Source of the DNA: a virus
Taxonomy: Duplodnaviria; Heunggongvirae; Uroviricota; Caudoviricetes
IMG/VR virus record: IMGVR_UViG_3300047202_000060
DNA length: 64,000 nucleotides
Strand: one strand, 5' to 3'
Below the pieces are notes generated by a model. That model did no database searches, was not told the origin of the DNA, and saw only the letters and a list, made by a program, of their open reading frames with translations. This document shows positions 1 to 64,000 of this stretch, piece after piece (positions within the stretch are counted from its first letter, which is position 1; every line of letters begins with the position of its first letter). Position numbers and translations under genes: made by a program.

Positions 1-137
1 CTACTGTGGGGGGGGGTTGGACTAGGGTTCTCTGGGGTTCGCTCTGAGATATAACAATTAGTGTTAGTTCGTTAATTAATGATAATGGAACATAAGACTT
101 ATATAGTTGAACCGCGTATTATTCTAGTGGTGTTATC

Positions 138-473
138 ATGTCCTCAGAAAAACAAAAACTCTGGAAGAAAAAAGACTTTCAAGAATACAAAGAAGAATAT
201 AGAAATTACATGAAGAGATATATTCGAGAGTTAAAACATTGGGCTGTCGATAAACTTGGACGAAAATGCTCTGAATGTGGTTTGGTGTCAGAATTTGACT
301 GTGTTTATGATTTCCACCATTTAGAAGAGAATAATAGTTGGAGTAAAGGATTTCAGCGTTCCGCTTCGAATTTGCGGGTCAAAGAACTCTTAAAATGGAA
401 AAAGGCAGACAGTATTCCAGAGGACGTAAAACTTCTTTGTGCTAACTGCCATAGAATTAAACACTCTGATTAA
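138..473 (+). CDS. HNH endonuclease, free-standing, one of only two sizeable plus-strand genes
   Basis: HNH signature DFHHL..N..CANCHRIKH; GGTG 6 nt before ATG; TTATATA box about 33 nt upstream. Confidence 0.6.
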   Translation: MSSEKQKLWKKKDFQEYKEEYRNYMKRYIRELKHWAVDKLGRKCSECGLVSEFDCVYDFHHLEENNSWSKGFQRSASNLRVKELLKWKKADSIPEDVKLLCANCHRIKHSD

Positions 474-487
474 TTAGTCCAGCGCGC

Positions 488-522
488 TATATAAGGGTTT
501 GCCTAGAACGAACGTCCTCAGT
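488..522 (-). promoter_or_regulatory. class I conserved inter-operon element (TATA-like box plus conserved arm), degenerate copy
   Basis: ctatataagggtttgcctagaacgaacgtcctcag; matches consensus cgtccTTATAAAcgtttgcctagaacaccCATGCTCA. Confidence 0.35.
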
Positions 523-538
523 TAATCAACTGATTAAA
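523..538. repeat. 16-bp palindrome TTAATCAACTGATTAA
   Basis: perfect inverted repeat TTAATCA/TGATTAA with 2-nt spacer; one of 17 copies. Confidence 0.6.
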
Positions 539-586
539 ATTCCGCTAAAAACGGGGGTCGCGCCACAACTTTACTGTTCGGAAAAC

Positions 587-823
587 TTAAGTGAAATCTA
601 CTTTAACTTTGTTCGGGTTCCAGAAGGGACAAATACAACCACAAAAGAATAAACGCCCCCCGTTTCCTTTAATTGGGTTCACTATGTCAGATATATGCCC
701 TATGCCTTTAAGATGTTCTGGGTCATCTAGGTTAGGAGATGACTTTGGTTCTGTGCATTTAAAGTGTAACTTTCCAATGTTCTGTCTGTTGCCACAGTTG
801 AAACAACCTTTCTCTTGCGTCAT
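587..823 (-). CDS. small Cys-rich protein with KVKVDFT junction tail
   Basis: ends in junction cassette; CxxC pairs; antisense ORF 591..827 judged spurious. Confidence 0.45.
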   Translation of the reverse strand: MTQEKGCFNCGNRQNIGKLHFKCTEPKSSPNLDDPEHLKGIGHISDIVNPIKGNGGRLFFCGCICPFWNPNKVKVDFT

Positions 824-1281
824 GTGAAGAGCACCTTTTCCTTCCTATTTAAATGTCGTTCTGTCCATTCGTCACATTCACGGTCTATTTGCCGAACGTA
901 GAATATTTCTCCCTTCTCTTTCCAATTCAAGTGAATTTCACCTTTTCTTTTGCGTTAGGGAATCTCTGAGCCTTACAGTCATTATGAAGTCCGTTCGGTA
1001 TGTGAAGAGAAATTAAGCAAAGTTTTCGTGTTCCTATGTCGAAGCTGTGAGGACATTCAGCTTTATCAATACAGCTAGGCAATTTTTGAACTTGTGCTTT
1101 CGTGATTATTGTTATGCTTTCAACCCCTCTCTAAATTGTCCGTGTGCGAACGGTTGACCGTGATGCTCTAGGTTAGGCAGACTTGAATAAACACGCCTAA
1201 GTTTGCGGACGTTCAACGGCAAACCCCCGTAACTTTCCGCTTTGCGAGTTTACGCCGAACCTGTGAGAGTTTTCGCATCTT

Positions 1282-1297
1282 TTAATCATCTGATTAA
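1282..1297. repeat. 16-bp palindrome TTAATCATCTGATTAA
   Basis: inverted repeat copy. Confidence 0.55.
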
Positions 1298-1310
1298 TTG
1301 ATACGTCCCC

Positions 1311-1347
1311 GTCCCTTATAAATCTTTGCCACGAAAGACCGTTCTCG
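1311..1347 (-). promoter_or_regulatory. class I element copy overlapping 3' end of ORF 1316..1564
   Basis: gtcccttataaatctttgccacgaaagaccgttctcg; encodes the C-terminal VFRGKDL-stop of that ORF. Confidence 0.35.
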
Positions 1348-1564
1348 AAATACCGTTTTGTATCGTACAACTCACAAGTTTAAGCCCATATTCAGCTTCT
1401 AATTGCCTAGCCCTCTTCATTACGCCGTCCTTATAGGTTTTCACGCCTAGAATGAGCAGACAGTCTTTCATCCATCCCTCATAAACTATTAAGTTTTCCC
1501 CCTCGATTTTAGTCCCGAATCCTATACGCTCAAGTTTGCGCGCCAGCTTTGCCAAATCCGTCAT
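1316..1564 (-). CDS. hypothetical protein
   Basis: 82-aa ORF, start overlaps stop of upstream gene (ATGA). Confidence 0.5.
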   Translation of the reverse strand: MTDLAKLARKLERIGFGTKIEGENLIVYEGWMKDCLLILGVKTYKDGVMKRARQLEAEYGLKLVSCTIQNGISRTVFRGKDL

Positions 1565-1791
1565 GTAAACGCCACCTTTTCTTCTAATATCCGATTAGCC
1601 CAAGAGTTAAACTCTCTATGCCACATTTCGTCTGAAATTAACTGTGGATTTTCTTTCCAATGTGGAAAAACTTTATGATGTTGTTTTTGCCACTTTTCAG
1701 CGTGTTTTCCGCATAAAAAGATGAGAGGATTAGCAGAAAATCTTTCACCTTCATTATTACAGAAAAAACATTTTGTAAAAGTGTTAATCAT
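1561..1791 (-). CDS. small Zn-binding protein, EKVAFT tail
   Basis: CFFCNN...LCGKH cysteine pairs; junction cassette at 3' end. Confidence 0.55.
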   Translation of the reverse strand: MINTFTKCFFCNNEGERFSANPLIFLCGKHAEKWQKQHHKVFPHWKENPQLISDEMWHREFNSWANRILEEKVAFT

Positions 1792-2006
1792 GTAAAATCA
1801 ACCTTCTCAGGCGTTGTGTATTTCACCTTTCGAATTATGTCCGCATGGGTAAAATATTTCATACATTCTTTTTTTGCCACACACACGGTAAAAACGTCTG
1901 GGACTGTTGAAACTGATTCAATTTTTAGTATTGTGCCTACGGGAACGTAAGGGTTATCTGATTTAAGTAACCTAACGTAATCGCCAGCTTTTAGCGTTTG
2001 ATTCAA
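1788..2006 (-). CDS. hypothetical protein, TTG start, EKVDFT tail
   Basis: TTGA overlap with upstream stop; junction cassette at both ends. Confidence 0.55.
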   Translation of the reverse strand: MNQTLKAGDYVRLLKSDNPYVPVGTILKIESVSTVPDVFTVCVAKKECMKYFTHADIIRKVKYTTPEKVDFT

Positions 2007-2314
2007 GTGAAATCAACCTTTTCGGGTTTTACTTTTGTTTTCCAATTCGGGTGAGCCTTTAAGAAGTCAAAAACAGAAGCGCACCATCTAGGCAAATTTT
2101 CTGCAAATACACACGGAATTAACTTATCTCTGTTCTCTCTGGGGCTAATCGGGAGTTTCCTATAATCTTCCCATTTTGGAACACATTTTTTGACTCGTTT
2201 GCAATGCAAACAACAGAGGGTATTTGAATGAGAACACATCTTCGTGTCCGTAGGTTCATTATCGAAGAATCCGCTATTGCATGGTTTGATAAATTTCGGC
2301 TCTTTTTCAGTCAT
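2003..2314 (-). CDS. Cys-rich hypothetical protein, EKVDFT tail
   Basis: multiple C/H pairs; junction cassettes at 2003 and 2311. Confidence 0.55.
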   Translation of the reverse strand: MTEKEPKFIKPCNSGFFDNEPTDTKMCSHSNTLCCLHCKRVKKCVPKWEDYRKLPISPRENRDKLIPCVFAENLPRWCASVFDFLKAHPNWKTKVKPEKVDFT

Positions 2315-2471
2315 GTGAACGTCACTTTTTCCTTCGTCCGTTTGACCTCTTCGACTGTCAGAATGCCCCCTTCGTCCATTGCGTTCGAAAGGAGAACGTC
2401 CCGAACGTCATTCTCGCTAGGGGGGTCATCCCCTTCGTATGTGACTAGGAACCTTTTCTTTGCCATATTTA

Positions 2472-2834
2472 TCACCTATTCCAATAAACCTCTCTCATAG
2501 TGTTTCCGATTCGTTTTATATCATCATAAGTTTTCACGTTGAACGAAAAACTTCCATCTTTGTTTTGTTTGACTAGAATCAAAATGCCCCCTTCTTGCAA
2601 ACGATTAACTTGATGAATCCTAAGTTGGGAAAATCCCCCAAATTCTTTTTTAGCTTCAACCGTGAATAATTCGCCCTCTTCTTGAATCCAAAAGTCACAG
2701 CCTAGATTCTTTTTATTTCTAAGTTTTCCATTGATGTCCGCGTATGTTTTGCCGTCATTATATTCGTCAATAACAGTAAAGCCTAGCTCTTTACACCAAT
2801 TTTTCGCAGGGTCGGTTGACTTGTCATTTTGCAT
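2472..2834 (-). CDS. hypothetical protein
   Basis: 120-aa ORF with normal composition; degenerate class I-like element TTTAGGACGCG 10 nt upstream. Confidence 0.5.
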   Translation of the reverse strand: MQNDKSTDPAKNWCKELGFTVIDEYNDGKTYADINGKLRNKKNLGCDFWIQEEGELFTVEAKKEFGGFSQLRIHQVNRLQEGGILILVKQNKDGSFSFNVKTYDDIKRIGNTMREVYWNR

Positions 2835-2867
2835 TTTTATCGCGTCCTAAATCGACTAAGTTTTCCC

Positions 2868-3356
2868 TCATAGGTTTTCGATTAATTCTTTTGCTTTCTC
2901 TTTGTCTTTCATTCGTGCAAAAAAGTGAATTGTTCTATGGCATTTCCAGCAAAGAGGAACGAAATCCTTTATATGTTTGAAGGTGTAATATGGGTGTTCA
3001 ACGTGTGGTTTGCCGTGTATTTCGTGATATTCAATAGTGTGGGTTCTTCCAAATAAATTGCCCTCTTCGTTACACAAAACGCAAGTTTTTCCCAAAATTT
3101 CTACAACCATAATTCGATATTTTTCCCTTCTACCTTTGAGATATTGAAGGTTTGCTTTTCGGTATTCTGGGTTATTTGCCATTTTTTCAAGTCGGGTTTG
3201 AGTCAATTTCTTATAACGGTCTTTGTGTTTTTGGTAATAGTCTTTTCGGTAGTCTAACATTCTTTGTTTATTCTTTTGGTAATAGTCTGCCGAATATTTC
3301 CTCATATATTTGGGGTCTTTGCGTATTCCTGTTTTCGTCATTTTGATGAACCTCAT
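2868..3356 (-). CDS. HNH endonuclease family A with YYQKHK basic repeats
   Basis: VLCNEEG...YHEIHGKPH...DFVPLCWKCHRTIH; repeat N-terminus RKDYYQKHKDRYKK. Confidence 0.65.
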   Translation of the reverse strand: MRFIKMTKTGIRKDPKYMRKYSADYYQKNKQRMLDYRKDYYQKHKDRYKKLTQTRLEKMANNPEYRKANLQYLKGRREKYRIMVVEILGKTCVLCNEEGNLFGRTHTIEYHEIHGKPHVEHPYYTFKHIKDFVPLCWKCHRTIHFFARMKDKEKAKELIENL

Positions 3357-3393
3357 ATTATATAGTGTTAGTTCATCTATTTAAGTCTTTCGG

Positions 3394-4086
3394 TTATTCG
3401 TCTTTGTCCTTTGCTTTTGCCTTTGCCTTTTGGGCTTTTTGTTCAGTTAAGAATGCTTCCACGCTTCCATTGAGTTCATCGAGCATATTTACGGTGTCTA
3501 GCATTTCGTTATAGCGTTCGTGTCCCTTCATGCTCTCAATATGACTGTTGCAAATTTCTACTGCCTTTCTACATCTCCACAACGTACTCTGAGCCATGCG
3601 TTTGTCTTTCACTCCGTCCTCTGCCATCTTTACGTGTTCCATTATGAAGTTTAGAATGAACTCTGCTTTCTTGTCCTTATAGTTTTCGAAGCCCTCTGGG
3701 GTCGTGAAAATCGGTATGATACGAATACGAGAATCAATATCATCAAACCCTTTTGTTTTCGCTTGAGCCTTTATCCCCTCAATTTCGGCAACTGCAATAT
3801 CCAACTTATCTCCATTCAAAAACCAAGATGACTCAAGATGTTTTACCGCATCAAGTTTGAACTTTAAGGTAAAGGCAATTTTGTTTCTGATAACCCTAGC
3901 CAACTTATTGAACCGTTCGTTTGCATCTCTTTGTTCTTTTGTCAACTTTTTCTTTTGTGCGTCTGTGAGATAGTGCTCACTATAAAGGTCATATTCCAGA
4001 CTCCAAATCGTGGAGCCATAAAGACCTAATTGTTCGAGTGCTTTCTCATCGATTATTAGCTTGTTCGACTTTTTCTGTTCAGACAT
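3394..4086 (-). CDS. hypothetical coiled-coil protein with KAKAKAKDKDE tail
   Basis: 230-aa ORF with normal composition. Confidence 0.5.
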   Translation of the reverse strand: MSEQKKSNKLIIDEKALEQLGLYGSTIWSLEYDLYSEHYLTDAQKKKLTKEQRDANERFNKLARVIRNKIAFTLKFKLDAVKHLESSWFLNGDKLDIAVAEIEGIKAQAKTKGFDDIDSRIRIIPIFTTPEGFENYKDKKAEFILNFIMEHVKMAEDGVKDKRMAQSTLWRCRKAVEICNSHIESMKGHERYNEMLDTVNMLDELNGSVEAFLTEQKAQKAKAKAKDKDE

Positions 4087-4099
4087 ATTTGTTCACTAA

Positions 4100-4115
4100 T
4101 TAATCATATGATTAA
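4100..4115. repeat. 16-bp palindrome TTAATCATATGATTAA
   Basis: inverted repeat copy flanking class I element. Confidence 0.55.
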
Positions 4116-4119
4116 CCGA

Positions 4120-4152
4120 CTTATAAAGTTTTCCTAAGAAACTCTATGCTCA
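4120..4152 (-). promoter_or_regulatory. class I element copy overlapping 3' end of HNH gene
   Basis: cttataaagttttcctaagaaactctatgctca; encodes NEHRVS-stop of HNH 4134..4814. Confidence 0.4.
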
Positions 4153-4814
4153 TTTAGTTCATTAATCATTTGATTAACTAATTTGAATATTTCTTCCTTC
4201 TTCTTATTGCCCAAGTTCAAAAGATAATGAGTAACATTATGACATCTACAGCATAGAGGTATAAAATCTTCTAAATGCCTCATAATGTAAGCGTAAGTGT
4301 AAGTATGAAGTTTTCCATGAATCTCATGGTAATGAATTATTCTTTTTGAATTACCACAAATCGAACAAATTTTTCCCAATTTTATTTGAACAATATTTTT
4401 CTGTTCTGAATGGTGTTCTCTTTGATATTTTTCTATTCTTTCTTTGTTTTTTCGATTATATTCTTTCTCGTATTCTTTATGTTCCAGATGCCACATTCTA
4501 CTTCTTTCCTTAGCCTTTTCTCTATGTACTTCTCGATATTGTTTAGCCCATTTATTTATTTGGTTTTTGTGTTGTTCATAATATTCTTTTTTTTGTTGTT
4601 TTACTTCTGGGAGTTGTCGGCGTTCTTTCTCACGGTTAAGAATTTTCTCACGATTTTTCTCATAATATCCTTTGCTTCTATTTCTTTCTTGTTCCAGATG
4701 TTCAAGACGATATTGTTTGGCGTATTCTTTATGTTGTTCCTTATGGGTTTGATTATATTGTTTACCATATTGTTTCATATATTGTTTTTCTTGCGTTGAA
4801 TCCTTATACGGCAT
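4134..4814 (-). CDS. HNH endonuclease family A with long K/Y/H-rich repeat N-terminus
   Basis: ICSICG...YHEIHGKLH...DFIPLCCRCHNVTH; start moved from 4844 to the Met 34 nt downstream of TTATAAA box at about 4849. Confidence 0.6.
   Translation of the reverse strand: MPYKDSTQEKQYMKQYGKQYNQTHKEQHKEYAKQYRLEHLEQERNRSKGYYEKNREKILNREKERRQLPEVKQQKKEYYEQHKNQINKWAKQYREVHREKAKERSRMWHLEHKEYEKEYNRKNKERIEKYQREHHSEQKNIVQIKLGKICSICGNSKRIIHYHEIHGKLHTYTYAYIMRHLEDFIPLCCRCHNVTHYLLNLGNKKKEEIFKLVNQMINELNEHRVS
4162..4177. repeat. 16-bp palindrome TTAATCATTTGATTAA (inside HNH 3' coding region, encodes NQMIN)
   Basis: inverted repeat copy. Confidence 0.5.
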
Positions 4815-4846
4815 TCGACTCACCACTAATATAGAACAACACACTC

Positions 4847-4870
4847 ACTTATAAACCTTTCGGTTTGGCT
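4847..4870 (-). promoter_or_regulatory. TATA/BRE-like promoter (cacTTATAAAcctttcggtttgg variant)
   Basis: same variant recurs at 11264 and 15588 upstream of HNH-B genes. Confidence 0.4.
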
Positions 4871-4902
4871 TAACAAAAAAAGAGAAAATAACTGTGGTTG
4901 GT

Positions 4903-5061
4903 TTATGGAATTTCAACTAAAGGGGCATAAACACTTTGATTATATGTATATTTTTTGCCACATTTATTGCATTTCCACTCAACCCAAGTAAAGTGCATTT
5001 TCCGTTCTAATTCATTTCCACAGTTTGGGCATTGCTTATGTTTAATAGCAAAAACTGCCAT
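4903..5061 (-). CDS. small Zn-ribbon protein (52 aa), missed by the 60-aa ORF cutoff
   Basis: MAVFAIKHKQCPNCG...CNKCGKKY; downstream of class I element at 5109. Confidence 0.35.
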   Translation of the reverse strand: MAVFAIKHKQCPNCGNELERKMHFTWVEWKCNKCGKKYTYNQSVYAPLVEIP

Positions 5062-5108
5062 TGGGTTATCCTTCTTGTTTAATTACTATAATTACTATAT
5101 CGCCGACC

Positions 5109-5141
5109 TATATAAAGTTTTGCCCAGAACTACCATGTTCA
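5109..5141 (-). promoter_or_regulatory. class I element copy
   Basis: tatataaagttttgcccagaactaccatgttca, directly after stop of 5143..5436. Confidence 0.4.
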
Positions 5142-5142
5142 T

Positions 5143-5436
5143 TTAATCGGAACCGCAAAGAACACAAGATTTTCCTAGTAACTCGATAACTTTTTGTCTA
5201 AGTTTCAGTCTTGCGTCCTTCCTTCTTTTTACTAATTCTGGGTTCTTCCTTCGCTCTCGTTCTTGTTCTCTTTTGTATTTTTGCATTTTAGGCAAATCTT
5301 TGTAATAAAGTCTATGATGATTTTTGTTTGTTAATTCTTTTCGACATTTTTCAGAACAAACCCTTTGTGTGTTCGATATTTTAGGAAAAATCCTATTACA
5401 TCTCGGACAATAACCATATCCATAATGGTTTCTCAA
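5143..5436 (-). pseudogene. truncated HNH-family paralog: Zn ribbon plus basic repeat retained, nuclease core missing
   Basis: same N-terminal architecture as 31404..31958 and 41223..41687, stops right after LLGKSCVLCGSD where the HNH core would begin. Confidence 0.4.
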
Positions 5437-6701
5437 AGTGGTTCACCACACGGTTTGATATTTTTCTCTCTAAGTTTTTGTTTTTTTTCGGCGATAATTT
5501 TTAGAATCTTATCTTTCTTTTCATTCTTCAATCTATTCTTTAGCGAAGAGAAAACTTTGTGATGAACTTCATAATCCAAATCAAGTTCTTTCAAAGCCTC
5601 AGTTGTTTTTTTGCTCGGATTTAAAAGAATATATTCCTTCATTTTCAAATAAGGGGTTTCACCTTTGCCCCCGATGTCTATTCCTTCCTCTTTAATTATT
5701 TTTTCTAAACCATAATTTTGCATTATGGCATTAAAGAATCTCGGATAATAGTTTTGTAACCATTCAAGATAACCGCTTTGTCTAGCTTGAGGACACGACC
5801 AACAGCCCGTTCGAATCTGATAAAATGTTCCACTATTCAGCTTATAGAATCCCGTTTTTTCACAATTCGTGTTAGCATAAAGTTTGTTATAGTGAAACTT
5901 CATTAACCATTGAAATTTCCAAACATCTTCAATTGTCCAATATGCAATAGGATAAGCACGAAACATTTTATGAGTTTTTGAATAGAAATAACTTCCTCTA
6001 CTGTAAATGAGAGATGACCTATACATATTTTCTTCGAGTCTTAATCCCAGAATTGCAACGTCATAATGCTTAGTAATTTGTTTCATAGGTTTCTTTTTAA
6101 GCAGATAACAACATTTCAAAGTTGCGGTAGATTTTTCTTTTGAGGCAGACGCACGACTGTAAAGAGGCAAACCATATTTTTGAACTACTGTCCTAAATGA
6201 AATACCCCTCTCAGGTGTCGCTCTGATAATTTTGACCCCTAACTCACTTTCTAATTCTTGAATCCTCTTTCGCGTTTCTGGAAATTCCACTAGAGTATCG
6301 CCCCAGATAACTTGAACCCGTTCGTCTATTATTGCGTCTTTGAAAAGTTGCACACAACATTCGCTGTCTATGCCCCCAGAATAAGCGATATAGATTTTCT
6401 TTCCTTTGTTTTCGTCAAGAATCTTTTGAACAAGAGTTTTAGAAAAACAGTATTTCTCTTCGAATGTAGAAGCAAACAGCTTTTTCCGCGCGTCAATTTT
6501 TTCGTGATATTTTTTATTGCCACAAACACAAGTCTGATAAGAATGTTGACAGTCTTTGCACACGGGGACATCTGAATATTCAAGTCCCTCTCTTTTTAAG
6601 AATCCTCTTCTTTCGGAATTATTCATTTTATGATAATTTGACTGAATCCAAAAATCCTTTTTGCCTTTCCAATTTATCCGTTCGTCTTTCCAGCTAGACA
6701 T
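5433..6701 (-). CDS. PP-loop ATP pyrophosphatase, PAPS-reductase/DndC-like family, with N-terminal Cys cluster
   Basis: SGGIDS PP-loop motif in IAYSGGIDSECCVQ; CKDCQHSYQTCVCG N-terminal; 422 aa. Confidence 0.6.
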   Translation of the reverse strand: MSSWKDERINWKGKKDFWIQSNYHKMNNSERRGFLKREGLEYSDVPVCKDCQHSYQTCVCGNKKYHEKIDARKKLFASTFEEKYCFSKTLVQKILDENKGKKIYIAYSGGIDSECCVQLFKDAIIDERVQVIWGDTLVEFPETRKRIQELESELGVKIIRATPERGISFRTVVQKYGLPLYSRASASKEKSTATLKCCYLLKKKPMKQITKHYDVAILGLRLEENMYRSSLIYSRGSYFYSKTHKMFRAYPIAYWTIEDVWKFQWLMKFHYNKLYANTNCEKTGFYKLNSGTFYQIRTGCWSCPQARQSGYLEWLQNYYPRFFNAIMQNYGLEKIIKEEGIDIGGKGETPYLKMKEYILLNPSKKTTEALKELDLDYEVHHKVFSSLKNRLKNEKKDKILKIIAEKKQKLREKNIKPCGEPL

Positions 6702-6737
6702 TTTCTAATCACCCGTTGATAAATAAGAATACAAACG

Positions 6738-6763
6738 AGTATTTAAAGGTTATGGTTTGAACC
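6738..6763 (-). promoter_or_regulatory. class II promoter element (aaccataaccTTTAAATA in gene orientation)
   Basis: gagtatttaaaggttatggtttgaacc; GGGTGAT SD 6 nt before ATG at 6701. Confidence 0.4.
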
Positions 6764-6923
6764 CCAAATATTCTAATTCTTCGGGGGAATATTGTTTTAG
6801 CCATTTTTTAAAATGACGTTTAGCGTGACAATTTTTGTCAAGTAAAATAATTTCACCATTCAAATATCTTGTTTGAATGTTTTCAAAGTTCTCAACTCCA
6901 ATAAAAAGGGGTAGTTTTGGGTT

Positions 6924-7820
6924 TTAGCTCTCTTCCTTCTGCTTTTTCAGCTTCTCGACATCTATCTCGTCCGAATCTTCGAAGAAGCTACGGAACAGGT
7001 TCCTTTCCTCTTTTGCGGTGTAAAGTGAGCTTGCAATGTCTATGATGTCCTCTTCCGACATCTTTGCTTTATAGAGTTTGCCGTAGTTTATTAGGTTTCC
7101 TGTCGTGAGGGGCGTTCGAAGTTTTCCGTTCTCGTATTCGGTTCGGGTCTTTTTGCCAATTTCAACGAACTTCGATGCAAATTCGTATGCTTTGCCATCA
7201 TTGCCAGCGAATTTCTTTATCAAATCACGCTCTTTCTGGGGGCTAAGGTAGTCAATTATCAAACCTTCGAAGCGTCTAATCGTTGCAATGTTTTCGATGA
7301 ACGTCCCAGAGTAGCCCGATTTTTCGCTAGGGTTATACGAGATGACTAGGTAGTGCTGTGCTGTGCGCTGAAATTCCTTCTTGTATTCTGGAATCCAGAC
7401 CGAACCCCTAAAGTCCGCTAGGCTTTCCAGAAGTGAAATTATCGATGGTTCCGCATAGTTGAACCCGTCTATGTAAAGTAAACCCTTCGGCGAATTGAGC
7501 CATTGAATTATTATTCCTTCTCTTGTTTCCGTGTTGCCTTTGCTCAATGTGTCACACGCCAGCAAATCCCATTTTGTCACATCTCTCGTGAGCACAATTT
7601 CGAAAAGTGGAACCTCTAACAACTCTGCCAATTTATGAACCAAAGTTGTTTTGCCCGTCCCCGTTTCGCCGACTAATCGCAAGTTTCCGACAACCTCAAG
7701 AATCGCCCGTGACTTTTCAATGTAGTTATGTTCGTCCACGAACTCTATGCCTTTGACGTAGATGCCAGCACCTTCAAGTGCTGATTCAACCTTCGCATGG
7801 ATTTTTTCAAATTCAGACAT
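6924..7820 (-). CDS. MoxR/CobS-like AAA+ ATPase
   Basis: Walker A GETGTGKTT; AAA_5-like layout; paired with the vWA gene upstream. Confidence 0.7.
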   Translation of the reverse strand: MSEFEKIHAKVESALEGAGIYVKGIEFVDEHNYIEKSRAILEVVGNLRLVGETGTGKTTLVHKLAELLEVPLFEIVLTRDVTKWDLLACDTLSKGNTETREGIIIQWLNSPKGLLYIDGFNYAEPSIISLLESLADFRGSVWIPEYKKEFQRTAQHYLVISYNPSEKSGYSGTFIENIATIRRFEGLIIDYLSPQKERDLIKKFAGNDGKAYEFASKFVEIGKKTRTEYENGKLRTPLTTGNLINYGKLYKAKMSEEDIIDIASSLYTAKEERNLFRSFFEDSDEIDVEKLKKQKEES

Positions 7821-7852
7821 TTTTATTACCTATCTGAGTATAACGTCCGCGT

Positions 7853-7890
7853 CCTTAATAAACCTTTGCACAGAAAGTACGTGTTCATTC
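7853..7890 (-). promoter_or_regulatory. class I element copy (TTAATAAA variant)
   Basis: ccttaataaacctttgcacagaaagtacgtgttcattc; box about 34 nt upstream of ATG 7820. Confidence 0.4.
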
Positions 7891-7893
7891 AAG

Positions 7894-7909
7894 TTAATCA
7901 TCTGATTAA
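7894..7909. repeat. 16-bp palindrome TTAATCATCTGATTAA
   Basis: inverted repeat copy. Confidence 0.55.
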
Positions 7910-7958
7910 AATTCCAGAAAAATCGAGTTCCGCCGAACCGCAAGTTGCCCTAAAAAAC

Positions 7959-8393
7959 TTAGATAGTCTTTTGTTTTACAAATTCTTGAATTTCGTTTAA
8001 TTCCATTTTACAAATCTGATGAAGAAAGTGAAAACCTTTATGGCAAATATGGCAGAGAGGAATAAAATCCTCTTTGTGGTTTGCATAATACGATAAGCTA
8101 ATCGGGTGTTTTTTCCAATGAATTTCGTGAAGCATTAACCCCTGTTTCGAATCACATGATAAACACTTATCTGGAAATAATGCTTTTACCTTTTCACGAA
8201 ATAGCTTTTTCCTTTTGGATTCTTTTTCACGATTTTTTGAATAGTATGTTTGGTTTCTAAGTTTTCCAGCTTCGTGATTTTCTACGTAGTTGTTTCTGTG
8301 TCTTGCGTTTATTTTTTCTTTGTTTCGTGCGTGATAATCTCTTTGGGCTTTCCTTTGTTTTTCTTTGTCTTTATATGGCAATTCCATCACCAC
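7959..8393 (-). CDS. HNH endonuclease family A
   Basis: CLSCDS...LHEIHWKKH...DFIPLCHICHKGFH; basic N-terminus. Confidence 0.65.
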   Translation of the reverse strand: MVMELPYKDKEKQRKAQRDYHARNKEKINARHRNNYVENHEAGKLRNQTYYSKNREKESKRKKLFREKVKALFPDKCLSCDSKQGLMLHEIHWKKHPISLSYYANHKEDFIPLCHICHKGFHFLHQICKMELNEIQEFVKQKTI

Positions 8394-8417
8394 AACCTTT
8401 ATATAATACTATTCTAC

Positions 8418-8439
8418 TATTTAAAGGTTATGGTTTGGC
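8418..8439 (-). promoter_or_regulatory. class II promoter element
   Basis: ctatttaaaggttatggtttggc, 25 nt upstream of ATG 8393. Confidence 0.4.
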
Positions 8440-10205
8440 TATTTCTGGGTTTCCACGTTAAGGTAAACTTGAAGGAAGGCTTTTGGTAACTCAGAAATTT
8501 CCTTAATACGGGTTCGTGAAACCTTTAAGTTACGAACTTTGTTTGCAAAAGTTTCCACATTATCAGCATCACAGAATCCAATAAAGCATACTTCAATTCC
8601 ACTACGGGTGTACTGTTCGATTAAGTTCTCTGCTTTTTGCTCGTCATCACCGTTAAAACAGAAATCGCTTGCTATTACAAGAATCTTTCTGCGTTCGCCC
8701 TTTATGGAATTGAACATTTTTAAATGTGCCTCAAGCAAAACGGAAACTTCAGTTCCCCCAGCATTTACGGAAATCGCCCCGATTCTTGCTCGTGTGTTTT
8801 CGAATGTTTCGAAATGTGACTTTACTCGTTGACTATCAGCACCGAACGCGGAAATTGAGAAACCATAATCATCAACGTAATGACCGAAAACTTCGTTAAG
8901 AATTGTCGTTATTTTCTGTGCTTGGTTTCTATCAACTGAACCCGAATAATCGAATAGAAAAGCTATAGCTACTTGTTCTTTTTCGAACTTCGTGGTCGTT
9001 CGCAAATACACATTACGAACGGTTCCGCGAAAAGAGTTAGTGTAGATTCGTGGAACTATCGGTGACATCATTTTGCCCCTTTTCTGGAATATCTCCCGTG
9101 ACACTCGTGGTTTCATTCTAGTTTTCAAAAGGTTAAGTAATTCTGTAATTTCTGGTTTACACTCATCGAGTAACTTTGAGTATGCTTCAAAGTCAGGCTC
9201 AGGACTAGGTATTTCGATTCCCGTGCCTTCGCCAGCACCCGAACCTTTCTGTAAATCTTCAAGATGTTTCTTTTTGTCCTCTTCTTGTTGTTCTTCCTTC
9301 TCTGCTTGTTCCAGAAGTTGTTTCAATTTATCCGAAATTTTGCCCTTTATGTTTCCCCCTCTACGAGAAACAACGTATTCTTTTGTGGTATAGTCAGCTT
9401 TAAGGTGTTTAGCTACTAAATCATAAATTGCTTGGCATGAACGAATGATGTCCAACTTAACGCGCTGATATTTGGTTCCCTCTAGGATTTTCAGGGCTTC
9501 CTCTGTGTCCTTTCGAGTATCGGGGCTAAGTTTGTCCCACAATTCTGTGCATTTAGCTTCATATAGACCTTCATTGCACAAAATTGCAACCATGTAAACC
9601 CCTTCTTGTTGTCCAGCTTGAATTGGCATGGTTATATTTGTGTTTTCTCCCAAGCTTTCACCTTTCGGGAGAATTGAAGATGTCCGTATCTGAGGCTTTT
9701 CTATCGTGTTGTCAATCATATCCTTCAATATCAAGTTCGCCAAAAGAAGCCTTTTTCCGACATCGAACCTATATCTGAGGATAATAAAGTGATTAATGCG
9801 TTTATCTTCGACCAAATTGCAAACTTCATGAGCCAGCTTATAGTAACCACGCTGGCGTTTGATTTTCGTTGTCCAATTGTTGAAAAACTCCCAATTTGGC
9901 TTTGTAAGGATTAAATGACCGCATTCGTGAGCCATATCTCCGTCCAGAATCTTTCTGAACAATCTCGGAGAAGTTTTCACGAAATCGGGATAACTTTGCA
10001 AACTTAGAGAAATTTCAAAATTTTCCATGTTAAAAGCAGAAGTTGGTTGTTCTGGAATATACTTGACACGAATCCGTTTGTCCTTTGTTATGGCAATGGC
10101 TAAGTTTCGCATCTCATCGAGAATTTTTGAGAATGCCCCATTATCTTTCTGTGGTTTCTTCTTTTGGTAACTCATTCTCTCACGCCACAATAAGAAGCTA
10201 ACCAC
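8439..10205 (-). CDS. vWA-domain protein (CobT/NorD-like) with N-terminal HExxH motif
   Basis: MIDAS motif DYSGSVD in AIAFLFDYSGSVD; MAHECGHLIL HExxH; 588 aa; follows the AAA+ gene. Confidence 0.65.
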   Translation of the reverse strand: MVSFLLWRERMSYQKKKPQKDNGAFSKILDEMRNLAIAITKDKRIRVKYIPEQPTSAFNMENFEISLSLQSYPDFVKTSPRLFRKILDGDMAHECGHLILTKPNWEFFNNWTTKIKRQRGYYKLAHEVCNLVEDKRINHFIILRYRFDVGKRLLLANLILKDMIDNTIEKPQIRTSSILPKGESLGENTNITMPIQAGQQEGVYMVAILCNEGLYEAKCTELWDKLSPDTRKDTEEALKILEGTKYQRVKLDIIRSCQAIYDLVAKHLKADYTTKEYVVSRRGGNIKGKISDKLKQLLEQAEKEEQQEEDKKKHLEDLQKGSGAGEGTGIEIPSPEPDFEAYSKLLDECKPEITELLNLLKTRMKPRVSREIFQKRGKMMSPIVPRIYTNSFRGTVRNVYLRTTTKFEKEQVAIAFLFDYSGSVDRNQAQKITTILNEVFGHYVDDYGFSISAFGADSQRVKSHFETFENTRARIGAISVNAGGTEVSVLLEAHLKMFNSIKGERRKILVIASDFCFNGDDEQKAENLIEQYTRSGIEVCFIGFCDADNVETFANKVRNLKVSRTRIKEISELPKAFLQVYLNVETQK

Positions 10206-10206
10206 A

Positions 10207-10240
10207 CTTATAAACCTTTCTTAAGAAACAACATACTCAT
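10207..10240 (-). promoter_or_regulatory. class I element copy
   Basis: cttataaacctttcttaagaaacaacatactcat upstream of vWA gene start 10205. Confidence 0.4.
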
Positions 10241-10245
10241 TCTGC

Positions 10246-10261
10246 TTAATCAACTGATTAA
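10246..10261. repeat. 16-bp palindrome TTAATCAACTGATTAA
   Basis: inverted repeat copy. Confidence 0.6.
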
Positions 10262-10312
10262 AAAAACGCCAAAAACGATGGATGTTAACGGGCGTGAAGG
10301 AGCGTGAAGTCA

Positions 10313-10328
10313 TTAATCAACTGATTAA
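10313..10328. repeat. 16-bp palindrome TTAATCAACTGATTAA
   Basis: inverted repeat copy. Confidence 0.6.
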
Positions 10329-10693
10329 ATGAATTAGCCTCATATCTGGTTCCGTTTGGCAAAAGCATCCATTGTGAAAGACGTGCTGGAAAAGTCAGTA
10401 CGTTAATTCTAGGGAAAAACTTATAAGCAACCACGCCTATATATTCACAAAGCTTCACAAGAGGTTTGAAAATGTTTCCGTTTGACACAATAAGTTTCAT
10501 TTTGGCTCTCATCGTACTTGCAAAGGTCGCTAGAACTTTCCGTCACCCTATAGGTTTACCACCAAAGTCAATTAATTATGAGCCAGAAGATTAAACTAAA
10601 AATACCCCATACATACGCCCATTTTTTTTCTAAATTTTGATTTTGGACAGCATGATGTTCTCTTTCCTTTCCCCTAGCCTTTTCCCTGATTAT

Positions 10694-10709
10694 TTAATCA
10701 CTTGATTAA
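10694..10709. repeat. 16-bp palindrome TTAATCACTTGATTAA
   Basis: inverted repeat copy. Confidence 0.55.
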
Positions 10710-10803
10710 AAAAGCTTCGACTTCAGACTTCAGTCCCCATCGCATTCGCCCTAGCATCAAGAACGTTTTTTTCCCTAGCCTATTTACCTGTTAAATGGAA
10801 GTG

Positions 10804-11235
10804 TCAAAGTAGGGGTATATAACCTAGCCACTCATAAACTTTGTTGTTTATTTCTGTCATACCTTCACCTGTCCAGACATTATGCCATATAGATGTATGA
10901 AGTTCTTCTGGAATGTAGATAACAAAATTCTTATCTATATGATGGGCTTCTAAATCAGCAAACGGTTCGTTTAACGAAATAAAACCTAAACCACGTCTTT
11001 TGTGCTGATGTTTTATCCATATTTCTCTAGTTTGTTCTGGATGATTTTTTATCCAAGTTTTTGCTTGCTTTTTCACTTTCTCTTTATTAAGTTGATAATA
11101 TTTTTTATAACGTTTTTTCGCTTGTTCTTTATGTGTTTGAGCATATTTTACATTTTCAATTTTTTTTCTTAATATTACATCTGGACGTTTGCGATATTCT
11201 TGCATATATTCTTTTCTTTGTTTTTTCGTCCACAT
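10804..11235 (-). CDS. HNH endonuclease family B (HHID..IPxELHxxIWHN type) with basic repeat N-terminus
   Basis: GLGFISLNEPF..EAHHIDKNF..IPEELHTSIWHN..EINNKVYEWLG. Confidence 0.65.
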   Translation of the reverse strand: MWTKKQRKEYMQEYRKRPDVILRKKIENVKYAQTHKEQAKKRYKKYYQLNKEKVKKQAKTWIKNHPEQTREIWIKHQHKRRGLGFISLNEPFADLEAHHIDKNFVIYIPEELHTSIWHNVWTGEGMTEINNKVYEWLGYIPLL

Positions 11236-11263
11236 TTTGAATCAATATATGTAGAGAAAACTA

Positions 11264-11287
11264 ACTTATAAATCTTTCGGTTTGTAG
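11264..11287 (-). promoter_or_regulatory. TATA/BRE-like promoter
   Basis: aacttataaatctttcggtttgtagg, box 30 nt upstream of ATG 11235. Confidence 0.4.
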
Positions 11288-11298
11288 GAGTAGAGGGG

Positions 11299-11490
11299 TC
11301 AAGTAAAGAGAACAACTTCTGGAATCATACGCTCATATTCTGCAATTACAGTATCGACTTTTTTCTTCTTTGCCAAACAAGCCTTAGCCATAGGAAAGTT
11401 TTTTTGTTGTTTTTGCAGTTCGGCAGACCTAGTTAATCTGTTGCTTAATGCTCGAAGTCTATGAAGAGTCTTTCTTGAGAACTTATTCAC
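11299..11490 (-). CDS. hypothetical protein, GTG start, VVLFT tail
   Basis: junction cassette at 11487 gives GTG start; track ORF 11299..11538 trimmed. Confidence 0.45.
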   Translation of the reverse strand: MNKFSRKTLHRLRALSNRLTRSAELQKQQKNFPMAKACLAKKKKVDTVIAEYERMIPEVVLFT

Positions 11491-11789
11491 GTAAACTGCA
11501 CCTTCACTTTTATTCTGTCTATTTGACTGATTCTCCAATGAGCTTTATCCCCTTCTTTAACCCAACCCCAAAGTGTGCCCGAAATTTCAAGCCAAGCCCA
11601 TTCCTCTCCGATTTTGCGTATAGAAGCGCATTTTGGGCATATAATATAAATATATTCATTGCCATTTTTTATCCAAAGTGAATCAAGTTTCTTCTTTGCA
11701 TATTTCGACAAACCTACAAGTTGCAAATAGGAAGAATGTTTTTGTTCCGTCTTTGTTCCACAAATGGGACAAATATTAAGTTCTTTCAT
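11487..11789 (-). CDS. Zn-ribbon protein, KVKVQFT tail
   Basis: CPICG...CPKC; cassette at both ends. Confidence 0.55.
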   Translation of the reverse strand: MKELNICPICGTKTEQKHSSYLQLVGLSKYAKKKLDSLWIKNGNEYIYIICPKCASIRKIGEEWAWLEISGTLWGWVKEGDKAHWRISQIDRIKVKVQFT

Positions 11790-12043
11790 GTAAATTGGAC
11801 AACCTCTTTTAAATCGATCTCTTCACAACCTTCTGCCCGACTTTCCCCATGATGACATTTTTCGCAAGCACAACTACTATGTTCAAACGGACATTTTCCT
11901 GTTACTTTAAATTCTCCCGATTCCGTCCATCCTTCACCTTTACAAGTAAAAATTCTGCCACAGCTACCGCATTTCTTAGTTATAGCGTGTGGATATTGCT
12001 TCAAGTGAAACTCACCTTCTCCTTCTGAAAGCCTTTTTGACAA
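11786..12043 (-). CDS. Cys-rich small protein, EVVQFT tail (real start may be TTG at about 12005)
   Basis: CGSCG...CPFEHSSCACEKCHHG; cassette at 11787 and 12001. Confidence 0.5.
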   Translation of the reverse strand: MSKRLSEGEGEFHLKQYPHAITKKCGSCGRIFTCKGEGWTESGEFKVTGKCPFEHSSCACEKCHHGESRAEGCEEIDLKEVVQFT

Positions 12044-12198
12044 TCATATATATCATAATTATGACTAAGAGAATTACGTATTTCCTTTTTTCCACAATTA
12101 CGACAAATACAATATCCTTTTTGTTCCAAATATGAAGGTATCTTGCATTTTCCCTCGCAATGAAATGGTTTACGGCAAGTGCAACATATTCTTCTCAT
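12001..12198 (-). CDS. Cys-rich small protein, EKVSFT tail
   Basis: CCTCRKPFHCEGKC...CICRNCG. Confidence 0.5.
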   Translation of the reverse strand: MRRICCTCRKPFHCEGKCKIPSYLEQKGYCICRNCGKKEIRNSLSHNYDIYDCQKGFQKEKVSFT

Positions 12199-12566
12199 GT
12201 GAATTCTACTTTCTCCTTAGAGCACAAAGTTTGAAGTTGTTTATATCCTTCACAGATTTCTAGCGTCATGTCAATAATTTCGAATCCTGTCGGGTTTCCT
12301 AACGGGTCTTCCACTTGAATACCTCGCCCATAACAAGTACCCGAAGCTATTATGTGTTCGTCTTTCCAGATTTCATAATCGTATTGATAACTGTCGTTTT
12401 CTTTGTCAATATCTCCGAATCCCCCAATTGGAAGAATAATATCTAACTTTTTATCCCAGAGTTTTTCCCGTTTAAGAATGAACATGATGTTTCCCCTTAT
12501 AGTCTTGTCTGAAATTTCTTCGAATATATCTTCAAGTTCAGCTTCAAACTCAGGTTCTTTAGTCAC
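12195..12566 (-). CDS. hypothetical protein, paralog of 13462..13818, GTG start, EKVEFT tail
   Basis: EFEAELEDIFE...FILKREKLWD...YDYEIWK shared with 13462..13818. Confidence 0.55.
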   Translation of the reverse strand: MTKEPEFEAELEDIFEEISDKTIRGNIMFILKREKLWDKKLDIILPIGGFGDIDKENDSYQYDYEIWKDEHIIASGTCYGRGIQVEDPLGNPTGFEIIDMTLEICEGYKQLQTLCSKEKVEFT

Positions 12567-12802
12567 GTAAACTCAACCTTTTCTTTAGAGGTTTTTGTGT
12601 CTCTTTGTCTTAGCCATTTTTCAAAATAGAAATTCCAACTATGCCGACTTGTAGAGGCACTAGAGAGAGAAGTAAAGTCTCTCATAAAGTCTTTTCTTTC
12701 CTCAGACTTTTCCCATTCTTCTTCGTGAATAGAACAAAGAAAGACATTATCTGGAATTATATATGTTTGATCTTTCTCATATTTACAAACGGGACATGTC
12801 AT
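12563..12802 (-). CDS. small Zn-finger protein, EKVEFT tail
   Basis: MTCPVCKYE...CSIHEEEW. Confidence 0.5.
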   Translation of the reverse strand: MTCPVCKYEKDQTYIIPDNVFLCSIHEEEWEKSEERKDFMRDFTSLSSASTSRHSWNFYFEKWLRQRDTKTSKEKVEFT

Positions 12803-13056
12803 GTGAATTGAACCTCTTCTTTAGCTACTCTTTTATCCCAGAGATTAGGTAGTTCCCTGATAAAAACAGCCCATGTTGCATGATGTCCATTTTTGCCATT
12901 CGGATATTTCTTTACAATCTCTTTTCCATACTTGTGATTGAAACTTAACCACTTTACGTGACATTTTGCACATAAAGCTCTTTTTATAACGTCATCTTCC
13001 TCATTGTATTCTGGAATTGTAACACCACACTTTAGGCAATCCGTTCTCAATTTCAT
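12799..13056 (-). CDS. Zn-ribbon protein, EEVQFT tail; track ORF trimmed to cassette ATG
   Basis: MKLRTDCLKCG...CAKCH; ATG inside cassette at 13054-13056 overlapping upstream stop. Confidence 0.5.
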   Translation of the reverse strand: MKLRTDCLKCGVTIPEYNEEDDVIKRALCAKCHVKWLSFNHKYGKEIVKKYPNGKNGHHATWAVFIRELPNLWDKRVAKEEVQFT

Positions 13057-13307
13057 GTAAATTGTACCTTCTCTTGTTCTGTATTTTTGAGAAGTTTCAT
13101 TATCAAGCCTAAAGCTATCTTTGCTGTTTTCGCATTTTTTACTACTTCGTTTTTTCTGAAAACTCTCAGAAACATTTTGTCCCAAACAATATAACAATAC
13201 GTGCAAAGAAAACAAACTTCTTCTGTCGGGGGTTCTTTCAAATGTCCGTAGCAAAGTTTGTGAGGGGGTAGTTCTGTTATTTCTTGTCCGCATCTGTCAC
13301 AATTCAT
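13053..13307 (-). CDS. Zn-ribbon protein, EKVQFT tail
   Basis: MNCDRCGQE...CFLCTYC. Confidence 0.5.
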   Translation of the reverse strand: MNCDRCGQEITELPPHKLCYGHLKEPPTEEVCFLCTYCYIVWDKMFLRVFRKNEVVKNAKTAKIALGLIMKLLKNTEQEKVQFT

Positions 13308-13465
13308 GTGAACAACACCTTCTCTTTTCGTTCGGGTTCTTTTCTACACAGAATCTTATAGAGAAAATCGGGGTTGTTAGCACCACATCCGCGTTCGTGA
13401 CAAGTTTTATAGCAGAAGTTTGCACACCCAGAGCAATGGCATTTTTCACAGTCAGGATTATTCAA
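13304..13465 (-). CDS. unannotated 53-aa Cys-rich protein with TTG start and EKVLFT tail
   Basis: LNNPDCEKCHCSGCANFCYKTCHERGCG...KEKVLFT; TTGA overlap at 13462, ATGA overlap at 13304. Confidence 0.45.
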   Translation of the reverse strand: MNNPDCEKCHCSGCANFCYKTCHERGCGANNPDFLYKILCRKEPERKEKVLFT

Positions 13466-13818
13466 GTAAATTCTACCTTCTCCTTACAGCAAAGTTCTAT
13501 AAGTTCTTTATATCCCGTCATCACTTCCAGAGTCATATCTTGAATTTCTGAAATGTTAAAATCTGTTATCACAGTCCCGTAACAAGTTCCAGCGCAAACA
13601 CATTTATTGCCTTTCCAAATTTCATAGTCAGACTGATAAGCGTCATTCGTGACATCTATATCTTTGAATGCCCCAATAGGAAAGATTATTTCAAATCGAC
13701 TGTCCCAGAGATGTTCACGTTTCAAAATAAATATGATATTTTTTTCTACTGAAACGTCTGAATATCTCTCGAAAATATCCGAAAGTTCTGCCTCAAACTC
13801 TGCCTCTTCAGGTATCAT
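13462..13818 (-). CDS. hypothetical protein, paralog of 12195..12566, EKVEFT tail
   Basis: EFEAELSDIFE...FILKREHLWD...SDYEIWK. Confidence 0.55.
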   Translation of the reverse strand: MIPEEAEFEAELSDIFERYSDVSVEKNIIFILKREHLWDSRFEIIFPIGAFKDIDVTNDAYQSDYEIWKGNKCVCAGTCYGTVITDFNISEIQDMTLEVMTGYKELIELCCKEKVEFT

Positions 13819-14096
13819 GTAAAATCAACCTTCTCTTTTATTGTGAATTTCGTACTCATAAAACTCTTCCATCTTTTAGACCACGTTCTAGTAAAGTCCG
13901 ACATCTTCACTTCTCCTTTACTGTGGTAGAAATGATTCCACAACAACAAACAATCGGGGCAAAGAATTACTTGTTCTAAGTTTCTTCCAATTTCGTCAAC
14001 GGGAGCAACTATTCTTTTGTCATCAGTAAATTTTCCACACTTTCCACATTTGACAATTTTTTGAGGAACCCATTTAGGATAAGGGGGGCTAGTCAT
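13815..14096 (-). CDS. Zn-ribbon protein, EKVDFT tail
   Basis: CGKCGKF...CPDC. Confidence 0.5.
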   Translation of the reverse strand: MTSPPYPKWVPQKIVKCGKCGKFTDDKRIVAPVDEIGRNLEQVILCPDCLLLWNHFYHSKGEVKMSDFTRTWSKRWKSFMSTKFTIKEKVDFT

Positions 14097-14374
14097 GTGA
14101 ATTGAACGACCTCTCTATCAGATTCTACCCATGCGGATTTATTACCAATATAAAGAAATATTCTTCCGCAAACAACTGTGAAAACAAAATCTATATCTGA
14201 ACGGTTTGTGAGAGATGTTTCATCTGTTGACTTCTGGAAACAATCTTCACACACGAAATAAGACCACTTGCCCCTAGTGAAATGTTCGGGCAGACCTTTG
14301 TGTATAGTTTTGCTATTTTCAGGCTCATCTTTTCTTGAAATTTTGTCAGAACCGCAGAAAGGGCATCTTGTCAT
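14093..14374 (-). CDS. Zn-ribbon protein, paralog of 17790..18065, EVVQFT tail
   Basis: MTRCPFCGSDK...YFVCEDCFQK vs MNRCPICGSTN...YYICQDCFES. Confidence 0.55.
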   Translation of the reverse strand: MTRCPFCGSDKISRKDEPENSKTIHKGLPEHFTRGKWSYFVCEDCFQKSTDETSLTNRSDIDFVFTVVCGRIFLYIGNKSAWVESDREVVQFT

Positions 14375-14646
14375 GTGAAGTTCACCTGTTCAGACTTTAC
14401 TATTACCCATATTTCGCTAATATCGTATGCAAGAAGGTCTTTTCCTAAACGAATGAGATATTGAACGTATGTAGAATTTACGTCCTTAATGTCTGTCAAT
14501 GAGCCTATGCTTTCGACAAATCCTATTTTGCCTTTGTTTTCGCCCTTCATTATTCGCACGTTATCGCCCTCTCTCAGTTTAACCCGTTGCTTAACGAGTT
14601 GGTCAATCTTAGCACGATAACGCTTGTCACCTTCCATTGCAGACAC
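14371..14646 (-). CDS. KOW-like small protein, EQVNFT tail
   Basis: GDNVRIMKGENKGKIGFV resembles KOW motif. Confidence 0.4.
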   Translation of the reverse strand: MSAMEGDKRYRAKIDQLVKQRVKLREGDNVRIMKGENKGKIGFVESIGSLTDIKDVNSTYVQYLIRLGKDLLAYDISEIWVIVKSEQVNFT

Positions 14647-14670
14647 CTAGTTACACTAGCTACATCGTGC

Positions 14671-14704
14671 TATTAAAACCTTTGCCTAGAACAACCATGC
14701 TTAG
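14671..14704 (-). promoter_or_regulatory. class I element copy
   Basis: tattaaaacctttgcctagaacaaccatgcttag; contains stop of 14701..14970. Confidence 0.4.
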
Positions 14705-14970
14705 TAAGATTCCATATCGTAAAGTTGCCTAATGGGGTTGTCGTTCGGTATTGTGATTTTCGTAGTCATAGTGACGTGTAAGTGAGGGTTACACTTGTAG
14801 CTATCGACTTTCTCTTGCCAATGTTCGTTCGGGTCTGCCTTTGACTTTTTGCTCCAACTGTTCAAAATCCCCATTGCCTCATAGTAATAGCTAGATTTCA
14901 TTTGACAGTTTGAACATCTGCCGTCTGAACCAAAATGGTGTTCTCGACAAACTTTGGTTATTTCGCTCAT
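14701..14970 (-). CDS. Cys-rich hypothetical protein
   Basis: CREHHFGSDGRCSNCQ. Confidence 0.5.
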   Translation of the reverse strand: MSEITKVCREHHFGSDGRCSNCQMKSSYYYEAMGILNSWSKKSKADPNEHWQEKVDSYKCNPHLHVTMTTKITIPNDNPIRQLYDMESY

Positions 14971-15008
14971 TAGTAAATCACTTTGTTGTTAATAGAATAA
15001 CGCCGACT

Positions 15009-15043
15009 CTTATAAATCTTTAGGTAAAATCACCATGCTCGAT
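15009..15043 (-). promoter_or_regulatory. class I element copy encoding C-terminus of HNH-B gene
   Basis: cttataaatctttaggtaaaatcaccatgctcgat encodes IEHGDFT-stop. Confidence 0.4.
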
Positions 15044-15556
15044 TAACCATTCGAACGCTTTATCGTTTATCTCAGTCATTCTCTGTCCTGTATGAATATT
15101 ATGCCATATTGAACGATGTAATTCTTTAGGAATATAGACAACTAACTCGAAGTCTATATGATGCGCTTCTGAACCGACAAATAAATCATTAAGAGGATTA
15201 AATCCTAAATTTCGTTCTCTCTTTGAGTGTTGCTTTCGCCAATATCCCTTAAATTGCTCTGAGTGTTCAAGACGATATTCTCTCTTATAATTTGGGTGTT
15301 TAATACACCATTTTTTCTTACGTTCTCTCTCATATTCTGGGTGAGTTTGAGAATATTGTTTGTTGTATTCATTTATTTGTTTCTTGCGATTTAATTTGGA
15401 TTTTTTGTTAATTTCTCTTGCACGTTCTGGATTTTCTATTTGCCATCTTATCGCAGTTGCACTTAATTGAGTTTTGTGGACTTGACGATATTGTTTGTCA
15501 TGTTCTTTATTTCGCTTATGCCATTCCATCATATAGTTAGGGTCTTTACGTAGCAT
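15020..15556 (-). CDS. HNH endonuclease family B with basic repeats; start moved from 15574
   Basis: NLGFNPLNDLF..EAHHIDFELVVYIPKELHRSIWHN..AFEWLIEHGDFT; TTATAAA box at about 15590. Confidence 0.6.
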   Translation of the reverse strand: MLRKDPNYMMEWHKRNKEHDKQYRQVHKTQLSATAIRWQIENPERAREINKKSKLNRKKQINEYNKQYSQTHPEYERERKKKWCIKHPNYKREYRLEHSEQFKGYWRKQHSKRERNLGFNPLNDLFVGSEAHHIDFELVVYIPKELHRSIWHNIHTGQRMTEINDKAFEWLIEHGDFT

Positions 15557-15587
15557 TCTATTCACAAATAACAATAATGTGTTTCAG

Positions 15588-15609
15588 GCTTATAAATGTT
15601 TCGGTTAGC
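15588..15609 (-). promoter_or_regulatory. TATA/BRE-like promoter
   Basis: ggcttataaatgtttcggttagc. Confidence 0.4.
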
Positions 15610-15868
15610 AAACGTAACCTTTTAACTTCTCTTTCCTCTCAACGGGGTTTTCTACCATTTCTTCCGAAAATTCCAATTCATCCAAAGCCTGTTTTTCTGC
15701 ATTATATCGCGTACAAAAAATCGGGGTCGGGTTGTTGGCAATGAATAGAATCGCTGTTCCCTTCATTCTGTCAAGTTCTTCTTTCGGGTTCTTCTTTCTC
15801 TTCGAAGGTTCTATGTAAATTGACGACTCAATTGTTGGCATTTTACTTTCTCCAATGAATAACTCCAC
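15605..15868 (-). CDS. hypothetical protein
   Basis: 87-aa ORF. Confidence 0.4.
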   Translation of the reverse strand: MELFIGESKMPTIESSIYIEPSKRKKNPKEELDRMKGTAILFIANNPTPIFCTRYNAEKQALDELEFSEEMVENPVERKEKLKGYVC

Positions 15869-16242
15869 GTATGCAGATTAATTTTTCATCGTCAGGTATT
15901 TGTTTCATGTCTAGGATTTCCTTTATCCTTTCTATCTGTGCTTTATATGTTGGCATTTCATTCACCGCTAAGTTTTGCTTCCTGATTCCACGCTAGGTTG
16001 AACATTATTCTTTCGTCTTTGTCCAGCTTTTTCTCTGCTTGAACGTAAGCTGTCTGCTTGTCCTTTGCGTTCTCGAACCAATTGCGTTTTGTCGTCACGA
16101 TTTTATATTTAGGTTGTGGCATTATGTTTTCTCCCGTACTTCTTTAAGATTCGCTTTTTTATCTTTTCTGCATAATAAACAGCGACAACCATCGTACACA
16201 TAAATGCTACTGTGAGAAGTCCAGCTAAGATTTCTGTTTGCA

Positions 16243-16515
16243 TTATTTGTCCCTCTTTGCTTTTCCGCTTAAGTATTCTTCTTTCGTGGAAGTGAGATAA
16301 GACTCAAGTGTGTGGATAACCGTAACCGTTTTAACGACTCTCTGGTTACTTTCGAGATATTTTATCTTTTCAAGAACAGCTTTTCGCAACTCTTTTGGAT
16401 TTTTCCCGTAAGCATAAGTAGAAAATTCGTAGTCACTTCCCCCGTCTGCTTTTGGAATTAAGAAACGTATTTTTGCTTGCCACTTCTCATAAGTTTCTGT
16501 AATCATTTCAACCAT
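16243..16515 (-). CDS. hypothetical protein, first gene after class I element
   Basis: ATG 33 nt downstream of TTTATAA box. Confidence 0.5.
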   Translation of the reverse strand: MVEMITETYEKWQAKIRFLIPKADGGSDYEFSTYAYGKNPKELRKAVLEKIKYLESNQRVVKTVTVIHTLESYLTSTKEEYLSGKAKRDK

Positions 16516-16534
16516 CTGAGAAAGTATAGTATCG

Positions 16535-16573
16535 CCGTCCCTTATAAACGTTTGCCTAGAACACCCATGCTCG
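16535..16573 (-). promoter_or_regulatory. class I element, near-consensus copy
   Basis: ccgtcccttataaacgtttgcctagaacacccatgctcg. Confidence 0.45.
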
Positions 16574-16584
16574 TTTCGGGGTAG

Positions 16585-16600
16585 TTAAACAGTTGATTAA
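16585..16600. repeat. imperfect 16-bp palindrome TTAAACAGTTGATTAA
   Basis: one mismatch in left arm. Confidence 0.4.
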
Positions 16601-16825
16601 AATTTCTCAGGACAAGCCCCCCGCCCAACCTCGGCTTGGTATAGACGGTCTAGGTAAACTCTACCTTCTCTCGCTCACAACATATTTTTTTAAGTAAAAT
16701 CCATTCCCTATGATTGAGGGGTTCGTTTATCGTTCTTTCAATCATATTGTCAAAATATTCTACGTCATTTTTGTGTTTCTCAATGAAAAAACGAATTGTC
16801 CCTTCTGTAAGTCCATAAGTATTTT

Positions 16826-17122
16826 TCAAGTAAAGTTTACCTTCTCTGGGGTAACTTTGTGCTTTTCGTTAGGCAAATATTCCAGCGAAGTTATCAGTAT
16901 TTCTTTATCACAGTAATTCGCCAAATCTTGAAAGTGTTCTAGTTTGCTCTCGTCTATTTCGTCAAACGAACATGCCTCACGATTGCCGTCATCGTCTATA
17001 TAATCTGTTTCGAGAAGCATACAACAAAGTGGACAATCGGAAGAGCCAGCTACGATTCCTCTAAACTGAATCGCTAATGGGTCTTTAGATTCTTTAAGCC
17101 ATCTCAGACTTACTTTCTGCAT
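16826..17122 (-). CDS. hypothetical Cys-rich protein, EKVNFT tail
   Basis: CPLCCMLLETDY; cassette at 16840. Confidence 0.5.
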   Translation of the reverse strand: MQKVSLRWLKESKDPLAIQFRGIVAGSSDCPLCCMLLETDYIDDDGNREACSFDEIDESKLEHFQDLANYCDKEILITSLEYLPNEKHKVTPEKVNFT

Positions 17123-17194
17123 ATTGTTTTTCCCTCTCTATAATTATCTGGTATTCTTTCGCAGTTTTGAAATAGTAGTTGCTTATCTCTTCGC

Positions 17195-17428
17195 TCAAGT
17201 AAATTGCACCTTCTCAGGTACTATATCGTTTTTTAGTTCTCCTTTCCAAACAAGCCAAGTCGGATTATGTTCATTCGGATATTTTTCTTCTAATCTTTTT
17301 TGATTTTTTGCAAAAAACTTGTGCCAATAATTAACACATCTTTTGCAAAGAAAGGAATCAACGTGTCTGTCTTCTTTTTCGTTTGTCAAAAATTTTGCAC
17401 TACAATGCTCACAAGTTTTTTTTCTCAT
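17195..17428 (-). CDS. Zn-finger protein, EKVQFT tail
   Basis: CEHCSAKF...CKRCVNYWH. Confidence 0.5.
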   Translation of the reverse strand: MRKKTCEHCSAKFLTNEKEDRHVDSFLCKRCVNYWHKFFAKNQKRLEEKYPNEHNPTWLVWKGELKNDIVPEKVQFT

Positions 17429-17789
17429 TCCAACTTTTCTCCATTTCGATAATTGTCTGCCACTCTTTTGCCGTCTTGAAATAATAGCTACTTACTTCTT
17501 CGCTCAAGTAAATTGCACGACCTCTTTTCTAGGCACTTTACCCTTAATATCGCACACCGAATAGCTATCACATTTTTGACATTTACGTTCTGAATATTCT
17601 GTGCATACAATCACTTTCACAACGGTTATACCCGTTTTCAAGTTAGCTTGCATCTGCATTCTTCTCAACTGAACGACACCTTTTCTTTGTTCTCTAAGAT
17701 GTAGATTAAGGCTTGAGCAATTATTTCCTGATTAGTTTGAACATTTCCTGTCGGAATAGATTTTAGATTTCTGATTATTTGTTCTCGGT

Positions 17790-18065
17790 TCAAGTGAATT
17801 GCACAATCTCCTTTAGCGGTTTTCCAATCGGAATCCAGATTTGGTTTCCCCTAAGAAATAAATAAGATTGTCCATTAACAAACGCACAAACAAATTCGCC
17901 TTTATAATTGTTTCTCTTCCAACTTTCAAAACAGTCTTGGCAAATGTAATACATCCATCCATCTTTAACATAATGACGGGGCAATCCCGTATAAAGTGTG
18001 TTCTCTTTTTTCTCTACAATTTTCTCTTCCAAGTTTGTAGAACCACAAATAGGGCATCTGTTCAT
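17790..18065 (-). CDS. Zn-ribbon protein, paralog of 14093..14374, EIVQFT tail
   Basis: see 14093..14374. Confidence 0.55.
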   Translation of the reverse strand: MNRCPICGSTNLEEKIVEKKENTLYTGLPRHYVKDGWMYYICQDCFESWKRNNYKGEFVCAFVNGQSYLFLRGNQIWIPIGKPLKEIVQFT

Positions 18066-18222
18066 CCTATTATTCTCCTTTTTAATCCAAAATTAATGAA
18101 AGGCATATTTAGAAGGTAAAAAACGAATAGAAGAAACTCGGATTGAGTATAATAAGCAATACTATCGCTCACAATTAGAATCCATTCTTGATATACTTTC
18201 CAGAAATTCATTTTTCTCGCCT

Positions 18223-19083
18223 TTAGAGAAAGACCCGTTCAGCGTGAATATGTCCGTTTCCTTTACTGTCAAACTCGTAAGGTTTGCCCGACTGAACGAA
18301 TGCTGGAAAGTAGATTTTCATAGATTGTTCCGTGTTTTCTTTGTCAATCCACAGAAACTCACCTTTACGCAAACCCATAAGAGCGTTAACCACTCGTTCA
18401 CCCTTTTCTGTCCCGAACATACGCTTTAGCTTCTGCCTGTCGTTATCACCTGAGATTGAGCCAATAAGCATATATTTTGTACGCTCCACTATTCGAGTAG
18501 AAATATCGCTTAAACGTTGTCCTATTCCTATGAAGAATTGTCCGTAATTTCGACTTTCAGACCAAATCTTAAGCCAAAACTCAGATCGCTTATAGGAACC
18601 GAACAAGTTCTGAATCTCTTCAAGAACGTAAATTCGACTAAGTTTTGGTTGTCCGTTATTTTCGTTCATTGACTCTCGTTGAATATAGTAATCTTGCCCG
18701 ACCAAGTTTTCTATCAAGCTAACATTCATTGTTGTTGACACGAATCCCAAATCAAGCAGAACAATTTTTTCGTCCTCTGGAATACTAGGCTTCTTTGTTA
18801 CATCAACATAAGGTATTCGGTCAAATTTTTGCTTCCAAACGTTAGCAGAATCTCCTATACGAAGTATAACTTTTCCATCTTTGTATTTTTGTGAATTCAT
18901 TATGAATCTAACTATATGCATTGCAACAGTTGTCTTACCTGTGCCCCCCAAACCAATTATGAGCAGTTTTCCGTTCTCAGTCAAACTTTGCATTATGTTT
19001 TCAAGTAACTTTTCGCTCATTTTTTGAGCGTCAGATTGCTCAGATATTTCTATTGCAATTTTATTTTCGGTTTCTTCCGTCAT
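18223..19083 (-). CDS. P-loop NTPase (possible DNA-translocating or packaging-type ATPase)
   Basis: Walker A IIGLGGTGKTT; hydrophobic-D Walker B candidate VLLDLGF; 286 aa. Confidence 0.5.
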   Translation of the reverse strand: MTEETENKIAIEISEQSDAQKMSEKLLENIMQSLTENGKLLIIGLGGTGKTTVAMHIVRFIMNSQKYKDGKVILRIGDSANVWKQKFDRIPYVDVTKKPSIPEDEKIVLLDLGFVSTTMNVSLIENLVGQDYYIQRESMNENNGQPKLSRIYVLEEIQNLFGSYKRSEFWLKIWSESRNYGQFFIGIGQRLSDISTRIVERTKYMLIGSISGDNDRQKLKRMFGTEKGERVVNALMGLRKGEFLWIDKENTEQSMKIYFPAFVQSGKPYEFDSKGNGHIHAERVFL

Positions 19084-19089
19084 CTTTTA

Positions 19090-19278
19090 TCAAACCCATC
19101 TAATTTCGATTTCGACTTTGCAATTAGGACACCATTCGTGAGTTACATATATGTTTTTGTTAAGTGAATGTGGAAACCCGTTTTTCATTTCGAAAGCTGG
19201 AAGATCGTAATAGCATTTAGGGCAAATTAATTTTTTTGGTTCGTCTTTATATTGATATATTACTTCCATTTTAATCAC
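19090..19278 (-). CDS. Zn-ribbon protein
   Basis: CPKCYYD...CPNCK. Confidence 0.45.
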   Translation of the reverse strand: MIKMEVIYQYKDEPKKLICPKCYYDLPAFEMKNGFPHSLNKNIYVTHEWCPNCKVEIEIRWV

Positions 19279-19545
19279 CTAAAGTGGAATTGCTGTCGGA
19301 TAACCAGCAGAAGTTAATATTACGTTCATAATGTGTATTAGTACAAAAGCTAACATCGTTCCCCCAACAAGCCAAAAAACTGCAAGCTTCTTTGTGCGAA
19401 ACATGGAAAATCGCTCGTTATAGGCATCTCTAATAAGCATCTGTTTACGTAGTTTTTCTTCACGCTTCTGCACTTCATACTGAATATTAAAAGAAGTATC
19501 TGGACTAACACTCAAATCACGCATCTTTATTTTCTTCTTTGCCAT
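19279..19545 (-). CDS. small membrane protein
   Basis: C-terminal hydrophobic helix LAVFWLVGGTMLAFVLIHIMNVIL. Confidence 0.5.
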   Translation of the reverse strand: MAKKKIKMRDLSVSPDTSFNIQYEVQKREEKLRKQMLIRDAYNERFSMFRTKKLAVFWLVGGTMLAFVLIHIMNVILTSAGYPTAIPL

Positions 19546-19582
19546 ATTGTCAATCTACCCTAAGTTAATAATGGCATTTGTT

Positions 19583-19616
19583 CTATATAAACGTTTGCCC
19601 AAAATACCCATGCTCA
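19583..19616 (-). promoter_or_regulatory. class I element copy abutting junction cassette
   Basis: ctatataaacgtttgcccaaaatacccatgctca. Confidence 0.4.
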
Positions 19617-19829
19617 AGTAAACTGAACCTTCTCTTTGTCTTTCATTAGAAATTTTGAAAACTCTTTTTGCCATTCACTATCAGGTTTTCCACGAAGACT
19701 TGGTATTTTCTTATGCCATATTTTTTCGCATTCTGGACAAATATGAGTTGACGATACTATTCCACTATGATAAGAGAAATGTTCATTTACTCTTTCTCCT
19801 CTTCCGCATCTTCCGCAATATTCAGTCAC
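19614..19829 (-). CDS. Zn-ribbon protein, GTG start, EKVQFT tail
   Basis: CGRCGRGE...CPEC. Confidence 0.5.
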   Translation of the reverse strand: MTEYCGRCGRGERVNEHFSYHSGIVSSTHICPECEKIWHKKIPSLRGKPDSEWQKEFSKFLMKDKEKVQFT

Positions 19830-20002
19830 GTAAACTCGACCTTCACTTTCTCAAATGGCATTCGCGCAAAAGGACATTCAATTTCGCTGTCTGGAATATT
19901 TTCATATTGCATACACTTTTTCCCCTCTTTATGAGGACAATTAGGGGCAGTATTCTTGAAGTCACCACAATCAGGTATTAGCTCATGAAGAATACCCTTC
20001 AA
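19826..20002 (-). CDS. unannotated 58-aa Cys-rich protein, TTG start, EKVKVEFT tail
   Basis: LKGILHELIPDCGDF...CPHKEGKKC...ECPFARMPFEKVKVEFT. Confidence 0.4.
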   Translation of the reverse strand: MKGILHELIPDCGDFKNTAPNCPHKEGKKCMQYENIPDSEIECPFARMPFEKVKVEFT

Positions 20003-20274
20003 GTAAATGCTACCTTTTCAGTTTTCTTCTTTTCCTTTTCTTCCTCATGGCGTTCGTCATCCAATTCTCCCAAATAAGAATCAATAGTATCCCAATTAAT
20101 ACCTATAGTTGCATCATGCTTATTTTCCATTCTATCGAGAATTTCTTCTGCTTCCTTCTTAGAGATTTTTATTCCACGTTCTTTTGCTTGTTCCAGAACA
20201 TCTGGAACCGACCAAATAATCACGCAAACGTGTTCGTTCGGGTCAATACGTTTTATCTCGTCTTTGCCTAACAT
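19999..20274 (-). CDS. acidic hypothetical protein, EKVAFT tail
   Basis: 91-aa ORF. Confidence 0.5.
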   Translation of the reverse strand: MLGKDEIKRIDPNEHVCVIIWSVPDVLEQAKERGIKISKKEAEEILDRMENKHDATIGINWDTIDSYLGELDDERHEEEKEKKKTEKVAFT

Positions 20275-20403
20275 TTTCCCTCAATACCCCTTCTAGTTCT
20301 GCTTTTATGCCTTTCCAAACTTGTTGAAGTTCAGGTCTGCCGTTCCAAAATTCTATGCGTTCTTCGGCATACTTTATTCGTTTAGCAACGTATTCGATTA
20401 TTG

Positions 20404-20676
20404 TCACGTAAATTGCACGATCTCCTTTTCTCTTTCTTTGTTGTTCGTTAAGTCAGTTTCAATTTTCATACCAAAAAATTCTATCTCTTCTTGTGCCTTT
20501 CTCAGCAAAATATCCAAGTTATCTGCAACCTTTGATTCTATCATGCCTCTTTCGTCCCCAAAAGAATAGACAAATCTGTTTATGCCTTTCTCAATCTGAA
20601 TCCAATGTTCATGTGTTCGAGAACCATTCTTATTCCAAAGAGGTTCTTGTGCAAGATAAACTGTGTTATATATCAT
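20404..20676 (-). CDS. hypothetical protein, EIVQFT tail
   Basis: 90-aa ORF. Confidence 0.5.
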   Translation of the reverse strand: MIYNTVYLAQEPLWNKNGSRTHEHWIQIEKGINRFVYSFGDERGMIESKVADNLDILLRKAQEEIEFFGMKIETDLTNNKEREKEIVQFT

Positions 20677-20897
20677 GTGAAAGACACCTTCTCTTTAACT
20701 GTTATTCCCCGAAATTCAAGATACATTTCTTCCCATTTTGAGTCCCATGAATCAGGAAAAGAATCAATTATTGACATAAAGTGATTAATCCAATATGCGT
20801 GACACTTCGGACAAACTCTTATAAGGTTTTCACTTGTACTTCCCATAGAAATTAACTTGACAGATTTTTTATGACATCTACCACACTTCTCGCTCAT
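20673..20897 (-). CDS. Zn-ribbon protein, EKVSFT tail
   Basis: CGRCHKK...CPKCH. Confidence 0.5.
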   Translation of the reverse strand: MSEKCGRCHKKSVKLISMGSTSENLIRVCPKCHAYWINHFMSIIDSFPDSWDSKWEEMYLEFRGITVKEKVSFT

Positions 20898-21145
20898 GTG
20901 AATTGTACCCTCATATTTTGTTTTGACCTTTCAAGAATCTTTTTACACATCTCCATAAAACAATCGAGATGAACCCATACGCTTTCATAATTGACTTCGA
21001 CCCTTACTGAATCCTCATCTTTTTTAATCCATTTTCTGCAATGAGCGCAACAATTTCCAGCAAATTCATAGTCAGCTTGCCCTTTCGTCAAATCGATTTC
21101 TATCTCGTTCATTTCTACCACTTTTTCTTGTTCTCTTCTAGGCAT
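20894..21145 (-). CDS. hypothetical protein with CxxC/HxxC, MRVQFT tail
   Basis: CCAHCRKW...HLDC. Confidence 0.5.
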   Translation of the reverse strand: MPRREQEKVVEMNEIEIDLTKGQADYEFAGNCCAHCRKWIKKDEDSVRVEVNYESVWVHLDCFMEMCKKILERSKQNMRVQFT

Positions 21146-21306
21146 TTCTTCTTAACGGGACAATCTCGATATATCTCTGGAAGACAGCACAAGAGAGAGA
21201 AACATCTTTCGTATTTCTTTGGTATTTCCATAAAGATGTAGATGTCACCGACACTTATAAAGGTTTGTTAAGAATAAACATACACAAAAAAAAGAAAATG
21301 GGAAAA

Positions 21307-22203
21307 TTATGGAGATGTCGAATTGCTTGGAAGTTGGAAGAACGGAATTACACCGCTTCCGTAATAGGTCGGTAGTTTGCCGTCCCATTGTTGCAAATAG
21401 AGGTATTGAAGATACTCTGGGCTAACATTTAGTTGCTGTGCGATTAATTGTAATGCTTGAGCGTCTGCATTTGCCTTTGTCAAAGTTGCATATGCGTATG
21501 CGTCTGCCGAAATTCTTGTCATGTTTGCTTGTGCTTCTTGTTTGAGAATTTCTTGTTCTTGCTGATAGCGAATTATTTCAAGATTGTTCTTCTCTTCGTT
21601 TGCTTTTTGCTCGGCTGTCACTTTGTTCTCAATTGCTTCGTTGAACTTTGCTGAAAATTCAAAGTTTTCTAGCTGAACATCGATAACGGTTATGTGATAT
21701 TGCGAAATTCGTGAACGAAGTGTATCTAAGAAGAGAATCTTTACTGCATCTCGTTTTTGAAGCAATTCCTCTGCTTTGAAACTAGAGACTGAGGCTTTTA
21801 GACTTTCTTGCATGTTGTTGATTATTACTCGTGTTTCCCAATCGGTGCGAAGTGTTCTGTAAATGTCTTCTACAAATCCCGATTCGATATGATAGTTTAT
21901 CGAAACTGTAGTCATAACCTCTTGCAAATCGTTTGTTCCACATGACATGTTTGCTAACTCTGCCTTATGAATCTGCAAGTCTATGTTCACTATGTCCTGT
22001 CCAAACCACGGATTAACCCAATGAATGCCTTCACCTGTCGTACCCGTGATTTGTCCAAATTGTGTAGAAACACCTATGTAACCACTCGGTACTGTTCTGA
22101 TTCCAAGAATAGCGGTTCCAATCAAAAGCATACAAAGAACTACAAAGATAAGAATTCGAACGATACTCCATTCGCCGTCTTTATTCTTTAATATATTTCT
22201 CAT
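21307..22203 (-). CDS. SPFH/band-7 (prohibitin/HflK-like) membrane protein
   Basis: N-terminal TM helix, then PSGYIGV...band-7 core, long coiled-coil tail. Confidence 0.7.
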   Translation of the reverse strand: MRNILKNKDGEWSIVRILIFVVLCMLLIGTAILGIRTVPSGYIGVSTQFGQITGTTGEGIHWVNPWFGQDIVNIDLQIHKAELANMSCGTNDLQEVMTTVSINYHIESGFVEDIYRTLRTDWETRVIINNMQESLKASVSSFKAEELLQKRDAVKILFLDTLRSRISQYHITVIDVQLENFEFSAKFNEAIENKVTAEQKANEEKNNLEIIRYQQEQEILKQEAQANMTRISADAYAYATLTKANADAQALQLIAQQLNVSPEYLQYLYLQQWDGKLPTYYGSGVIPFFQLPSNSTSP

Positions 22204-22237
22204 TTATTCTCGACCTTACTGAAAGTAAGGTATCAGC

Positions 22238-22274
22238 GTTCCTTATAAAGTTTTGCCTAGAAAGAACATACTCA
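22238..22274 (-). promoter_or_regulatory. class I element copy
   Basis: cgttccttataaagttttgcctagaaagaacatactca. Confidence 0.4.
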
Positions 22275-22328
22275 TAATACGTCACGTAGCAACCCCTTGT
22301 TGATGGACGGGGGCAAAGTGATACTTAT

Positions 22329-22344
22329 TTAATCAACTGATTAA
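22329..22344. repeat. 16-bp palindrome TTAATCAACTGATTAA
   Basis: inverted repeat copy. Confidence 0.6.
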
Positions 22345-22472
22345 AATTCCTCTTTTTTGACATGTCTAATGCGATAGGCATGGACAAACTTTACAGAAAT
22401 TTAAAGGAATATGCCCTATTGTGGATAACTCTATTAAAAAAGAGAAAAGTGAGCACGACTCAAAAGACGTGC

Positions 22473-23912
22473 TTATGGCGTAAAGGTCACGGTTATTGAG
22501 GGAACACCGTTAACCCTGATTCCTAGTTCATGTATCGTTGTGTAATAACGATTAGAACCATCGGAATATTGCACTTGTGTTGATACGTCTTGACGAAGCG
22601 TTCCTGTCACGGTGAAAGTATCTGTTCCGTAGATTTGCACGATTCTGTTATAGACATCACTTGGCAGTTGGAAGCTAACCGAAGAGGGTACATCTCCCGT
22701 ATAAATCATAGAGAACGTATTAGCATATCGCATATCGAGAGAGCAAATTACCATCGTGACACTTATAGTGTACTGTGGCGGTGGAATCGGTATCGGATTG
22801 AAGACAGCAATAACACTAATATCATGTATCATAGTTATGTCTGCTGGATTTATTGTTGCAATTCCATAGGAATCAATTACCCAATGGTCAAAATACCATC
22901 CTTCACTTGGATAAGCTGTTACGGTTATCTCTGTTCCTTCAACATAGCTATGAACACCTATTGGGTCGGCTGTCCCGAATCCAGATTGAGTACCGTCACA
23001 TGCTTCCACGGTAACTGTCAACGTGTAGTATTTCGGTGGTGGTGGTGGAATCGGAATCTCGCAGAAAACAGCTTCTAGCGTATGATTTGAGCATTGCTCT
23101 TGTGGATTGCACATCTCTATGCTTATTGGATTTGTTGTGTTGCTCACGTAGTTTCCATCGAGAACCCATCTCTTGAAATAGTTTCCAGAATCGGGAATAG
23201 CTGTTACAGTTGCTATATCGCCAGCGTCATAGAGATATACGCCTACTGTCGGATTAGTTATGCCGTTTCCCTGAGTGGTGATTGTCAAAGAATACTTTGG
23301 AATAATCTGTATTTCTTCAAACCACACTTCCAAGTTTTCTGGGTTAGTCATATTGATTGTTATTGGATTGTCCGTTGTTTTCTTGCCCTCAAATTCAAAA
23401 TGGTCAAATTCATATCCGTTGTTCGGGGTAGCCAAGATTGTCAGTACGGTGTTCTCCAAATAATAACCTTCTGTACAGTTAACCGTACCATCTCCCGTTT
23501 GATGAATATTGATCGTCAGCTTGTATGTTGGAATCTTCTCAAAGTTCGGTGTCAATTCTATATCAGTTGTTATGTGAAGTTGAATCGGATTGTTTGTGTT
23601 TTCAGATGTCCATCCCAAAGCTTTGACAAACCATCTATCAAAGTAATATTCGGTATCTGGTATTGCGGTGACGTTTACGATAGTACCATAACCATAATGG
23701 TATGTACCAGAATCGGGACTTGTTTCTCCATGACTAGCTGACTTAATCTGTAGTTTATACGTTGTTTGTGTAAGAAGTGTTACATCATAGCCAGAATGTG
23801 TTCTAGTAGAACCCCCTTCATTGATAATCATAGCAAATGCTGGTGCTATTGTCATTGCGATTGCTAGAAAGAACGCTATTAGAATTGCGAACATTATTCT
23901 TTTCTGTTTCAT
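22473..23912 (-). CDS. secreted or membrane-anchored repeat glycoprotein (four tandem ~90-aa beta-rich repeats)
   Basis: signal peptide MFAILIAFFLAIAMTIAPAFA; repeated GxYxYxxG..VTAxPxxGYxFxxW..NPI motif; five N-x-S/T sequons; PPPPP linkers. Confidence 0.5.
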   Translation of the reverse strand: MKQKRIMFAILIAFFLAIAMTIAPAFAMIINEGGSTRTHSGYDVTLLTQTTYKLQIKSASHGETSPDSGTYHYGYGTIVNVTAIPDTEYYFDRWFVKALGWTSENTNNPIQLHITTDIELTPNFEKIPTYKLTINIHQTGDGTVNCTEGYYLENTVLTILATPNNGYEFDHFEFEGKKTTDNPITINMTNPENLEVWFEEIQIIPKYSLTITTQGNGITNPTVGVYLYDAGDIATVTAIPDSGNYFKRWVLDGNYVSNTTNPISIEMCNPQEQCSNHTLEAVFCEIPIPPPPPKYYTLTVTVEACDGTQSGFGTADPIGVHSYVEGTEITVTAYPSEGWYFDHWVIDSYGIATINPADITMIHDISVIAVFNPIPIPPPQYTISVTMVICSLDMRYANTFSMIYTGDVPSSVSFQLPSDVYNRIVQIYGTDTFTVTGTLRQDVSTQVQYSDGSNRYYTTIHELGIRVNGVPSITVTFTP

Positions 23913-23945
23913 TTTCTCAACCTTACTAGAATACTAGAGCAATCA

Positions 23946-23980
23946 CCTTAATAAACCTTTGCTTAGAAACATCATGCTCA
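23946..23980 (-). promoter_or_regulatory. class I element copy
   Basis: ccttaataaacctttgcttagaaacatcatgctca, about 37 nt upstream of 23912. Confidence 0.4.
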
Positions 23981-23990
23981 TTTGGGGCAG

Positions 23991-24006
23991 TTAATCACCA
24001 GATTAA
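23991..24006. repeat. imperfect palindrome TTAATCACCAGATTAA
   Basis: degenerate inverted repeat. Confidence 0.3.
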
Positions 24007-24380
24007 TTAGGGAAATGAGGGGTTAATTGAGAGGATTTCCTCACCGACTTCGGCTCGTTCCCAAGCTATCTTTTCAGCGTCTATTCGCCTTTTAGCCTTA
24101 ACTTCAAACTTGCGTTTGCTAGTTACGACTGTCCATTTCATTTTGGGTCTTTCTCCATTTATGATTAGAGAGAATTATCCACGCTATAAAACAACCTTCA
24201 AAAACAAGCATTCCTAAAATTCCGAAAGTTAAAACCGCGCTTGCAGTTGGGTTTATCAAGTAAAGTTTACCTTCTCCTTATTCTCGATTATATAAATTAG
24301 CGCAACGGCAAGTATTCGTTGATTTTCTTGAACATTTCCAGAAGGAATTTCTTTAAGCAACTTTACTATTTCTGCTTTGG

Positions 24381-24605
24381 TCACTTCTTGAACCTCTTTC
24401 GCAAGTAGTTTATCCCTATGACAATCATACCTAGAACAATTAGAATGCCTATGACAATCGCAACCACGTTAGCAACTAATGAGCCTATTAAAACAGCTAG
24501 GAGAAGAGCATCAATTGAGATTTTGCTAGTCATATCCAGAATTACAAATGTGAGTAAAGAGCCGATGAACATGCCAAAGAGTCTATGTTTCAGTTTTGTT
24601 TCCAT
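24381..24605 (-). CDS. small membrane protein (two TM helices)
   Basis: hydrophobic stretches. Confidence 0.45.
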   Translation of the reverse strand: METKLKHRLFGMFIGSLLTFVILDMTSKISIDALLLAVLIGSLVANVVAIVIGILIVLGMIVIGINYLRKRFKK

Positions 24606-25029
24606 TTTTACAACTTCCTATCCACATTGAAAAAGCAATTTTAAATCTCAAAAATCTGTGAAGTGTTTTGTGACATTGATAACACAAAGGAATAAAGTCT
24701 TTTATGTGTTCCAAAATATATCTAGGCGAATTAATGTGGGGGTTCAAAGTTATGTCGTGAAAACATATTCGCTTTGGAGTTTCTCCACAAATAACACATT
24801 TTGTTCCCAGAACCTTTTTTATTTTTGTTCTGAGGTCATCTCTGTGTATTTTTGCGTGTTGACAAATTTGTATCTTGTTGTCTTTGTAATATTTCTGTTT
24901 TTCTTTATGAGTCTGATTTTTATGAGTGTCCCTATATTCTTTCATTTTCTTCAAAATAATGGTTCTGTTTTTGTAATAGGATTTTAGAGTTACAGTATTA
25001 TGTCTTAGTCTTTTCTCTTCTTGATTCAT
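24583..25029 (-). CDS. HNH endonuclease family A
   Basis: VLGTKCVICGE...NSPRYILEHIKDFIPLCYQCHKTLH; basic N-terminus. Confidence 0.6.
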   Translation of the reverse strand: MNQEEKRLRHNTVTLKSYYKNRTIILKKMKEYRDTHKNQTHKEKQKYYKDNKIQICQHAKIHRDDLRTKIKKVLGTKCVICGETPKRICFHDITLNPHINSPRYILEHIKDFIPLCYQCHKTLHRFLRFKIAFSMWIGSCKNGNKTET

Positions 25030-25216
25030 ATTTTCGCCTTTTTTTCTAACCAGAGAGAAAAAGATACAGCTAAGGCATAAGATTTGGCATTGCCTATTCC
25101 CTTTCGAAAATCTGAACTGACAAATTCTTGAAAGAGTTTATCAAAATCTGGAATTACTTTTCCCATTGCTTGAATTTCTTCGGCAACTATCTTCTTTGCT
25201 CGGCGTTCGTCAGTAT

Positions 25217-25651
25217 TTATAGTTTAATCCCCCTTTTATCTGCCTCAATCCATTCGTGACATTTTTGACATACAGTAACTATTATTAACGGATAATCGTA
25301 GTCTGGGTGATGGTGTTCGAGATTTATGGTTTGTCTGTCATCTTCGGGGCAAAGTTCACATTCCTTTTCTAAAGGAACATTTCTCTTTGCCTTTAATCGT
25401 GCATTCTGTTTAAGATGGTTTCGTTTTGCATAAGCGTTAGCTAATTCCCGAACTTTATATGGGTTTTCTTCTTTCCACTTTGCTCGTCCTTTTCGATAAA
25501 TTTCTGGATTAGCTAATCTATACTGTTTTTCCTCTTCCTTATGCTCGGCGTATCGCTTTTTTCTATATGCTCTTTCCTGTGGTTTATGGGTTAATCTGTA
25601 TAATCTATGTCTTTCTCGTTCTTTTGCCCTAAATTCTTCGTCCGCGTTCAA
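25217..25651 (-). CDS. HNH endonuclease-like (divergent) with basic repeat N-terminus
   Basis: CELCPEDDRQTINLEHHHPDYDYP...VCQKCHEWIE. Confidence 0.5.
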   Translation of the reverse strand: MNADEEFRAKERERHRLYRLTHKPQERAYRKKRYAEHKEEEKQYRLANPEIYRKGRAKWKEENPYKVRELANAYAKRNHLKQNARLKAKRNVPLEKECELCPEDDRQTINLEHHHPDYDYPLIIVTVCQKCHEWIEADKRGIKL

Positions 25652-25854
25652 TATTCAACAGCCTCATGTTCTGTTTCTTCAATTGTTGTATTTCCGTTTT
25701 CGTCTGCAACAATCGCGCAAAGTTTTCCGTTTTGGTTAGTATAAGCAATTATTCTTTTTGCCATTTTAATATCCCTTCTTAGTCATCCATGCAAATATGA
25801 AACCGATAACCACAATCGCAATGAGAGCAACGACAAACAAATAGGCTATGTTCA

Positions 25855-26121
25855 TTATGCTTCCCTTCCAAGTTTGAGTTTTATGTATTGAATTGCGTCC
25901 TCAAGTTTTGCTCTGAACGTCCAATAGGCAAGCCTTACGTTTAGCTTGAATTTCTTTATCCATTCGGGTTCGTAACCGTCCATCGTGTATTCTGCATCTA
26001 GGTCGGGTTCAAACATATCTTTTTCGTCAGCATCGCAAAACGGGCAACTAGCACCGCTAGGATAATCGAAGTTATGCTCTTCGCAATGAAGCCAATGATG
26101 TCCTTCATATATGTCTGGCAT
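25855..26121 (-). CDS. hypothetical Cys/His protein
   Basis: HWLHCEEH...CPFCD. Confidence 0.4.
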   Translation of the reverse strand: MPDIYEGHHWLHCEEHNFDYPSGASCPFCDADEKDMFEPDLDAEYTMDGYEPEWIKKFKLNVRLAYWTFRAKLEDAIQYIKLKLGREA

Positions 26122-26241
26122 TTTAAAATCTCCTAAACAATTTCAAGTAATCTGCTAAATCGCTGAGTTTTGCTCGAAGTACCCAATACTTATATGTGAA
26201 CCATTTTCTGAACGACTTGTAATAATATCTGAATTTATTGT

Positions 26242-26487
26242 TCATTGTCTATTCCTCTTTTTGTCAGTAACCCAACTAAATGTCCAGCCAACTACCCAGA
26301 GCATAATGAATATCGGGAAGAAAAGTAGAACCCATTTCCTCTTTTTTGCCTCTTCTATTCGTTGTCTTTCGCGTTCCTCAACCGCTTTGCGAACTTTAGC
26401 TTTTTGCCATCTGTAACGTTCTTCTGCTTTTCGCTGTTCGCGTTCAAGAAGCCTAGCACCAATCTCTTCTGGGTCAGACATTTTCAT
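26242..26487 (-). CDS. small protein with C-terminal TM helix
   Basis: WVLLFFPIFIMLWVVGWTF. Confidence 0.45.
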   Translation of the reverse strand: MKMSDPEEIGARLLEREQRKAEERYRWQKAKVRKAVEERERQRIEEAKKRKWVLLFFPIFIMLWVVGWTFSWVTDKKRNRQ

Positions 26488-26510
26488 TCACTTTACCCTA
26501 TACTATAACA

Positions 26511-26549
26511 CCGTCCTATTTAAACCTTGTGGTAGAACGTTCATACTCA
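26511..26549 (-). promoter_or_regulatory. class I element copy (TGGTAGAAC variant)
   Basis: ccgtcctatttaaaccttgtggtagaacgttcatactcaa, box 29 nt upstream of ATG 26487. Confidence 0.4.
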
Positions 26550-26610
26550 ATTATGGTCTGCCACATTTTCGGGGTCTTGAAGTAATACTCACTTATCTCT
26601 TCCGTCATTG

Positions 26611-26626
26611 TTAATCACTTGATTAA
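26611..26626. repeat. 16-bp palindrome TTAATCACTTGATTAA
   Basis: inverted repeat copy at 3' end of KaiC-like gene. Confidence 0.55.
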
Positions 26627-27558
26627 ATTACCTTTACCAGACCGTCTTTGGAGATGTCATACCGCTTATAGTGAGCGTCATATTTACACATACGACATTT
26701 GAGTATGCGGAAGAAATAGACTGTTTCGCCTTGTTTTGCACCTGTGTCTTGTTTGATTGCCCCGTCCCAAGAGGAAACCTTTTTGTAGTCCAATTCGGTC
26801 ACTATATCAACAATATGGCTTAAAGCTAGTCCACCAGCCAAATTCATGCCATCTGCGTCCTCTGTTGAACGCTGACTAATTATTACTGAAGTCACGCCCC
26901 GTCTTTGGTTGTATCTGCAAAGTTCGCTAAGTCTGTTCTTTATCTGTCCTCTAGTATCTTCCAGCATCGAGAGGCTATCAACCGCTAGGAAAGTAACTTT
27001 GTCAGTTTCAACTAATGAGCGATATGCAGTTATGAAAGTGTCCCAATCTCTGAGCATCGCATTCTTCACGTTGTCCAAGATGTAGAGGTTAGACTTTACT
27101 CTGTCCCAATCCAGACCTAGAAGTTTCGCCGTTTCCATGAACCGTGTCTGCAAATCGTACCGCGCGTTATCGCTTTGCCAGATTTCTTCAGCCGTTGCAA
27201 AGCAGACTTTGTTTCCGTCATTCGCCAGCTTCAGAATTAGCTCACGAATGAACAGAGATTTTCCAGAGTTAGGCAGACCGCTTAGAAGAACATTCGACCC
27301 GAAAGGAATTCCGTTTATCGGTTTGTCATCTTTGTCTAGGAACATGTTGTCTAGAAAAGTTCCCGTCCTAATTGCCGTCAAAGTTTTCGCGTTAGCATCG
27401 TTCGAAGTTGGTCTATCAACTAGAGCGTTTTTGGTAACTTCTAGAGGTTTGTTGAATGGTTCCTCTTCACCTTTTGCTTGGCTCATAATTTCGGTCATTC
27501 GCCTAATTGTGGCTTCTGCCCTTTCTCTAAGTTCTTTATTCTTTTCTTCTTCAGACAT
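26623..27558 (-). CDS. RecA-superfamily ATPase (KaiC/RadB/DnaB-C-like)
   Basis: Walker A LLSGLPNSGKS; Walker B FLAVDSLSMLED; 311 aa. Confidence 0.55.
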   Translation of the reverse strand: MSEEEKNKELRERAEATIRRMTEIMSQAKGEEEPFNKPLEVTKNALVDRPTSNDANAKTLTAIRTGTFLDNMFLDKDDKPINGIPFGSNVLLSGLPNSGKSLFIRELILKLANDGNKVCFATAEEIWQSDNARYDLQTRFMETAKLLGLDWDRVKSNLYILDNVKNAMLRDWDTFITAYRSLVETDKVTFLAVDSLSMLEDTRGQIKNRLSELCRYNQRRGVTSVIISQRSTEDADGMNLAGGLALSHIVDIVTELDYKKVSSWDGAIKQDTGAKQGETVYFFRILKCRMCKYDAHYKRYDISKDGLVKVI

Positions 27559-27871
27559 TTATATCACCAATTTCTGTTATCGTGATTTTTCCTCTATTAA
27601 ATCTGTCCTTTACTGTGTAAACTGTAACTAGAACCCAATACGCAATTGTCGGAAGAGAAAACCCGAACGAAACCCAATAGCTAGTTTGTCCACTTTGAAT
27701 GAATTCGATATAGGCTTGCTGAACGCAGAGCATCGCGCTTAAAGTCAGCAATGCCCCTAGCCAATCGTAACCCTTCAAGATGTTTTTGTTTTTCAATACG
27801 GCTCTAATCAGCAAACTTGTGCCAACTAGAAACAGTACGTTAGAAATGTTAAAGAGAAGAGGGGCTATCAT
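27551..27871 (-). CDS. membrane protein (three TM helices)
   Basis: hydrophobic profile. Confidence 0.45.
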   Translation of the reverse strand: MIAPLLFNISNVLFLVGTSLLIRAVLKNKNILKGYDWLGALLTLSAMLCVQQAYIEFIQSGQTSYWVSFGFSLPTIAYWVLVTVYTVKDRFNRGKITITEIGDINV

Positions 27872-28077
27872 TTCAATCCCCTAATATTGGTAAATTTGAA
27901 AAATCTCCAATTAATCTTTTTGTCCTCAAAGTCTATCTGCAAATAGATAAACTGTTCTACCTTCGGATTTGGAACTATATCTAATTGGAAGTAAAAAGCT
28001 AGATTAGAAAGTATTGCGTAAAACCTTTCGCCTAAACGAAAAGTTCCTGTAAATTTTGCTTCGAACATTTTAACCAC
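27868..28077 (-). CDS. hypothetical protein
   Basis: 69-aa ORF. Confidence 0.35.
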   Translation of the reverse strand: MVKMFEAKFTGTFRLGERFYAILSNLAFYFQLDIVPNPKVEQFIYLQIDFEDKKINWRFFKFTNIRGLK

Positions 28078-28318
28078 TTCTCCGCATGGGTCTTAATAGA
28101 TGTATAACTGCCACAACAAATAGAAAGAGAACAGTCCCCATGATTATAGCAAATTCTCTAGTCATATCAATCACAGTCTAAGAGTTTTTCGTATTACTTC
28201 TTGAACTTCGGGTTTAGTTATCCAAGTAATAAAAGCCATAAATGTCCCAAGACTAGACATGCCGATAATTATTGACCAATCCCTAATTTCTCTTTTCCAA
28301 TTTATTTTTCTCTTCATA

Positions 28319-28519
28319 TCAATCACTTTTTTCCTTTTTGTTCTTATCCTCTAATTCTTCAAGTATTCTATAAACGATATTGAAGTCTTCTTCCGTTATA
28401 ATTCTTGTTTCCTTTGCAAACTTAAAGTACACTCCTCTTGACCAACTTAAACGCTCTTTAAGTTGTTCCTTAATTTTTTCAATTTCCTCTCGTTTCATTT
28501 CAATCACTTCGGAAGCCAA
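28319..28519 (-). CDS. hypothetical charged helical protein
   Basis: 66-aa ORF. Confidence 0.35.
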   Translation of the reverse strand: MASEVIEMKREEIEKIKEQLKERLSWSRGVYFKFAKETRIITEEDFNIVYRILEELEDKNKKEKSD

Positions 28520-28875
28520 TCTCGAAGCATTTCTGGATAACTCATCCAGAAGTTATTCATCTTTTCTATTATTTTGACTAGAACCTTATACATTTCTGTT
28601 GCTTTCTCAACGGCATTTTCGTTTGCAAATCCATCTCTGAATATTTCCTTCTCTTCTGTATTTTGCTTTAGAGATGGAGTTTCAATCCATTGTGCAACAT
28701 TAACTACAACTACGTGTGCAACAGTATAATCTTTGGTAACTTCGGTTATCAAACGCACTTCAAAATGATTCGACATTCGTTCATGAATTATTGTTTGCTT
28801 AGATTTCACCATGCTAGTCATCTTCTCTGTGCTTTTTCTTGTTCTTTCGTCCTTTCCACTCAGGATTCGGAACAA
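28504..28875 (-). CDS. hypothetical protein
   Basis: 123-aa ORF. Confidence 0.4.
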   Translation of the reverse strand: MFRILSGKDERTRKSTEKMTSMVKSKQTIIHERMSNHFEVRLITEVTKDYTVAHVVVVNVAQWIETPSLKQNTEEKEIFRDGFANENAVEKATEMYKVLVKIIEKMNNFWMSYPEMLRDWLPK

Positions 28876-29115
28876 ACATTGTGGTTAATTCGTCTTTACC
28901 GTATCTTTGCATTGGTTGAGTAACCCAAATCTTCTCATCCCGAGTATTTATCTTTTTCTTATCTTTTTCTCTGTCCATTTCAATCACCATTCAAAATAGA
29001 TTGTAATTCCTCTTTTGAAACCTTAGCAATTTTTCTAATTGCCTCTTCCGAATAACCTATTTTTCGGAGTTTTGCAAATTCTTGTTTGTTCATCTCTATC
29101 ATTAGCTAGTTAGTA

Positions 29116-29745
29116 TTATTTGTTACTTATAAACTTTGCCCCAGAACTATCGTGCTCGATTAACCACTCGAACGCTTTATCGTTTATCTCGAACATACCA
29201 CGACCAGACCAGATATTATGACGAATTGAATTATGAAGTTTTTCGGGAATATAGACTACACACTCAAAGTCAATATGGTGTCCGTGGGAACCTTCGAATG
29301 GTTCATTAAGAAAATCGTGCCCTAGACCACGGCGTTTATACTTTTGTTTTCTAGTTTGTTTTCCTCTCCATTCTGGATGGTTTTTACGCCAATTTGTCGT
29401 CCTTTGGTCACACTCTTCTTTATGAGCGTTATAATATTGGGTTTTAGATTTTTTATCATGAAGTTTTAATTCTTCTGGGGTTAATCTTTTTAGTGGATGT
29501 GGACGATAACTCTTTTTATGATTTCTCTTATTAGATTCTCTAACCTTTTCGGGATTATTTTTTCGCCAATTTCTCAGCATAATCCTTTTTTGTTCTGGAT
29601 GATTCCTCTTCCATTTTATACTCCGTTGTTTGCATTCTTCTTTGTGAGTTTCATAATAGTGTTTTGTCCATTGCCTTTTATGTTGTTTTAGTTCTTCTTC
29701 TGTAAAGATTTTTCTAACAAATTGACCTTTAGAATTTCTACCCAT
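29116..29745 (-). CDS. HNH endonuclease family B with basic repeats
   Basis: GLGHDFLNEPF..HGHHIDFECVVYIPEKLHNSIRHN..AFEWLIEHDSSGAKFISNK; C-terminus encoded by class I element. Confidence 0.65.
   Translation of the reverse strand: MGRNSKGQFVRKIFTEEELKQHKRQWTKHYYETHKEECKQRSIKWKRNHPEQKRIMLRNWRKNNPEKVRESNKRNHKKSYRPHPLKRLTPEELKLHDKKSKTQYYNAHKEECDQRTTNWRKNHPEWRGKQTRKQKYKRRGLGHDFLNEPFEGSHGHHIDFECVVYIPEKLHNSIRHNIWSGRGMFEINDKAFEWLIEHDSSGAKFISNK
29126..29158 (-). promoter_or_regulatory. class I element copy inside HNH-B 3' end
   Basis: cttataaactttgccccagaactatcgtgctcg. Confidence 0.4.
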
Positions 29746-29775
29746 GATTTCACAACAAATAAAGAGGGAAAAGTT

Positions 29776-29795
29776 GCTTATAAAGGTTATGGTTC
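29776..29795 (-). promoter_or_regulatory. class II promoter element
   Basis: gcttataaaggttatggttcc, 32 nt upstream of 29745. Confidence 0.4.
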
Positions 29796-30120
29796 CTTCT
29801 TATCCCCAATTATTGGAATACCCCGTTTGCGAAGTTTTTGTTTCTCATTTTCTACAGCTTCAAAATCAACAATTCCAGCAAGCCATCCTTCCTCATAACC
29901 TTCCTCATACGCTGTCCATTCGCGTTCTTCTGCTGTTTCTTTGCTCATAGATGTCCATCCGAAGGTATATCTGGGTCTTTCTTTTCGACCCGTTCCACAG
30001 TTATCTTGGCTCTTAGAGCCGTTCCTTCTACCATAAGAAAGGTAGAGTGTCTTAGGTCGTCAGCATTAGCGTTCGATATTTCTATCGTTCCACTTGCCGT
30101 GACCCGATATTTTTTATACT

Positions 30121-30516
30121 TCAACCGAATATTGCTCCTAGTCCAGCACCTACGATAACGACTACTATGAAGCTAGTCACTAGACAAAGTATGATACCGA
30201 AGATTGCAGAGATCACTAACGGAACAATTGTCAAAGTCATCATGTTTGTATAGTTTGAACCCGTGAATACTATTCCCAAGAGCCAATCGTAGAACATCTT
30301 TGACCAAATCCAATAGAGATAAACGCCGACAAATGGAATAAATGAAGCAAATGCTATGAAGCCTGTGACTATTGTGAGAACAAGTCCAGCTAAGAATCCC
30401 GTGAGAGGAGCATTCGGACAGATGAGAGCACCGATTATTCCGACTACAATTGCCAGAATTATCGTTAAAACCCACGAACTTCCATAGGTTTTTGTTACGA
30501 TACTTTTTTTATCCAT
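30121..30516 (-). CDS. polytopic membrane protein
   Basis: four hydrophobic helices. Confidence 0.5.
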   Translation of the reverse strand: MDKKSIVTKTYGSSWVLTIILAIVVGIIGALICPNAPLTGFLAGLVLTIVTGFIAFASFIPFVGVYLYWIWSKMFYDWLLGIVFTGSNYTNMMTLTIVPLVISAIFGIILCLVTSFIVVVIVGAGLGAIFG

Positions 30517-30545
30517 ATTTTTTCACTATTCCTATACTATATCAG

Positions 30546-30583
30546 CGTCCTATATAAACGTTTACTAAGAAACACCATGCTCA
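30546..30583 (-). promoter_or_regulatory. class I element, near-consensus
   Basis: cgtcctatataaacgtttactaagaaacaccatgctca; provides TGA stop of 30581..30898 and box 34 nt upstream of 30516. Confidence 0.45.
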
Positions 30584-30898
30584 GGGATTCCAATACTTAT
30601 CATCAACACTATCTAATAAAGTAGAAACATAATCGTCTATTATTCTCTCGATAACATAATGAATCATTTCGTGATTAATGGTACTGACTACGTGTTTAGG
30701 TGTTGTTTTTCCGTAAATATACATACCGTTTTTAGTATCAGTAGTACCAAGAGAAGAACAATAAAAGTTATTCCATTCCCATCTTGAAACAGAAACCCTC
30801 TTTGTCCTAAATCGTTTTCTTGCAATCTCAAGCGTCACAAACCCATCGAAAATATCTACCCTTTTAGGATAATAGAAGTGAAATTCCCTTCGACCCAA
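30581..30898 (-). CDS. mini HExxH metalloprotease-like protein (paralog set of four)
   Basis: TINHEMIHYVIER. Confidence 0.45.
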   Translation of the reverse strand: MGRREFHFYYPKRVDIFDGFVTLEIARKRFRTKRVSVSRWEWNNFYCSSLGTTDTKNGMYIYGKTTPKHVVSTINHEMIHYVIERIIDDYVSTLLDSVDDKYWNP

Positions 30899-30901
30899 AG
30901 T

Positions 30902-31435
30902 TTAACTCTTCCTTATATATTTTTGCATCTCTTCTGTTGTTCCCTTTCGAATCTCACCGTTCTTTTCCATTATTGAGTACGCCCAGACATCAAGTTGCAT
31001 TAAATCAACTTTGTTTCCCAAGCACCATTCAAGAGCCGAGAAAACAATTGGTCTTTCCATACTGTCATATTCGTCAGATTCCAAAAGCCAGCGTTTGCCT
31101 TTAGGATATTCATAGGCATACTTCTCATCCCAGATATTGCGAATAACAACTTTCCATCTTTTAGGAAGAGGAATATCTTTCGGCAAGTAAGCAAACTTTG
31201 TTCCTTCCATCCCGATAAACATCGTTCGGTTAATCGGATTCCAATAGCATCGAGTAATATCTCCCTTTCTGTTACGTCCTTCATGAGTATATTTCTCCCA
31301 GAGTCTAGCTTCAAACAAGCGTACCTCAATCACATCTTCTTTTGTCACCGACTTAAAAGCTTTTATTGCATCCTCTTTAGAGAGACTTGAGGGAACGAGA
31401 ACGTTATGAATATTCAGAGTAACCATACTTATCAT
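30902..31435 (-). CDS. hypothetical protein
   Basis: 177 aa; ATG 28 nt downstream of TTTATAA box lying inside upstream HNH ORF; antisense ORF 31000..31329 judged spurious. Confidence 0.5.
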   Translation of the reverse strand: MISMVTLNIHNVLVPSSLSKEDAIKAFKSVTKEDVIEVRLFEARLWEKYTHEGRNRKGDITRCYWNPINRTMFIGMEGTKFAYLPKDIPLPKRWKVVIRNIWDEKYAYEYPKGKRWLLESDEYDSMERPIVFSALEWCLGNKVDLMQLDVWAYSIMEKNGEIRKGTTEEMQKYIRKS

Positions 31436-31958
31436 CTTTGTAAGAAGAATAGTTATCGTCCCTTATAAACGTTGTCCCAGAACCATCGTGTTCGTTTTCT
31501 GGGTGATGAAGTTCTCTATGACATCTGCAACAGAGAAGTTGTATTTTACCATCTAAAACCAATTTAAGAAAAACTTTTGTCATATATAAATTACAATCAT
31601 CATGTTTTTCCTTAGTTTTTGGGTCAAGATGGTGAAATTCGAATACTGCCAAACAACCAATATATCCACATTTTTGACATTTGCCACCGAGTAATTTTAT
31701 CAACTCTTTTTTTCGTTTGTGTTTTCTCCCGATAACATATTCTCTAACCCATTTTTTGTTTCTTTTCTGCCAACATCTTTGTGATTCACGAACTTTCTCC
31801 AAATTGTTTAAACGATATTTTCTTCTATTTTGTGCAACTTTTTCTTTATTATTTTCATTCCACTTCTTTGACCTACAATTTTTAGAACAATATTGTTGTA
31901 TTCTATGATAATATGGATTCTGAATAAATTCTGTGCCACACACTTTACATTTTGGCAT
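31404..31958 (-). CDS. HNH endonuclease family A with N-terminal Zn ribbon and basic repeats
   Basis: MPKCKVCG...CSKNC; LLGGKCQKCGY...FHHLDP...LLCCRCHRELH; NEHDGSGTTFIRDD encoded by class I element. Confidence 0.6.
   Translation of the reverse strand: MPKCKVCGTEFIQNPYYHRIQQYCSKNCRSKKWNENNKEKVAQNRRKYRLNNLEKVRESQRCWQKRNKKWVREYVIGRKHKRKKELIKLLGGKCQKCGYIGCLAVFEFHHLDPKTKEKHDDCNLYMTKVFLKLVLDGKIQLLCCRCHRELHHPENEHDGSGTTFIRDDNYSSYKDDKYGYSEYS
31457..31494 (-). promoter_or_regulatory. class I element copy embedded in-frame in HNH ORF
   Basis: cgtcccttataaacgttgtcccagaaccatcgtgttcg. Confidence 0.4.
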
Positions 31959-32008
31959 AATAGAATGTATGTCGAACTACTATATAAGTCTTATGTTTTG
32001 CTCAATAA

Positions 32009-32542
32009 TCAACTAACGTAATCCTTACTTGCATCCGAATATCCGCAATTTTTACATTGAAACCCATATCGAGTTATAATCATTGTTCCTTTACACTTAG
32101 GACACGCCCTCGTCCAAACATCAACATTGAAAATATTAGACTTATTAGATTTTCTTTGCCGTGATGGTATTTGTTGCTTATCGAAGTCGCCTAACGCAAA
32201 CTTCTTGTGTGCATCCGATTCTTCTTGTTTCTCTAATACATTAGTATGAGAACCATAAAAAATTTTACAATGTTCCTTCCACTCTTTATCTGTCATACTT
32301 TCTGGGTCTTGTTTATTAGTAGATGAATCGCTTACTTCAAATATATAAGTGAAAAATGCTATTACAAAACATCCAACACCTAACCATGTAAAAACATCAG
32401 AAATATGTATTTTGTTTTGGGCATCTCTAAATCCAGCTTCCGAATTTACTGCACTATTTACATCCCAAGATACCATAGCTATCATAGCTATAAGGAAGCA
32501 CAACATCCCCAGACCACATATTATTGGTGTTATTTTCATCAT
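32009..32542 (-). CDS. membrane protein with C-terminal Zn ribbon
   Basis: two N-terminal TM helices; CPKCKGT...CKNCGY. Confidence 0.5.
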   Translation of the reverse strand: MMKITPIICGLGMLCFLIAMIAMVSWDVNSAVNSEAGFRDAQNKIHISDVFTWLGVGCFVIAFFTYIFEVSDSSTNKQDPESMTDKEWKEHCKIFYGSHTNVLEKQEESDAHKKFALGDFDKQQIPSRQRKSNKSNIFNVDVWTRACPKCKGTMIITRYGFQCKNCGYSDASKDYVS

Positions 32543-32667
32543 CTATCTCTCCTATGTGCGCTTGCTTTCATTTCTCGTGCTATGTAGATGTCTAAGCATT
32601 CTTTGTAGTGACCGCATGAACCGTCACAGGTAGATTTCAAATCTCCTAAACATTTAGGATTATCCAT
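32539..32667 (-). CDS. unannotated 42-aa Cys-rich leader ORF
   Basis: MDNPKCLGDLKSTCDGSCGHYKEC; AGGAGA SD for next gene inside its 3' end. Confidence 0.3.
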   Translation of the reverse strand: MDNPKCLGDLKSTCDGSCGHYKECLDIYIAREMKASAHRRDR

Positions 32668-32696
32668 ATCATTCACTACCTAGAAGTATAGCTCCC

Positions 32697-32731
32697 CCCT
32701 ATATAAAGTTTGCCCCAGAAACACCACGCCC
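32697..32731 (-). promoter_or_regulatory. class I element copy preceded by poly-G
   Basis: cctatataaagtttgccccagaaacaccacgccc. Confidence 0.4.
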
Positions 32732-32797
32732 AAAACCCTATGGGTATCGCTGGTTTGCATGGACTTTCCCATCACCTCACCCATACTTTGCTCTTTT

Positions 32798-32813
32798 TTA
32801 ATCAGTTGATTAA
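32798..32813. repeat. 16-bp palindrome TTAATCAGTTGATTAA
   Basis: inverted repeat copy. Confidence 0.55.
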
Positions 32814-32916
32814 ATATACGATTCCCGTGTATGTCGCTTCCAAACTACTTCGAACTTTTTCGTTCACCGCAACCTTTATAAGTCGCCATCTCAACCAGCT
32901 TATTTAGTGATAGAGA

Positions 32917-33240
32917 ATGCTTCGATATTGGATAAATCGTTGGCGAAAAATCGGATTGAAAGTTAGCAAACGATTCGAAGGAAGAACAAAAGAGATGCAA
33001 ATTCTTGGTTCTATTATCGGAAAAAAATGTAAAATATGTGGAAGAATGAAAAATATAAGATACCACGAAATTCATGGAAAAAAACACGAACATTCTACAA
33101 GATATATTCTTAATCACGCTTTAGATTTTGTTCCTTTATGCCAAAGGTGTCATAGTACACTTCATTATGCTAAAAGAGTTGAGAAATTGCCCGAAATTCG
33201 CCGAAAGAGATTAGTTCGATTGCTTTCGATTTTAACTTGA
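32917..33240 (+). CDS. HNH endonuclease family A, plus-strand insertion
   Basis: CKICGRMKNIRYHEIHGKKHEHS..LDFVPLCQRCHSTLH. Confidence 0.6.
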   Translation: MLRYWINRWRKIGLKVSKRFEGRTKEMQILGSIIGKKCKICGRMKNIRYHEIHGKKHEHSTRYILNHALDFVPLCQRCHSTLHYAKRVEKLPEIRRKRLVRLLSILT

Positions 33241-33690
33241 TGGACTTTTAACGATGGCAGGAACGCCCGCCTTTCAATCTGCCCCGAAATTTACTCTGAT
33301 TGTCAAGTTCGATTCAGTTCGGTAGTCAGATGGCTCTCACCCAACCCCTCGACAGGGTAGCTTGGATTTTTAATCAGGTGATTAATAGTTGAACTTTCAG
33401 TTGTAAAAAAAGTGTAACTAAAAAGGTCACGCAAAAAAACCCCAGAAAAAAAACCTTGAGGCTCACTCGACTTTTACATAAAGCGCACATAGGCGAAAAA
33501 TGACATAAAATTTGTTTTTGGTAGCCAGTTTTTTTTCGGCGGCTTTTGGCACGGGTTCCGAGCCGTTTTCGTTTCTCCGTTTCAGCGGTCTCTCAAACCA
33601 AATTACTAAGATTCTCGGAAAAGAAAATAATGGAAAACGTCTTTTTTGCCAGCGGTTTTTAGCCTCTAGGGGAAGCTCTAGGTAGGGGAG
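33241..33690. other. 450-nt ORF-free region with GC-rich islands and poly-A/T runs; candidate origin or non-coding RNA locus
   Basis: no ORF of 60 aa or more on either strand; strand switch; GC islands gccagttttttttcggcggcttttggcacggg and ttgccagcggtttttagcc. Confidence 0.3.
33370..33385. repeat. 16-bp palindrome TTAATCAGGTGATTAA
   Basis: inverted repeat copy. Confidence 0.55.
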
Positions 33691-33975
33691 TCATTGCCAT
33701 ATTTCCCTTAATATCTCGTGGTAGTACAATCCGAGACTCTCTAAGTATCTGTCGTATTTTTTAGGTTTTGTCTTGCTCATGTTAGTAATTATCCAATGAA
33801 GAAACTCATGGTTGAGAACACAACACATATCTTCTACACTAAGCCATTTTTCTTGGTCGGTAATCTCCATTTTTGCAGAACCTTTCTTAACCCATATCTT
33901 GGCGCGCCTGTGATTTTTAGGCGTACTCTTTCTCACTTTAATAACGAGATTGTCTAGGTTTATCTCTTCGGTCAA
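33691..33975 (-). CDS. mini HExxH metalloprotease-like protein
   Basis: VLNHEFLHWIITN; junction cassette at 33965. Confidence 0.45.
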   Translation of the reverse strand: MTEEINLDNLVIKVRKSTPKNHRRAKIWVKKGSAKMEITDQEKWLSVEDMCCVLNHEFLHWIITNMSKTKPKKYDRYLESLGLYYHEILREIWQ

Positions 33976-34135
33976 GTAAATTGCACAGTCTCCTTAAATT
34001 TATCCCTCAAAAAAAGTGAGAGTGCTTTATCGGTATTTTCATTATAGATTTTTTCATATTTCTTTATCCACTCTTCACATTCTTTAGTTGTCATAGCTAC
34101 TCCTTTTTTGTATTTTTTAGTGTAATATTTCCAAC

Positions 34136-34516
34136 TCAAGTAAACTGCACCTTTTCCCGAACAAACTCTTCTTTTGAAGACATCTTTAGGACTTTGGAAA
34201 ATCCTCTAACAGAATGTGGTCTGTTTGAAATCCCATTAGGAACAATACTTTCTATCATTATTTCACCACAAACAGTTTCTACTAATGGCTTTCCGTTTTC
34301 CTTTGCTGTATATTCAATATAAAGCCTAAACTTTGAGTTCTTTTGCCAAGCCTTATATAGACTCGAAACATCGTCCATATCGAGAAAGATTTCCCATTCG
34401 TCACAACCAACAGGGACGGGAAAACTCATCGCTTTCTTAATTGACATCTCTACTGCTACAACACTATCAAATTTCTTCTTACCCTGAGCCAGATAAGCCT
34501 TTGTAAGTTTACTCAA
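34136..34516 (-). CDS. hypothetical protein, EKVQFT tail
   Basis: 126-aa ORF. Confidence 0.5.
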   Translation of the reverse strand: MSKLTKAYLAQGKKKFDSVVAVEMSIKKAMSFPVPVGCDEWEIFLDMDDVSSLYKAWQKNSKFRLYIEYTAKENGKPLVETVCGEIMIESIVPNGISNRPHSVRGFSKVLKMSSKEEFVREKVQFT

Positions 34517-34646
34517 GTGAACTGCACCTTTATACGCCGTCTAAATTTCTTTGCTTGTTTTATCCATTTCCTTCTTCTACAAAGTAACCGCATATATTCT
34601 TCTACATCATCAAAAACATCAATATATGAATCATTAGGGATTTCTC

Positions 34647-34895
34647 TCATGTGAATTGCACCTTCTCCTTCTCTGGTGGAAATGCCAATTCAAAACTTTT
34701 CAAATATTTTATCGTTGTATAATTAAGATGATGACATTTTGGACATTCATAAATAAAGATTGATTCCCAATTACGACCTACCTCTTCTCCAATGGCAACC
34801 ATCTTTTCACTATCATAAGGACAAATACAAAACTCATCCATATCTACATTCAAGTAAACTGCACCTTCACAGGTTTCTTCTGTTCTTCTTTCCAC
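34647..34895 (-). CDS. Zn-ribbon protein, EKVQFT tail
   Basis: CICPYD...CPKCHH. Confidence 0.5.
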   Translation of the reverse strand: MERRTEETCEGAVYLNVDMDEFCICPYDSEKMVAIGEEVGRNWESIFIYECPKCHHLNYTTIKYLKSFELAFPPEKEKVQFT

Positions 34896-35059
34896 TCTTT
34901 AGCTAAATATTTCCATTTCATAATACGTGAAGCTCGTTGTCTTTCTTTATACCATACTATTGCCTTTCTTTTTCGTTCTCTTTCATTCCTTTTAGCCACT
35001 ATTACCATTGCACAAGTCAAACCACAAACTATAGCTACCATAGAAAGCAAAACTATCAT
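34850..35059 (-). CDS. small TM protein, VKVQFT tail
   Basis: N-terminal hydrophobic helix then basic tail. Confidence 0.45.
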   Translation of the reverse strand: MIVLLSMVAIVCGLTCAMVIVAKRNERERKRKAIVWYKERQRASRIMKWKYLAKEWKEEQKKPVKVQFT

Positions 35060-35250
35060 GAGAATTTCACCTTTTCCTTTTCTTTTAGATTCTCATAACA
35101 TCGCCTTGCTTTTCTACGAGTTAACCCACCTTTATATCTTGCCTTGCAAACTTTACAGAAGCATTTTCTAAGAGGCGTATCAACAGAGCATAATTTGTCT
35201 CCATTGCATTCGAAAGTTCTTCCACAGTCCCAACAAATCATTTCAATCAT
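35056..35250 (-). CDS. Zn-ribbon protein, EKVKFS tail
   Basis: CWDCGRTFEC...CFCKVC. Confidence 0.5.
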   Translation of the reverse strand: MIEMICWDCGRTFECNGDKLCSVDTPLRKCFCKVCKARYKGGLTRRKARRCYENLKEKEKVKFS

Positions 35251-35501
35251 GTGAACTCAACCTTCTCTGAGTCTCCTAGCGTTAAGAAAACGTGATTATT
35301 TTTCGGCTCAAACATTGTGCCGTCCATTTTTCTATTCCAGACACACACCAATGATTCTTTACTTATAGAGTCACATCTTCGAACGAATTGAGCACCGCAT
35401 TCATTACAAAGCATATTCACTTCTTTCTTGCATATATCTCGTGAGTGACATATAGGACATCTAGTGAAGTTTAGTTTTAACTCTATTGGTATTTTACTCA
35501 A
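35247..35501 (-). CDS. Zn-ribbon protein, EKVEFT tail
   Basis: CPICHSRDIC...CNECG. Confidence 0.5.
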   Translation of the reverse strand: MSKIPIELKLNFTRCPICHSRDICKKEVNMLCNECGAQFVRRCDSISKESLVCVWNRKMDGTMFEPKNNHVFLTLGDSEKVEFT

Positions 35502-35746
35502 GTGAACGACACCTTCATGGGTCTATTTATTCTTTTCACAGTCACCTTTAGACCTAGATAATTCGATAAATACATTGAGTGTTCATACGCATCATCATCA
35601 CAAAATTGGGCGGTATTAAGTTTTCCTTGTATTTGATAGAAAAAAACGAACTCTGCCTCTTTAGGGCATTGGTCGTTATGACCGTGCATTGCTATACATC
35701 TAACTGGTCCATTTTTTCTTATGCTATCAATAATTGTTCCTATCAA
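35498..35746 (-). CDS. hypothetical protein, MKVSFT tail
   Basis: 82-aa ORF. Confidence 0.5.
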   Translation of the reverse strand: MIGTIIDSIRKNGPVRCIAMHGHNDQCPKEAEFVFFYQIQGKLNTAQFCDDDAYEHSMYLSNYLGLKVTVKRINRPMKVSFT

Positions 35747-36036
35747 GTGAATTGCACCTTTTCCTGTTTTTTATCTAAGGTTGTTATAACTGGAATAGTT
35801 TCTGTTGGTGCTCGAACATCTGGATATTCTTTACTCTCGACAACTACGTATAAAATTGCCCTCATATAGTTGTGCGTTATTTCGACAACTTTAGCATCTG
35901 CTGGGAACCTGTTCTCTATAATCATGAAATTGTCTTTGCCATTATGACTAACAAAACTTTGCATTGAACGTTTGGTAGGCTTTAATCCCATATCTTCACA
36001 AGAACAATCTAAGAAAGGCATAAAAACTCTTCTCAT
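35743..36036 (-). CDS. hypothetical protein, EKVQFT tail
   Basis: 97-aa ORF. Confidence 0.5.
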   Translation of the reverse strand: MRRVFMPFLDCSCEDMGLKPTKRSMQSFVSHNGKDNFMIIENRFPADAKVVEITHNYMRAILYVVVESKEYPDVRAPTETIPVITTLDKKQEKVQFT

Positions 36037-36236
36037 GTGAACTGCACCTTAACAATTTTACTATCAAGAACACACCATTTATACATCTCACATTTTTCAG
36101 TACATGGCATATACTTTGATGGGTAACATTTATATCGTCCTTCCTTTTGGGCTTTAACCCATATTTGAGCATCTTTCTCATTCATGTGAACTGGACCTTC
36201 TCCCTTTTGCCCATAAGTGCTATATAAACCGTGCAA
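36033..36236 (-). CDS. hypothetical protein, VKVQFT tail
   Basis: 67-aa ORF; further cassette copies at about 36345 and 36525 mark unlisted ORFs under 60 aa. Confidence 0.45.
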   Translation of the reverse strand: MHGLYSTYGQKGEGPVHMNEKDAQIWVKAQKEGRYKCYPSKYMPCTEKCEMYKWCVLDSKIVKVQFT

Positions 36237-36616
36237 TGTTCTTTTAATCTACAAGAGTTTATACAGTATTTTTCCTTATCACTCGAATCATGTACTGTGC
36301 ATCCAGAAATACGCCAATCATTTTTTACAACTTTATAATGTATCAAGTAAATTGTACCTTCTCATTTTCTTCTATTTTTATCAAATGCTTCTTTTCTTTT
36401 TCTCCATAATGGTTAATTTGAGCCTTTGTTCCATGAGCACAAAATAATCTGCCAAACTTATCAGACTTTATTACGCATCCTTTGACAGTAAATGTGCAAC
36501 AAGTACATCTATAAGTTGTCATGTAAATTGAACCTTCTCTCTTTGATAATGTTTAGCAAGCCGTCTAAACCAGCGAAGCCGCCTGAAAATAAGTGGGTAG
36601 TTTATATCCTTTCTCA

Positions 36617-36853
36617 TCATGAAAATTGCACCTTTACTCCTAATACAATTACCTCTTTTACTTCTCTAGCTGTTACAGTTATTCCTTTCCACTCTGGGTG
36701 CTCAATTACTCGAACAAAAAGAATTGTCTCATCCGTGCTCATAAATGGACTAATTATATAACGAGAACCTATGGAAGTTACTTTGCCATGAAGTGTTTCT
36801 TCGCCACGCTCAAACACTACTACATCGCCAGTTTTTATCTTATCTATTTTCAT
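36617..36853 (-). CDS. hypothetical protein, VKVQFS tail
   Basis: 78-aa ORF. Confidence 0.45.
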   Translation of the reverse strand: MKIDKIKTGDVVVFERGEETLHGKVTSIGSRYIISPFMSTDETILFVRVIEHPEWKGITVTAREVKEVIVLGVKVQFS

Positions 36854-37168
36854 GTGAATTGAACCTTCTCCCTTTCTTTTATGACATCATAAAATCTTAT
36901 TGCGGCTCACATTCTACAAAGTTCGAAGTCATCTCTTTTGCCATCACAGCCGTTTGAGTCGAAGCATTCGCTGACATATGGACAGATGCCATTCTTCTTG
37001 AAAAATTCTAGTTCTTCATACTTATTCATGTGAACTGCACCTTTATTAATTCAGTTTTCTCTCTTTGTTTTTTCTGCATCCAAACTGCAAGCGCAACGTA
37101 CCAAGATGCTTTTCTAACTATATATGCGTCATAGAATGCTGAACCTTTAACAAAACATCTAGGGTCGC

Positions 37169-37363
37169 TCATGTAAATTCAACCACTTCTTTTGTGCATT
37201 GTTCAAACGAATATTCTTTCTGGCATTTCATACACCAGATTTTTCTAGGAATAACAAGATTTAAACCAGAACCGTCATTTAATGGTCTAAGGAAATACCC
37301 ACCTACCCCTTGAAGTCCTTCCTCATCGCCACACTTGGGACATTTCCACTTGTTGCCGCTCAT
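37169..37363 (-). CDS. Zn-ribbon protein, EVVEFT tail
   Basis: CPKCGDEE...CMKCQ. Confidence 0.5.
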   Translation of the reverse strand: MSGNKWKCPKCGDEEGLQGVGGYFLRPLNDGSGLNLVIPRKIWCMKCQKEYSFEQCTKEVVEFT

Positions 37364-37629
37364 GTAAACTCTACCTTCTCTTTTCCAGATATTAAGTCAC
37401 AAACCTCAAACTCTTTATTAGCTTTTCTCAAAGTTTTTATAAGGGGTCTATAGTGTTCTTCACAGAGATAAACCCATATAGCATAAAGAACAATTTGACG
37501 GTCCGCATCATAAACGTAATCAAATACTACTCTATATCTAGCTTTCTTTCCACATTTAGCAGACCCACATTTAGATTTTTTCTCATCATTGTCTGGTTCT
37601 CTTTTCACATCATACATTTGCGTAATCAT
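37360..37629 (-). CDS. hypothetical protein, EKVEFT tail
   Basis: 89-aa ORF. Confidence 0.5.
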   Translation of the reverse strand: MITQMYDVKREPDNDEKKSKCGSAKCGKKARYRVVFDYVYDADRQIVLYAIWVYLCEEHYRPLIKTLRKANKEFEVCDLISGKEKVEFT

Positions 37630-37768
37630 TCTCTAACAAACCCCGCGCCCTTACATCTTCTACAGGGAACCCTAATCCACCTATCAGGTTGACTTGCAGT
37701 TAGAAAAGGATTTCTCATAATGAGATAACCTATTCCCTTACAACATGGACATTCCCTTAATGGTCTCA

Positions 37769-38017
37769 TCATGTAAACGTCACCTTCTCCTTAGCTTTCC
37801 AACGCGCCTTTTCCTGTTCTGCTCCTTCGGCTACCCCGTCATCATGCCCTGAGTCATAGCCGTTAGTATATCCTTCTTCCTTTCCCTTATCATATCCCTC
37901 TTGAAATGCTTCTTTCTTAGACTCTATAATCGCCAAATCTACTAGGTCTTGCAAATCTTGGTCTAAGTTGTCCATGATTTGTTTTAATGTCTTGGACTTT
38001 CGAAGATGGATACTCAT
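37769..38017 (-). CDS. acidic Gly/Tyr-rich hypothetical protein, EKVTFT tail; start trimmed from 38047
   Basis: ATG 31 nt downstream of TATATAAA box. Confidence 0.45.
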   Translation of the reverse strand: MSIHLRKSKTLKQIMDNLDQDLQDLVDLAIIESKKEAFQEGYDKGKEEGYTNGYDSGHDDGVAEGAEQEKARWKAKEKVTFT

Positions 38018-38046
38018 TTTACATCTGGGAATACTAAGGCGAACCA

Positions 38047-38081
38047 CCTATATAAACTTTGCGCTAGAACCACCTTACTCA
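38047..38081 (-). promoter_or_regulatory. class I element copy
   Basis: cctatataaactttgcgctagaaccaccttactca. Confidence 0.4.
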
Positions 38082-38181
38082 TTTTTCCGCAACCTTTATA
38101 AGGTAGAGTTGACTACTTGTGCGTTAGTGCGGGCATTAAGATTTTTTTTCAATGCATGGTCCCCGCCACACGAACGAATTT

Positions 38182-38197
38182 TTAATCATCTGATTAA
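38182..38197. repeat. 16-bp palindrome TTAATCATCTGATTAA
   Basis: inverted repeat copy. Confidence 0.55.
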
Positions 38198-38250
38198 AAG
38201 AATTCATGGTTAATGCCTATTTACACCTTTCGCAACCTTAATAAGCAACC

Positions 38251-38694
38251 TCATAAAATATTAACAATGTGATTCTTTTTCTCAAGAACAAACTTGACTA
38301 CAAAATGCCACTTCTTTGCAATTACATCATAGACATAGAATGACTTATGAATGTTATCAAGAGCCTTTTTAGTTTCACGCCCTTCAATGTTATTCAGCAC
38401 TTGATGAAGAACTTCATGCTCAAGAATCTCTTCTGCACATTCCGCATAATCCTCACATTCTGGACGAGCAAAAAGTTTTATTTGAAAAAATCCCGTATAG
38501 CCACCCGCAACACAATCCTTAAAATATATATTAATTTCGGATTTATTACAAATCCCTACATAGATTCCTACAGAGTTTTCTTTTGTTATAGCAGATTTGA
38601 TTTTTAGCCAATAATCTCGAAAAGCGGGTAAGGAAACACGTATAAAATCAAATAGAACCCGTTTCTTTCTCTTTAAATCTGTCATTTCTACCAA
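38251..38694 (-). CDS. mini HExxH metalloprotease-like protein
   Basis: EILEHEVLHQVLNN. Confidence 0.45.
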   Translation of the reverse strand: MVEMTDLKRKKRVLFDFIRVSLPAFRDYWLKIKSAITKENSVGIYVGICNKSEINIYFKDCVAGGYTGFFQIKLFARPECEDYAECAEEILEHEVLHQVLNNIEGRETKKALDNIHKSFYVYDVIAKKWHFVVKFVLEKKNHIVNIL

Positions 38695-38711
38695 AGAAAG
38701 AAAAGAAAAAC

Positions 38712-38732
38712 AAGTATTTAAAGGTTATGGTT
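38712..38732 (-). promoter_or_regulatory. class II promoter element
   Basis: agtatttaaaggttatggttg. Confidence 0.4.
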
Positions 38733-39027
38733 GATATTCATCTAATTTTGCGGCTCTAAATGTAATAGCTATTTTTGCAGTTTTACTATACGCTTTTTCT
38801 ACATTTACTTTTGCTGGAATAAACACAAAACTTCTACGTCTTTGCGGGTCTGCTGGTGAAGGATTATTCAATTCTTCAATTAAAATACCGCCCGTGAACG
38901 TCAATATTTCTAATTTATATCCACAATGAGGACAACAAACAGGTGGATTAGCATTTTGAAGTGTAGCTCTTCCGTGACTAATGGCTATTCTTCTTTCTTC
39001 TTTTACCGTGTATGTTTCTTTAGGCAT
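38725..39027 (-). CDS. Zn-ribbon protein
   Basis: CCPHCGYKLE. Confidence 0.45.
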   Translation of the reverse strand: MPKETYTVKEERRIAISHGRATLQNANPPVCCPHCGYKLEILTFTGGILIEELNNPSPADPQRRRSFVFIPAKVNVEKAYSKTAKIAITFRAAKLDEYQP

Positions 39028-39686
39028 TATGGTTCACGCCGTTTCTCTTTGCCTCTTGACTTATACTTGCCACCTTCACGGATTGACTTACGTTTTAACT
39101 TTCGTATTTTATCTTCCTCTTCCTCGAATTCTTTCCAATCTTCCATACTTGCTCGTTCCCAAGCATCCATTTCGTCTTGTAACTCTTTACTCATTGGTCC
39201 ATCTTTTGTCATTCGTTCCTTCATCTTTTTTGGACCTAAAGGACAATCTTCCATACCACACCATTTAAGATGGTCTGGATTACCCATTTGATGATTTTGA
39301 TAACAGCAAGGATTACATTCTTGACAAGCTAATTCACTACCGAACCACGCACAATGAGCATGAATTGGTTTAAAGAGTTCTCCTTCTTCTGTCTTTAACG
39401 CTTCTAATCCTTTTTTTAATTCCTTTTTCTCTCTAGGAGAAATTTCTTCTCGTGGCTGATTTAGATAATCGATCAATTCTTGGTTAAATTTAACTGGATA
39501 TATTTCTTGCTTAGTTGGAATTAACGGCTGTGGAAATTGAAGAGTTAACATTGGTGCTGATGTAGGACATTGATGAACAAGCCCATAATGGTAAACTGCC
39601 CCGCAATTTTGGCATTTTAACATATGCTTCGGGTCACGACATCCAGTTCCACAATTAGTGTCGCTCAAGTTGGATTCAACACCCAA
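39027..39686 (-). CDS. Cys-rich multi-Zn-finger protein with basic tail
   Basis: CGTGCRD...CQNCG...CQECNPCC...; KKELKKG. Confidence 0.5.
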   Translation of the reverse strand: MGVESNLSDTNCGTGCRDPKHMLKCQNCGAVYHYGLVHQCPTSAPMLTLQFPQPLIPTKQEIYPVKFNQELIDYLNQPREEISPREKKELKKGLEALKTEEGELFKPIHAHCAWFGSELACQECNPCCYQNHQMGNPDHLKWCGMEDCPLGPKKMKERMTKDGPMSKELQDEMDAWERASMEDWKEFEEEEDKIRKLKRKSIREGGKYKSRGKEKRREP

Positions 39687-39963
39687 TCATCAGTAAGATA
39701 TGCCATAAAGAATAATGTGTTGTCAATATCTTCGTCCGTAATTTCTTCATCAGACATTAAAACTCTTCCTCTCCGACCATAGCATTCATCAACATATGCC
39801 AAATACACTTTTGACATATAGCGTAATCATTTTTATACATACATTGTGGACATGTTTTTCGTGCTATTTTATTAGCTTTTTCCTGTTGCTCTTTTTTTGT
39901 TAAAGGAATATACGATTTCATGTCAAATCACACTTAAGTTATGACAAAACGCCTATTTAAAGG

Positions 39964-40596
39964 TTACGGAACTTTGTCTTCTGGATTCCAATGAGTTTGT
40001 TCATATTTTAAAAGCCAACTTTTATAACTTTCTTCTGTTCTACGCATTTTCTTTGTTTGTGATGTTGATTGATGGTTTATTACAATGTGAATTGCTGGTG
40101 CGTGTACTATATCTATTTCTCCATCTTTATCAAAAACTCTCCTATGATCTGTTGACCAATGCACGGTTTCTGTTTTTCTAATACACGCATATCTTAGATG
40201 TAATGCATAAGGTTTATACATTAGCCAATGCATACGATAGACTTTTTCATTAAAGTTTTCAAGTGTTTTACGAACGTCATCTCCCCATTCAACTATATAT
40301 TCATCTGAATCTATAATTAGACCCCAATCTCCATTATTGAGATATTTAAGAGATTCCGTCCGAGACTCGTGTTGATGCATAACGGACAATTGAATATAAG
40401 AAACTTTAGATTTGGAAATTTTGGCAAATTCTTCTATTACTTTATCTGTTCCATCATCTGAGTGGTCTGGACCTTCAATACCGTGCCATCTGCCGTCAAA
40501 ACACATTATCTCGTCCACTTTACCATCTATACTTTGAAGACACGGTAATATAACTTCTGAACATTGATATGTCATAATTATTGCTACAAGTTTCAT
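39964..40596 (-). CDS. glycosyltransferase family 2-like
   Basis: N-terminal KLVAIIMTYQCSE; acidic DSDEY motif; 210 aa. Confidence 0.5.
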   Translation of the reverse strand: MKLVAIIMTYQCSEVILPCLQSIDGKVDEIMCFDGRWHGIEGPDHSDDGTDKVIEEFAKISKSKVSYIQLSVMHQHESRTESLKYLNNGDWGLIIDSDEYIVEWGDDVRKTLENFNEKVYRMHWLMYKPYALHLRYACIRKTETVHWSTDHRRVFDKDGEIDIVHAPAIHIVINHQSTSQTKKMRRTEESYKSWLLKYEQTHWNPEDKVP

Positions 40597-40865
40597 TAGT
40601 CAATTACCCCTTTTATATGTAATTTTCGATGCATACAATCACCATACATGTGATTTGCTTCTCTTGGTTCTATTTCTACTCGTATATCTTTTCTTCCATT
40701 AAATTGATTTTCAAGTGCCTTTTTATGGTGGGTTGCTATCTGTTCTTTTAAATCAACAGAATAAAGTTGTGGAATCCAAATTACATCTTTTCCCTCATAT
40801 TCTCTAAACCAAACCCAAACAAGCCAAATAGGAATTTTAGTCGTAGTAAAGTCGCTTCCTATCAA
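40596..40865 (-). CDS. hypothetical protein
   Basis: 89-aa ORF. Confidence 0.4.
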   Translation of the reverse strand: MIGSDFTTTKIPIWLVWVWFREYEGKDVIWIPQLYSVDLKEQIATHHKKALENQFNGRKDIRVEIEPREANHMYGDCMHRKLHIKGVID

Positions 40866-41223
40866 CGCCTAACTCTAGTAAAGCTTTCTTTACAACATCT
40901 ACGAATTCCAAGTTTTGACGCGCTCTAGGACATTTCTCTTGTATCTCATTCCAATAATGGTCCCAGCCGTGTTCCAGACTAAAGAGTATTAATGCCGCGC
41001 AAGCTAAAGTGTTTGAACGAGACATTCCAGCCATACACCTAATAATCACTCTTTCTCCGCACCCCAATAAGTTTGCAATCAGAATAATCTTTCGTTTTAC
41101 AACCTCAATCGTGTTTTCTGCTGAATCATTTAAATCTCTCACATCTACGATAATTGTACCTTCTGGTGTGTAACTTTCGAGCATATTGCAAGTTCCTAGA
41201 TTGTTCCATATCCAATATACCAT
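40837..41223 (-). CDS. dual-specificity (CX5R) protein phosphatase-like
   Basis: P-loop IRCMAGMSRSNT matches HCxxGxxRS signature. Confidence 0.6.
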   Translation of the reverse strand: MVYWIWNNLGTCNMLESYTPEGTIIVDVRDLNDSAENTIEVVKRKIILIANLLGCGERVIIRCMAGMSRSNTLACAALILFSLEHGWDHYWNEIQEKCPRARQNLEFVDVVKKALLELGVDRKRLYYD

Positions 41224-41687
41224 TATTTCTCATTCCTCACTTTAGATTCTCTTAATCTCGTTATATCATTCCAAGAAAGACCCAAAAATCTCATACAAAA
41301 ATGGGTGAAACTATGACAAGACTTGCATAGTGGAGCAAAATCTTCTTGATGGTTTATTATGTATAATCTTGAAGAACTATGAGGATTTCCGTGTATTTCG
41401 TGAGCGTGTATTCTGTAATTATTTGGACTATACCCACAAATCAAGCATTTATTCCCCAAAAGCGAGACAATTTTTTTATTATACTTCTCGTTAGTTCTTC
41501 TTGCATTTATACGATGCCGCTCTAAATAACGAATTCTATGATTGGCATCGTAAGATTCTGTCCTCTTTCTTTTACAATCTTTACAAAGATATTCATAATT
41601 TCGTTTTCTGTATTCTGTCCAGTTTGTTCCTAAGATAAGGGCACACCCACAATCCTTGCATTTGTCTTCACGCCATTTATTTGCCAT
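41223..41687 (-). CDS. HNH endonuclease family A with N-terminal Zn ribbon
   Basis: CKDCGC...CKDCKRK; LLGNKCLICGY..HAHEIHGNPH..DFAPLCKSCHSFTH. Confidence 0.6.
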   Translation of the reverse strand: MANKWREDKCKDCGCALILGTNWTEYRKRNYEYLCKDCKRKRTESYDANHRIRYLERHRINARRTNEKYNKKIVSLLGNKCLICGYSPNNYRIHAHEIHGNPHSSSRLYIINHQEDFAPLCKSCHSFTHFCMRFLGLSWNDITRLRESKVRNEK

Positions 41688-41718
41688 CTAAACATCACCA
41701 TTATATAATACACAGATG

Positions 41719-41745
41719 GAGTATTTAAGTCTTACGGTTTAAGCC
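41719..41745 (-). promoter_or_regulatory. class II promoter element
   Basis: gagtatttaagtcttacggtttaagcc, box 34 nt upstream of 41687. Confidence 0.4.
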
Positions 41746-41969
41746 GCTTCCCGTGGAGAATTTAAATAGTCTTTTAACGCACTATTTTGGTTAATGTCCT
41801 TCTGAGTATAGCCATAGTAGGTGTCAAATACCAAACCTGTTCTACATGTGGGATTAATGCACATCCACTTACAATCGACTCTACGACCTTCTTTTTCCTC
41901 ATTAACTCTAATAAGGAATGAGTCACATTTTGGGCACTTAAGTAATATAGGGTCTTCTTCATCACTCAT
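41739..41969 (-). CDS. Zn-ribbon protein
   Basis: CPKCDSF...CINPTC; overlapping same-strand ORF 41774..41965 judged spurious. Confidence 0.5.
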   Translation of the reverse strand: MSDEEDPILLKCPKCDSFLIRVNEEKEGRRVDCKWMCINPTCRTGLVFDTYYGYTQKDINQNSALKDYLNSPREAA

Positions 41970-42098
41970 CTTTTAATTGCTCCTTCCAACACCTTTTACA
42001 TAACCATGAAAATGCATGATTCTCTGGAATCCAAGTGATATAAATCTCTTGTATAAGAATATCGTTTCCGCAACGATCACAAGATTTAATACAAACAC

Positions 42099-42338
42099 TC
42101 ATGGGTATCTCTTCTTAAATTCTTCTTCCCATTGTTTACGTTTTTCTATTTTCTTTGCGTGTTGCTTACAGTATTCACCATTAGGACCATAACCACGTTT
42201 ACGACTACATTGAAAATAATGCCAACCCGACCAATCGACTACTTCCTCTATACATCGAGTAGGGTCTTCTGGAATACCTTTAGGATTACCACCCCATTTG
42301 TCATAAACTCGTTTCTTTTGTTCAGACATATTTTTCAC
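42099..42338 (-). CDS. hypothetical basic protein
   Basis: 79-aa ORF, box 23 nt upstream. Confidence 0.45.
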   Translation of the reverse strand: MKNMSEQKKRVYDKWGGNPKGIPEDPTRCIEEVVDWSGWHYFQCSRKRGYGPNGEYCKQHAKKIEKRKQWEEEFKKRYP

Positions 42339-42359
42339 TACATATTAGATAGGTATAAA

Positions 42360-42394
42360 CCTTAATAAACTTTGTGGTAGAAAGCCCATATTCA
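42360..42394 (-). promoter_or_regulatory. class I element copy
   Basis: ccttaataaactttgtggtagaaagcccatattca; supplies TGA stop of 42392..42658. Confidence 0.4.
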
Positions 42395-42658
42395 TTTGCC
42401 CCTTCTATATTTTCTTTTCCAAAAAATCTGTACTAAACATAACACCATACTTGCAATGCAAAGGAATGATGAAATCAAAGCTCCTAGACCATAATTTCCA
42501 ATAGCAAAAAGGATATAACCTATAGTTAGTGCGAATAAGAAATTTATAGACAGACCACTAAGATTCTTTCTATTTTTGTATGCTGTAATGATTTGTGGTA
42601 TATTAGCCACAAAAAAGAGAACATTCCCTATATCTATGAGTGTTAGAAACGGAATCAA
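42392..42658 (-). CDS. small membrane protein (three TM helices)
   Basis: hydrophobic profile. Confidence 0.45.
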   Translation of the reverse strand: MIPFLTLIDIGNVLFFVANIPQIITAYKNRKNLSGLSINFLFALTIGYILFAIGNYGLGALISSFLCIASMVLCLVQIFWKRKYRRGK

Positions 42659-43077
42659 ATTTTCTCCTCTCTCGTTATATCTTTCAAAATTTCCTCAAGT
42701 TCTCTCTTAGTATGAATTATTTTATTACAAAGCGACTCTAGGAATATATTTTTAAGAGCGACAGGACACAGAAGTATCGTATATAAACCAAGTTGCCTAG
42801 CATATTCTAATTCCATCATCGTGCCACCGCAGAAGGTTTCTAAATCTGTAACAACCAAAAGGATGTCACATTCCCTGATCTTTCGAAAATCATATGCCGT
42901 AATTACGCCTTTATACTCTTCGGTATAATTTGGCGGTATTATCGGGCTATCCCCAAATCCAGCACCAAATACTTCAATCTTATATTTAGCAAACATTTTC
43001 TTGAATTTGGCAATTCGTTCAAAGGCTTCTGTAACACACACATCAATAGCACTTGCGTAGTATAAATGGAAGGTCAT
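42655..43077 (-). CDS. nucleoside 2-deoxyribosyltransferase-like (Rcl/DNPH1-like fold) protein
   Basis: VFGAGFGD...CDILLVVTDL...GGTMMELEYARQLG resembles NDT signature; weak. Confidence 0.4.
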   Translation of the reverse strand: MTFHLYYASAIDVCVTEAFERIAKFKKMFAKYKIEVFGAGFGDSPIIPPNYTEEYKGVITAYDFRKIRECDILLVVTDLETFCGGTMMELEYARQLGLYTILLCPVALKNIFLESLCNKIIHTKRELEEILKDITREEKI

Positions 43078-43304
43078 TTCTTATTCCTCAAAAGTTTTTC
43101 TATTTCCTTTTGGCATTCCAGACACTTTACTTTGAAATCTTCTGTAGTTAACCATTGATTTAACCAATTACATCTTCGTTTCCAAATTCCTTTTACTAAC
43201 TTGTCTTCAAAACAACATGGGGGAACAGAACCTTTTGCAGTTTTCCAGAGTTCTGTTGCTTCTTCTACCCTTCCTTTCTCAATTCTTTCACGTATTGTGG
43301 TCAT
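43074..43304 (-). CDS. hypothetical Cys-containing protein
   Basis: 76-aa ORF. Confidence 0.4.
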   Translation of the reverse strand: MTTIRERIEKGRVEEATELWKTAKGSVPPCCFEDKLVKGIWKRRCNWLNQWLTTEDFKVKCLECQKEIEKLLRNKK

Positions 43305-44278
43305 TTTCGATTCCTCAATCTTCTAAAGAATGCAACTATTCTATTCTCTTTGTATTCAGCTTCTACTATCTTTTTTACTATTGTATTAGTCTCTTTCTGT
43401 TCAATATGATGATCTTGACAATAATCGCAGTAAAGACGGTAAAAATCATATTCGGGGGCACTACACATATGTTTTTCCATTTCCTTTTTAATGTATGTCG
43501 CAACTACTGGCATAGCATCACGTTTTATTGAGAATTTTTCTCCCAAATCTGCATAGGCTTTATCAACCGCACCCATAGCTTCACTCAAAGGCAAAGGTGG
43601 ATATACTGGTCTGCCTTTCTCAAGTTTAGGTTGTCCCCTCGACTTAGCAGTATCCAATTTTTCTTTAGCATATAACGGGTTTCCTTCGGCAGTAAGTGTT
43701 TTCAAAACAACTCCTTCTCTGTGTTCTTTTTTACAAAGTTCCAGCATTTCATCTCTATAATTGTAAAGTGATTCCATACTGGTAAATCGTCCTTCTCCAA
43801 AGAGTTGAACACACTTCATACCATAATGGAAACAAATTTGATGAATCTGTTGATAATTAAGAAAATGATTTCCGTCAAAAATATCGAAGACTATATATTC
43901 TGTTTCTATATGATTTTCTATTCGTGTTGGAGACAATCCTTTTCTCAGAAGTTCTCCAAAAACTGTATGAGTTGGATTTTCTATAAGATATTCCAAAATT
44001 GCTTGTCGTTCCTTAGAATACTGAAAATCTCTTGTAATAGAATCTTCTGCTTTTTCCCTATTTCGACTAGAAACAACTAAATATCTTATTATTGGCTTAT
44101 GAAAGATTTTTCTCAATGATGTTTTCAGTCCAGTTATTGGCTTCATCCAGATAGCTAGACATGAACCATCACGCTTTTCGGTCCAGTAAATATAATGACC
44201 TAGAAGCACTCTACCTTCATTTGGAAGATGCTGAATTTTCTCTAATTCCATATAACGCCAAACTTTCATGAGTACCAC
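43301..44278 (-). CDS. ATP-dependent polynucleotide ligase, Rnl1-like RNA ligase candidate
   Basis: motif I KRDGS in TEKRDGSCL (compare T4 Rnl1 KEDGSL), motif IV REGVVLK, motif V LYAKEK. Confidence 0.6.
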   Translation of the reverse strand: MVLMKVWRYMELEKIQHLPNEGRVLLGHYIYWTEKRDGSCLAIWMKPITGLKTSLRKIFHKPIIRYLVVSSRNREKAEDSITRDFQYSKERQAILEYLIENPTHTVFGELLRKGLSPTRIENHIETEYIVFDIFDGNHFLNYQQIHQICFHYGMKCVQLFGEGRFTSMESLYNYRDEMLELCKKEHREGVVLKTLTAEGNPLYAKEKLDTAKSRGQPKLEKGRPVYPPLPLSEAMGAVDKAYADLGEKFSIKRDAMPVVATYIKKEMEKHMCSAPEYDFYRLYCDYCQDHHIEQKETNTIVKKIVEAEYKENRIVAFFRRLRNRK

Positions 44279-44568
44279 ATTTCTTTCTTCATTATCATCA
44301 TTTGTTTAAAGTGACAAGAAGTACATTCCCAAATTGTAAGATAGATTATTATACTGTGTTCGGGTGAATCAAATGTTTCGCTTATCTGGGCATCAATAAC
44401 CTTGCTATAAACATGACCATCACATCTGAAAATGGCATTACCTAGAGATTCCAATATATAGAGAAATCTATCTCTCAATGTGGCTGGACGTTCAATCTTA
44501 CAGAAAATAACTTCGCTAGGCTGAGAGAAGATAGCTTTATTTCTTCTCATAATCATTTCTTTGAACAT
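44266..44568 (-). CDS. hypothetical protein
   Basis: 100-aa ORF. Confidence 0.4.
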   Translation of the reverse strand: MFKEMIMRRNKAIFSQPSEVIFCKIERPATLRDRFLYILESLGNAIFRCDGHVYSKVIDAQISETFDSPEHSIIIYLTIWECTSCHFKQMMIMKKEMWYS

Positions 44569-44570
44569 AT

Positions 44571-45278
44571 TTACTTTTCCTTCTTTTTGGTTTCTTTCAT
44601 TTTCTTTTTAAGTTCGGCTATATGAGCGTCTTTCTTCTTTATATCTTCTATAAGTTTCGCGGTTTCAGGGTCAATCAACGGTATCATTTCTTCTTTTGTT
44701 GGCATTAAAGTTTGCGGTGTCTTTATTTGAGCCAAACTTGCTCGGCGTTCAGCTTCCATTACGGCACGTACCTTCTTCTGTTGCTCATATAATTCCGCTT
44801 TTCTAGTTTCCTGAAAGTCTGCTTTGGTCTTTTCCAAAATTTCATGTCTGTAAATATCTGCATTAGTTATAGTATCTGGAATTACTCTCATATTATCAGG
44901 CACACCCATTTCAAGTTTTCGTTCACGTTTTTGAGTTGCTTGGGTAGCCCTAGTTTGATAATTACGACACTTTTGACACATTGATTCTTGTGGAACCATA
45001 ACATTTTCAACTTCTGTATTCGACTCCATTTTTAATCTCCTTTCCTTTTCTTCGAAACTTCTAGTTGAACCTTCTATCTTTGTGCCCATATTATTCCATT
45101 CGGCTGGAATAGTTCTATGAAATATTTTATTACATTTAGGACAAGCAAAAACACCATCAGAAGGTTTCATCAACACAGTTCTATCATCAGAACAAGTATG
45201 TTTCTTGAAAACGTAAACCTTCAACATAGATACCCAATAATCTTGTCCACATGACATACATTTTTGTTTTTGTTTCAT
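44571..45278 (-). CDS. Zn-ribbon plus coiled-coil protein
   Basis: CMSCG...CPKCNK; C-terminal lysine-rich coiled coil. Confidence 0.5.
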   Translation of the reverse strand: MKQKQKCMSCGQDYWVSMLKVYVFKKHTCSDDRTVLMKPSDGVFACPKCNKIFHRTIPAEWNNMGTKIEGSTRSFEEKERRLKMESNTEVENVMVPQESMCQKCRNYQTRATQATQKRERKLEMGVPDNMRVIPDTITNADIYRHEILEKTKADFQETRKAELYEQQKKVRAVMEAERRASLAQIKTPQTLMPTKEEMIPLIDPETAKLIEDIKKKDAHIAELKKKMKETKKKEK

Positions 45279-45307
45279 ATTAAATCACTATTAAGATAAT
45301 AACTTAC

Positions 45308-45343
45308 CTCTATTTAAACTTTGCGTAAGAAAGACTATGCTCA
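45308..45343 (-). promoter_or_regulatory. class I element copy abutting junction cassette
   Basis: cctctatttaaactttgcgtaagaaagactatgctca, box 32 nt upstream of 45278. Confidence 0.4.
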
Positions 45344-45516
45344 AGTAAACTGCACCTTCACTTTAGCATTTTTAGGTCCGAAATAATATTTCTCAAACAT
45401 TATCTTTACACACCTGTCCATCTTCAATCTTTTACCCTCTCCAAATGAATGAATTACAGCTTCGACATATCTCGTATGCCATTTTATCTTTTTCATAAGC
45501 ATAGCAATCGATTCTG

Positions 45517-45837
45517 TCATGTAAATTGCACCTTCTCTCTATCATGCATAAACCTGTAATATTCATGAGCAAGCCATACAAACCATCTCATACAAGCTCT
45601 ACAATTGCTACCGCATTTTGTAGTAGGCGGTGCAACGCCATTATACGATTTTGTTTGCCCCATCGTCCCGCCATTCTCGGAGTCCATATCCTTTCTTGGG
45701 TTTAATGAAGACAAGTGGACCATGTGTAAAAGACATTTCTCTAGCTTCCCGCTGTACTCTTGGTATAAATTGAATTTTATCTTGTACACTCCATTCTGTT
45801 TTTTGGTTGGTTTGAATATCTTTCTTGAGAAGACCAT
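45517..45837 (-). CDS. hypothetical Cys-containing protein, EKVQFT tail; N-terminal extent uncertain
   Basis: overlaps 45641..46387 by about 197 nt in another frame; internal Met at about 45663. Confidence 0.4.
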   Translation of the reverse strand: MVFSRKIFKPTKKQNGVYKIKFNLYQEYSGKLEKCLLHMVHLSSLNPRKDMDSENGGTMGQTKSYNGVAPPTTKCGSNCRACMRWFVWLAHEYYRFMHDREKVQFT

Positions 45838-46387
45838 CAGCTATAATTTCGCCGCAACATATTTCACCATATTGAATAAGTTTATCGGTTACAGTCTGCA
45901 TCAATTCCTTGTATTCTTCTGGTGTAAATATCATTGAAAGATTAAGTGCTGTTCCAGTTATATGTACTGGAATATCCTTTTCATTAAAAAGAATCTTCGT
46001 TCTCTCTTGCCATTTTCTCCACCACCATTGAACCCATACATGAATAAATTCGGCTATTTCTTTAGTACCTTGTAAGTCTTCATGTAATCCATATAAACGA
46101 TTTGTAATTAATATAGAAAGAACATCTTCCAAATCACGAACTTCTGCAAAAGAGTGTTCTCCCTGATGGATTTTTAATTCTTGATTTTCGGATTCATCTA
46201 ATTTTTGGTGATTTCTCTCAAGATAACCTATATAATTTCGAAAATCTTGAATGCAAATTTCATAAACTTTGCGATCTTCGCCATTAAGACTTAATGATGG
46301 ACAAATCTTATCCAACTCGTTAAAAATCAAAGTATTAATCCAGAAGGTCATATCTGGGCTAAGAGTCATTAATACCGCCTCTTCCAA
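45641..46387 (-). CDS. hypothetical protein
   Basis: 248 aa with normal composition; antisense ORF 45605..45937 judged spurious. Confidence 0.5.
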   Translation of the reverse strand: MEEAVLMTLSPDMTFWINTLIFNELDKICPSLSLNGEDRKVYEICIQDFRNYIGYLERNHQKLDESENQELKIHQGEHSFAEVRDLEDVLSILITNRLYGLHEDLQGTKEIAEFIHVWVQWWWRKWQERTKILFNEKDIPVHITGTALNLSMIFTPEEYKELMQTVTDKLIQYGEICCGEIIADGLLKKDIQTNQKTEWSVQDKIQFIPRVQREAREMSFTHGPLVFIKPKKGYGLREWRDDGANKIV

Positions 46388-46662
46388 AAAGTTCTTTCTA
46401 ATCTATCTCTTTGGGTAGAATCGAATGTAGAATTATTTTTAGGTTGCAAAAGAATACTTGGGTCTGCATATCCAAAAATATTATCAAATTTATCAGAAAT
46501 CAGTTTTCCCTCAAGTTTATTTATAGCACTATGAATTGTCTCATGAGTAATACCCATTATAATCAAGTCTTCAATCCATTTATTAACATCACCAATATAG
46601 ATTGTCTCTCTACTATCTGTCAACATTATCCAACCATTATTCAAAAATTGAATATCATTCAT
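46369..46662 (-). CDS. mini HExxH metalloprotease-like protein
   Basis: IMGITHETIHSAINKLEG. Confidence 0.45.
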   Translation of the reverse strand: MNDIQFLNNGWIMLTDSRETIYIGDVNKWIEDLIIMGITHETIHSAINKLEGKLISDKFDNIFGYADPSILLQPKNNSTFDSTQRDRLERTFWKRRY

Positions 46663-46920
46663 TTAGACATCTCCTATTATTTTACCTAGTCTTTTACGAA
46701 CTTCCTTTGAGATATGAATTGTGCAACCATTAAGATTCTCTTCTACTTGCCCGTCTTTGTAATAGTATCGAATAACAGACCAATCAGTTACTTCAATACC
46801 ATTCCCATCTGGTTTAATTTCATAACGCTTTAATGAACCAACTTTTCCAATACCATGACTTTTTAGAAACTTGTTTGCCTCTTTAACTGTTTCGTTTGAT
46901 TCAATATTCATTTCATTCAT
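46663..46920 (-). CDS. hypothetical protein
   Basis: 85-aa ORF. Confidence 0.4.
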   Translation of the reverse strand: MNEMNIESNETVKEANKFLKSHGIGKVGSLKRYEIKPDGNGIEVTDWSVIRYYYKDGQVEENLNGCTIHISKEVRKRLGKIIGDV

Positions 46921-47173
46921 TTTTCCTCATCAACCATTTTCTTACTTTTTCAGATTCTTTATTTCTTATAGATTCAAGACGTTTATCAAACTGTTCATCA
47001 TTATCCCACCAATCGTCAGTAAACCTTCGACAAAATACACAGTAATGTTCAAAGTAATATGGATACATCAATTTATATATTCCTATTTTAGAATATACTT
47101 TACTGAGCGAGAAACTCCCTATTCTCCCATGATGGTCAACAGAAGATAGAAAAACCAATATTGGATTTCTCAT
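46913..47173 (-). CDS. hypothetical protein
   Basis: 86-aa ORF. Confidence 0.4.
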   Translation of the reverse strand: MRNPILVFLSSVDHHGRIGSFSLSKVYSKIGIYKLMYPYYFEHYCVFCRRFTDDWWDNDEQFDKRLESIRNKESEKVRKWLMRKNE

Positions 47174-47676
47174 TACTCAACATCTCCATTCTCTTGTATT
47201 TTTATATCCTCGTATTCAGCTACTCTCTTTCTCCAATATCTTTTCTCAGTTATAAAGAATATCTTGAGGTCTTTTCTACCCAAACTCCATCCGCGCCGCT
47301 CAAATTCTGCTTCCATAAGTGAAAGTAAACCATAAAGTCGTTCGTAACTGGAATAACTTCTCGGCATCTCAAACATCTTCGTCAATACTTCTCGAACAAA
47401 AGAAGATACTTCCTTATCAAGTGGATTCCATATCTTTGTTTTATGTTCATCTGGCGTATGATATGTTCGATGAGTATGTTTCAACATCCACGTACATATG
47501 AAGTTTATATCGCCGTCCCGTTTGAGAGGATTTTCTTTTCCTCTAATCTTTAGCCACGAAAAAAGCATATCCATAAGAACAGAATTTTCATCTGGACTTC
47601 TCCAAGCTGGGTATCCCCTTATTTCGCGTAAAAGCGCGTCATACAAAGGACGTTGATTTCTGTCAATATAGGGCAT
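47173..47676 (-). CDS. hypothetical protein
   Basis: 167 aa; GGTGG SD inside preceding 45-aa leader ORF. Confidence 0.5.
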   Translation of the reverse strand: MPYIDRNQRPLYDALLREIRGYPAWRSPDENSVLMDMLFSWLKIRGKENPLKRDGDINFICTWMLKHTHRTYHTPDEHKTKIWNPLDKEVSSFVREVLTKMFEMPRSYSSYERLYGLLSLMEAEFERRGWSLGRKDLKIFFITEKRYWRKRVAEYEDIKIQENGDVE

Positions 47677-47840
47677 TTAAACCACCCAAACTCCATCTCT
47701 ATATATTCGAATTTGCCTTGCGTAATTAATTCCTAGAAAACTCTTCCATAAAAGCATCACAGTTACATTACCAACGAAATGAGTTTCGGAATGTTTCTTT
47801 GTTAGAGTCATATTTTTAATCACTTATTACTATATTAGTT

Positions 47841-47877
47841 GTCCTATTTAAAGTTTGCGATAGAAAGAACGTGTTCA
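47841..47877 (-). promoter_or_regulatory. class I element copy
   Basis: gtcctatttaaagtttgcgatagaaagaacgtgttca. Confidence 0.4.
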
Positions 47878-47898
47878 ATTTTCAGGCGAAAAAAGTAA

Positions 47899-47914
47899 TT
47901 AATCAACTGATTAA
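47899..47914. repeat. 16-bp palindrome TTAATCAACTGATTAA
   Basis: inverted repeat copy. Confidence 0.6.
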
Positions 47915-47978
47915 AATTCTGATTTCTATGACCTTTCTCACGAGTTCACCATGCTTTCTCCATGCGTTATAATAATAG

Positions 47979-48272
47979 TCATAGAATAAATTCGGTTCGC
48001 TTTGCTCTCTCTTGCTTGTGATATTTTCTATGGCACTTTTTATGAGCCAACACTTTATACTCTGGAACATAAGTAACATGATGAATTTCTACTTTGTCTT
48101 TGCCATGTAAAGGAAAATCTTTGGCTCTAAAAGGTTCCCTACAAAAGTAACAATGAGTACCGTCAACATTAAGCATAAGTTGAATAATTTCTATCATTCG
48201 CTCTTTGAAAAGGAAAGTACGATATGCTTTGTTCAGTCTCTTCTTTCTCGATTTTGTTTTCCTCAACAGCAT
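47979..48272 (-). CDS. HNH endonuclease, short form
   Basis: CYFCREPF...IHHVTYVPEY..HKKCHRKYH. Confidence 0.5.
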   Translation of the reverse strand: MLLRKTKSRKKRLNKAYRTFLFKERMIEIIQLMLNVDGTHCYFCREPFRAKDFPLHGKDKVEIHHVTYVPEYKVLAHKKCHRKYHKQERAKRTEFIL

Positions 48273-48907
48273 TCTTCCAATATCTTAAATGCGTATCTAA
48301 TTGGAAGTGAAAGAGTTATATCTGCTGGCAAACTTCGATATTCGAATCCATGCACTTTAATCTCGAATTCTCCCAAGTTTCTTCCCGCTAAGAAAATTAT
48401 TCTCTCAAAACGCTTATCCATAGCCTTGACAATTTTTACTATTGAAAGCTGAACTCTTTTGCCATCTATAGTATAACGACTAAAGTGAATGTGTAATCCA
48501 GCAGTACCATAACCCGAATCCAATCCAGTAGCGTGACTTCCACTTGTTCCTTCATAGATATTCGCCGTCAAGTCTAAAAGAGTATTATAGTGATATTTTA
48601 TCGATAGTCGGTTTATGAATTTTTCGTCAACGATTCGTTTATGAAGATTCTCAAAATGCATATTCAATTTATATGCTTTCTCTTCCAACTCTATAAAGCG
48701 AGTTTGAAAATCTTTCAAAAGAGCTTCGGGAGTTGTTTGTGGTTCTGTCCTAATTTCCACAAGAAAGCCAAACTCGTCGTAGGGAAATCCGTAAAGGGCT
48801 GGCTCAACTACTTCATCGGTACGATTATCAATTAGCCAGTATTCTCGTTCTATTCCTATCTTATCAATATATTTATTCAATTTCTTCTTCTTTATTTGGT
48901 TCTTCAT
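48263..48907 (-). CDS. hypothetical protein (possible ligase or esterase fold, unassigned)
   Basis: GTAGLHIHFS; no confident family. Confidence 0.4.
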   Translation of the reverse strand: MKNQIKKKKLNKYIDKIGIEREYWLIDNRTDEVVEPALYGFPYDEFGFLVEIRTEPQTTPEALLKDFQTRFIELEEKAYKLNMHFENLHKRIVDEKFINRLSIKYHYNTLLDLTANIYEGTSGSHATGLDSGYGTAGLHIHFSRYTIDGKRVQLSIVKIVKAMDKRFERIIFLAGRNLGEFEIKVHGFEYRSLPADITLSLPIRYAFKILEECC

Positions 48908-49199
48908 CTTCTTTTACTCCTCTATATTTATATTCGGTTTCTACTGGATTATCTCCAAGTCGTACTTTGTCTGAAAGAATATCTTCCATAGTTAATTTCG
49001 GACTATCGCCAACTTCCCAATCCTTCTCTGCAATTTTGTCCCAGCATACTCTACAGATTCCAACTTTCTCTTTAGGAAGTTGAACAAATATAACGCAAAC
49101 TTCATCAGGAGTTTTACATCGTTTGTGAATCTTGAGTTTCTGAACGTCACACATATTTAGTTCCCCTGATTTTTCTTCTCTCTCCACGGCATAGGACAA
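48873..49199 (-). CDS. hypothetical acidic protein
   Basis: 108-aa ORF. Confidence 0.4.
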   Translation of the reverse strand: MSYAVEREEKSGELNMCDVQKLKIHKRCKTPDEVCVIFVQLPKEKVGICRVCWDKIAEKDWEVGDSPKLTMEDILSDKVRLGDNPVETEYKYRGVKEDEEPNKEEEIE

Positions 49200-49414
49200 T
49201 TAGGATTTCGACAATATAACCATTGTTTTAATTCTTCGTTTGGTGCATCGTTCCATTCTGATAATTCTTGACCACATTCAGGACATTTAGGATTTTTCTG
49301 CAACATCTTTTTTCTCCGTCCATTCTCTGCAACTTCCCCACCATCTATGAGTACACTTTTCATTCCCACAAGTTGCACAGCAATTATATGGTCTAAAGCG
49401 AATTGAACGATCAT
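49157..49414 (-). CDS. Zn-ribbon protein
   Basis: CPECGQE...CRNPNCP. Confidence 0.45.
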   Translation of the reverse strand: MIVQFALDHIIAVQLVGMKSVLIDGGEVAENGRRKKMLQKNPKCPECGQELSEWNDAPNEELKQWLYCRNPNCPMPWREKKNQGN

Positions 49415-49538
49415 TCATTCTGGTCCCTTTCCTATATATTCAACAGGATATATTGCCCATCCTGTCCATTCTTTAGCAACACGTTTCACCCATTCCTCAT
49501 AATCCTTATCACGCTGTTTAGCCAATTCATCAGATTGT

Positions 49539-49796
49539 CTATTCATTTTCTACTACCTTCTTTGGTCGCCCACGCTTTGTCTTTAGTTCAGCCCCCATCA
49601 TCTTTGGGTATTGTTTGATATAGCATTTCATATTAAACATTGCCAAACAGACACGGAAAGTACATCCACATTTAGGACATTCAAGCAAACCCTGTGGACC
49701 TTTATTGTCTTTCTTTAATACCAATTCCGTATTTATGCAATGAGGACACTTTATAGTTACTGGCATTAAATATCCTCTCCCATTGCGTCTTCCCAA
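49539..49796 (-). CDS. Zn-ribbon protein
   Basis: CPHCINT...CPKCGC. Confidence 0.45.
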   Translation of the reverse strand: MGRRNGRGYLMPVTIKCPHCINTELVLKKDNKGPQGLLECPKCGCTFRVCLAMFNMKCYIKQYPKMMGAELKTKRGRPKKVVENE

Positions 49797-49917
49797 GCAT
49801 TGTATCTCTCTTCTAAGAATTCCTGAATATATTCAGATACTTTCTTATATTCTTCATTAGATAGCTTTTTCCTCAATATGGTGTCTATCTCAGTATCTAT
49901 TTCTGTATCTGGTGACA

Positions 49918-50166
49918 TTACTCTTCAACCTCTATTTCTTTGGTACTAAGTTTAATGTATTTGCTAAATGCTTCATGTATATCTCTGATTGCGTCTTGCA
50001 TTATCCACAGATTGTAGGAATCGGCTAATCTCTTTGCCGCCCATCTTCTCAAACTCTCATAATCTCGTATTACCTTTGTCTTATTATAGCAACTAGAACA
50101 TCTACCATTTTGAAGTACCTCTTTGTAATGAAGTTCACATCCGCAATGTGGACATTTATCTGCCAT
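49918..50166 (-). CDS. Zn-ribbon protein
   Basis: CPHCGCE...CSSCYNK. Confidence 0.45.
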   Translation of the reverse strand: MADKCPHCGCELHYKEVLQNGRCSSCYNKTKVIRDYESLRRWAAKRLADSYNLWIMQDAIRDIHEAFSKYIKLSTKEIEVEE

Positions 50167-50186
50167 CTTTATAACCTCTGTAACTA

Positions 50187-50480
50187 TTATACAACCGTCC
50201 TATTAGCGGCAACATCGACTACTTTTCGACCCCATTGAAGTCTATTCCACAAACGTTCGTTTAAATAACCTAATCCAAAACAGAAACCTTCAATTAATAC
50301 GGCTATCCCCAATGAATTTAAAGTATTCTGGATTATTCCTACATTTGGAGCTATTTGGCTAAGGATAGAATCGAAAACTATCAAATCGAAAGATACTTCC
50401 AGTACCTTAGCCGTAACTCCCTTTAGTAAAGTTCGCTTGTGGGTTTCGCAGACCTTATGTTCGTGTTGGCATTCGGACAT
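50187..50480 (-). CDS. hypothetical protein
   Basis: 97-aa ORF. Confidence 0.4.
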   Translation of the reverse strand: MSECQHEHKVCETHKRTLLKGVTAKVLEVSFDLIVFDSILSQIAPNVGIIQNTLNSLGIAVLIEGFCFGLGYLNERLWNRLQWGRKVVDVAANRTVV

Positions 50481-50832
50481 TCTGTTGCCTCTTTTTCCAT
50501 GCTTTAAATGGTCGTTTACTAGCTACGTCTTTCATTATTTCTGAATCCGTTTTTGGTTTAACTTTGCATATTATAACTTCTCCAACTTTGAACCTTTGCC
50601 AATAATGCTCTGGGCATACGTAGAACTTGCCGTAACCTTGTCGGCGGTCAGGTCTATAATCTCGTCTGCAACGCATACATTTACGAAGACCTTTCTTTTT
50701 CTCGGTCAAGATGTAAACCTTTGAATCTCCACTCTTACAGAATGGACATGGTGTTAATCCCAAGTCAGTCAAGTGGCTTTTAAGTCGCAACATATGATGA
50801 CAATTAGGTTCTGGACATGGTGGACATCCCAT
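50455..50832 (-). CDS. multi-Zn-finger protein
   Basis: CPPCPEPNCHH...CPFCKSGD...CMRCRRDY. Confidence 0.45.
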   Translation of the reverse strand: MGCPPCPEPNCHHMLRLKSHLTDLGLTPCPFCKSGDSKVYILTEKKKGLRKCMRCRRDYRPDRRQGYGKFYVCPEHYWQRFKVGEVIICKVKPKTDSEIMKDVASKRPFKAWKKRQQNVRMPTRT

Positions 50833-51004
50833 ATCTATTCACTCCTCTTTGCTTTTTTTGCTGTTTCAGTATCGCACTTAAAGTAGCATTGAATAACAGT
50901 TTCGTCAACGAACTTCTTAATTTCATCTTCTATTGCCCATCTTTCAGGTTGATTTGCTTGTATTCTTTTAGCTATTCGTTCTGCTAGTTTGTCCCACATA
51001 GTTA

Positions 51005-51274
51005 TCACTTTGTTGCTCTATTAGCGGCTGTTAAAGTACCATGTTGTTTGCCATTCCCGTTTTTGACTGTGCAATAAAGACATTCCTCAATAACAAATAA
51101 CTTCCCGTCAATATGTTGTGTGTACTTCATACGTTTATGCCGTCCACAAGTAAGACATGGTTCTTCTGCATCGACTATAATGATTCGTCCACCCATATCC
51201 CTAATTTTCTGTTTTTCGTTTTCGGTTATGTTTTCAAGAGGAATTCGCATACAACTTCTGATTTGTTTAATCAT
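51005..51274 (-). CDS. Zn-ribbon protein
   Basis: CLTCGRH...CLYCTVKN. Confidence 0.45.
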   Translation of the reverse strand: MIKQIRSCMRIPLENITENEKQKIRDMGGRIIIVDAEEPCLTCGRHKRMKYTQHIDGKLFVIEECLYCTVKNGNGKQHGTLTAANRATK

Positions 51275-51370
51275 TTTTCTTCCTCTTTTCTGAATTTATA
51301 TATTTTATACGCAAGATACGTTGGAAATCCAAGTAACATTCCAAATGTCCAAATTACCATAATTATCATT

Positions 51371-51616
51371 TCAATCACCAAGTCTTAGAAGTTCTTCTTT
51401 TGGTTCCTCAGTTTTTTTCTTTGATTGTGCAACCTTCATTGAAATGAAATAGAGCACTTGTCTTCCAATTTCATGTCTTTCACGTTCAGGCAAATTATCC
51501 CAATCATGAAGAACATCTTTAGGAATCCAAATAGATACAAGAACATTTTCGCTTGGAGTTGGGTCTTCAAGTGGCTTTAAAAGCCCAAATCCAACATATT
51601 CTTTTTCATGTGTCAT
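51371..51616 (-). CDS. hypothetical protein
   Basis: ATG 34 nt downstream of TATATAAA box. Confidence 0.45.
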   Translation of the reverse strand: MTHEKEYVGFGLLKPLEDPTPSENVLVSIWIPKDVLHDWDNLPERERHEIGRQVLYFISMKVAQSKKKTEEPKEELLRLGD

Positions 51617-51646
51617 TTTTTCTACCTTGAATATAACTATTCATTC

Positions 51647-51683
51647 GTCCTATATAAACTTTGTGTAAGAAACTCCATACTCA
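51647..51683 (-). promoter_or_regulatory. class I element, near-consensus
   Basis: cgtcctatataaactttgtgtaagaaactccatactca. Confidence 0.45.
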
Positions 51684-51684
51684 A

Positions 51685-52110
51685 CTACCATCTAGGTTTA
51701 TTTCGCTTTGTTGATGGTTCGAGACAAGTATTATTATTTGCTCCCCACAAGGAAATAAAATGAGTCACGTAAGTTCTCTCATAATCTTTGAAATGCACAT
51801 CTTTAAGCCAATCAATATGCATCCTTCTAAAAACCCGAATAATAGAAACTTCTGTAAATTCATGAACATAAGTTCCCAAATCCTGAGCATGTTGCGGTGA
51901 AATTTCTATTTTTTCAATTGGATAATACACTCCCTCTTCCGATGGATAAACAGGTCTAAAATGTTCATTACATTTATGACTTGAACGACAATGAAGACAT
52001 CTTTCCCATTTATATTCGTGACATTCATGAATACAGGAAAATTGAAATCCCCATATATCATACTTATTTTGTTGGTTATTCAACCAATATTCCCTCGGAC
52101 CGTAATGCAT
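51685..52110 (-). CDS. Cys/His-rich hypothetical protein
   Basis: CIHECHEYKWERCLHC. Confidence 0.45.
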   Translation of the reverse strand: MHYGPREYWLNNQQNKYDIWGFQFSCIHECHEYKWERCLHCRSSHKCNEHFRPVYPSEEGVYYPIEKIEISPQHAQDLGTYVHEFTEVSIIRVFRRMHIDWLKDVHFKDYERTYVTHFISLWGANNNTCLEPSTKRNKPRW

Positions 52111-52174
52111 CTATAACATCTTTTCTACAATATGGAAGAAAAACACGATGATAATAAAACGCCCAATCAAACAT

Positions 52175-52954
52175 TTATGATACCGTCCTCTCTGTTTGTA
52201 AATAAATTAAACTCATTTGAATAGACTCATCTGGAAGTTGTTGGTTGTTTAACCATTCAAATGCTTTGTTATTCATTTTTTTCATACCTCTACCCGTTTT
52301 AAGACAATGATATTGGTTATGTAATTCTTTTGGAATAAAAACAACGTGAGATTTATCAATATGATGCCTTACTGCCCCAATAAATGAAATATTAAGAGGA
52401 ATATAGCCTAATCCACGTCTTCTATGTCTTTCTCTTGCTTGTATTTCCGCAAATCGTTCTGGATTGTTAATTATCCATTCCTTATGTTTCTCTCTTATCT
52501 GAGAACGATGTTTCTTTGCCCATTTACTATTTCTTTTTAAAATCATATTTCTTGATAGAGGATTTTTATGATAACGAGTTTTTTCTCGTTCTCTAAATTG
52601 CGGCATATGTTCCCTATTCCATTTTAACGCCTTCTCAATTTGTTCTTCTCTATGATTGTTATAATATTCTTTACGTTGTTTCTTATGAGTTTGATAATAC
52701 TCTCTTTGCCGTAAGTTTATTTGTTTTCTAATTTCTGGATTTCTTCGGCGTTCTCGATGTGCTTCTACATCTCGTTTTTTATTTTCTGAACGGCTACGAT
52801 ATTCTTTATAATATTGTCTATATTCAGGAGATTTCCGTTTTATTCTAGCAATTTCTTTATCTCGTGCTCTGATTTGTTCAAGATGGGTTTGACGATATTT
52901 TCTACAAGAATCTCGATTATGCTCTTTTCTTTCCTCCTCTGATAAAAACATCAT
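52175..52954 (-). CDS. HNH endonuclease family B with very long basic repeat N-terminus
   Basis: GLGYIPLNISF..RHHIDKSHVVFIPKELHNQYHC..AFEWL; repeats REYYQTHKKQRKEYYNNHREE. Confidence 0.6.
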   Translation of the reverse strand: MMFLSEEERKEHNRDSCRKYRQTHLEQIRARDKEIARIKRKSPEYRQYYKEYRSRSENKKRDVEAHRERRRNPEIRKQINLRQREYYQTHKKQRKEYYNNHREEQIEKALKWNREHMPQFREREKTRYHKNPLSRNMILKRNSKWAKKHRSQIREKHKEWIINNPERFAEIQARERHRRRGLGYIPLNISFIGAVRHHIDKSHVVFIPKELHNQYHCLKTGRGMKKMNNKAFEWLNNQQLPDESIQMSLIYLQTERTVS

Positions 52955-53481
52955 TTTATCTCCTTATGTGGGCAAACGCCATAAAACCCTTTAGCAAGAT
53001 TACAATTATGACACAAAACTTGGTATCCTTCGGGATAACCATTTCGCTTGAGCCAAAGATAAAAATCTGTTCCTTTAACCGTCTGTTTTCTATGCTTATT
53101 TCCACCACCATTAATGTGGTCAATTGACAAGAACTTTATCTCGGTTTCGCCACAGCAGATACACTTAGAAACGCCATTGCTATAATGAGTTAACACTTCT
53201 AATCTAATTTTTTGCCTGTTTTTTTGGCAAGTAATTCTTCGTTGTTCTTTATGAGTTTTAGCCCATTCATTATTTTTTCTGCATATTGCTCCCTTATGTT
53301 TCTGATAATATTCTCTTTTTTTCCTACAATATTCTTCACGGTGTTTTATCCACTTCTCTTTTTGTCGTTCCCTGATTTCTTCCCTATGGTTTTCATAATA
53401 CTCTTTTCCCTTTTGATTATAATACTCTTTATGAGACCGTTGATATTTATGTTGGGCTTGATATTTCTCAGGTTCTTCCAA
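52951..53481 (-). CDS. HNH endonuclease with basic repeat N-terminus, coupled (ATGA) to downstream HNH-B gene
   Basis: CICCGETE..IDHINGGGN..VLCHNCNLAKG; repeats KEYYNQKGKEYYENHREE. Confidence 0.6.
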   Translation of the reverse strand: MEEPEKYQAQHKYQRSHKEYYNQKGKEYYENHREEIRERQKEKWIKHREEYCRKKREYYQKHKGAICRKNNEWAKTHKEQRRITCQKNRQKIRLEVLTHYSNGVSKCICCGETEIKFLSIDHINGGGNKHRKQTVKGTDFYLWLKRNGYPEGYQVLCHNCNLAKGFYGVCPHKEIK

Positions 53482-53513
53482 CTCATTTCACCATATTATA
53501 TAATAGTAGTTCT

Positions 53514-53538
53514 AGTATATAAATGTTATGGTTTGGTC
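53514..53538 (-). promoter_or_regulatory. class II promoter element
   Basis: agtatataaatgttatggtttggtc, box 34 nt upstream of 53481. Confidence 0.4.
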
Positions 53539-53544
53539 ATTTTA

Positions 53545-53877
53545 TCACTCAACAAGTACACCGTTCTTTGCCAACTCTTTGATTACATCTTCTCGCGTTT
53601 GAGGTAACACGATTTGCTTGTAATACCATATCCAATCTATCAAAACGTGAAACTTTGCCACTTCAATCAATCGCTGTCGGCGCAATTCATCTGGATAATC
53701 TTTACTATTAAAATGCGCCATAATTGCTTGAACATAATGACGGTTGACCCAATGTGTTCGTCCGTTAGTTCCATTAAATGACCCATCTATCCACTTATGA
53801 ACTTCGTCAAAGTAATTATGTCCAAAAAGTTCTATATCTATTTCACCATGAATTTGGGGTGCTGGCATATCTTTCAC
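53545..53877 (-). CDS. hypothetical protein
   Basis: 110-aa ORF. Confidence 0.45.
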   Translation of the reverse strand: MKDMPAPQIHGEIDIELFGHNYFDEVHKWIDGSFNGTNGRTHWVNRHYVQAIMAHFNSKDYPDELRRQRLIEVAKFHVLIDWIWYYKQIVLPQTREDVIKELAKNGVLVE

Positions 53878-53939
53878 TAAGGGATAATATAGACTAAAAG
53901 CAGTATTTAAAGCTTGCGGAAAAAGATAGGGTGGTAGTT

Positions 53940-54824
53940 TTAACTTTGATGATAACTACCTTTTGGTGAAGGAAACGACATCTTACGTTCCTCTTCTTCC
54001 ATCTTCTGTTTACGTTGTTCCTCACATTTCTTGCTATCAGTTGTCTTGTCAAAAATGAACTGGAAAAAGTTCTCGTCCAAGAATTGGTAGATACTATCAA
54101 TCGGTATGAAAAATCCCATCCAAGTGATTATATCTACACCGAAACCAAGTTGCACACTTGCTACTCTAGCGGTATTTCCTATATACTCATAGGAGTCCGA
54201 CAGAAAAACTGGTCCACCAGAATTGCCGAATATGACGTTAGCAGAAGTCATCCAGTATTCTTTTGCATCTATTTGGTCGCCTTTAGACGATAAGTTTCCA
54301 AACGTGAAGAACGGATTGTGTGCCATCGAGCAACCACAACTTATCATTGAAGTTCCGATTTTTATGTCATCTCCCTTGTCCTTCGGATAGAGTTTCGCAA
54401 TATACTCTACTTTTTCAGAACATTTTACTTTAAGTAGAGCAACATCAAGTGGTTTGTCATAAGCAACTATTTCGGCATCCAAAGTTGTACCACCTACACA
54501 TCGGCTCAACTTCTCATACTTGAAAAGTTCTACACGCACAAGTTCGTTAGCTTCAACTGTGATGTCTTTCTTTGCAATGCTAGACCATTTCTTGACGAAT
54601 TTGATTGCGTCTTCAACAACGTGGTGGCAAGTCACAATGTAAGACTCATATTCTTTGTCTTCATCTGATTTGTCGAGAGTATCTGGGGTTACACTAGAGT
54701 AAATAACAACACCAGTTCCAGCGGCATGTTCCGTCAAAACTCTAACAATAGGATAAAGGATATGCTTATGGATTTCTTTCAGTTTTTCAGCAGATATATC
54801 CATCATAATCACCAATAGATACAT
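53940..54824 (-). CDS. trypsin-like (S1/HtrA-like) serine protease
   Basis: catalytic His context TCHHVV; Ser motif GNSGGPVF; 294 aa. Confidence 0.6.
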   Translation of the reverse strand: MYLLVIMMDISAEKLKEIHKHILYPIVRVLTEHAAGTGVVIYSSVTPDTLDKSDEDKEYESYIVTCHHVVEDAIKFVKKWSSIAKKDITVEANELVRVELFKYEKLSRCVGGTTLDAEIVAYDKPLDVALLKVKCSEKVEYIAKLYPKDKGDDIKIGTSMISCGCSMAHNPFFTFGNLSSKGDQIDAKEYWMTSANVIFGNSGGPVFLSDSYEYIGNTARVASVQLGFGVDIITWMGFFIPIDSIYQFLDENFFQFIFDKTTDSKKCEEQRKQKMEEEERKMSFPSPKGSYHQS

Positions 54825-54855
54825 TAGACAGTTCTGGTATATAAAGGTTATGGTT

Positions 54856-54877
54856 TTATTTATCCAAAGCTTTGCCC
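54856..54877 (-). promoter_or_regulatory. class II promoter element
   Basis: ggtatataaaggttatggtttt, box 33 nt upstream of 54824. Confidence 0.4.
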
Positions 54878-55192
54878 TTGATGGTCAACATTGCACTTAT
54901 TCTGGTCATCATCATCTTCTTCTTCCTTTTCTTCTTCATCATCTTCATCATTTTCTGGTGTCTCTTCACCAAAAGGATTATAATCAGGTGGCGGTGGTGG
55001 AACTGGTTCATCTATATCTTGTTCAAGTTGACCCATAAAATGAAGAGCACAAAGATAAATTTTTACCATTTCAAATCGTCCATGTAATTCTCGTTTAACA
55101 TAACATTCGAATATACTATCAGATGATTTTCCGCAATACTCACAAATTGGACCAGAAACAACTTGACTTTTAGGTTCTTCGTCTTCCGACAT
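54860..55192 (-). CDS. acidic Zn-ribbon protein with poly-D/E tail
   Basis: CEYCGKS..C..CALH; EDDEEEKEEEDDDD. Confidence 0.45.
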   Translation of the reverse strand: MSEDEEPKSQVVSGPICEYCGKSSDSIFECYVKRELHGRFEMVKIYLCALHFMGQLEQDIDEPVPPPPPDYNPFGEETPENDEDDEEEKEEEDDDDQNKCNVDHQGQSFG

Positions 55193-55221
55193 AATAACAC
55201 CAAGAAGGTTAAAGGTAAAAC

Positions 55222-55246
55222 GAGTATATAAACCTTATGGTTACGG
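55222..55246 (-). promoter_or_regulatory. class II promoter element
   Basis: cgagtatataaaccttatggttacgg, box 32 nt upstream of 55192. Confidence 0.4.
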
Positions 55247-56410
55247 ATGAGGATGAGCCTGTTGTGAGTCTGGCTTATAATTCGATTCTGGTATTGGAAC
55301 ATCATTTAAAGTAAGTTGAGTTTTCGATACTCCAATTTTATTGAATATATCAAGCAATGCATTACATAATTTCTCATCATCAAATAGTTCTAAAACTCTT
55401 TTACGCCCAGCTTCCACCATTTTATGATAGAATTCTTTATCTGTTTTTAATCGTTCGATAAGTTCGATTTGTTTAACATAGTCAATTGGTGTAGTATAAA
55501 GTTCTGGAAATATATCATGTACTGAATCAGATGAACCAACACAGGGTATGCAAGTTATTGCACATTCCATAGCAAATCTCGACCAACCGCCATAACCAAT
55601 ATTATTATCCAGACCTATCGAGTTAGTTCTCCAAAGCAAATCCGCATATGGTTCATATTCTAATCGTTCATACACTATACTATTAACTGGAAGTGGTGTA
55701 TTTCTACGGAAATTTTCTACAAAATGTCTATCAAGAGTACCATTGAAAACTGTTACAGGATAATTTTTAGGTCTTATAACATTTTCAAGAGAAGCAGAAA
55801 TTGATGAACTTTTAGGAGAATGAAGCATCATAGCTATATTATTTCCTTTATGATTTTCGGAATATTTTCGTAAATTGTATCTACAAAGTTGTGGAATAAA
55901 CAATTTAAATACTGGTTTAGTAGTATATTTTTGAAGTTGAAAATTATTAGTTACCACGAGATGTGCATCTGGAATTTCAAGTATGCCTGTATCTTTGAAA
56001 AATTCTTCTGGTCCCTGATTGGGTGGATTTGGCATTATTGATGTATCCCACCACATTCCTTTAGGGTCGAACAACCATAAAAATTCATCATCATATTGGG
56101 CAATCATTTTGGCTTCTGGCTTCATAAATGGTTTTACAAATTGTGGCAAAGTCCACCAACTAATGCCTGATGGTTCATGTCTTGTTGACCGTCTTACTAT
56201 ATAAGCAAAAACTACGTCAGCTTGTTTTAGAGGATTCCAATATGGGTCATTTTTGAAATCGGAGTGAATTTTCTTATACAACGGCGCGGCATTTATCGAT
56301 ATTACTTCTATTCCGAGTTTTGCTTTAAACTTTTCAAGAGCGATATTCCATTGAAAGTAATTATAACTGTCGAAATAAGCTACGATACATAATTTCGTTT
56401 CTTCCACCAC
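55241..56410 (-). CDS. hypothetical protein of glycan module, AHPHP tail
   Basis: 389 aa; no confident family. Confidence 0.45.
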   Translation of the reverse strand: MVEETKLCIVAYFDSYNYFQWNIALEKFKAKLGIEVISINAAPLYKKIHSDFKNDPYWNPLKQADVVFAYIVRRSTRHEPSGISWWTLPQFVKPFMKPEAKMIAQYDDEFLWLFDPKGMWWDTSIMPNPPNQGPEEFFKDTGILEIPDAHLVVTNNFQLQKYTTKPVFKLFIPQLCRYNLRKYSENHKGNNIAMMLHSPKSSSISASLENVIRPKNYPVTVFNGTLDRHFVENFRRNTPLPVNSIVYERLEYEPYADLLWRTNSIGLDNNIGYGGWSRFAMECAITCIPCVGSSDSVHDIFPELYTTPIDYVKQIELIERLKTDKEFYHKMVEAGRKRVLELFDDEKLCNALLDIFNKIGVSKTQLTLNDVPIPESNYKPDSQQAHPHP

Positions 56411-57531
56411 CTTTTAAGATATTTTATAATATTAGAAGTTGCATTTCCATTCCCAAAGATATTTTCAATAGAAAGTATAAAACTTCTAGGCTTGTTCAAT
56501 TCATTTGCTATATCTTTACATTCAATCAACTTGTTTGCACCACATTTAATAGTTTCGACCCATACAGTATTTCGTCTGAGCGTCAAACAGGGAACTTTAA
56601 GAAGAAATGCTTCTCTTTGAATACCGCCAGAATCAGTAAGAATGTACTGTGCCCCAAGCATAAGTTTTATCATATCACCATAGCCAAGCGGTTCACAGGT
56701 ATGAATAAGCGTATTTTTAATCAGTTGATTAATTAGACCATTCTCTTCTAAAGCCTTACGAGTCCGTGGATGTATAGGAAAAATAATAGATGTTTTTGAT
56801 TGCACTAGAATATCAATTATCTCTTTAAGACGAACTAAATTATCAATATTTTCGACTCTGTGAAGTGTGACTACATTATAATTTCTTGTTTTATGCAAAT
56901 ATTTTGGTAGATTTTGAAGAAGAACATCATATCCGATGTCTCCTGTAAATACGACTTTGCCGAGAATATGTTCTTTCTTTAAGTTATTTATCGAATCTGT
57001 TGTTGGAGCAAAAAGAATTTCGGAACAGTTGTCAATGATTATTCTATTTATTTCTTCTGGAAAATTGTTCATAGAAAGTTCTCTATGAAAGTTTACCTCA
57101 TCATAGGTTTGTTCTCTAAGTCCAGCCTCGATATGTGCAATTGGAATGTTTAGCTTTTTAGCCGCCAACGCCGCTCCTAATGTAGAGTTTGTATCTCCAA
57201 TAACCAGCACTAAATTTGGCTTATATGCAACTAGAGCCTTTTCAGACTCGACCATAATCTTCGTTAGCTGTTCCATAGGAGAACCAGAACCTACACCGAA
57301 GTTCAAATCTGGATGATTGTCTAGTTCTTCCTCGAAAACCCCAGACATCTCATAGTCGTAATGCTGTCCAGTATTCCACACTTGAAGTTCTAACCAATCC
57401 TCTTTTTTAAGTTGATGAATAACTACCGATGAACGAATTAGCTGAGGACGAGTCCCAATAATAAATGCGAGTTTCATTTTATGGATGTGAATATTATTTC
57501 CCATTTCATTGTTCATGTCATACGCCGCCAT
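56380..57531 (-). CDS. wecB: UDP-N-acetylglucosamine 2-epimerase (non-hydrolysing, WecB-like)
   Basis: GTRPQLIR, NTGQHYDYEMS and DSGGIQREAF match WecB hallmarks; 383 aa. Confidence 0.8.
   Translation of the reverse strand: MAAYDMNNEMGNNIHIHKMKLAFIIGTRPQLIRSSVVIHQLKKEDWLELQVWNTGQHYDYEMSGVFEEELDNHPDLNFGVGSGSPMEQLTKIMVESEKALVAYKPNLVLVIGDTNSTLGAALAAKKLNIPIAHIEAGLREQTYDEVNFHRELSMNNFPEEINRIIIDNCSEILFAPTTDSINNLKKEHILGKVVFTGDIGYDVLLQNLPKYLHKTRNYNVVTLHRVENIDNLVRLKEIIDILVQSKTSIIFPIHPRTRKALEENGLINQLIKNTLIHTCEPLGYGDMIKLMLGAQYILTDSGGIQREAFLLKVPCLTLRRNTVWVETIKCGANKLIECKDIANELNKPRSFILSIENIFGNGNATSNIIKYLKRWWKKRNYVS
56717..56732. repeat. palindrome TTAATCAGTTGATTAA inside epimerase CDS (encodes NQLI)
   Basis: only copy deep inside a long gene. 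Confidence 0.3.
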
Positions 57532-58046
57532 TTATCTCTCATTTCTATATATATTGTTGGTTTGATTTTCAAACCTTTTGGTATCCATACAAAATCTTGT
57601 TCATTAATTTTTTTAAGAGGGTTTTCCGAATATTCCTCATCTGTAAGTACATTTCCAAAAGGTGGATTTCTTCGAATTCCAAAATTAACCTTTTTCTGTA
57701 CTTCTGGGTCATTTAAATGTATTATCCCAAGGTCTGAAAGATGTTCATAAAATGCAATAGCACGAATATTTGTTGGAAGAAGATACATCGAAATATTACA
57801 TTGTCGAGCATAAAAACATAATACTGTAATCAAAAGTCTTCCCCAACCTTGTGAACGGTATCCTTGCTTTATATTTAAAGTTGTAGGTTGAATCTGTCCA
57901 TCCGTTAAATAAACATTAATAGTTCCAATTTCTTCTTTATCCAAAAAGATTTTAATAGTAGAAAATTTAGCAGAACCTACAGTTTGAACTATTGACAGAC
58001 CAACAGGTAAACCGCTAGGATATGAAATATTATAAAGACCTTTCAT
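57513..58046 (-). CDS. GNAT-family acetyltransferase-like
   Basis: QGYRSQGWGRLLI resembles GNAT motif A. Confidence 0.45.
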   Translation of the reverse strand: MKGLYNISYPSGLPVGLSIVQTVGSAKFSTIKIFLDKEEIGTINVYLTDGQIQPTTLNIKQGYRSQGWGRLLITVLCFYARQCNISMYLLPTNIRAIAFYEHLSDLGIIHLNDPEVQKKVNFGIRRNPPFGNVLTDEEYSENPLKKINEQDFVWIPKGLKIKPTIYIEMRDKWRRMT

Positions 58047-58759
58047 TTAGAATCACCTTTTATCTCTAAGCAGTATGAGGCAAATCCAACTTTATGTTTC
58101 CAAAATTGTAGTGTATCCGTTTTACCAGATTTCCAAAGATAATATGCTGTTCCAATTATACCCTTGAAATGTTCATCATTACTTTCCCTTATAAGTTTCT
58201 GAATGTAAAAGTGTAAAAAACCCATTATATTATCTTTGAGATAATCACTATGACCTAAAATAGTAGTATAAACACTAAATTGTCCAACTCTACGAAAAGC
58301 TATGTAACCAACTAACTTTTTCTCTTTAGTAAATATTCCAATCCAAATTTTATAATGAAGCGGACATTTATAGACATTGAGAGAATTGAAACTACATAAA
58401 TCTCTTGTCAATTCTTCAACAGAACTTTGATACCATTTTCCCATTGGTCTGCCTTGACGTTCTGTTTTACTGTGATTTATATCATGGATTTCCTGAATGT
58501 GTTCTGATGGAACAAAAATTTCACAATAATATCCCTTTCTTTCTGTATCTCTGTAGTATTCTCGTGTCCGTTTTGATATTTGTTTCCATAATTCATTCCA
58601 ACTTATTGATATGGGCAACCATGCGGCTGGATTTGTATTTGTTAATTTTATAAAAGGCAAAGCGTCATCAACAAATATTTTGCTACAATTTTGATACTCA
58701 TCCCTCATTAAATCAATAGTTATAGCAGGAATATTTTCTATATTTTCGTTTTCCATCAT
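58043..58759 (-). CDS. hypothetical protein, paralog of 58765..59523
   Basis: ELWKQISKRTREYYR..GYYCEIF..DINHSK..KWYQSSVEEL shared with 58765..59523. Confidence 0.5.
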   Translation of the reverse strand: MMENENIENIPAITIDLMRDEYQNCSKIFVDDALPFIKLTNTNPAAWLPISISWNELWKQISKRTREYYRDTERKGYYCEIFVPSEHIQEIHDINHSKTERQGRPMGKWYQSSVEELTRDLCSFNSLNVYKCPLHYKIWIGIFTKEKKLVGYIAFRRVGQFSVYTTILGHSDYLKDNIMGFLHFYIQKLIRESNDEHFKGIIGTAYYLWKSGKTDTLQFWKHKVGFASYCLEIKGDSK

Positions 58760-58764
58760 ATCAC

Positions 58765-59523
58765 CTATGGATGTGGACGGGCTTGTCTTTCATCTGGATT
58801 GTATTTTTCATTTGATATATAACTCCCCTTTGATATTATTTTATATGGACAAAATCCAGCAGTATGTTTCCAAGCATTTAATCCTTCTCGACCACTATCA
58901 TATATCCAATATGATGTTCCAGCAATACCCTTGAAACGTTCATCGTTAGTTTCTCTTATTAACTTTTGAATATAAAAATGTAAGAAAAACATTATCCCAT
59001 CGTGAAGATAGTCACCGTGACCAAGAATACTTTCATAAGTGCTGAACTGTCCAATTCTGGTTAATGCTATATAACCAACTAATTTCTTCTCTTTAGTAAA
59101 CACTCCAAACCAAACTTTATAGTGGTACAAACATTCTCCCTCATCATATGGAGATTTATAATTTCTAAACTCATTTTTTAATTCTTCAACTGAATGTTGA
59201 TACCAACTTTGCATTGATACACCTTGACGAATAGCTTTACTATGATTTATGTCATAGATGTCTTTACAATATTCTTTAGGATTAAAAAGTTCACAATAAT
59301 ACCCTTTTCTTATACAACGCTTATACTTTCTCATAACCTCTTTTTCTCTATGTTCTCCGCTAGTTCGTTTAGAAGTCAATGTCCACAATTCATCCCAACT
59401 CATTGAAGTTGGTATCCATGCCGCTAACTTTCTTTGATATATTTCAAAAAGAGATGTATGTCCTTCTAACATATGAAGACATTCTTCACCATTGTCTGGC
59501 ATTAAATCAACAACTTCAATCAT
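58765..59523 (-). CDS. hypothetical protein, paralog of 58043..58759, ARPHP tail
   Basis: tandem duplicate of 58043..58759. Confidence 0.5.
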   Translation of the reverse strand: MIEVVDLMPDNGEECLHMLEGHTSLFEIYQRKLAAWIPTSMSWDELWTLTSKRTSGEHREKEVMRKYKRCIRKGYYCELFNPKEYCKDIYDINHSKAIRQGVSMQSWYQHSVEELKNEFRNYKSPYDEGECLYHYKVWFGVFTKEKKLVGYIALTRIGQFSTYESILGHGDYLHDGIMFFLHFYIQKLIRETNDERFKGIAGTSYWIYDSGREGLNAWKHTAGFCPYKIISKGSYISNEKYNPDERQARPHP

Positions 59524-59531
59524 AATATCAC

Positions 59532-60446
59532 CTACGGATGTGGCTTTGGTTGATTTACGTCTGGATTATAATTTTCTGAAAACAAAGAAGGTGTCTCATT
59601 TAAACTATTGCGATATATTTTTCCATCTAAAGAAATATGCCGAAGATAAATATCAGTTGCACAATAGACTTTTAAACCCATTTCACGTATTTTGTCTGTA
59701 AATGGAACAACTATATCATAACCTTGTACACTCATTCTAGCCCCATCAAAAATCACTTTAGGTTTTATCATAAATACATGCCCTGTAATTAAACATTCTA
59801 TAATTGGGTCATTTTTTGCCATATCAGAAAGTTCTTTATCTGAAATATATTTTACCCCTGAACCGCCTCTATTTCCTTTTTCTGCTCCCAAAAAAAGTGG
59901 AGCGGCTAATTTTCCGTGACGGGGATAACGCTGATGATGAACACCGCCAACCCAACCAGCATCTTTCTTCAAGTCAAAAACTTCCAAATATCTAAGTATA
60001 ACATTAGAAGGTGGAAGAGCATCAGACATGAAAACCATAAAATAATCATGTTCCTTTGTCAAATGAGAAAAGAGAAAATGATAAACATCACATAATCGTT
60101 GTGCTCTCATAATAGCTTCTCCCATATTTTCAAGATTATTTTTGCCGCTAGTATATCTTTGATTTGCTTGTGCTTGAGTTAATTTTCCAAATCTTTCCAA
60201 ACCATAATGCTTTTGATACAACTCAAACGAGTGATAATTATATTTGACTTTAATTTCTTCATAATGTTTTTGAAGTTTTTCCCAAGTTGTATCATTGCTA
60301 TCATTTTCAATCCAAACCAAATCAATTAATTCCTTCGGATAATCAAGCGCGAGAAGAGATTCAACATACTGGTCTATTGAGTGATCTTCATTATTGAATG
60401 GAGAACAAATCAATATTAGTTTATCAGGTTTTTTAGTTTCAGACAT
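59532..60446 (-). CDS. GT2-like glycosyltransferase, paralog of 62235..63575, KPHP tail; start trimmed from 60587
   Basis: LILICSPFNNEDHS...WIENDSNDTTW; shared WVGGVHHQRYPRHGK; ATG 10 nt after stop of 60457..61245. Confidence 0.45.
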   Translation of the reverse strand: MSETKKPDKLILICSPFNNEDHSIDQYVESLLALDYPKELIDLVWIENDSNDTTWEKLQKHYEEIKVKYNYHSFELYQKHYGLERFGKLTQAQANQRYTSGKNNLENMGEAIMRAQRLCDVYHFLFSHLTKEHDYFMVFMSDALPPSNVILRYLEVFDLKKDAGWVGGVHHQRYPRHGKLAAPLFLGAEKGNRGGSGVKYISDKELSDMAKNDPIIECLITGHVFMIKPKVIFDGARMSVQGYDIVVPFTDKIREMGLKVYCATDIYLRHISLDGKIYRNSLNETPSLFSENYNPDVNQPKPHP

Positions 60447-60456
60447 ATTTTCACCA

Positions 60457-61245
60457 TTATGGATGTGGATATTGTTTTCCTTCTGATTTTTTAGATTTAG
60501 ACTCAGATTCAAACTTAGATTTAGGTGGAACAAAATTACATGTATGATTACACGGATGCAATAACAATTGACAAATAATTCTTCCATCTTTCGCTGTTAC
60601 ATTTTTTATTTGATCTATTAAAGAAGAAAGTGCACGTCCTTTACAATCACTCAAATAATTAAATTTGGCTGTTCTGAGAATCCAATATGCTTCATAAAGA
60701 CCTAAATCCGCAAGATTTAATGTGTATAAATCTATATTATGATATTTCATTGGAGCATTTGGCAAATAGAATTCTTTAAAAATTTGATAACCTACTACTT
60801 TAGGCGGTGGATAATCTCCACCATGAGAAGCTAATCCATGAATTTGAATACCATTTTCTCTAAGATATTTTATCTCTCTATCCAATATCATCTTATGAGT
60901 CATAGTAGGATTTTGAATACATTCACTTAGAGTATCAAAATGAAGTCCAACTTCATGACCCATATCTTGCAATTGTTTACACTTTAAAATAAAATCTGGT
61001 TCTCTATAATATGGTCTAGTATGTAAAACAAAGAAAGTGGAATGAATACCCATTTCTTGTTCTAATGCTCCAAGTTCTAAACCCCAATCTATACTCATAT
61101 CTAAATCATGACGTAAAATGCAAATTTTGAGGTCTTTTCTATCTTTATATTGTTCCCAATCTTGACATCTTATGATTGTAAAGTTATCATCTATCAATTT
61201 TTGTAAGATTTCTCGACATTCTTTAATATTTAAATACCGATTCAT
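60457..61245 (-). CDS. hypothetical protein (possible carbohydrate esterase), YPHP tail
   Basis: 262 aa; RHDLDMSIDW; weak. Confidence 0.4.
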   Translation of the reverse strand: MNRYLNIKECREILQKLIDDNFTIIRCQDWEQYKDRKDLKICILRHDLDMSIDWGLELGALEQEMGIHSTFFVLHTRPYYREPDFILKCKQLQDMGHEVGLHFDTLSECIQNPTMTHKMILDREIKYLRENGIQIHGLASHGGDYPPPKVVGYQIFKEFYLPNAPMKYHNIDLYTLNLADLGLYEAYWILRTAKFNYLSDCKGRALSSLIDQIKNVTAKDGRIICQLLLHPCNHTCNFVPPKSKFESESKSKKSEGKQYPHP

Positions 61246-61248
61246 TTT

Positions 61249-62226
61249 TTATCCTTCCCTCAATGGGTCATACTCTTCACAATAAGCTAACCCATGAATG
61301 TGAGTTTTCTCATCAGCTATGGTATTTCTACCACCAATAACGTAAAGTTTACCATTTAGAACTGCACATTCTGTTCCATCTCTAGGATAATTACAGGATA
61401 ATTTCTTTTCCCAAGAGTTCTCAATTGGGTCATAAACGTAATTGGATGTATAAAATCCATTGTTCGTATGACAAATTCCTACGGGATTAGGAACAGAAGT
61501 TGGTACTTTTTTAGAATCTGGGTCATAACCACATACGACATATATTTTTCCATTTATAACTGGATTTTCTCTAGTTGTTCCATATACTTTAATTGGTAAC
61601 GGAGTTTTTGTTGTCCAATCATCTGTCGTTAAATCATACATCTCATTTGTATTCAGAGCCACTACATTAACAACAGTTTTACCATCTCTATAATTTTTTT
61701 GTCGAATAACCCCGCCGATTACGTATATCTTAGTACCTATGATTGCACAGGTTCCCCATTTTCTAAGTGTTGGAATCTCTGACTTTTTTATATATGTATC
61801 TGTGGTAATATCGTATTCATAATGTATTTTATTACAAAACAAATGAATTTTGTTATTATATCTTACACCCATTAAACCATGTTCAAATCCAGATGGTAAA
61901 TCAGCTTTTTCTGTCCAACTATCAGATACAGGATTATAAACTTCAACTACAAGAGTCGGTTCATATGTTGTTGTATTTCCACCGAAAACATATATCAACC
62001 CATCCACTTCTATCGCTAATTCTCCCCAACGTGCAGTAGGCATATCTGCTCTTCGTCCCCACGAGTTTGTTTGTGGGTCATAAACAAATGTTTCCTTTCT
62101 TGAATCATTCGAAGAATCGAAATATCCACCGAAAACATATAACTTGCCATCACAAACCGCACAAGTACCATCAGCCTTAAATGGCATTGGCATTGGAGTT
62201 TTTATTGTCCAACATTCGTTTGTCAT
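61249..62226 (-). CDS. Kelch-repeat beta-propeller protein
   Basis: six GK(L/I)YV(F/I)GG blades. Confidence 0.65.
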   Translation of the reverse strand: MTNECWTIKTPMPMPFKADGTCAVCDGKLYVFGGYFDSSNDSRKETFVYDPQTNSWGRRADMPTARWGELAIEVDGLIYVFGGNTTTYEPTLVVEVYNPVSDSWTEKADLPSGFEHGLMGVRYNNKIHLFCNKIHYEYDITTDTYIKKSEIPTLRKWGTCAIIGTKIYVIGGVIRQKNYRDGKTVVNVVALNTNEMYDLTTDDWTTKTPLPIKVYGTTRENPVINGKIYVVCGYDPDSKKVPTSVPNPVGICHTNNGFYTSNYVYDPIENSWEKKLSCNYPRDGTECAVLNGKLYVIGGRNTIADEKTHIHGLAYCEEYDPLREG

Positions 62227-62234
62227 ACCATCAC

Positions 62235-63575
62235 CTACAAAGATATAGGCGGATGAGGAAATGCTCTTTTATCTTCCTCTTTAACCTTTTTCTTAGCCTC
62301 GTCTTCTTTTCGCAATTGTATGCATTCTGGCATTTCTTCAATTCTTCTTTGAGCTTCATTAATACAAACATCTAATCGTTCTTTATTTTCCATTATACTT
62401 CTATAACGATAATAAACAGTATCTTTCCATGTTTCTGTTGTTAAAATTCTACCAGAAAGAGGACATATTTTAGCTTTGAAAAGAGATGGCTTCTTTATCA
62501 TATTAAATGAATTTATTGCTGAGAAAATATTAGTTTTTTTAGCAACTTTTGTAAGAATTATAACAAACTGTTCGTTCTCTTCCAAATCAAACCGTTCAAG
62601 CATTACTTTCTTTTCATCACTTGCTTCAAACTCCAATTCCTCATCTGAAAGTTCTAAGCTCAAATCATGACGATAAATTTTTCCATTACAGGAAATATGT
62701 TCAAAATAAATATAACTATCACAATACATTTTATATCCCATACGTTCCATATCTTGGTCTGCCGCCAATGAGAAATCAGTAGGATATTTTCTGAATTTTA
62801 AACCTTTCTCCACTACGGTTTTTCTAATAAGCCAAATATGAGCAGTTGAGCAAACATCATTAAATATTCCATTACCCTGTCGTTGTCGTTCAAGAATTTC
62901 ATCTTCTAACAAAAACCCAACAACATATGGAAACTTCAGTTTTTCTCTATAATCCAAATAGCACAATGGATTTGCATTTGGTGGAATTTCGGAGAATTTT
63001 ATATATGGACTACATATCCCATAGTTATAAGCATTTGGCGGATGATTAGGATTATCACAAAGACATTTTCTATGACGTGGAAATCGTCTATGCATAACTC
63101 CACCAACCCAACCACAATCAGAATAATCTTCCATAACTTTAAGAAATCGTTTTAGAAAATCAGGCTTACCTAAAGCATCTGGAAACCAAAACATAGTAAA
63201 GTCATTATCTTTTGTTTGGTCAAGCATAAAATTTAGAACTTTCATAAAATGAAAGAGAATTTCACTCATTAATTTTTTATCTTGAACATTTCTTTTACCA
63301 GCCATATGACTTCCAAACTCTTCTTTTGGTATTGGTGGATAATTTCCATCAACTTTTAAAATACTAAATGAATGATAATTATAGCGTTTTTTTATCAGTC
63401 TATAATATGATTTGAGAAGATTCCAACTATTATCGCTACTATTGTTTTCAACCCACAATAGATCAATTAATTCTTTTGAATAATCAAGTTTCAATAAACT
63501 TTCTATATATAGAGGAATTGATTGTTCTTCATTACAAAACGGAGAAACGATCAAAATTCTATAAGGCTCAGACAT
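62235..63575 (-). CDS. GT2-like glycosyltransferase, paralog of 59532..60446, FPHPPISL tail
   Basis: ILIVSPFCNEEQS...WVENNSSDNSW; WVGGVMHRRFPRHRK. Confidence 0.45.
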   Translation of the reverse strand: MSEPYRILIVSPFCNEEQSIPLYIESLLKLDYSKELIDLLWVENNSSDNSWNLLKSYYRLIKKRYNYHSFSILKVDGNYPPIPKEEFGSHMAGKRNVQDKKLMSEILFHFMKVLNFMLDQTKDNDFTMFWFPDALGKPDFLKRFLKVMEDYSDCGWVGGVMHRRFPRHRKCLCDNPNHPPNAYNYGICSPYIKFSEIPPNANPLCYLDYREKLKFPYVVGFLLEDEILERQRQGNGIFNDVCSTAHIWLIRKTVVEKGLKFRKYPTDFSLAADQDMERMGYKMYCDSYIYFEHISCNGKIYRHDLSLELSDEELEFEASDEKKVMLERFDLEENEQFVIILTKVAKKTNIFSAINSFNMIKKPSLFKAKICPLSGRILTTETWKDTVYYRYRSIMENKERLDVCINEAQRRIEEMPECIQLRKEDEAKKKVKEEDKRAFPHPPISL

Positions 63576-64000
63576 TATGTTTTCTCCTTTATCTTTTTAG
63601 CTGGATTTCCGACCCAAACTTCGTTAGCTGGAACATCTTTAGTCACTACAGACCCACAACCTATTAGAGCATTTTCTCCAATTGTTATGCCACAACGAAT
63701 AGTGGAATTTGCACCAATAGATGCTCCTTTCTTTATTATGGTCTTAATTATTTTCCAATACTCAATTTTAGCTTTTGGAAAACGGTCATTAGTAAAAACA
63801 ACGTGGGGACCAACAAAAACTTCGTCTTCAATTGTTACACCTTCAGGTATAAAAACCCCGCATTCGATTTTACAATTATCGCCTATTATAACATTATTAC
63901 CTATCTCGACATAAGAACCAATAACACAATTTTTTCCTATTGTACAATTGAGAAGATTACAATAATGCCAGACTTTTGTACCTTCACCTATTTCCGACAT
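63575..64000 (-). CDS. hexapeptide-repeat (left-handed beta-helix) acetyltransferase
   Basis: tandem [LIV]G hexapeptides NCVIGSYVEIGNNVIIGDNCKIE; ATG exactly at window end. Confidence 0.65.
   Translation of the reverse strand: MSEIGEGTKVWHYCNLLNCTIGKNCVIGSYVEIGNNVIIGDNCKIECGVFIPEGVTIEDEVFVGPHVVFTNDRFPKAKIEYWKIIKTIIKKGASIGANSTIRCGITIGENALIGCGSVVTKDVPANEVWVGNPAKKIKEKT

What the first reader, a model, noticed from the sequence alone, without database searches (positions are those of the whole stretch)
32697..33690. The only strand switch is a plus-strand HNH gene followed by a 450-nt ORF-free region
HNH 32917..33240 is on the opposite strand from all neighbours. It is bracketed by palindrome copies (32798, 33370). 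It is followed by 450 nt without ORFs, containing GC-rich islands in an AT-rich background and long A/T runs. This looks like an independent mobile insertion beside a replication origin or ncRNA locus.
Basis: inference. Interest (0 to 1): 0.55.

Follow-up and report, generated by a model that had tools for sequence, protein, structure and literature searches.

The report
Palindrome-bounded HNH nuclease gene cassette
A small HNH nuclease gene sits backwards, between two copies of a regulatory palindrome, at an operon boundary of an uncharacterised ~150-kb virus-like genome; relatives carry it intact, decayed, flipped or precisely deleted, so it behaves as a selfish optional cassette, and nothing supports a replication origin or structured RNA beside it.

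Summary
A 107-aa HNH-type ORF lies on the + strand (32917-33240), palindrome copies lie at 32798 and 33370, and about 450 nt with long A/T runs lack a conserved ORF. It is not the only strand switch: a second + strand HNH gene lies at 138-473. The palindrome TTAATCANNTGATTAA is a window-wide intergenic motif (15 perfect copies) that precedes a 40-nt promoter-like motif. It is not a private terminal repeat.

Related contigs show four states of the segment between the two palindromes:
- intact and inverted (window, L040, L051);
- intact and co-oriented (L041);
- ORF deleted, leaving a remnant (L063-65, L067, L068, L070);
- absent, with a single palindrome left, in an otherwise identical sequence (L066).

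The ORF has its own BRE/TATA-like promoter motif, and dN/dS is 0.11-0.16. I read it as a free-standing, homing-endonuclease-like HNH cassette that recombines at the palindromes.

The stretch 33386-33690 is a conserved inter-operon module with oligo-T tracts on both strands, short conserved boxes and one hypervariable segment. It gave no Rfam hit, no folding or covariation signal, no promoter motif and no skew inflection. The origin and ncRNA ideas are unsupported, though not strictly excluded.

The parts
32697..32736 (-). Class-I promoter-like motif (GAGCATG-like box, TTCT, GCAAA-NN-TTTATATAGG) serving the next minus-strand operon, whose start codon is GTG at 32676.
   Evidence: The PWM built from 16 other sites scores it 29.1, rank 17. 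About 24 sites stand clear of background, and 23 of them are on the minus strand. The sequence is homologous in L064, L066 and L051.
32798..32813 (.). Palindrome copy 1 (TTAATCAGTTGATTAA). It is the left boundary of the HNH cassette.
   Evidence: In L066 a single palindrome joins the two flanks directly.
32846..32857 (+). Conserved box TACTTCGAACTT (partly palindromic CTTCGAAG) between the palindrome and the HNH promoter. It may be an operator.
   Evidence: It is present at the same relative position in the window, L040, L051 and L041. Its function is inferred.
32868..32885 (+). Promoter-like BRE/TATA motif of the HNH gene (CGCAACCTTTATAAGTCG), 34 nt before the ATG. It lacks the upstream GAGCATG/TTCT box of class-I sites.
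   Evidence: It ranks 18 on the core PWM with a score of 16.3 and was not in the training set. An identical 16-mer lies at 38087-38102. It is conserved in L040, L051 and L041.
32917..33240 (+). HNH-type nuclease ORF of 107 aa. It is a minimal member of a family with at least 9 paralogues in the window.
   Evidence: phrog_8048 E=5.9e-6. The Cys/His pattern is invariant. dN/dS is 0.11-0.16 against L040 and L051. The Foldseek top hits are all HNH nucleases but are not significant. Paralogues.
33241..33366 (+). Conserved 3' element. Its core (33283-33325) is a degenerate direct repeat of the HNH 3' coding end (33190-33232). It ends in a T5 run that abuts the palindrome.
   Evidence: Repeats D7 and D13. 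It is conserved in L040, L041, L064 and L069, and is kept in L064 where the ORF is deleted. It is absent from L051. It is not a stable fold (z=+1.29).
33370..33385 (.). Palindrome copy 2 (TTAATCAGGTGATTAA). It is the right boundary of the cassette.
33386..33404 (+). Scar. Relative to L040 and L064 the window lacks 46 nt just after the palindrome. Those 46 nt carry a + strand promoter motif (CGAAAGGTTTATATGG) that precedes a 27-aa ORF in those relatives. A further 37 nt of that ORF are also missing.
   Evidence: Alignments A1 and A5. The ORF comparison gives 5 synonymous and 5 non-synonymous codon differences.
33405..33453 (-). Cluster of oligo-T tracts on the transcribed minus strand (T7, T5, T7, T8). 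It is the probable termination zone for the upstream operon of small genes.
   Evidence: Three of the window's eleven A>=7 runs lie here. The same order, T-run then palindrome then promoter, recurs at other gaps. The terminator role is inferred.
33483..33521 (.). Two conserved boxes: GCGCACATAGGCG, and AAAATTTGTTTTTGG with a T5 run on the + strand.
   Evidence: They are invariant or nearly so in 5 lineages.
33524..33602 (.). Hypervariable segment. It is about 50% GC here and in L051, and 24-30% GC and unalignable in L040, L064 and L069.
   Evidence: Two independent contigs that are 100% identical to the window end at 33517 and 33519.
33606..33647 (.). Most conserved non-coding box (CTAAGATTCTCGGAAAAGAAAATAATGGAAAACGTCTTTTTT). 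It has T-tracts on both strands and may be a bidirectional terminator.
   Evidence: It is almost invariant in 5 lineages, although synonymous divergence of the adjacent HNH gene is dS 0.66-0.90. Its function is inferred.
33666..33691 (.). G-rich (C-rich on the minus strand) conserved box ending in GGTAGGGGAGT. It follows the stop codon of whichever gene ends the upstream operon.
   Evidence: It is conserved although the adjacent gene differs: a 94-aa HExxH protein here, a transglutaminase-core gene in L040 and L051, and a 62-aa gene in L064 and L069.

Best explanation
What the genome's punctuation looks like. The window comes from a large, one-strand-coded, virus-like genome; relatives assemble to about 152 kb. 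Its operon boundaries are standardised. Read along the coding strand, each has a gene end, one or more oligo-T tracts, the palindrome TTAATCANNTGATTAA, about 15-20 nt, a 40-nt promoter-like motif (GAGCATG-N4-TTCT-N2-3-GCAAA-NN-TTTATAAGG), about 32 nt, and then the start codon.

What sits at this boundary. A roughly 590-bp cassette lies between two palindrome copies (32798-33385). It contains a short leader with a conserved box, its own BRE/TATA-like promoter motif, a 107-aa HNH nuclease gene, and a conserved 3' element that echoes the gene's 3' end. The gene is under purifying selection where it is intact. It is dispensable for the genome.

How I think it works.
- It is a free-standing, homing-endonuclease-like selfish gene. 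It persists by nuclease-promoted recombination between co-infecting genomes (inferred).
- It is lost by decay and by recombination between the flanking palindromes (shown by comparing L064 with L066).
- Because the flanking repeat is its own reverse complement, recombination at the palindromes can delete or invert the cassette. That would explain why the gene runs against all its neighbours here and with them in L041 (inferred).

The ORF-free stretch to its right (33386-33690) is not part of the cassette. It is a conserved inter-operon module where the upstream operon of tiny genes and the convergent HNH transcript most likely terminate. It has oligo-T tracts on both strands and short conserved boxes of unknown binding function. 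It also carries one fast-evolving spacer and the scar of a small + strand transcription unit (a promoter motif plus a 27-aa ORF) that relatives retain.

The promoter motif resembles an archaeal BRE/TATA element. Sigma-70 promoter patterns and hairpin terminator patterns are not enriched. The host is therefore probably archaeal, or the element uses its own polymerase. This point is an inference.
For: Shown:
- Strand layout: 103 minus-strand against 36 mostly overlapping plus-strand ORFs of 80 aa or more.
- Palindrome: 17 copies against 0.15 expected, 15 of them perfect, and 11 of 17 in gaps that make up 7.8% of the window.
- Extended promoter motif: about 24 sites, 23 on the minus strand, lying 29-38 nt before start codons.
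- HNH promoter motif at 32868-32885 (+), and a class-I motif at 32697-32736 (-).
- HNH assignment.
- Purifying selection, dN/dS 0.11-0.16.
- Same layout in L040 and L051. The cassette is co-oriented between palindromes in L041.
- The homologue P0004 ends in the operon junction peptide EKVQFT, so it is co-oriented.
- Remnant cassette without the ORF in L063-65, L067, L068 and L070. Empty site with one palindrome in L066, which is 100% identical to L064 over the 432-nt adjacent module.
- Second + strand HNH at 138-473, and at least 9 HNH paralogues in the window.
- The module's boxes are conserved in 5 lineages despite dS of 0.66-0.90 in the neighbouring gene.
- A/T-run cluster.
- No enrichment of sigma-70 promoter patterns (57 against 54.4 expected) or hairpin terminator patterns (15 against 13.2).
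- The KaiC-like ATPase, RNA ligase and PAPS-reductase-like ORFs score best against NCBIfam models that, as I recall, are built mainly from archaeal proteins; all of these hits fall below their family cut-offs.
Against: - No event of gain was observed. The L064 to L066 difference is a loss, and the opposite orientation in L041 could reflect one old inversion of a resident gene.
- The protein is only 107 aa, with no recognisable DNA-binding domain for a long homing site.
- Pfam does not reach threshold for HNH. The structure model is mediocre (pLDDT 66.8), and the structural matches are not significant.
- The 3' element is conserved even where the ORF is gone. A pure relic would not be, so it has a function I cannot name.
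- The module's conserved boxes are more specific than termination by T-tracts alone would need.
- The terminator and promoter roles rest on motif position only. There are no transcript data.
- The host domain is not established: no CRISPR or provirus link was found.
Confidence: 0.6

Rival explanations
1. The HNH gene is a resident accessory gene, for example a nuclease used in host DNA degradation, recombination or regulation, and not a selfish mobile one. Its odd orientation would come from a single palindrome-mediated inversion, and its absence in some relatives from ordinary gene loss.
For: - Purifying selection with dN/dS 0.11-0.16.
- The gene sits at the same locus in four lineages.
- Only loss and inversion are documented.
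- The protein is tiny and has no extra DNA-binding domain.
- The family is expanded to at least 9 mostly co-oriented copies, which could be functional paralogues.
Against: - Both clear + strand genes of the window are HNH nucleases sitting inside regulatory gaps.
- The series intact, decayed and absent within near-identical genomes is the classic pattern of homing-endonuclease turnover.
- It has its own promoter, of a different class from the operon promoters.
Confidence: 0.2
2. The ORF-free stretch 33386-33690 encodes a functional non-coding or antisense RNA. It would be transcribed from the + strand, here by read-through from the HNH gene and in relatives from the promoter next to the palindrome.
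For: - Relatives L040, L064 and L066 carry a good + strand promoter motif next to the palindrome, pointing into this region.
- Several boxes are conserved in 5 lineages.
- A + strand T6-T8 tract closes the most conserved box.
- A similar ORF-less + strand promoter motif lies at 38088-38105.
Against: - No Rfam match.
- Folding is no better than shuffled sequence on either strand.
- The covariation term is positive.
- The window has lost that promoter, and no promoter motif lies inside the region.
- L051 lacks about 220 nt of the region.
- In relatives the promoter is followed at the usual spacing by a 27-aa ORF, so it may serve a tiny protein gene and not an RNA.
Confidence: 0.15
3. The ORF-free stretch is a replication origin: initiator-binding boxes flanking an unwinding segment.
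For: - It is a conserved non-coding island between variable flanks.
- Conserved boxes flank a segment that is AT-rich in three of five lineages.
- It is the largest non-coding region of the window.
Against: - Cumulative GC skew shows no inflection.
- No iterons or repeated boxes were found.
- The central segment is about 50% GC in the window and L051.
- No initiator-like gene was found among the neighbours.
- L051 tolerates a 220-nt deletion.
Confidence: 0.08
4. The HNH gene and the adjacent non-coding DNA form a packaging site, like the HNH proteins that assist terminase at cos sites in HK97-like phages. On this view the contig ends at 33517 and 33519 mark a physical genome end.
For: - Two independent contigs end within 2 nt of each other.
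- A small HNH protein lies next to a non-coding region.
Against: - Other assemblies, including L036, read straight through the site.
- Relatives give contigs of 151,787 and 151,756 bp with the module about 35-41 kb from an end and with different start points.
- The HNH gene is absent or decayed in those relatives.
- The 20 neighbouring or larger ORFs scanned with PHROGs gave no terminase or portal hit.
- The contig ends coincide with the start of the hypervariable segment, which explains the assembly breaks.
Confidence: 0.03

Closest known systems
Free-standing HNH homing endonuclease genes of large phages (for example the T4 mob genes and I-HmuI-like genes of SPO1-type phages; from my own knowledge)
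   Same: - A small nuclease gene is inserted in an intergenic or regulatory gap.
- It has its own promoter.
- It can lie against the local gene direction.
- There are many copies per genome.
- It is present, decayed or absent among close relatives.
   Different: - Only 107 aa, with no recognisable DNA-binding module.
- No cleavage or homing was shown.
- The cassette is bounded by a window-wide palindromic regulatory motif, not by unique flanking genes.
- Orientation differs between lineages.
Homing-endonuclease life cycle (invasion, fixation, degeneration, loss; Goddard and Burt model, from my own knowledge)
   Same: Intact genes under purifying selection, an ORF-deleted remnant and a clean empty site are all seen at one locus.
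   Different: The invasion step is not observed. Loss here occurs by recombination between two identical 18-nt palindromes.
HK97 gp74-type packaging HNH proteins
   Same: A very small HNH protein lies next to a non-coding stretch.
   Different: No terminase or portal was found among the neighbours scanned. The gene is dispensable in relatives. Contigs read through the site.
Archaeal BRE/TATA promoters and oligo-T terminators (from my own knowledge)
   Same: - GCAAA or CGAAA, then 2 nt, then TTTATA(A/T)AGG at a fixed 29-38 nt before start codons.
- T5-T8 tracts at operon ends.
- No enrichment of sigma-70 or hairpin-terminator patterns.
   Different: A long extra upstream box (GAGCATG-N4-TTCT) and a palindrome accompany most sites. 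The host is not identified. No transcription start sites were mapped.
Boundary or linker sequences that promote module exchange in phage genomes (for example promoter-early stem-loops in T4-like phages; from my own knowledge)
   Same: Short repeated regulatory sequences at gene or operon borders coincide with the end points of insertions, deletions and rearrangements between relatives.
   Different: The motif here is a perfect 7+7 palindrome with a 2-nt centre, which allows both deletion and inversion.

Membership tests
Free-standing HNH homing endonuclease gene | HNH (beta-beta-alpha-metal) nuclease domain with catalytic His and zinc-binding Cys pairs | tested here: met
   phrog_8048 E=5.9e-6. 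CxxC...YHEIHG...H...DFVPLCxxCHxxxH is invariant in 5 homologues. Caveats: Pfam is below threshold, and the structural hits are all HNH nucleases but have E>=0.24.
Free-standing HNH homing endonuclease gene | Presence/absence polymorphism at one locus among related genomes, with a clean empty site | tested here: met
   L066 has a single palindrome and no cassette, and is otherwise identical to L064. L064-type contigs carry an ORF-less remnant. The window, L040 and L051 carry the intact gene.
Free-standing HNH homing endonuclease gene | Independent expression signals | tested here: met
   A promoter motif lies at 32868-32885 (+), 34 nt before the ATG, core PWM rank 18. It is conserved in relatives. 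This is motif evidence only.
Free-standing HNH homing endonuclease gene | Site-specific cleavage of the endonuclease-free allele and biased inheritance | not testable with these tools
   This needs enzymology and co-infection crosses.
Free-standing HNH homing endonuclease gene | Additional DNA-binding module that gives long target recognition | tested here: not met
   The protein is 107 aa, the nuclease core spans roughly residues 36-85, and no other domain was found.
Structured non-coding RNA | Match to a described RNA family | tested here: not met
   There were no hits at gathering threshold in the whole window. Only chance-level hits (E of 3 or more) appeared in 32400-33900.
Structured non-coding RNA | Thermodynamic stability above shuffled controls, and compensatory base changes | tested here: not met
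   z = +0.45 (+ strand), +0.18 (- strand) and +1.29 (3' element). The covariation terms are +1.45 and +2.08 for the module and -0.77 for the 3' element. Only 3-5 sequences were available, so power is low.
Replication origin | Strand-composition inflection at the site | tested here: not met
   Cumulative GC skew falls steadily from 0 to -10 across the window, with no turn at 33 kb. Caveat: with all genes on one strand, skew mostly tracks transcription.
Replication origin | Repeated initiator-binding boxes flanking an AT-rich unwinding element | tested here: not met
   No repeated boxes were found beyond the palindrome and homopolymer runs. The central segment is about 50% GC here.
Transposon or insertion sequence | Transposase gene and element-specific terminal inverted repeats | tested here: not met
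   The only ORF is the HNH gene. The flanking palindrome is a window-wide motif with 15 perfect copies.
HK97 gp74-type packaging HNH | Adjacency to terminase and portal genes and to the genome end; indispensability | tested here: not met
   No terminase or portal hit appeared among the 20 neighbouring or larger ORFs scanned with PHROGs. The gene is absent from related contigs of about 152 kb.

The most novel reading that the evidence does not exclude
The palindrome TTAATCANNTGATTAA may not only be an operator next to promoters. It may also be the recognition or recombination site of the expanded HNH family. On that reading this virus lineage would carry an orientation-agnostic cassette system: nuclease genes and neighbouring gene blocks are inserted, flipped and deleted at a regulatory palindrome found across the genome, and this drives the strong mosaicism seen between relatives. 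A weaker variant is that the conserved module at 33386-33690 is the replication origin or a new RNA locus of a novel archaeal virus group.
Probability: 0.12. Interest if true: 0.6.

Novelty: new member of a known kind. Interest (0 to 1): 0.38.

Why it matters
The HNH cassette itself is an ordinary kind of selfish gene. Three things make the locus useful.

- It gives a clean natural series at one site: intact, decayed, deleted and flipped. The break points lie exactly at a palindromic regulatory motif. This makes it a testable case of how short palindromes at operon borders shape gene order and orientation in a large virus genome.
- It exposes the transcription punctuation (palindrome, 40-nt promoter motif, oligo-T tracts) of a virus-like lineage. 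That lineage has no match among 50,697 annotated phage records for the locus DNA or the two proteins tried. It is probably archaeal.
- It removes an attractive but unsupported origin/ncRNA annotation.

Tried and rejected
- Rfam scans of the whole window at gathering threshold and of 32400-33900 at E<=10 gave nothing credible. The tRNA scan found none.
- blastn of the locus against phage records found no match. tblastn of the HNH protein and of the KaiC-like ATPase against the same records found no match.
- The search for related loci with the 177-aa left-flank protein found no relatives in IMG/VR.
- The junction-motif scan of IMG/VR gave only single chance hits. The same scan of 185,579 genomes also gave only single chance hits, so there is no host clue.
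- Scans of IMG/VR with two conserved non-coding boxes returned two spurious coding hits, L060 and L061. I at first misread L060 as a contig end and then discarded it.
- Coding potential of 33386-33690: the 57-aa + ORF and the 43-aa - ORF are interrupted in relatives.
- Idea of a target-site duplication from the 9-mer ATGGACTTT at 32759 and 33240: about 2.7 such repeats are expected by chance in 1.2 kb, so I rejected it.
- Idea of a genome terminus or cos site from the contig ends at 33517 and 33519: rejected. The ends coincide with the start of the hypervariable segment, other assemblies read through, and related contigs of about 152 kb do not end here.
- Borg-like element: rejected, because pervasive tandem repeats are absent.
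- The PDB sequence search with the HNH profile gave no significant hit. The literature search found nothing on this lineage.
- The 81-aa 'gene' called in L063, L064, L067, L068 and L070 is spurious. It translates the palindrome and the promoter.
Full report
**1. Setting**

The window is about 35% GC and is coded almost entirely on the minus strand. There are 103 minus-strand ORFs of 80 aa or more. The 36 plus-strand ORFs of that size mostly overlap them. No tRNA and no Rfam family at gathering threshold were found. The locus has no DNA match in 50,697 phage records, and two of its proteins have no protein match there.

Recognisable genes include a KaiC/RadA-like ATPase, a PAPS-reductase-like protein, an RNA ligase, a UDP-GlcNAc 2-epimerase, glycosyltransferases, and Kelch and InlB-repeat proteins. 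An identical HNH protein is recorded on a 140,745-bp contig. Close relatives assemble to 151,787 and 151,756 bp with different start points. That suggests a circular or permuted genome of about 152 kb.

**2. Checking the observation**

- The + strand ORF 32917-33240 (107 aa) is real. It is HNH-like, with phrog_8048 at E=5.9e-6 and an invariant CxxC...YHEIHG...DFVPLCxxCHxxLH pattern.
- Pfam gives only a sub-threshold hit. An AlphaFold model is mediocre (pLDDT 66.8). Its best PDB matches are all HNH nucleases (Cap5, T4 endonuclease VII, Gme HNH, GVE2 HNH) but none is significant.
- Against the homologues in L040 and L051 the gene has dN/dS of 0.11-0.16 with dS of 0.66-0.90. It is therefore a maintained protein-coding gene.
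- The palindromes at 32798 and 33370 are real.
- The stretch 33241-33690 has no ORF of 60 aa or more, and its two short ORFs are broken in relatives.
- A/T runs are enriched about five-fold. Three of the window's eleven A>=7 runs lie in 33405-33453. GC alternates between 23% and 60%.
- The claim of a single strand switch is wrong. A second + strand HNH gene of another subfamily lies at 138-473 (phrog_2255, E=7.8e-13) inside another intergenic gap.

**3. The palindrome and the promoters are window-wide punctuation**

TTAATCANNTGATTAA occurs 17 times at up to 2 mismatches against 0.15 expected. Fifteen copies are perfect, and 11 of the 17 lie in gaps that make up 7.8% of the window.

Read on the coding strand, a palindrome is typically preceded by a T-run. 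About 15-20 nt after it comes a long motif, GAGCATG-N4-TTCT-N2-3-GCAAA-NN-TTTATAAGG, which ends 29-38 nt before a start codon.

A PWM built from 16 sites finds about 24 sites that stand clear of background, 23 of them on the minus strand. The site 32697-32736 (-) ranks 17th and lies directly upstream of the GTG at 32676. The ORF-free region is therefore not the leader of the downstream genes.

The HNH gene has only the core BRE/TATA-like part, CGCAACCTTTATAAGTCG at 32868-32885 (+), 34 nt before its ATG. It lacks the upstream box. An identical 16-mer lies at 38087-38102 (+) with no ORF behind it.

Sigma-70-type promoter patterns and hairpin-plus-T terminator patterns are not enriched. The motif resembles archaeal BRE/TATA promoters (my own knowledge). 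Several ORFs score best against NCBIfam models that, as I recall, are built mainly from archaeal proteins; all of these hits fall below their family cut-offs. I infer a probable archaeal host, but no host link was found.

**4. Comparative evidence for a cassette**

Homologues of the HNH protein and of the 94-aa right-flank protein gave related contigs.

- L040 (82% aa identity) and L051 (84%) have the window's layout: minus-strand genes on both sides, the divergent promoter region, a + strand HNH gene, and then an ORF-free stretch.
- In L041 (67% identity) the same unit lies in the same direction as its neighbours. The unit is palindrome, about 55 nt with a TACTTCGA box, CCGCAA-NN-TTTATAAG, the HNH gene, the 3' element and a second palindrome. 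The ORF-free, T-rich stretch is on the promoter-proximal side and a class-I promoter is on the distal side. Relative to the functional flanks, the segment between the palindromes is inverted.
- The homologue P0004 ends with the operon junction peptide EKVQFT, which again implies co-orientation.
- L063-65, L067, L068 and L070 keep two identical palindromes 333 nt apart. The segment between them retains the 3' element and a degenerate piece of the HNH 3' end and promoter but has lost the ORF. The 81-aa gene called there merely translates the palindrome and the promoter.
- L066 is 100% identical to those contigs over the adjacent 432 nt. It has one palindrome that joins the two flanks directly. 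This is a precise deletion between the two palindrome copies.

Intact, decayed, absent and flipped states thus all occur at one site, with the end points at the palindromes. The window also holds at least 9 paralogues of this HNH family. Several of them are the last gene before a palindrome.

**5. The 3' element**

The core of the 3' element (33283-33325) is a degenerate direct repeat of the gene's own 3' coding end (33190-33232). Both have the form CCCGAAATT...AGTTCGATT...TTCG.

It is conserved in the window, L040, L041, L064 and L069, even where the ORF is gone. L051 has deleted it, together with the palindrome and the A-runs. It does not fold better than shuffled sequence (z=+1.29). I regard it as a cis element of unknown role, not a simple relic.

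**6. The ORF-free module 33386-33690**

Five distinct versions (window, L040, L051, L064-type, L069) share several short boxes:
- an A-run/T-run box;
- GCGCACATAGGCG;
- AAATTTG-TTTTGG;
- the about 42-nt box CTAAG...GGAAAAGAAAATAA...AAACGTCTTTTTT;
- GGGTAGGGGAGT, next to the stop codon of whichever gene ends the upstream operon.

The roughly 80-nt segment 33524-33602 is unalignable between types. Two contigs that are 100% identical to the window stop at 33517 and 33519, just before that segment, while L036 reads through. The right-flank proteins of the window were not found in those two samples. The breaks therefore reflect strain mosaicism and not a physical end.

The flanking genes differ between lineages. 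A transglutaminase-core gene is inserted in L040 and L051. The genes downstream of the locus in L051 and L041 correspond to window positions of about 17.4-13.8 kb.

Tests for RNA structure were negative on both strands. No promoter motif lies inside the region, no repeats suggest iterons, and GC skew has no inflection.

Relatives L040, L064 and L066 carry, next to the palindrome, a + strand promoter motif (CGAAAGGTTTATATGG). At the usual spacing it is followed by a 27-aa ORF (MxQKVTLxVTSK..TRKRVTQKNL) with 5 synonymous and 5 non-synonymous codon differences. The window has lost the promoter (46 nt) and part of that ORF (37 nt).

The simplest reading is a convergent termination and insulation zone, with T5-T8 tracts on both strands and some protein-binding boxes, which also carries decayed remnants.

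**7. Verdict**

The origin/ncRNA idea is unsupported. The cassette is a new member of a known kind, the free-standing HNH endonuclease genes.

The more interesting points are the palindrome as the recombination boundary and the regular punctuation of a previously undescribed, probably archaeal, virus-like lineage. Main uncertainties are the nuclease activity and target, the role of the 3' element and the conserved boxes, the host, and the lack of any transcript data.

Noticed in passing
window, minus strand, 34 sites (e.g. 34136-34153, 34513-34530, 34850-34867, 35743-35760, 36343-36360, 45341-45358): The gene-junction motif AAGGTNCARTTYACNTGA occurs 34 times against 0.2 expected, always on the minus strand. 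It makes dozens of tiny genes end in ...(E)KVQFT*, with a Shine-Dalgarno-like AGGTG and a stop codon that overlaps the next start (TTGA/ATGA/GTGA). Gene order in this small-gene operon is shuffled between the window, L040 and L051, so the motif may also serve as a recombination linker.
   Followed up: partly
window 138-473 (+): A second + strand HNH endonuclease gene (111 aa, phrog_2255 E=7.8e-13) has its own TATA-like box at about 95-105. It lies antisense between a class-I promoter and palindrome (485-537) and whatever that promoter serves.
   Followed up: partly
window 2868-3356, 4134-4844, 7959-8438, 10804-11235, 24643-24951, 25256-25642, 29116-29745, 41274-41516 (all -): The family of HNH nucleases with the YHEIHG...DF[VI]PLC..CH signature is expanded. 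Most members carry a K/R/E/Y-rich N-terminal extension. There are at least 9 tblastn hits in 64 kb, and a distinct HNH lies at 31404-31958. Three further copies lie on one IMG/VR contig (L047-L049).
   Followed up: partly
window 38048-38250: A second divergent promoter gap holds a class-I motif on the minus strand (38046-38085) and a + strand motif identical to the HNH promoter (38088-38105). The latter is followed by about 45 nt, a T8 run and a palindrome (38182), but no ORF. Another + strand motif lies at 38231-38248. This may be a short non-coding transcript or an emptied cassette site.
   Followed up: no
window 10246-10803: This gap holds three palindromes (10246, 10313, 10694) and the only + strand class-I promoter motif (10391-10430). 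A 42-aa + ORF (10466-10594) follows 36 nt later. It may be another small reverse-oriented unit.
   Followed up: no
window 33691-33975, 30581-30898, 38251-38694 (all -): Three small proteins (94, 105 and 147 aa) each carry an HExxH motif (HEFLH, HEMIH, HEVLH) and have no family match. The first and third are the last gene before an operon boundary, and the second is the first gene after a promoter motif. They may be a paralogous minimal metalloprotease-like family.
   Followed up: no
L040 980-1642 and L051 3558-4241: Relatives carry a transglutaminase-core gene of 220-227 aa inserted exactly between the conserved GGGTAGGGGAGT box and the orthologue of the 94-aa gene. The box and the stop-codon context are preserved. 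This is another sharp module boundary.
   Followed up: partly
L040 649-732; L064 (reverse strand) about 4759-4842: A conserved 27-aa basic micro-ORF lies on the strand opposite to all neighbours. It has its own promoter motif next to the palindrome. It is present even in the HNH-free L066 and is mostly deleted in the window.
   Followed up: partly
L063-L065 (contigs of 86,048, 151,787 and 151,756 bp): Two independent assemblies of almost the same length place this locus at different coordinates (about 41.5 kb and 34.8 kb). This suggests complete circular or circularly permuted genomes of about 152 kb.
   Followed up: no
window 1-20000 (and the motif sites window-wide): Sigma-70-type promoter patterns and hairpin terminator patterns are at chance level. 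A BRE/TATA-like motif at fixed spacing from start codons is highly over-represented. TTG and GTG start codons are very frequent. Together these hint at an archaeal host or a dedicated polymerase.
   Followed up: partly

What the first reader, a model, noticed from the sequence alone, without database searches (positions are those of the whole stretch)
39964..44278. GT2, CX5R phosphatase, nucleoside deoxyribosyltransferase-like protein and Rnl1-like RNA ligase cluster
The ligase has nucleotidyltransferase motifs I (KRDGS), IV (EGVVLK) and V (LYAKEK) most like T4 Rnl1. Nearby sit a dual-specificity phosphatase fold (CMAGMSRS), an NDT/Rcl-like protein and an HNH gene. Together these resemble an RNA or tRNA end-healing and sealing tool-kit. 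That would counter anticodon-nuclease-type host defence, or could be a nucleotide-modification pathway. No polynucleotide kinase was recognised.
Basis: partly seen in the sequence, partly recalled or inferred. Interest (0 to 1): 0.6.

Follow-up and report, generated by a model that had tools for sequence, protein, structure and literature searches.

The report
Viral RNA ligase, phosphatase, glycosyltransferase block
A large uncultivated virus, probably of archaea, carries an RNA ligase of an uncharacterised virus-borne family next to a small cysteine phosphatase, a glycosyltransferase and a nucleoside-transferase-like enzyme, but the genes do not form a recognisable RNA-repair kit.

Summary

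Synteny over about 50 related loci shows ligase, phosphatase and GT2 as a recurrent trio in one virus lineage. They are directly adjacent in the nearest relative. The window's NDT, PQ-loop, zinc-ribbon and HNH genes are variable inserts.

Outside that lineage the ligase occurs without the phosphatase, near DNA polymerase, PCNA, thymidylate synthase or sugar genes. The NDT gene elsewhere is coupled to dCMP deaminase and DNA polymerase B. The window holds no polynucleotide kinase, HAD or 2H phosphoesterase, RtcB, tRNA gene or Rfam family.

So this is a stand-alone sealing ligase inside a mosaic accessory block. A heal-and-seal RNA toolkit is not supported, but cannot be excluded by computation. 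Interest is moderate.

The parts
43301..44278 (-). ATP-dependent polynucleotide (RNA) ligase. The ORF is 325 aa from a GTG. The likely start is the ATG at 44269, giving 322 aa (P0001). The nucleotidyltransferase domain spans about residues 25-205 and a five-helix C-terminal domain about 228-321.
44266..44568 (-). orf100, unknown function. Its stop overlaps the ligase ATG by 4 nt.
   Evidence: No Pfam or PHROG hit.
43074..43304 (-). orf76, a small protein with a CxxC pair. It has 4-nt overlaps with the ligase and with NDT.
   Evidence: Only weak, sub-threshold family hits. Among the fetched loci it is found only in the window's own strain.
42655..43077 (-). Nucleoside 2'-deoxyribosyltransferase-fold protein of 140 aa, with conserved Tyr6/7, Asp63, Glu89 and Asn110.
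   Evidence: PF05014 E 6.7e-6. The family alignment shows the invariant residues. AF2 pLDDT 79. Foldseek best hits are NDTs (7o62, E 3e-4, TM 0.65), YtoQ and DNPH1.
42392..42658 (-). PQ-loop, SemiSWEET-like small membrane protein of 88 aa.
   Evidence: PF04193 E 1e-8, above the cut-off. NCBIfam SemiSWEET_2 is a weak hit. It lies next to NDT here and in L066, and next to the phosphatase in L006 and L076.
42099..42338 (-). zn79, a small Cys-rich protein of unknown function.
   Evidence: Found only in the window's own strain.
41739..41969 (-). zn76, a zinc-ribbon protein that recurs upstream of the phosphatase in relatives.
   Evidence: tblastn matches of 72-85% in L025, L030, L031 and L034.
41223..41687 (-). 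Free-standing HNH homing-endonuclease-like gene, read here as a mobile insert.
   Evidence: phrog_2255 E 4.6e-6. One of 11 ORFs in the window's HNH BLAST cluster. Its position varies between relatives: between the phosphatase and GT2 in L026, after GT2 in L006.
40837..41223 (-). Minimal cysteine phosphatase of the dual-specificity type, 128 aa. P-loop C63-x5-R69, putative general acid D33.
   Evidence: PF00782 E 2e-6. PDB matches: DUSP16 E 4e-4 and the archaeal PTP 5z5b. 44 relatives were found, and the catalytic residues are invariant in the 29 aligned.
40596..40865 (-). orf89, a small ORF between the phosphatase and GT2. Relatives carry a different ORF of similar size (c44) in that position, or none.
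39964..40596 (-). Small GT-A (GT2) glycosyltransferase of 210 aa with a DSD motif. It is the constant neighbour of the phosphatase.
   Evidence: PF00535 at 23.4 bits against a cut-off of 23.3. It lies next to the phosphatase in L006, L024, L026-L030, L034, L036, L042 and L077.
44571..45278 (-). orf235, a zinc-ribbon plus coiled-coil protein. It is the backbone marker that precedes the ligase slot in relatives.
   Evidence: tblastn and HMM hits in L006, L028, L030, L034, L037, L040, L042, L053 and L066. L077 carries a 235-aa ORF in the same position, judged by size only. No family hit.
45641..46387 (-). orf248, a backbone marker of the same lineage. Function unknown.

Best explanation
The interval is part of a densely packed, one-strand accessory block in a large uncultivated tailed virus, probably of archaea. 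Many of its genes are linked by overlapping stop and start codons. It is a mosaic, not one pathway.

(1) The ligase is a classical ATP-dependent polynucleotide ligase. It comes from an uncharacterised, almost entirely virus or metagenome-borne branch of the PF09414 ligases. It has a full nucleotidyltransferase domain with motifs I to V. It lacks the Rnl3 N-terminal and dimerisation domains and the Rnl5 OB domain, and it has its own five-helix C-terminal domain. By inference from the conserved motifs, it reacts with ATP at Lys35 (Lys32 in the 322-aa form), transfers AMP to a 5'-phosphate end and seals it to a 3'-OH. Because the virus encodes no end-healing enzymes, it can only join ends that already carry 3'-OH and 5'-phosphate. 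Such ends could be nicks in duplex RNA or RNA-DNA, or breaks left by metal-dependent nucleases.

(2) The cysteine phosphatase and GT2, often with the PQ-loop protein, form a persistent unit. In this lineage it follows the ligase slot. Its substrate is unknown. A sugar, glycan or protein target is as likely as an RNA end.

(3) The NDT-fold enzyme acts on the deoxynucleoside or deoxynucleotide pool.

(4) HNH is a selfish homing endonuclease.

Shown: gene identities, conserved catalytic residues, folds, synteny. Inferred: substrates and biological roles.
For: - Ligase family and motifs. It is a discrete family, with 153 50%-identity clusters at E<=1e-30 aligned end to end.
- It is virus-borne and probably archaeal. 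The best GenBank hit is a Methanofastidiosa-assigned virus. Relatives carry an HK97-type capsid, PCNA, MCM, topoisomerase VI A, Rad51 and archaeal AdoMet synthase. Among species genomes it appears only on three short MAG contigs.
- Mosaic structure. L077 has orf235, a 94-aa ORF, ligase, phosphatase and GT2 in direct succession. The window adds orf76, NDT, PQ, zn79, zn76 and HNH. L028, L030 and L034 instead carry an HExxH protein, a PRTase-like protein and a 225-aa protein between ligase and phosphatase. L037, L040 and L042 have the backbone and phosphatase but no ligase. L003, L005, L073, L074, L075 and the IMG/VR clades have the ligase without the phosphatase.
- NDT is coupled to dCMP deaminase and DNA polymerase B in L068.
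- No healing enzymes, tRNA genes, Rfam families or PADLOC defence models in the window.
Against: - Ligase, phosphatase and GT2 stay within a few kb through rearrangements (L076, L006, L054, weakly L020). The ligase slot is filled by two clades only 30-34% identical, while flanking genes are 53-71% identical. This hints at selection to keep a ligase with these partners, which a pure mosaic reading does not explain.
- All substrates are inferred.
- The synteny sample is biased: many loci were fetched through the phosphatase, and most belong to one virus group.
Confidence: 0.55

Rival explanations
1. The cysteine phosphatase heals RNA ends cut by host ribotoxins, the ligase seals them, and the kit counters anticodon-nuclease-type defence. 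A host kinase would supply the 5'-phosphate. Alternatively the breaks come from metal-dependent toxins and need no kinase.
For: - The ligase belongs to an RNA-ligase family.
- Ligase and phosphatase are adjacent in L077, within 1.3-2.8 kb in six or more lineages, and close but rearranged in L076.
- The catalytic residues of both proteins are under strict conservation.
- Phage RNA ligases are generally read as counter-defence (Iyer et al. 2021, PMC7824862).
Against: - No polynucleotide kinase, 2H, HAD or metallophosphoesterase, RtcB, RlaP or tRNA gene in 64 kb. In jumbo phages those partners track the RNA ligases.
- The P-loop is the CxAGxSRS type. The best PDB matches are protein and glucan phosphatases.
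- No cysteine phosphatase is known to heal RNA 3' ends (my own knowledge).
- The phosphatase persists with GT2 where the ligase is absent (L037, L040, L042). The ligase persists without the phosphatase in most lineages.
- The one kinase-like neighbour found, in L008-L013, is a guanylate-kinase-type fusion beside thymidylate synthase and ribonucleotide reductase.
Confidence: 0.15
2. The ligase serves genome replication or repair. It would be a nick-sealing enzyme of the Rnl2 or Rnl5 kind that joins a ribonucleotide-ended 3'-OH strand to 5'-phosphate DNA or RNA in duplexes. It would be unrelated in function to the phosphatase and GT2.
For: - In other clades the ligase sits next to DNA polymerase B, thymidylate synthase and ribonucleotide reductase (L008-L013). 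It also sits next to topoisomerase VI A (L018), Rad51-type recombinase (L005, L075), MCM (L073) and PCNA (vir521).
- The top structural matches include the nick-sealing NgrRnl and T4 Rnl2.
- Ligase genes are split by HNH insertions in L021 and L054, as often happens to core replication genes.
Against: - There is no OB domain as in DNA ligases or Rnl5.
- Homology of the C-terminal domain to that of Rnl2 was not demonstrable.
- In the window's own clade the neighbours are mostly sugar-metabolism and unknown genes, not replication genes.
- Context in gene-dense viruses is weak evidence.
Confidence: 0.2
3. Ligase, phosphatase, GT2, the PQ-loop protein and NDT act in one nucleic-acid modification pathway. 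One version is glycosylation of viral DNA or of repaired RNA. In that version GT2 would protect the joined site much as Hen1 methylation does in bacterial Pnkp-Hen1 repair.
For: - The four or five families recur together in different orders in the window, L006, L066 and L076.
- GT2 is translationally coupled to the ligase in L076, and a GT2 paralogue directly precedes the ligase in L006.
- NDT and a PRTase-like gene occupy the ligase-phosphatase interval in different relatives.
- NDT genes have been linked to DNA-precursor pool editing in phages (bioRxiv 10.1101/2025.10.22.683976).
Against: - Sugar genes make up roughly 18% of the genes in these loci. Ligase-sugar adjacency (5 of 8 lineages within two genes) is therefore about what chance gives (my estimate).
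- The window has no hydroxymethylase or base-modifying enzyme.
- The members are separable.
- The GT2 in L076 is a different subtype (HMM E 3e-5).
Confidence: 0.1

Closest known systems
Rnl3 family (Pyrococcus abyssi Pab1020, Palaeococcus pacificus and Methanothermobacter MthRnl archaeal RNA ligases)
   Different: The window protein starts only about 25 residues before motif I, so it lacks the Rnl3 N-terminal domain. No dimerisation or C-terminal Rnl3 domain was matched. The TIGR01209 score is 29 bits against a cut-off of 137.
Rnl2 family (T4 gp24.1, T4-like phage Rnl2)
   Same: This is the top Foldseek hit (2hvr, E 2.4e-9). Rnl2 proteins are the only named ligases matched in the GenBank phage collection (24% identity). 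hhalign against a phage Rnl2 gives E 3.8e-5. Both share the layout of a nucleotidyltransferase domain followed by a helical C-terminal domain.
Rnl5 family (Naegleria NgrRnl, Deinococcus DraRnl)
   Different: Rnl5 has an N-terminal OB domain and no C-terminal domain (PMC7261155). The window protein has the reverse layout.
T4 Rnl1 with Pnkp, the tRNA repair system that counters the PrrC anticodon nuclease
   Same: Both are virus-encoded ATP-dependent RNA ligases with a KxDG lysine and motifs IV and V.
   Different: PF09511 is not hit by the window protein. Rnl1 ranks low structurally. There is no Pnkp and no kinase or HAD phosphatase in the window.
Classical dual-specificity and small archaeal cysteine phosphatases (DUSP16, DUSP10, DUSP22, the archaeal PTP 5z5b, laforin, PTPMT1)
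   Same: The protein has a CxAGxSRS P-loop and an Asp about 30 residues upstream. These are its best PDB matches.
   Different: At 128 aa it is shorter than any of them. It is virus-encoded, always lies beside a GT2, and its substrate is unknown.
Nucleoside 2'-deoxyribosyltransferases and DNPH1/Rcl
   Same: The fold matches, and the residue pattern resembles the Tyr/Asp/Glu catalytic set.
   Different: It is below the Pfam cut-off, shares under 20% identity with solved enzymes, and has a low-confidence loop at residues 40-60. Whether it is a transferase or a hydrolase is unknown.

Membership tests
ATP-dependent polynucleotide ligases (covalent nucleotidyltransferase superfamily) | Motifs I (KxDG), III, IIIa, IV and V, with the catalytic lysine | tested here: met
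   K32, D34, G35, E106, F128, D129, E185, G186, K190, K202 and K204 are invariant in 41 sequences. PF09414 is hit by 41 of 41.
Rnl1 (T4 gp63) | Rnl1-type nucleotidyltransferase signature (Pfam PF09511) | tested here: not met
   There is no PF09511 hit for the window protein at E<=1. Only 3 of 41 relatives hit it, and weakly.
Rnl1 (T4 gp63) | Rnl1-specific C-terminal helical domain | tested here: inconclusive
Rnl2 (T4 gp24.1) | All-helical C-terminal domain homologous to that of T4 Rnl2 | tested here: inconclusive
Rnl3 (Pab1020, MthRnl) | N-terminal domain and dimerisation domain flanking the nucleotidyltransferase domain | tested here: not met
   The protein begins about 25 residues before motif I. 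The PDB profile alignment starts at residue 75-86 of the Rnl3 chains. TIGR01209 scores 29 bits against a cut-off of 137.
Rnl5 (NgrRnl) | N-terminal OB domain, with the nucleotidyltransferase domain at the C-terminus | tested here: not met
   The match to NgrRnl covers its residues 147-322 only. The window protein has no N-terminal extension and does have a C-terminal domain.
Phage heal-and-seal RNA repair system (T4 Pnkp with Rnl1, or bacterial Pnkp-Hen1 type) | 5'-OH polynucleotide kinase | tested here: not met
   Only four proteins in the window carry a Walker A motif. Three are a MoxR AAA, a STAND/ResIII-like protein and a KaiC/RecA-like protein. The fourth, 30581-30898 (105 aa), matched no Pfam family at E<=1e-4. 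No kinase family appears in Pfam scans of 81 window proteins.
Phage heal-and-seal RNA repair system | 2',3'-cyclic phosphodiesterase or 3'-phosphatase of the HAD, 2H or metallophosphoesterase type | tested here: not met
   No such motif or Pfam family was found. ORF 48263-48907 is a weak amidoligase-like match, not a phosphoesterase.
Phage heal-and-seal RNA repair system | Linkage of ligase and healing enzyme conserved across unrelated genomes | tested here: not met
   The phosphatase lies near the ligase only in one virus group. It is absent within 8-10 kb in L003, L005, L073-L075, L008-L019, L021-L023 and vir521.
Cysteine phosphatases, dual-specificity type (PF00782) | C-x5-R P-loop and an upstream general-acid Asp | tested here: met
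   C63, G66, R69, S70, N71 and D33 are invariant in 29 sequences.
Cysteine phosphatases, dual-specificity type (PF00782) | Pfam score above the gathering threshold | tested here: not met
   The window protein scores 28.0 bits against 33.5. Nearly all 44 relatives carry a precomputed PF00782 hit.
RNA 5'-phosphatase subgroup (baculovirus BVP, PIR1/DUSP11) | HCTHGxNRT-type P-loop (recalled from my own knowledge, not checked against a model) | tested here: not met
   The sequence is RCMAGMSRSNT. No BVP or DUSP11 chain appears among the 38 PDB matches.
Nucleoside 2'-deoxyribosyltransferase / DNPH1 (PF05014) | NDT fold with a catalytic Glu in a GTxxExxYA-like motif, plus Tyr and Asp | tested here: met
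   The Foldseek top hits are NDTs, YtoQ and DNPH1. Y6, D63, E89 and Y92 are invariant. The residue equivalence is by pattern, not by superposition.
Nucleoside 2'-deoxyribosyltransferase / DNPH1 (PF05014) | Transferase or hydrolase activity on deoxynucleosides or deoxynucleotides | not testable with these tools
   This needs an enzyme assay.
GT2 (GT-A) glycosyltransferases | PF00535 match and a DxD motif | tested here: met
   It scores 23.4 bits against 23.3, which is marginal. The DSD motif is conserved in paralogues and orthologues.
PQ-loop / SemiSWEET | PQ-loop repeat in a protein of about 90 aa with three transmembrane segments | tested here: met
   PF04193 scores 35.2 bits against 22. The PQ motif is present in the sequence. 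Transport activity was not tested.

The most novel reading that the evidence does not exclude
The ligase would found a further structural family of ATP-dependent RNA ligases, with a nucleotidyltransferase domain and a new helical C-terminal domain, confined to viruses of archaea. It would work with the minimal cysteine phosphatase, and possibly the GT2, in a kinase-independent RNA end-processing pathway. For example, the phosphatase could trim 5'-polyphosphate or 3'-phosphate ends, the ligase could seal or circularise the RNA, and GT2 could mark the product against re-cleavage. The analogy is to Pnkp-Hen1, but the chemistry would be unprecedented.
Probability: 0.1. Interest if true: 0.75.

Novelty: new variant of a known kind. 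Interest (0 to 1): 0.4.

Why it matters
RNA ligase families are defined by the domain fused to the shared catalytic module (PMC7261155). This family has at least 153 sequence clusters and no characterised member. Its C-terminal domain matched nothing in the searches made here. It sits in viruses that appear to infect archaea, where RNA-level conflict is little studied.

It could yield a new ligase specificity for biology and for RNA tools. The recurrent pairing with a very small cysteine phosphatase and a glycosyltransferase gives a concrete, testable question about what such phosphatases do in viruses.

As it stands, the finding mainly corrects an over-reading. It is not a T4-style tRNA repair kit.

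Tried and rejected
- **DNA similarity to known phages.** None was found. The phosphatase protein also has no hit in GenBank phages.
- **Single-sequence PDB searches** for the ligase, NDT and GT2 returned nothing. Profiles or structure models were needed.
- **A hidden kinase or phosphoesterase.** I scanned for Walker A, HAD, 2H and metallophosphoesterase motifs and ran Pfam on 81 window proteins. None qualified.
It carries GxExE, HxH and ExR-like motifs (my reading of the sequence). A 0.047 hit to AKAP7 looks like chance. It is not a kinase or a 2H enzyme.
- **The HAD plus P-loop fusion two genes from the ligase in L008-L013** looked like a reversed Pnkp. Its kinase half matches guanylate kinases, and it sits among thymidylate synthase and ribonucleotide reductase genes. 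I rejected it as an RNA kinase.
- **Homology of the ligase C-terminal domain to T4-type Rnl2.** The full-length hhalign alignment runs into the C-terminal domain. The domain alone does not beat shuffled controls, so this stays unproven.
- **Ligase linked to sugar metabolism.** I rejected this as a specific signal, because sugar genes are abundant throughout these loci.
- **PADLOC, Rfam and tRNA scans** were all negative.

Full report
**What is there.** The window is about 35% G+C and 91% coding, with every gene on the minus strand. In transcription order, 44568 to 39964 holds:
- orf100;
- the ligase (43301-44278);
- orf76;
- an NDT-fold protein (42655-43077);
- a PQ-loop protein (42392-42658);
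- small Cys-rich ORFs;
- an HNH endonuclease (41223-41687);
- a cysteine phosphatase (40837-41223);
- orf89;
- a GT2 (39964-40596).

orf100, ligase, orf76, NDT and PQ overlap by 4 nt each. HNH and the phosphatase overlap by 1 nt, the phosphatase and orf89 by 29 nt, and orf89 and GT2 by 1 nt (coordinates). Such overlaps recur at many junctions across the window, so they are weak evidence for shared function. Near-identical copies occur in two other sequencing runs (L001, L002).

**Check of the observation.**
- The ligase hits PF09414 (E 7.5e-14).
- The PQ-loop protein hits PF04193 (E 1e-8).
- GT2 is exactly at the PF00535 cut-off.
- The phosphatase (PF00782, E 2e-6) and NDT (PF05014, E 6.7e-6) fall just below their cut-offs.

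Family alignments rescue the last two. In 29 phosphatase relatives C63, G66, R69, S70, N71 and D33 are invariant. In 28 NDT relatives Y6, D63, E89 and Y92 are invariant. The NDT model (pLDDT 79) best matches nucleoside 2'-deoxyribosyltransferases, YtoQ and DNPH1.

**The ligase is not Rnl1-like.**
- PF09511 does not hit the window protein. All 41 aligned relatives hit PF09414 and only 3 weakly hit PF09511.
- A profile of the family finds Rnl3 (8uce and 2vug, E 2e-9) and Rnl5 (NgrRnl, E 7e-9) in the PDB. It finds T4 Rnl2 only at E 0.2, and no Rnl1.
- The AF2 model has pLDDT 92. Foldseek ranks T4 Rnl2, then Rnl3, then NgrRnl, with T4 Rnl1 32nd.

hhalign against a T4-like Rnl2 is significant overall (E 3.8e-5). 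The C-terminal domain alone scores like shuffled sequence. RNA ligase families are defined by their flanking domains (PMC7261155). On that criterion the protein fails Rnl3 (no N-terminal domain) and Rnl5 (no OB domain). Membership of Rnl2 is unresolved.

The family is discrete. 153 50%-identity clusters match end to end at E<=1e-30. It is almost absent from species genomes, appearing on three short MAG contigs only. The closest record in the GenBank phage collection is an unannotated protein of a Methanofastidiosa-assigned tailed virus, near PCNA.

**What kind of genome this is.** Relatives carry an HK97-type capsid, terminase, MCM with an intein, topoisomerase VI A, a Rad51-type recombinase, archaeal-type AdoMet synthase and many sugar-modifying genes. 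The window itself holds a PAPS-reductase-like gene, a MoxR plus VWA pair, a KaiC/RecA-like ATPase, an SPFH protein, a kelch protein and a UDP-GlcNAc 2-epimerase/GT cluster. A large tailed virus of archaea is the most economical reading, but the host is inferred.

**Synteny test of the toolkit idea.** I collected ligase-anchored loci, phosphatase-anchored loci and NDT-anchored loci. I scored them with tblastn, clustering and HMMs.

- One virus lineage shares the backbone orf248, orf235, [slot], phosphatase, GT2, c9, c10, c14.
- In the nearest relative, L077 (ligase 71% identical), the order is orf235, a 94-aa ORF, ligase, phosphatase, GT2 with nothing between.
- The window adds orf76, NDT, PQ, three small ORFs and HNH between the ligase and the phosphatase.
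- L028/L053, L030/L031 and L034 instead carry an HExxH (SprT-like) protein, a PRTase-like protein and a 225-aa protein there. Their ligase belongs to a different clade, only 30-34% identical, while orf235, the phosphatase and GT2 are 53-71% identical.
- L037, L040 and L042 keep the backbone and phosphatase but have no ligase.
- L006 has PQ, phosphatase and GT2 adjacent, with the ligase 6 kb away.
- L066 has orf235, NDT, PQ, one ORF and GT2. Its phosphatase lies 5 kb downstream and its ligase 6.6 kb upstream.
- L076 has DegT, PQ, phosphatase, an oxidoreductase, a small ORF, the ligase, and a GT2 of another subtype.
- The ligase stands alone, with no phosphatase within 8-10 kb, in L003, L005, L073, L074, L075, vir521 and all IMG/VR clades. 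The one exception is a weak hit in L020.

In those stand-alone lineages the neighbours are DNA polymerase B, thymidylate synthase, ribonucleotide reductase, topoisomerase VI A, Rad51, MCM and PCNA, or sugar genes.

The HAD plus P-loop fusion near the ligase in L008-L013 has a guanylate-kinase-type kinase, not a polynucleotide kinase. NDT in L068 overlaps the end of a dCMP deaminase gene next to DNA polymerase B.

**Absence of healing functions.** The window has no tRNA gene, no Rfam family and no PADLOC hit. It has no Walker-A protein that could be a polynucleotide kinase, and no HAD, 2H or metallophosphoesterase motif or Pfam family. In jumbo phages those partners track the presence of RNA ligases (PMC7824862). 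The phosphatase's P-loop and its PDB matches are of the classical dual-specificity, small archaeal PTP, laforin and PTPMT1 kind.

**Interpretation.** The data support a functional, stand-alone sealing ligase of a new virus-borne branch. It is embedded in a mosaic accessory block.

The lineage-conserved trio of ligase, phosphatase and GT2 is real, and its persistence through rearrangement is not fully explained. That keeps a functional link alive at roughly 0.3. A T4-style heal-and-seal kit is unlikely, at about 0.15.

The NDT gene belongs to deoxynucleotide metabolism. The HNH gene is selfish, one of 11 ORFs in the window that cluster with it, and HNH genes even split the ligase gene in L021 and L054.

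Substrate and biological role cannot be settled by computation. The assays listed under next steps would decide.

**Limits.**
- Many loci were reached through the phosphatase, which biases the sample.
- Most loci belong to one virus group, so they are not independent.
- Contigs are short.
- The estimate that ligase-sugar adjacency is at chance level is a rough count from Pfam tables.

Noticed in passing
window, 24 sites on the minus strand, e.g. 34136-37377, 45341-45358, 45517-45534, 11487-13479: An 18-nt junction cassette, AAGGTNCARTTYACWTGA, occurs 24 times, always on the coding strand. Chance expectation is 0.01. It combines a Shine-Dalgarno-like AAGGTG, a conserved 8-nt spacer, and a start codon overlapping the upstream stop (ATGA or TTGA). 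It gives many small ORFs the same C-terminal peptide, EKVQFT. It also occurs in the related viruses L006, L024, L028, L034, L053 and L066, but not in distant ligase loci. The conserved spacer suggests a regulatory or processing site, not just a ribosome-binding site.
   Followed up: partly
window 2868-3356, 4134-4844, 7959-8393, 10804-11235, 15020-15574, 24583-25029, 29116-29745, 31404-31958, 41223-41687, 52175-52954, 52951-53481; L021:9010-10543; L054:14905-16542: HNH-endonuclease-like ORFs appear to be very abundant. Eleven ORFs in 64 kb fall into one single-linkage BLAST cluster with the phrog-confirmed HNH at 41223-41687; most were not scanned individually. In two relatives an HNH gene sits inside the ligase gene and splits it into two ORFs. 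This suggests homing into a conserved gene, possibly through an intron or a split gene.
   Followed up: partly
L028:1494-2636, L030:1849-2775, L034:6293-7411 compared with window 43301-44278: The same genomic slot, after orf235, is filled by ligases of two clades only 30-34% identical, while flanking genes are 53-71% identical. This looks like in-place replacement or differential loss of paralogues. Clade-B ligases also carry an N-terminal module (IPEGFEWD...CNN) that is a separate 77-aa ORF upstream of the ligase in L003, so a gene fusion or fission has occurred.
   Followed up: partly
window 48263-48907 (-): This 214-aa protein is a weak match to the phiEco32-type COOH-NH2 (glutamine-synthetase-like) amidoligases. 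It carries GxExE, HxH and ExR-like motifs. It is followed by a small HNH gene (47979-48272). It was not found in any of the relatives fetched.
   Followed up: partly
window 55241-63575 (-): A glycan-biosynthesis cluster lies here: UDP-GlcNAc 2-epimerase (56380-57531), GT2/Anp1-like transferases (61249-62226, 62235-63575) and several unannotated ORFs. Relatives carry still larger sets, with DegT aminotransferases, epimerases, acetyltransferases and GT1/GT4 enzymes. This suggests virus-directed glycosylation.
   Followed up: no
window 42392-42658 (-); L006:15003-15308; L066:8432-8740; L076:5718-6023; L063:3051-3344: A SemiSWEET-like PQ-loop membrane protein is encoded by these viruses. It recurs next to the phosphatase or the NDT gene. 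A virus-encoded half-transporter of this family looks unusual and is unexplained.
   Followed up: partly
window 5433-6701, 6924-7820, 8439-10205, 21307-22203, 22473-23912, 26623-27558, 53940-54824: Other recognisable genes are a PAPS-reductase-like protein, a MoxR-type AAA ATPase with a VWA partner, an SPFH/Band 7 protein, a protein with four InlB B-repeats, a KaiC/RecA-like ATPase and a trypsin-like peptidase. A kelch-repeat protein and a GNAT also appear among the remaining ORFs, but their positions were not mapped.
   Followed up: no
L028:3291-3647, L053:5827-6183, L003:10979-11341: A minimal PRTase-like protein of 118-120 aa (PF00156, with a VDDVVDTGGT motif) follows the ligase in L003. 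In L028 and L053 it lies between the ligase and the phosphatase, in the position that NDT occupies in the window. A nucleotide-salvage-type enzyme is therefore a recurrent guest in this slot.
   Followed up: partly
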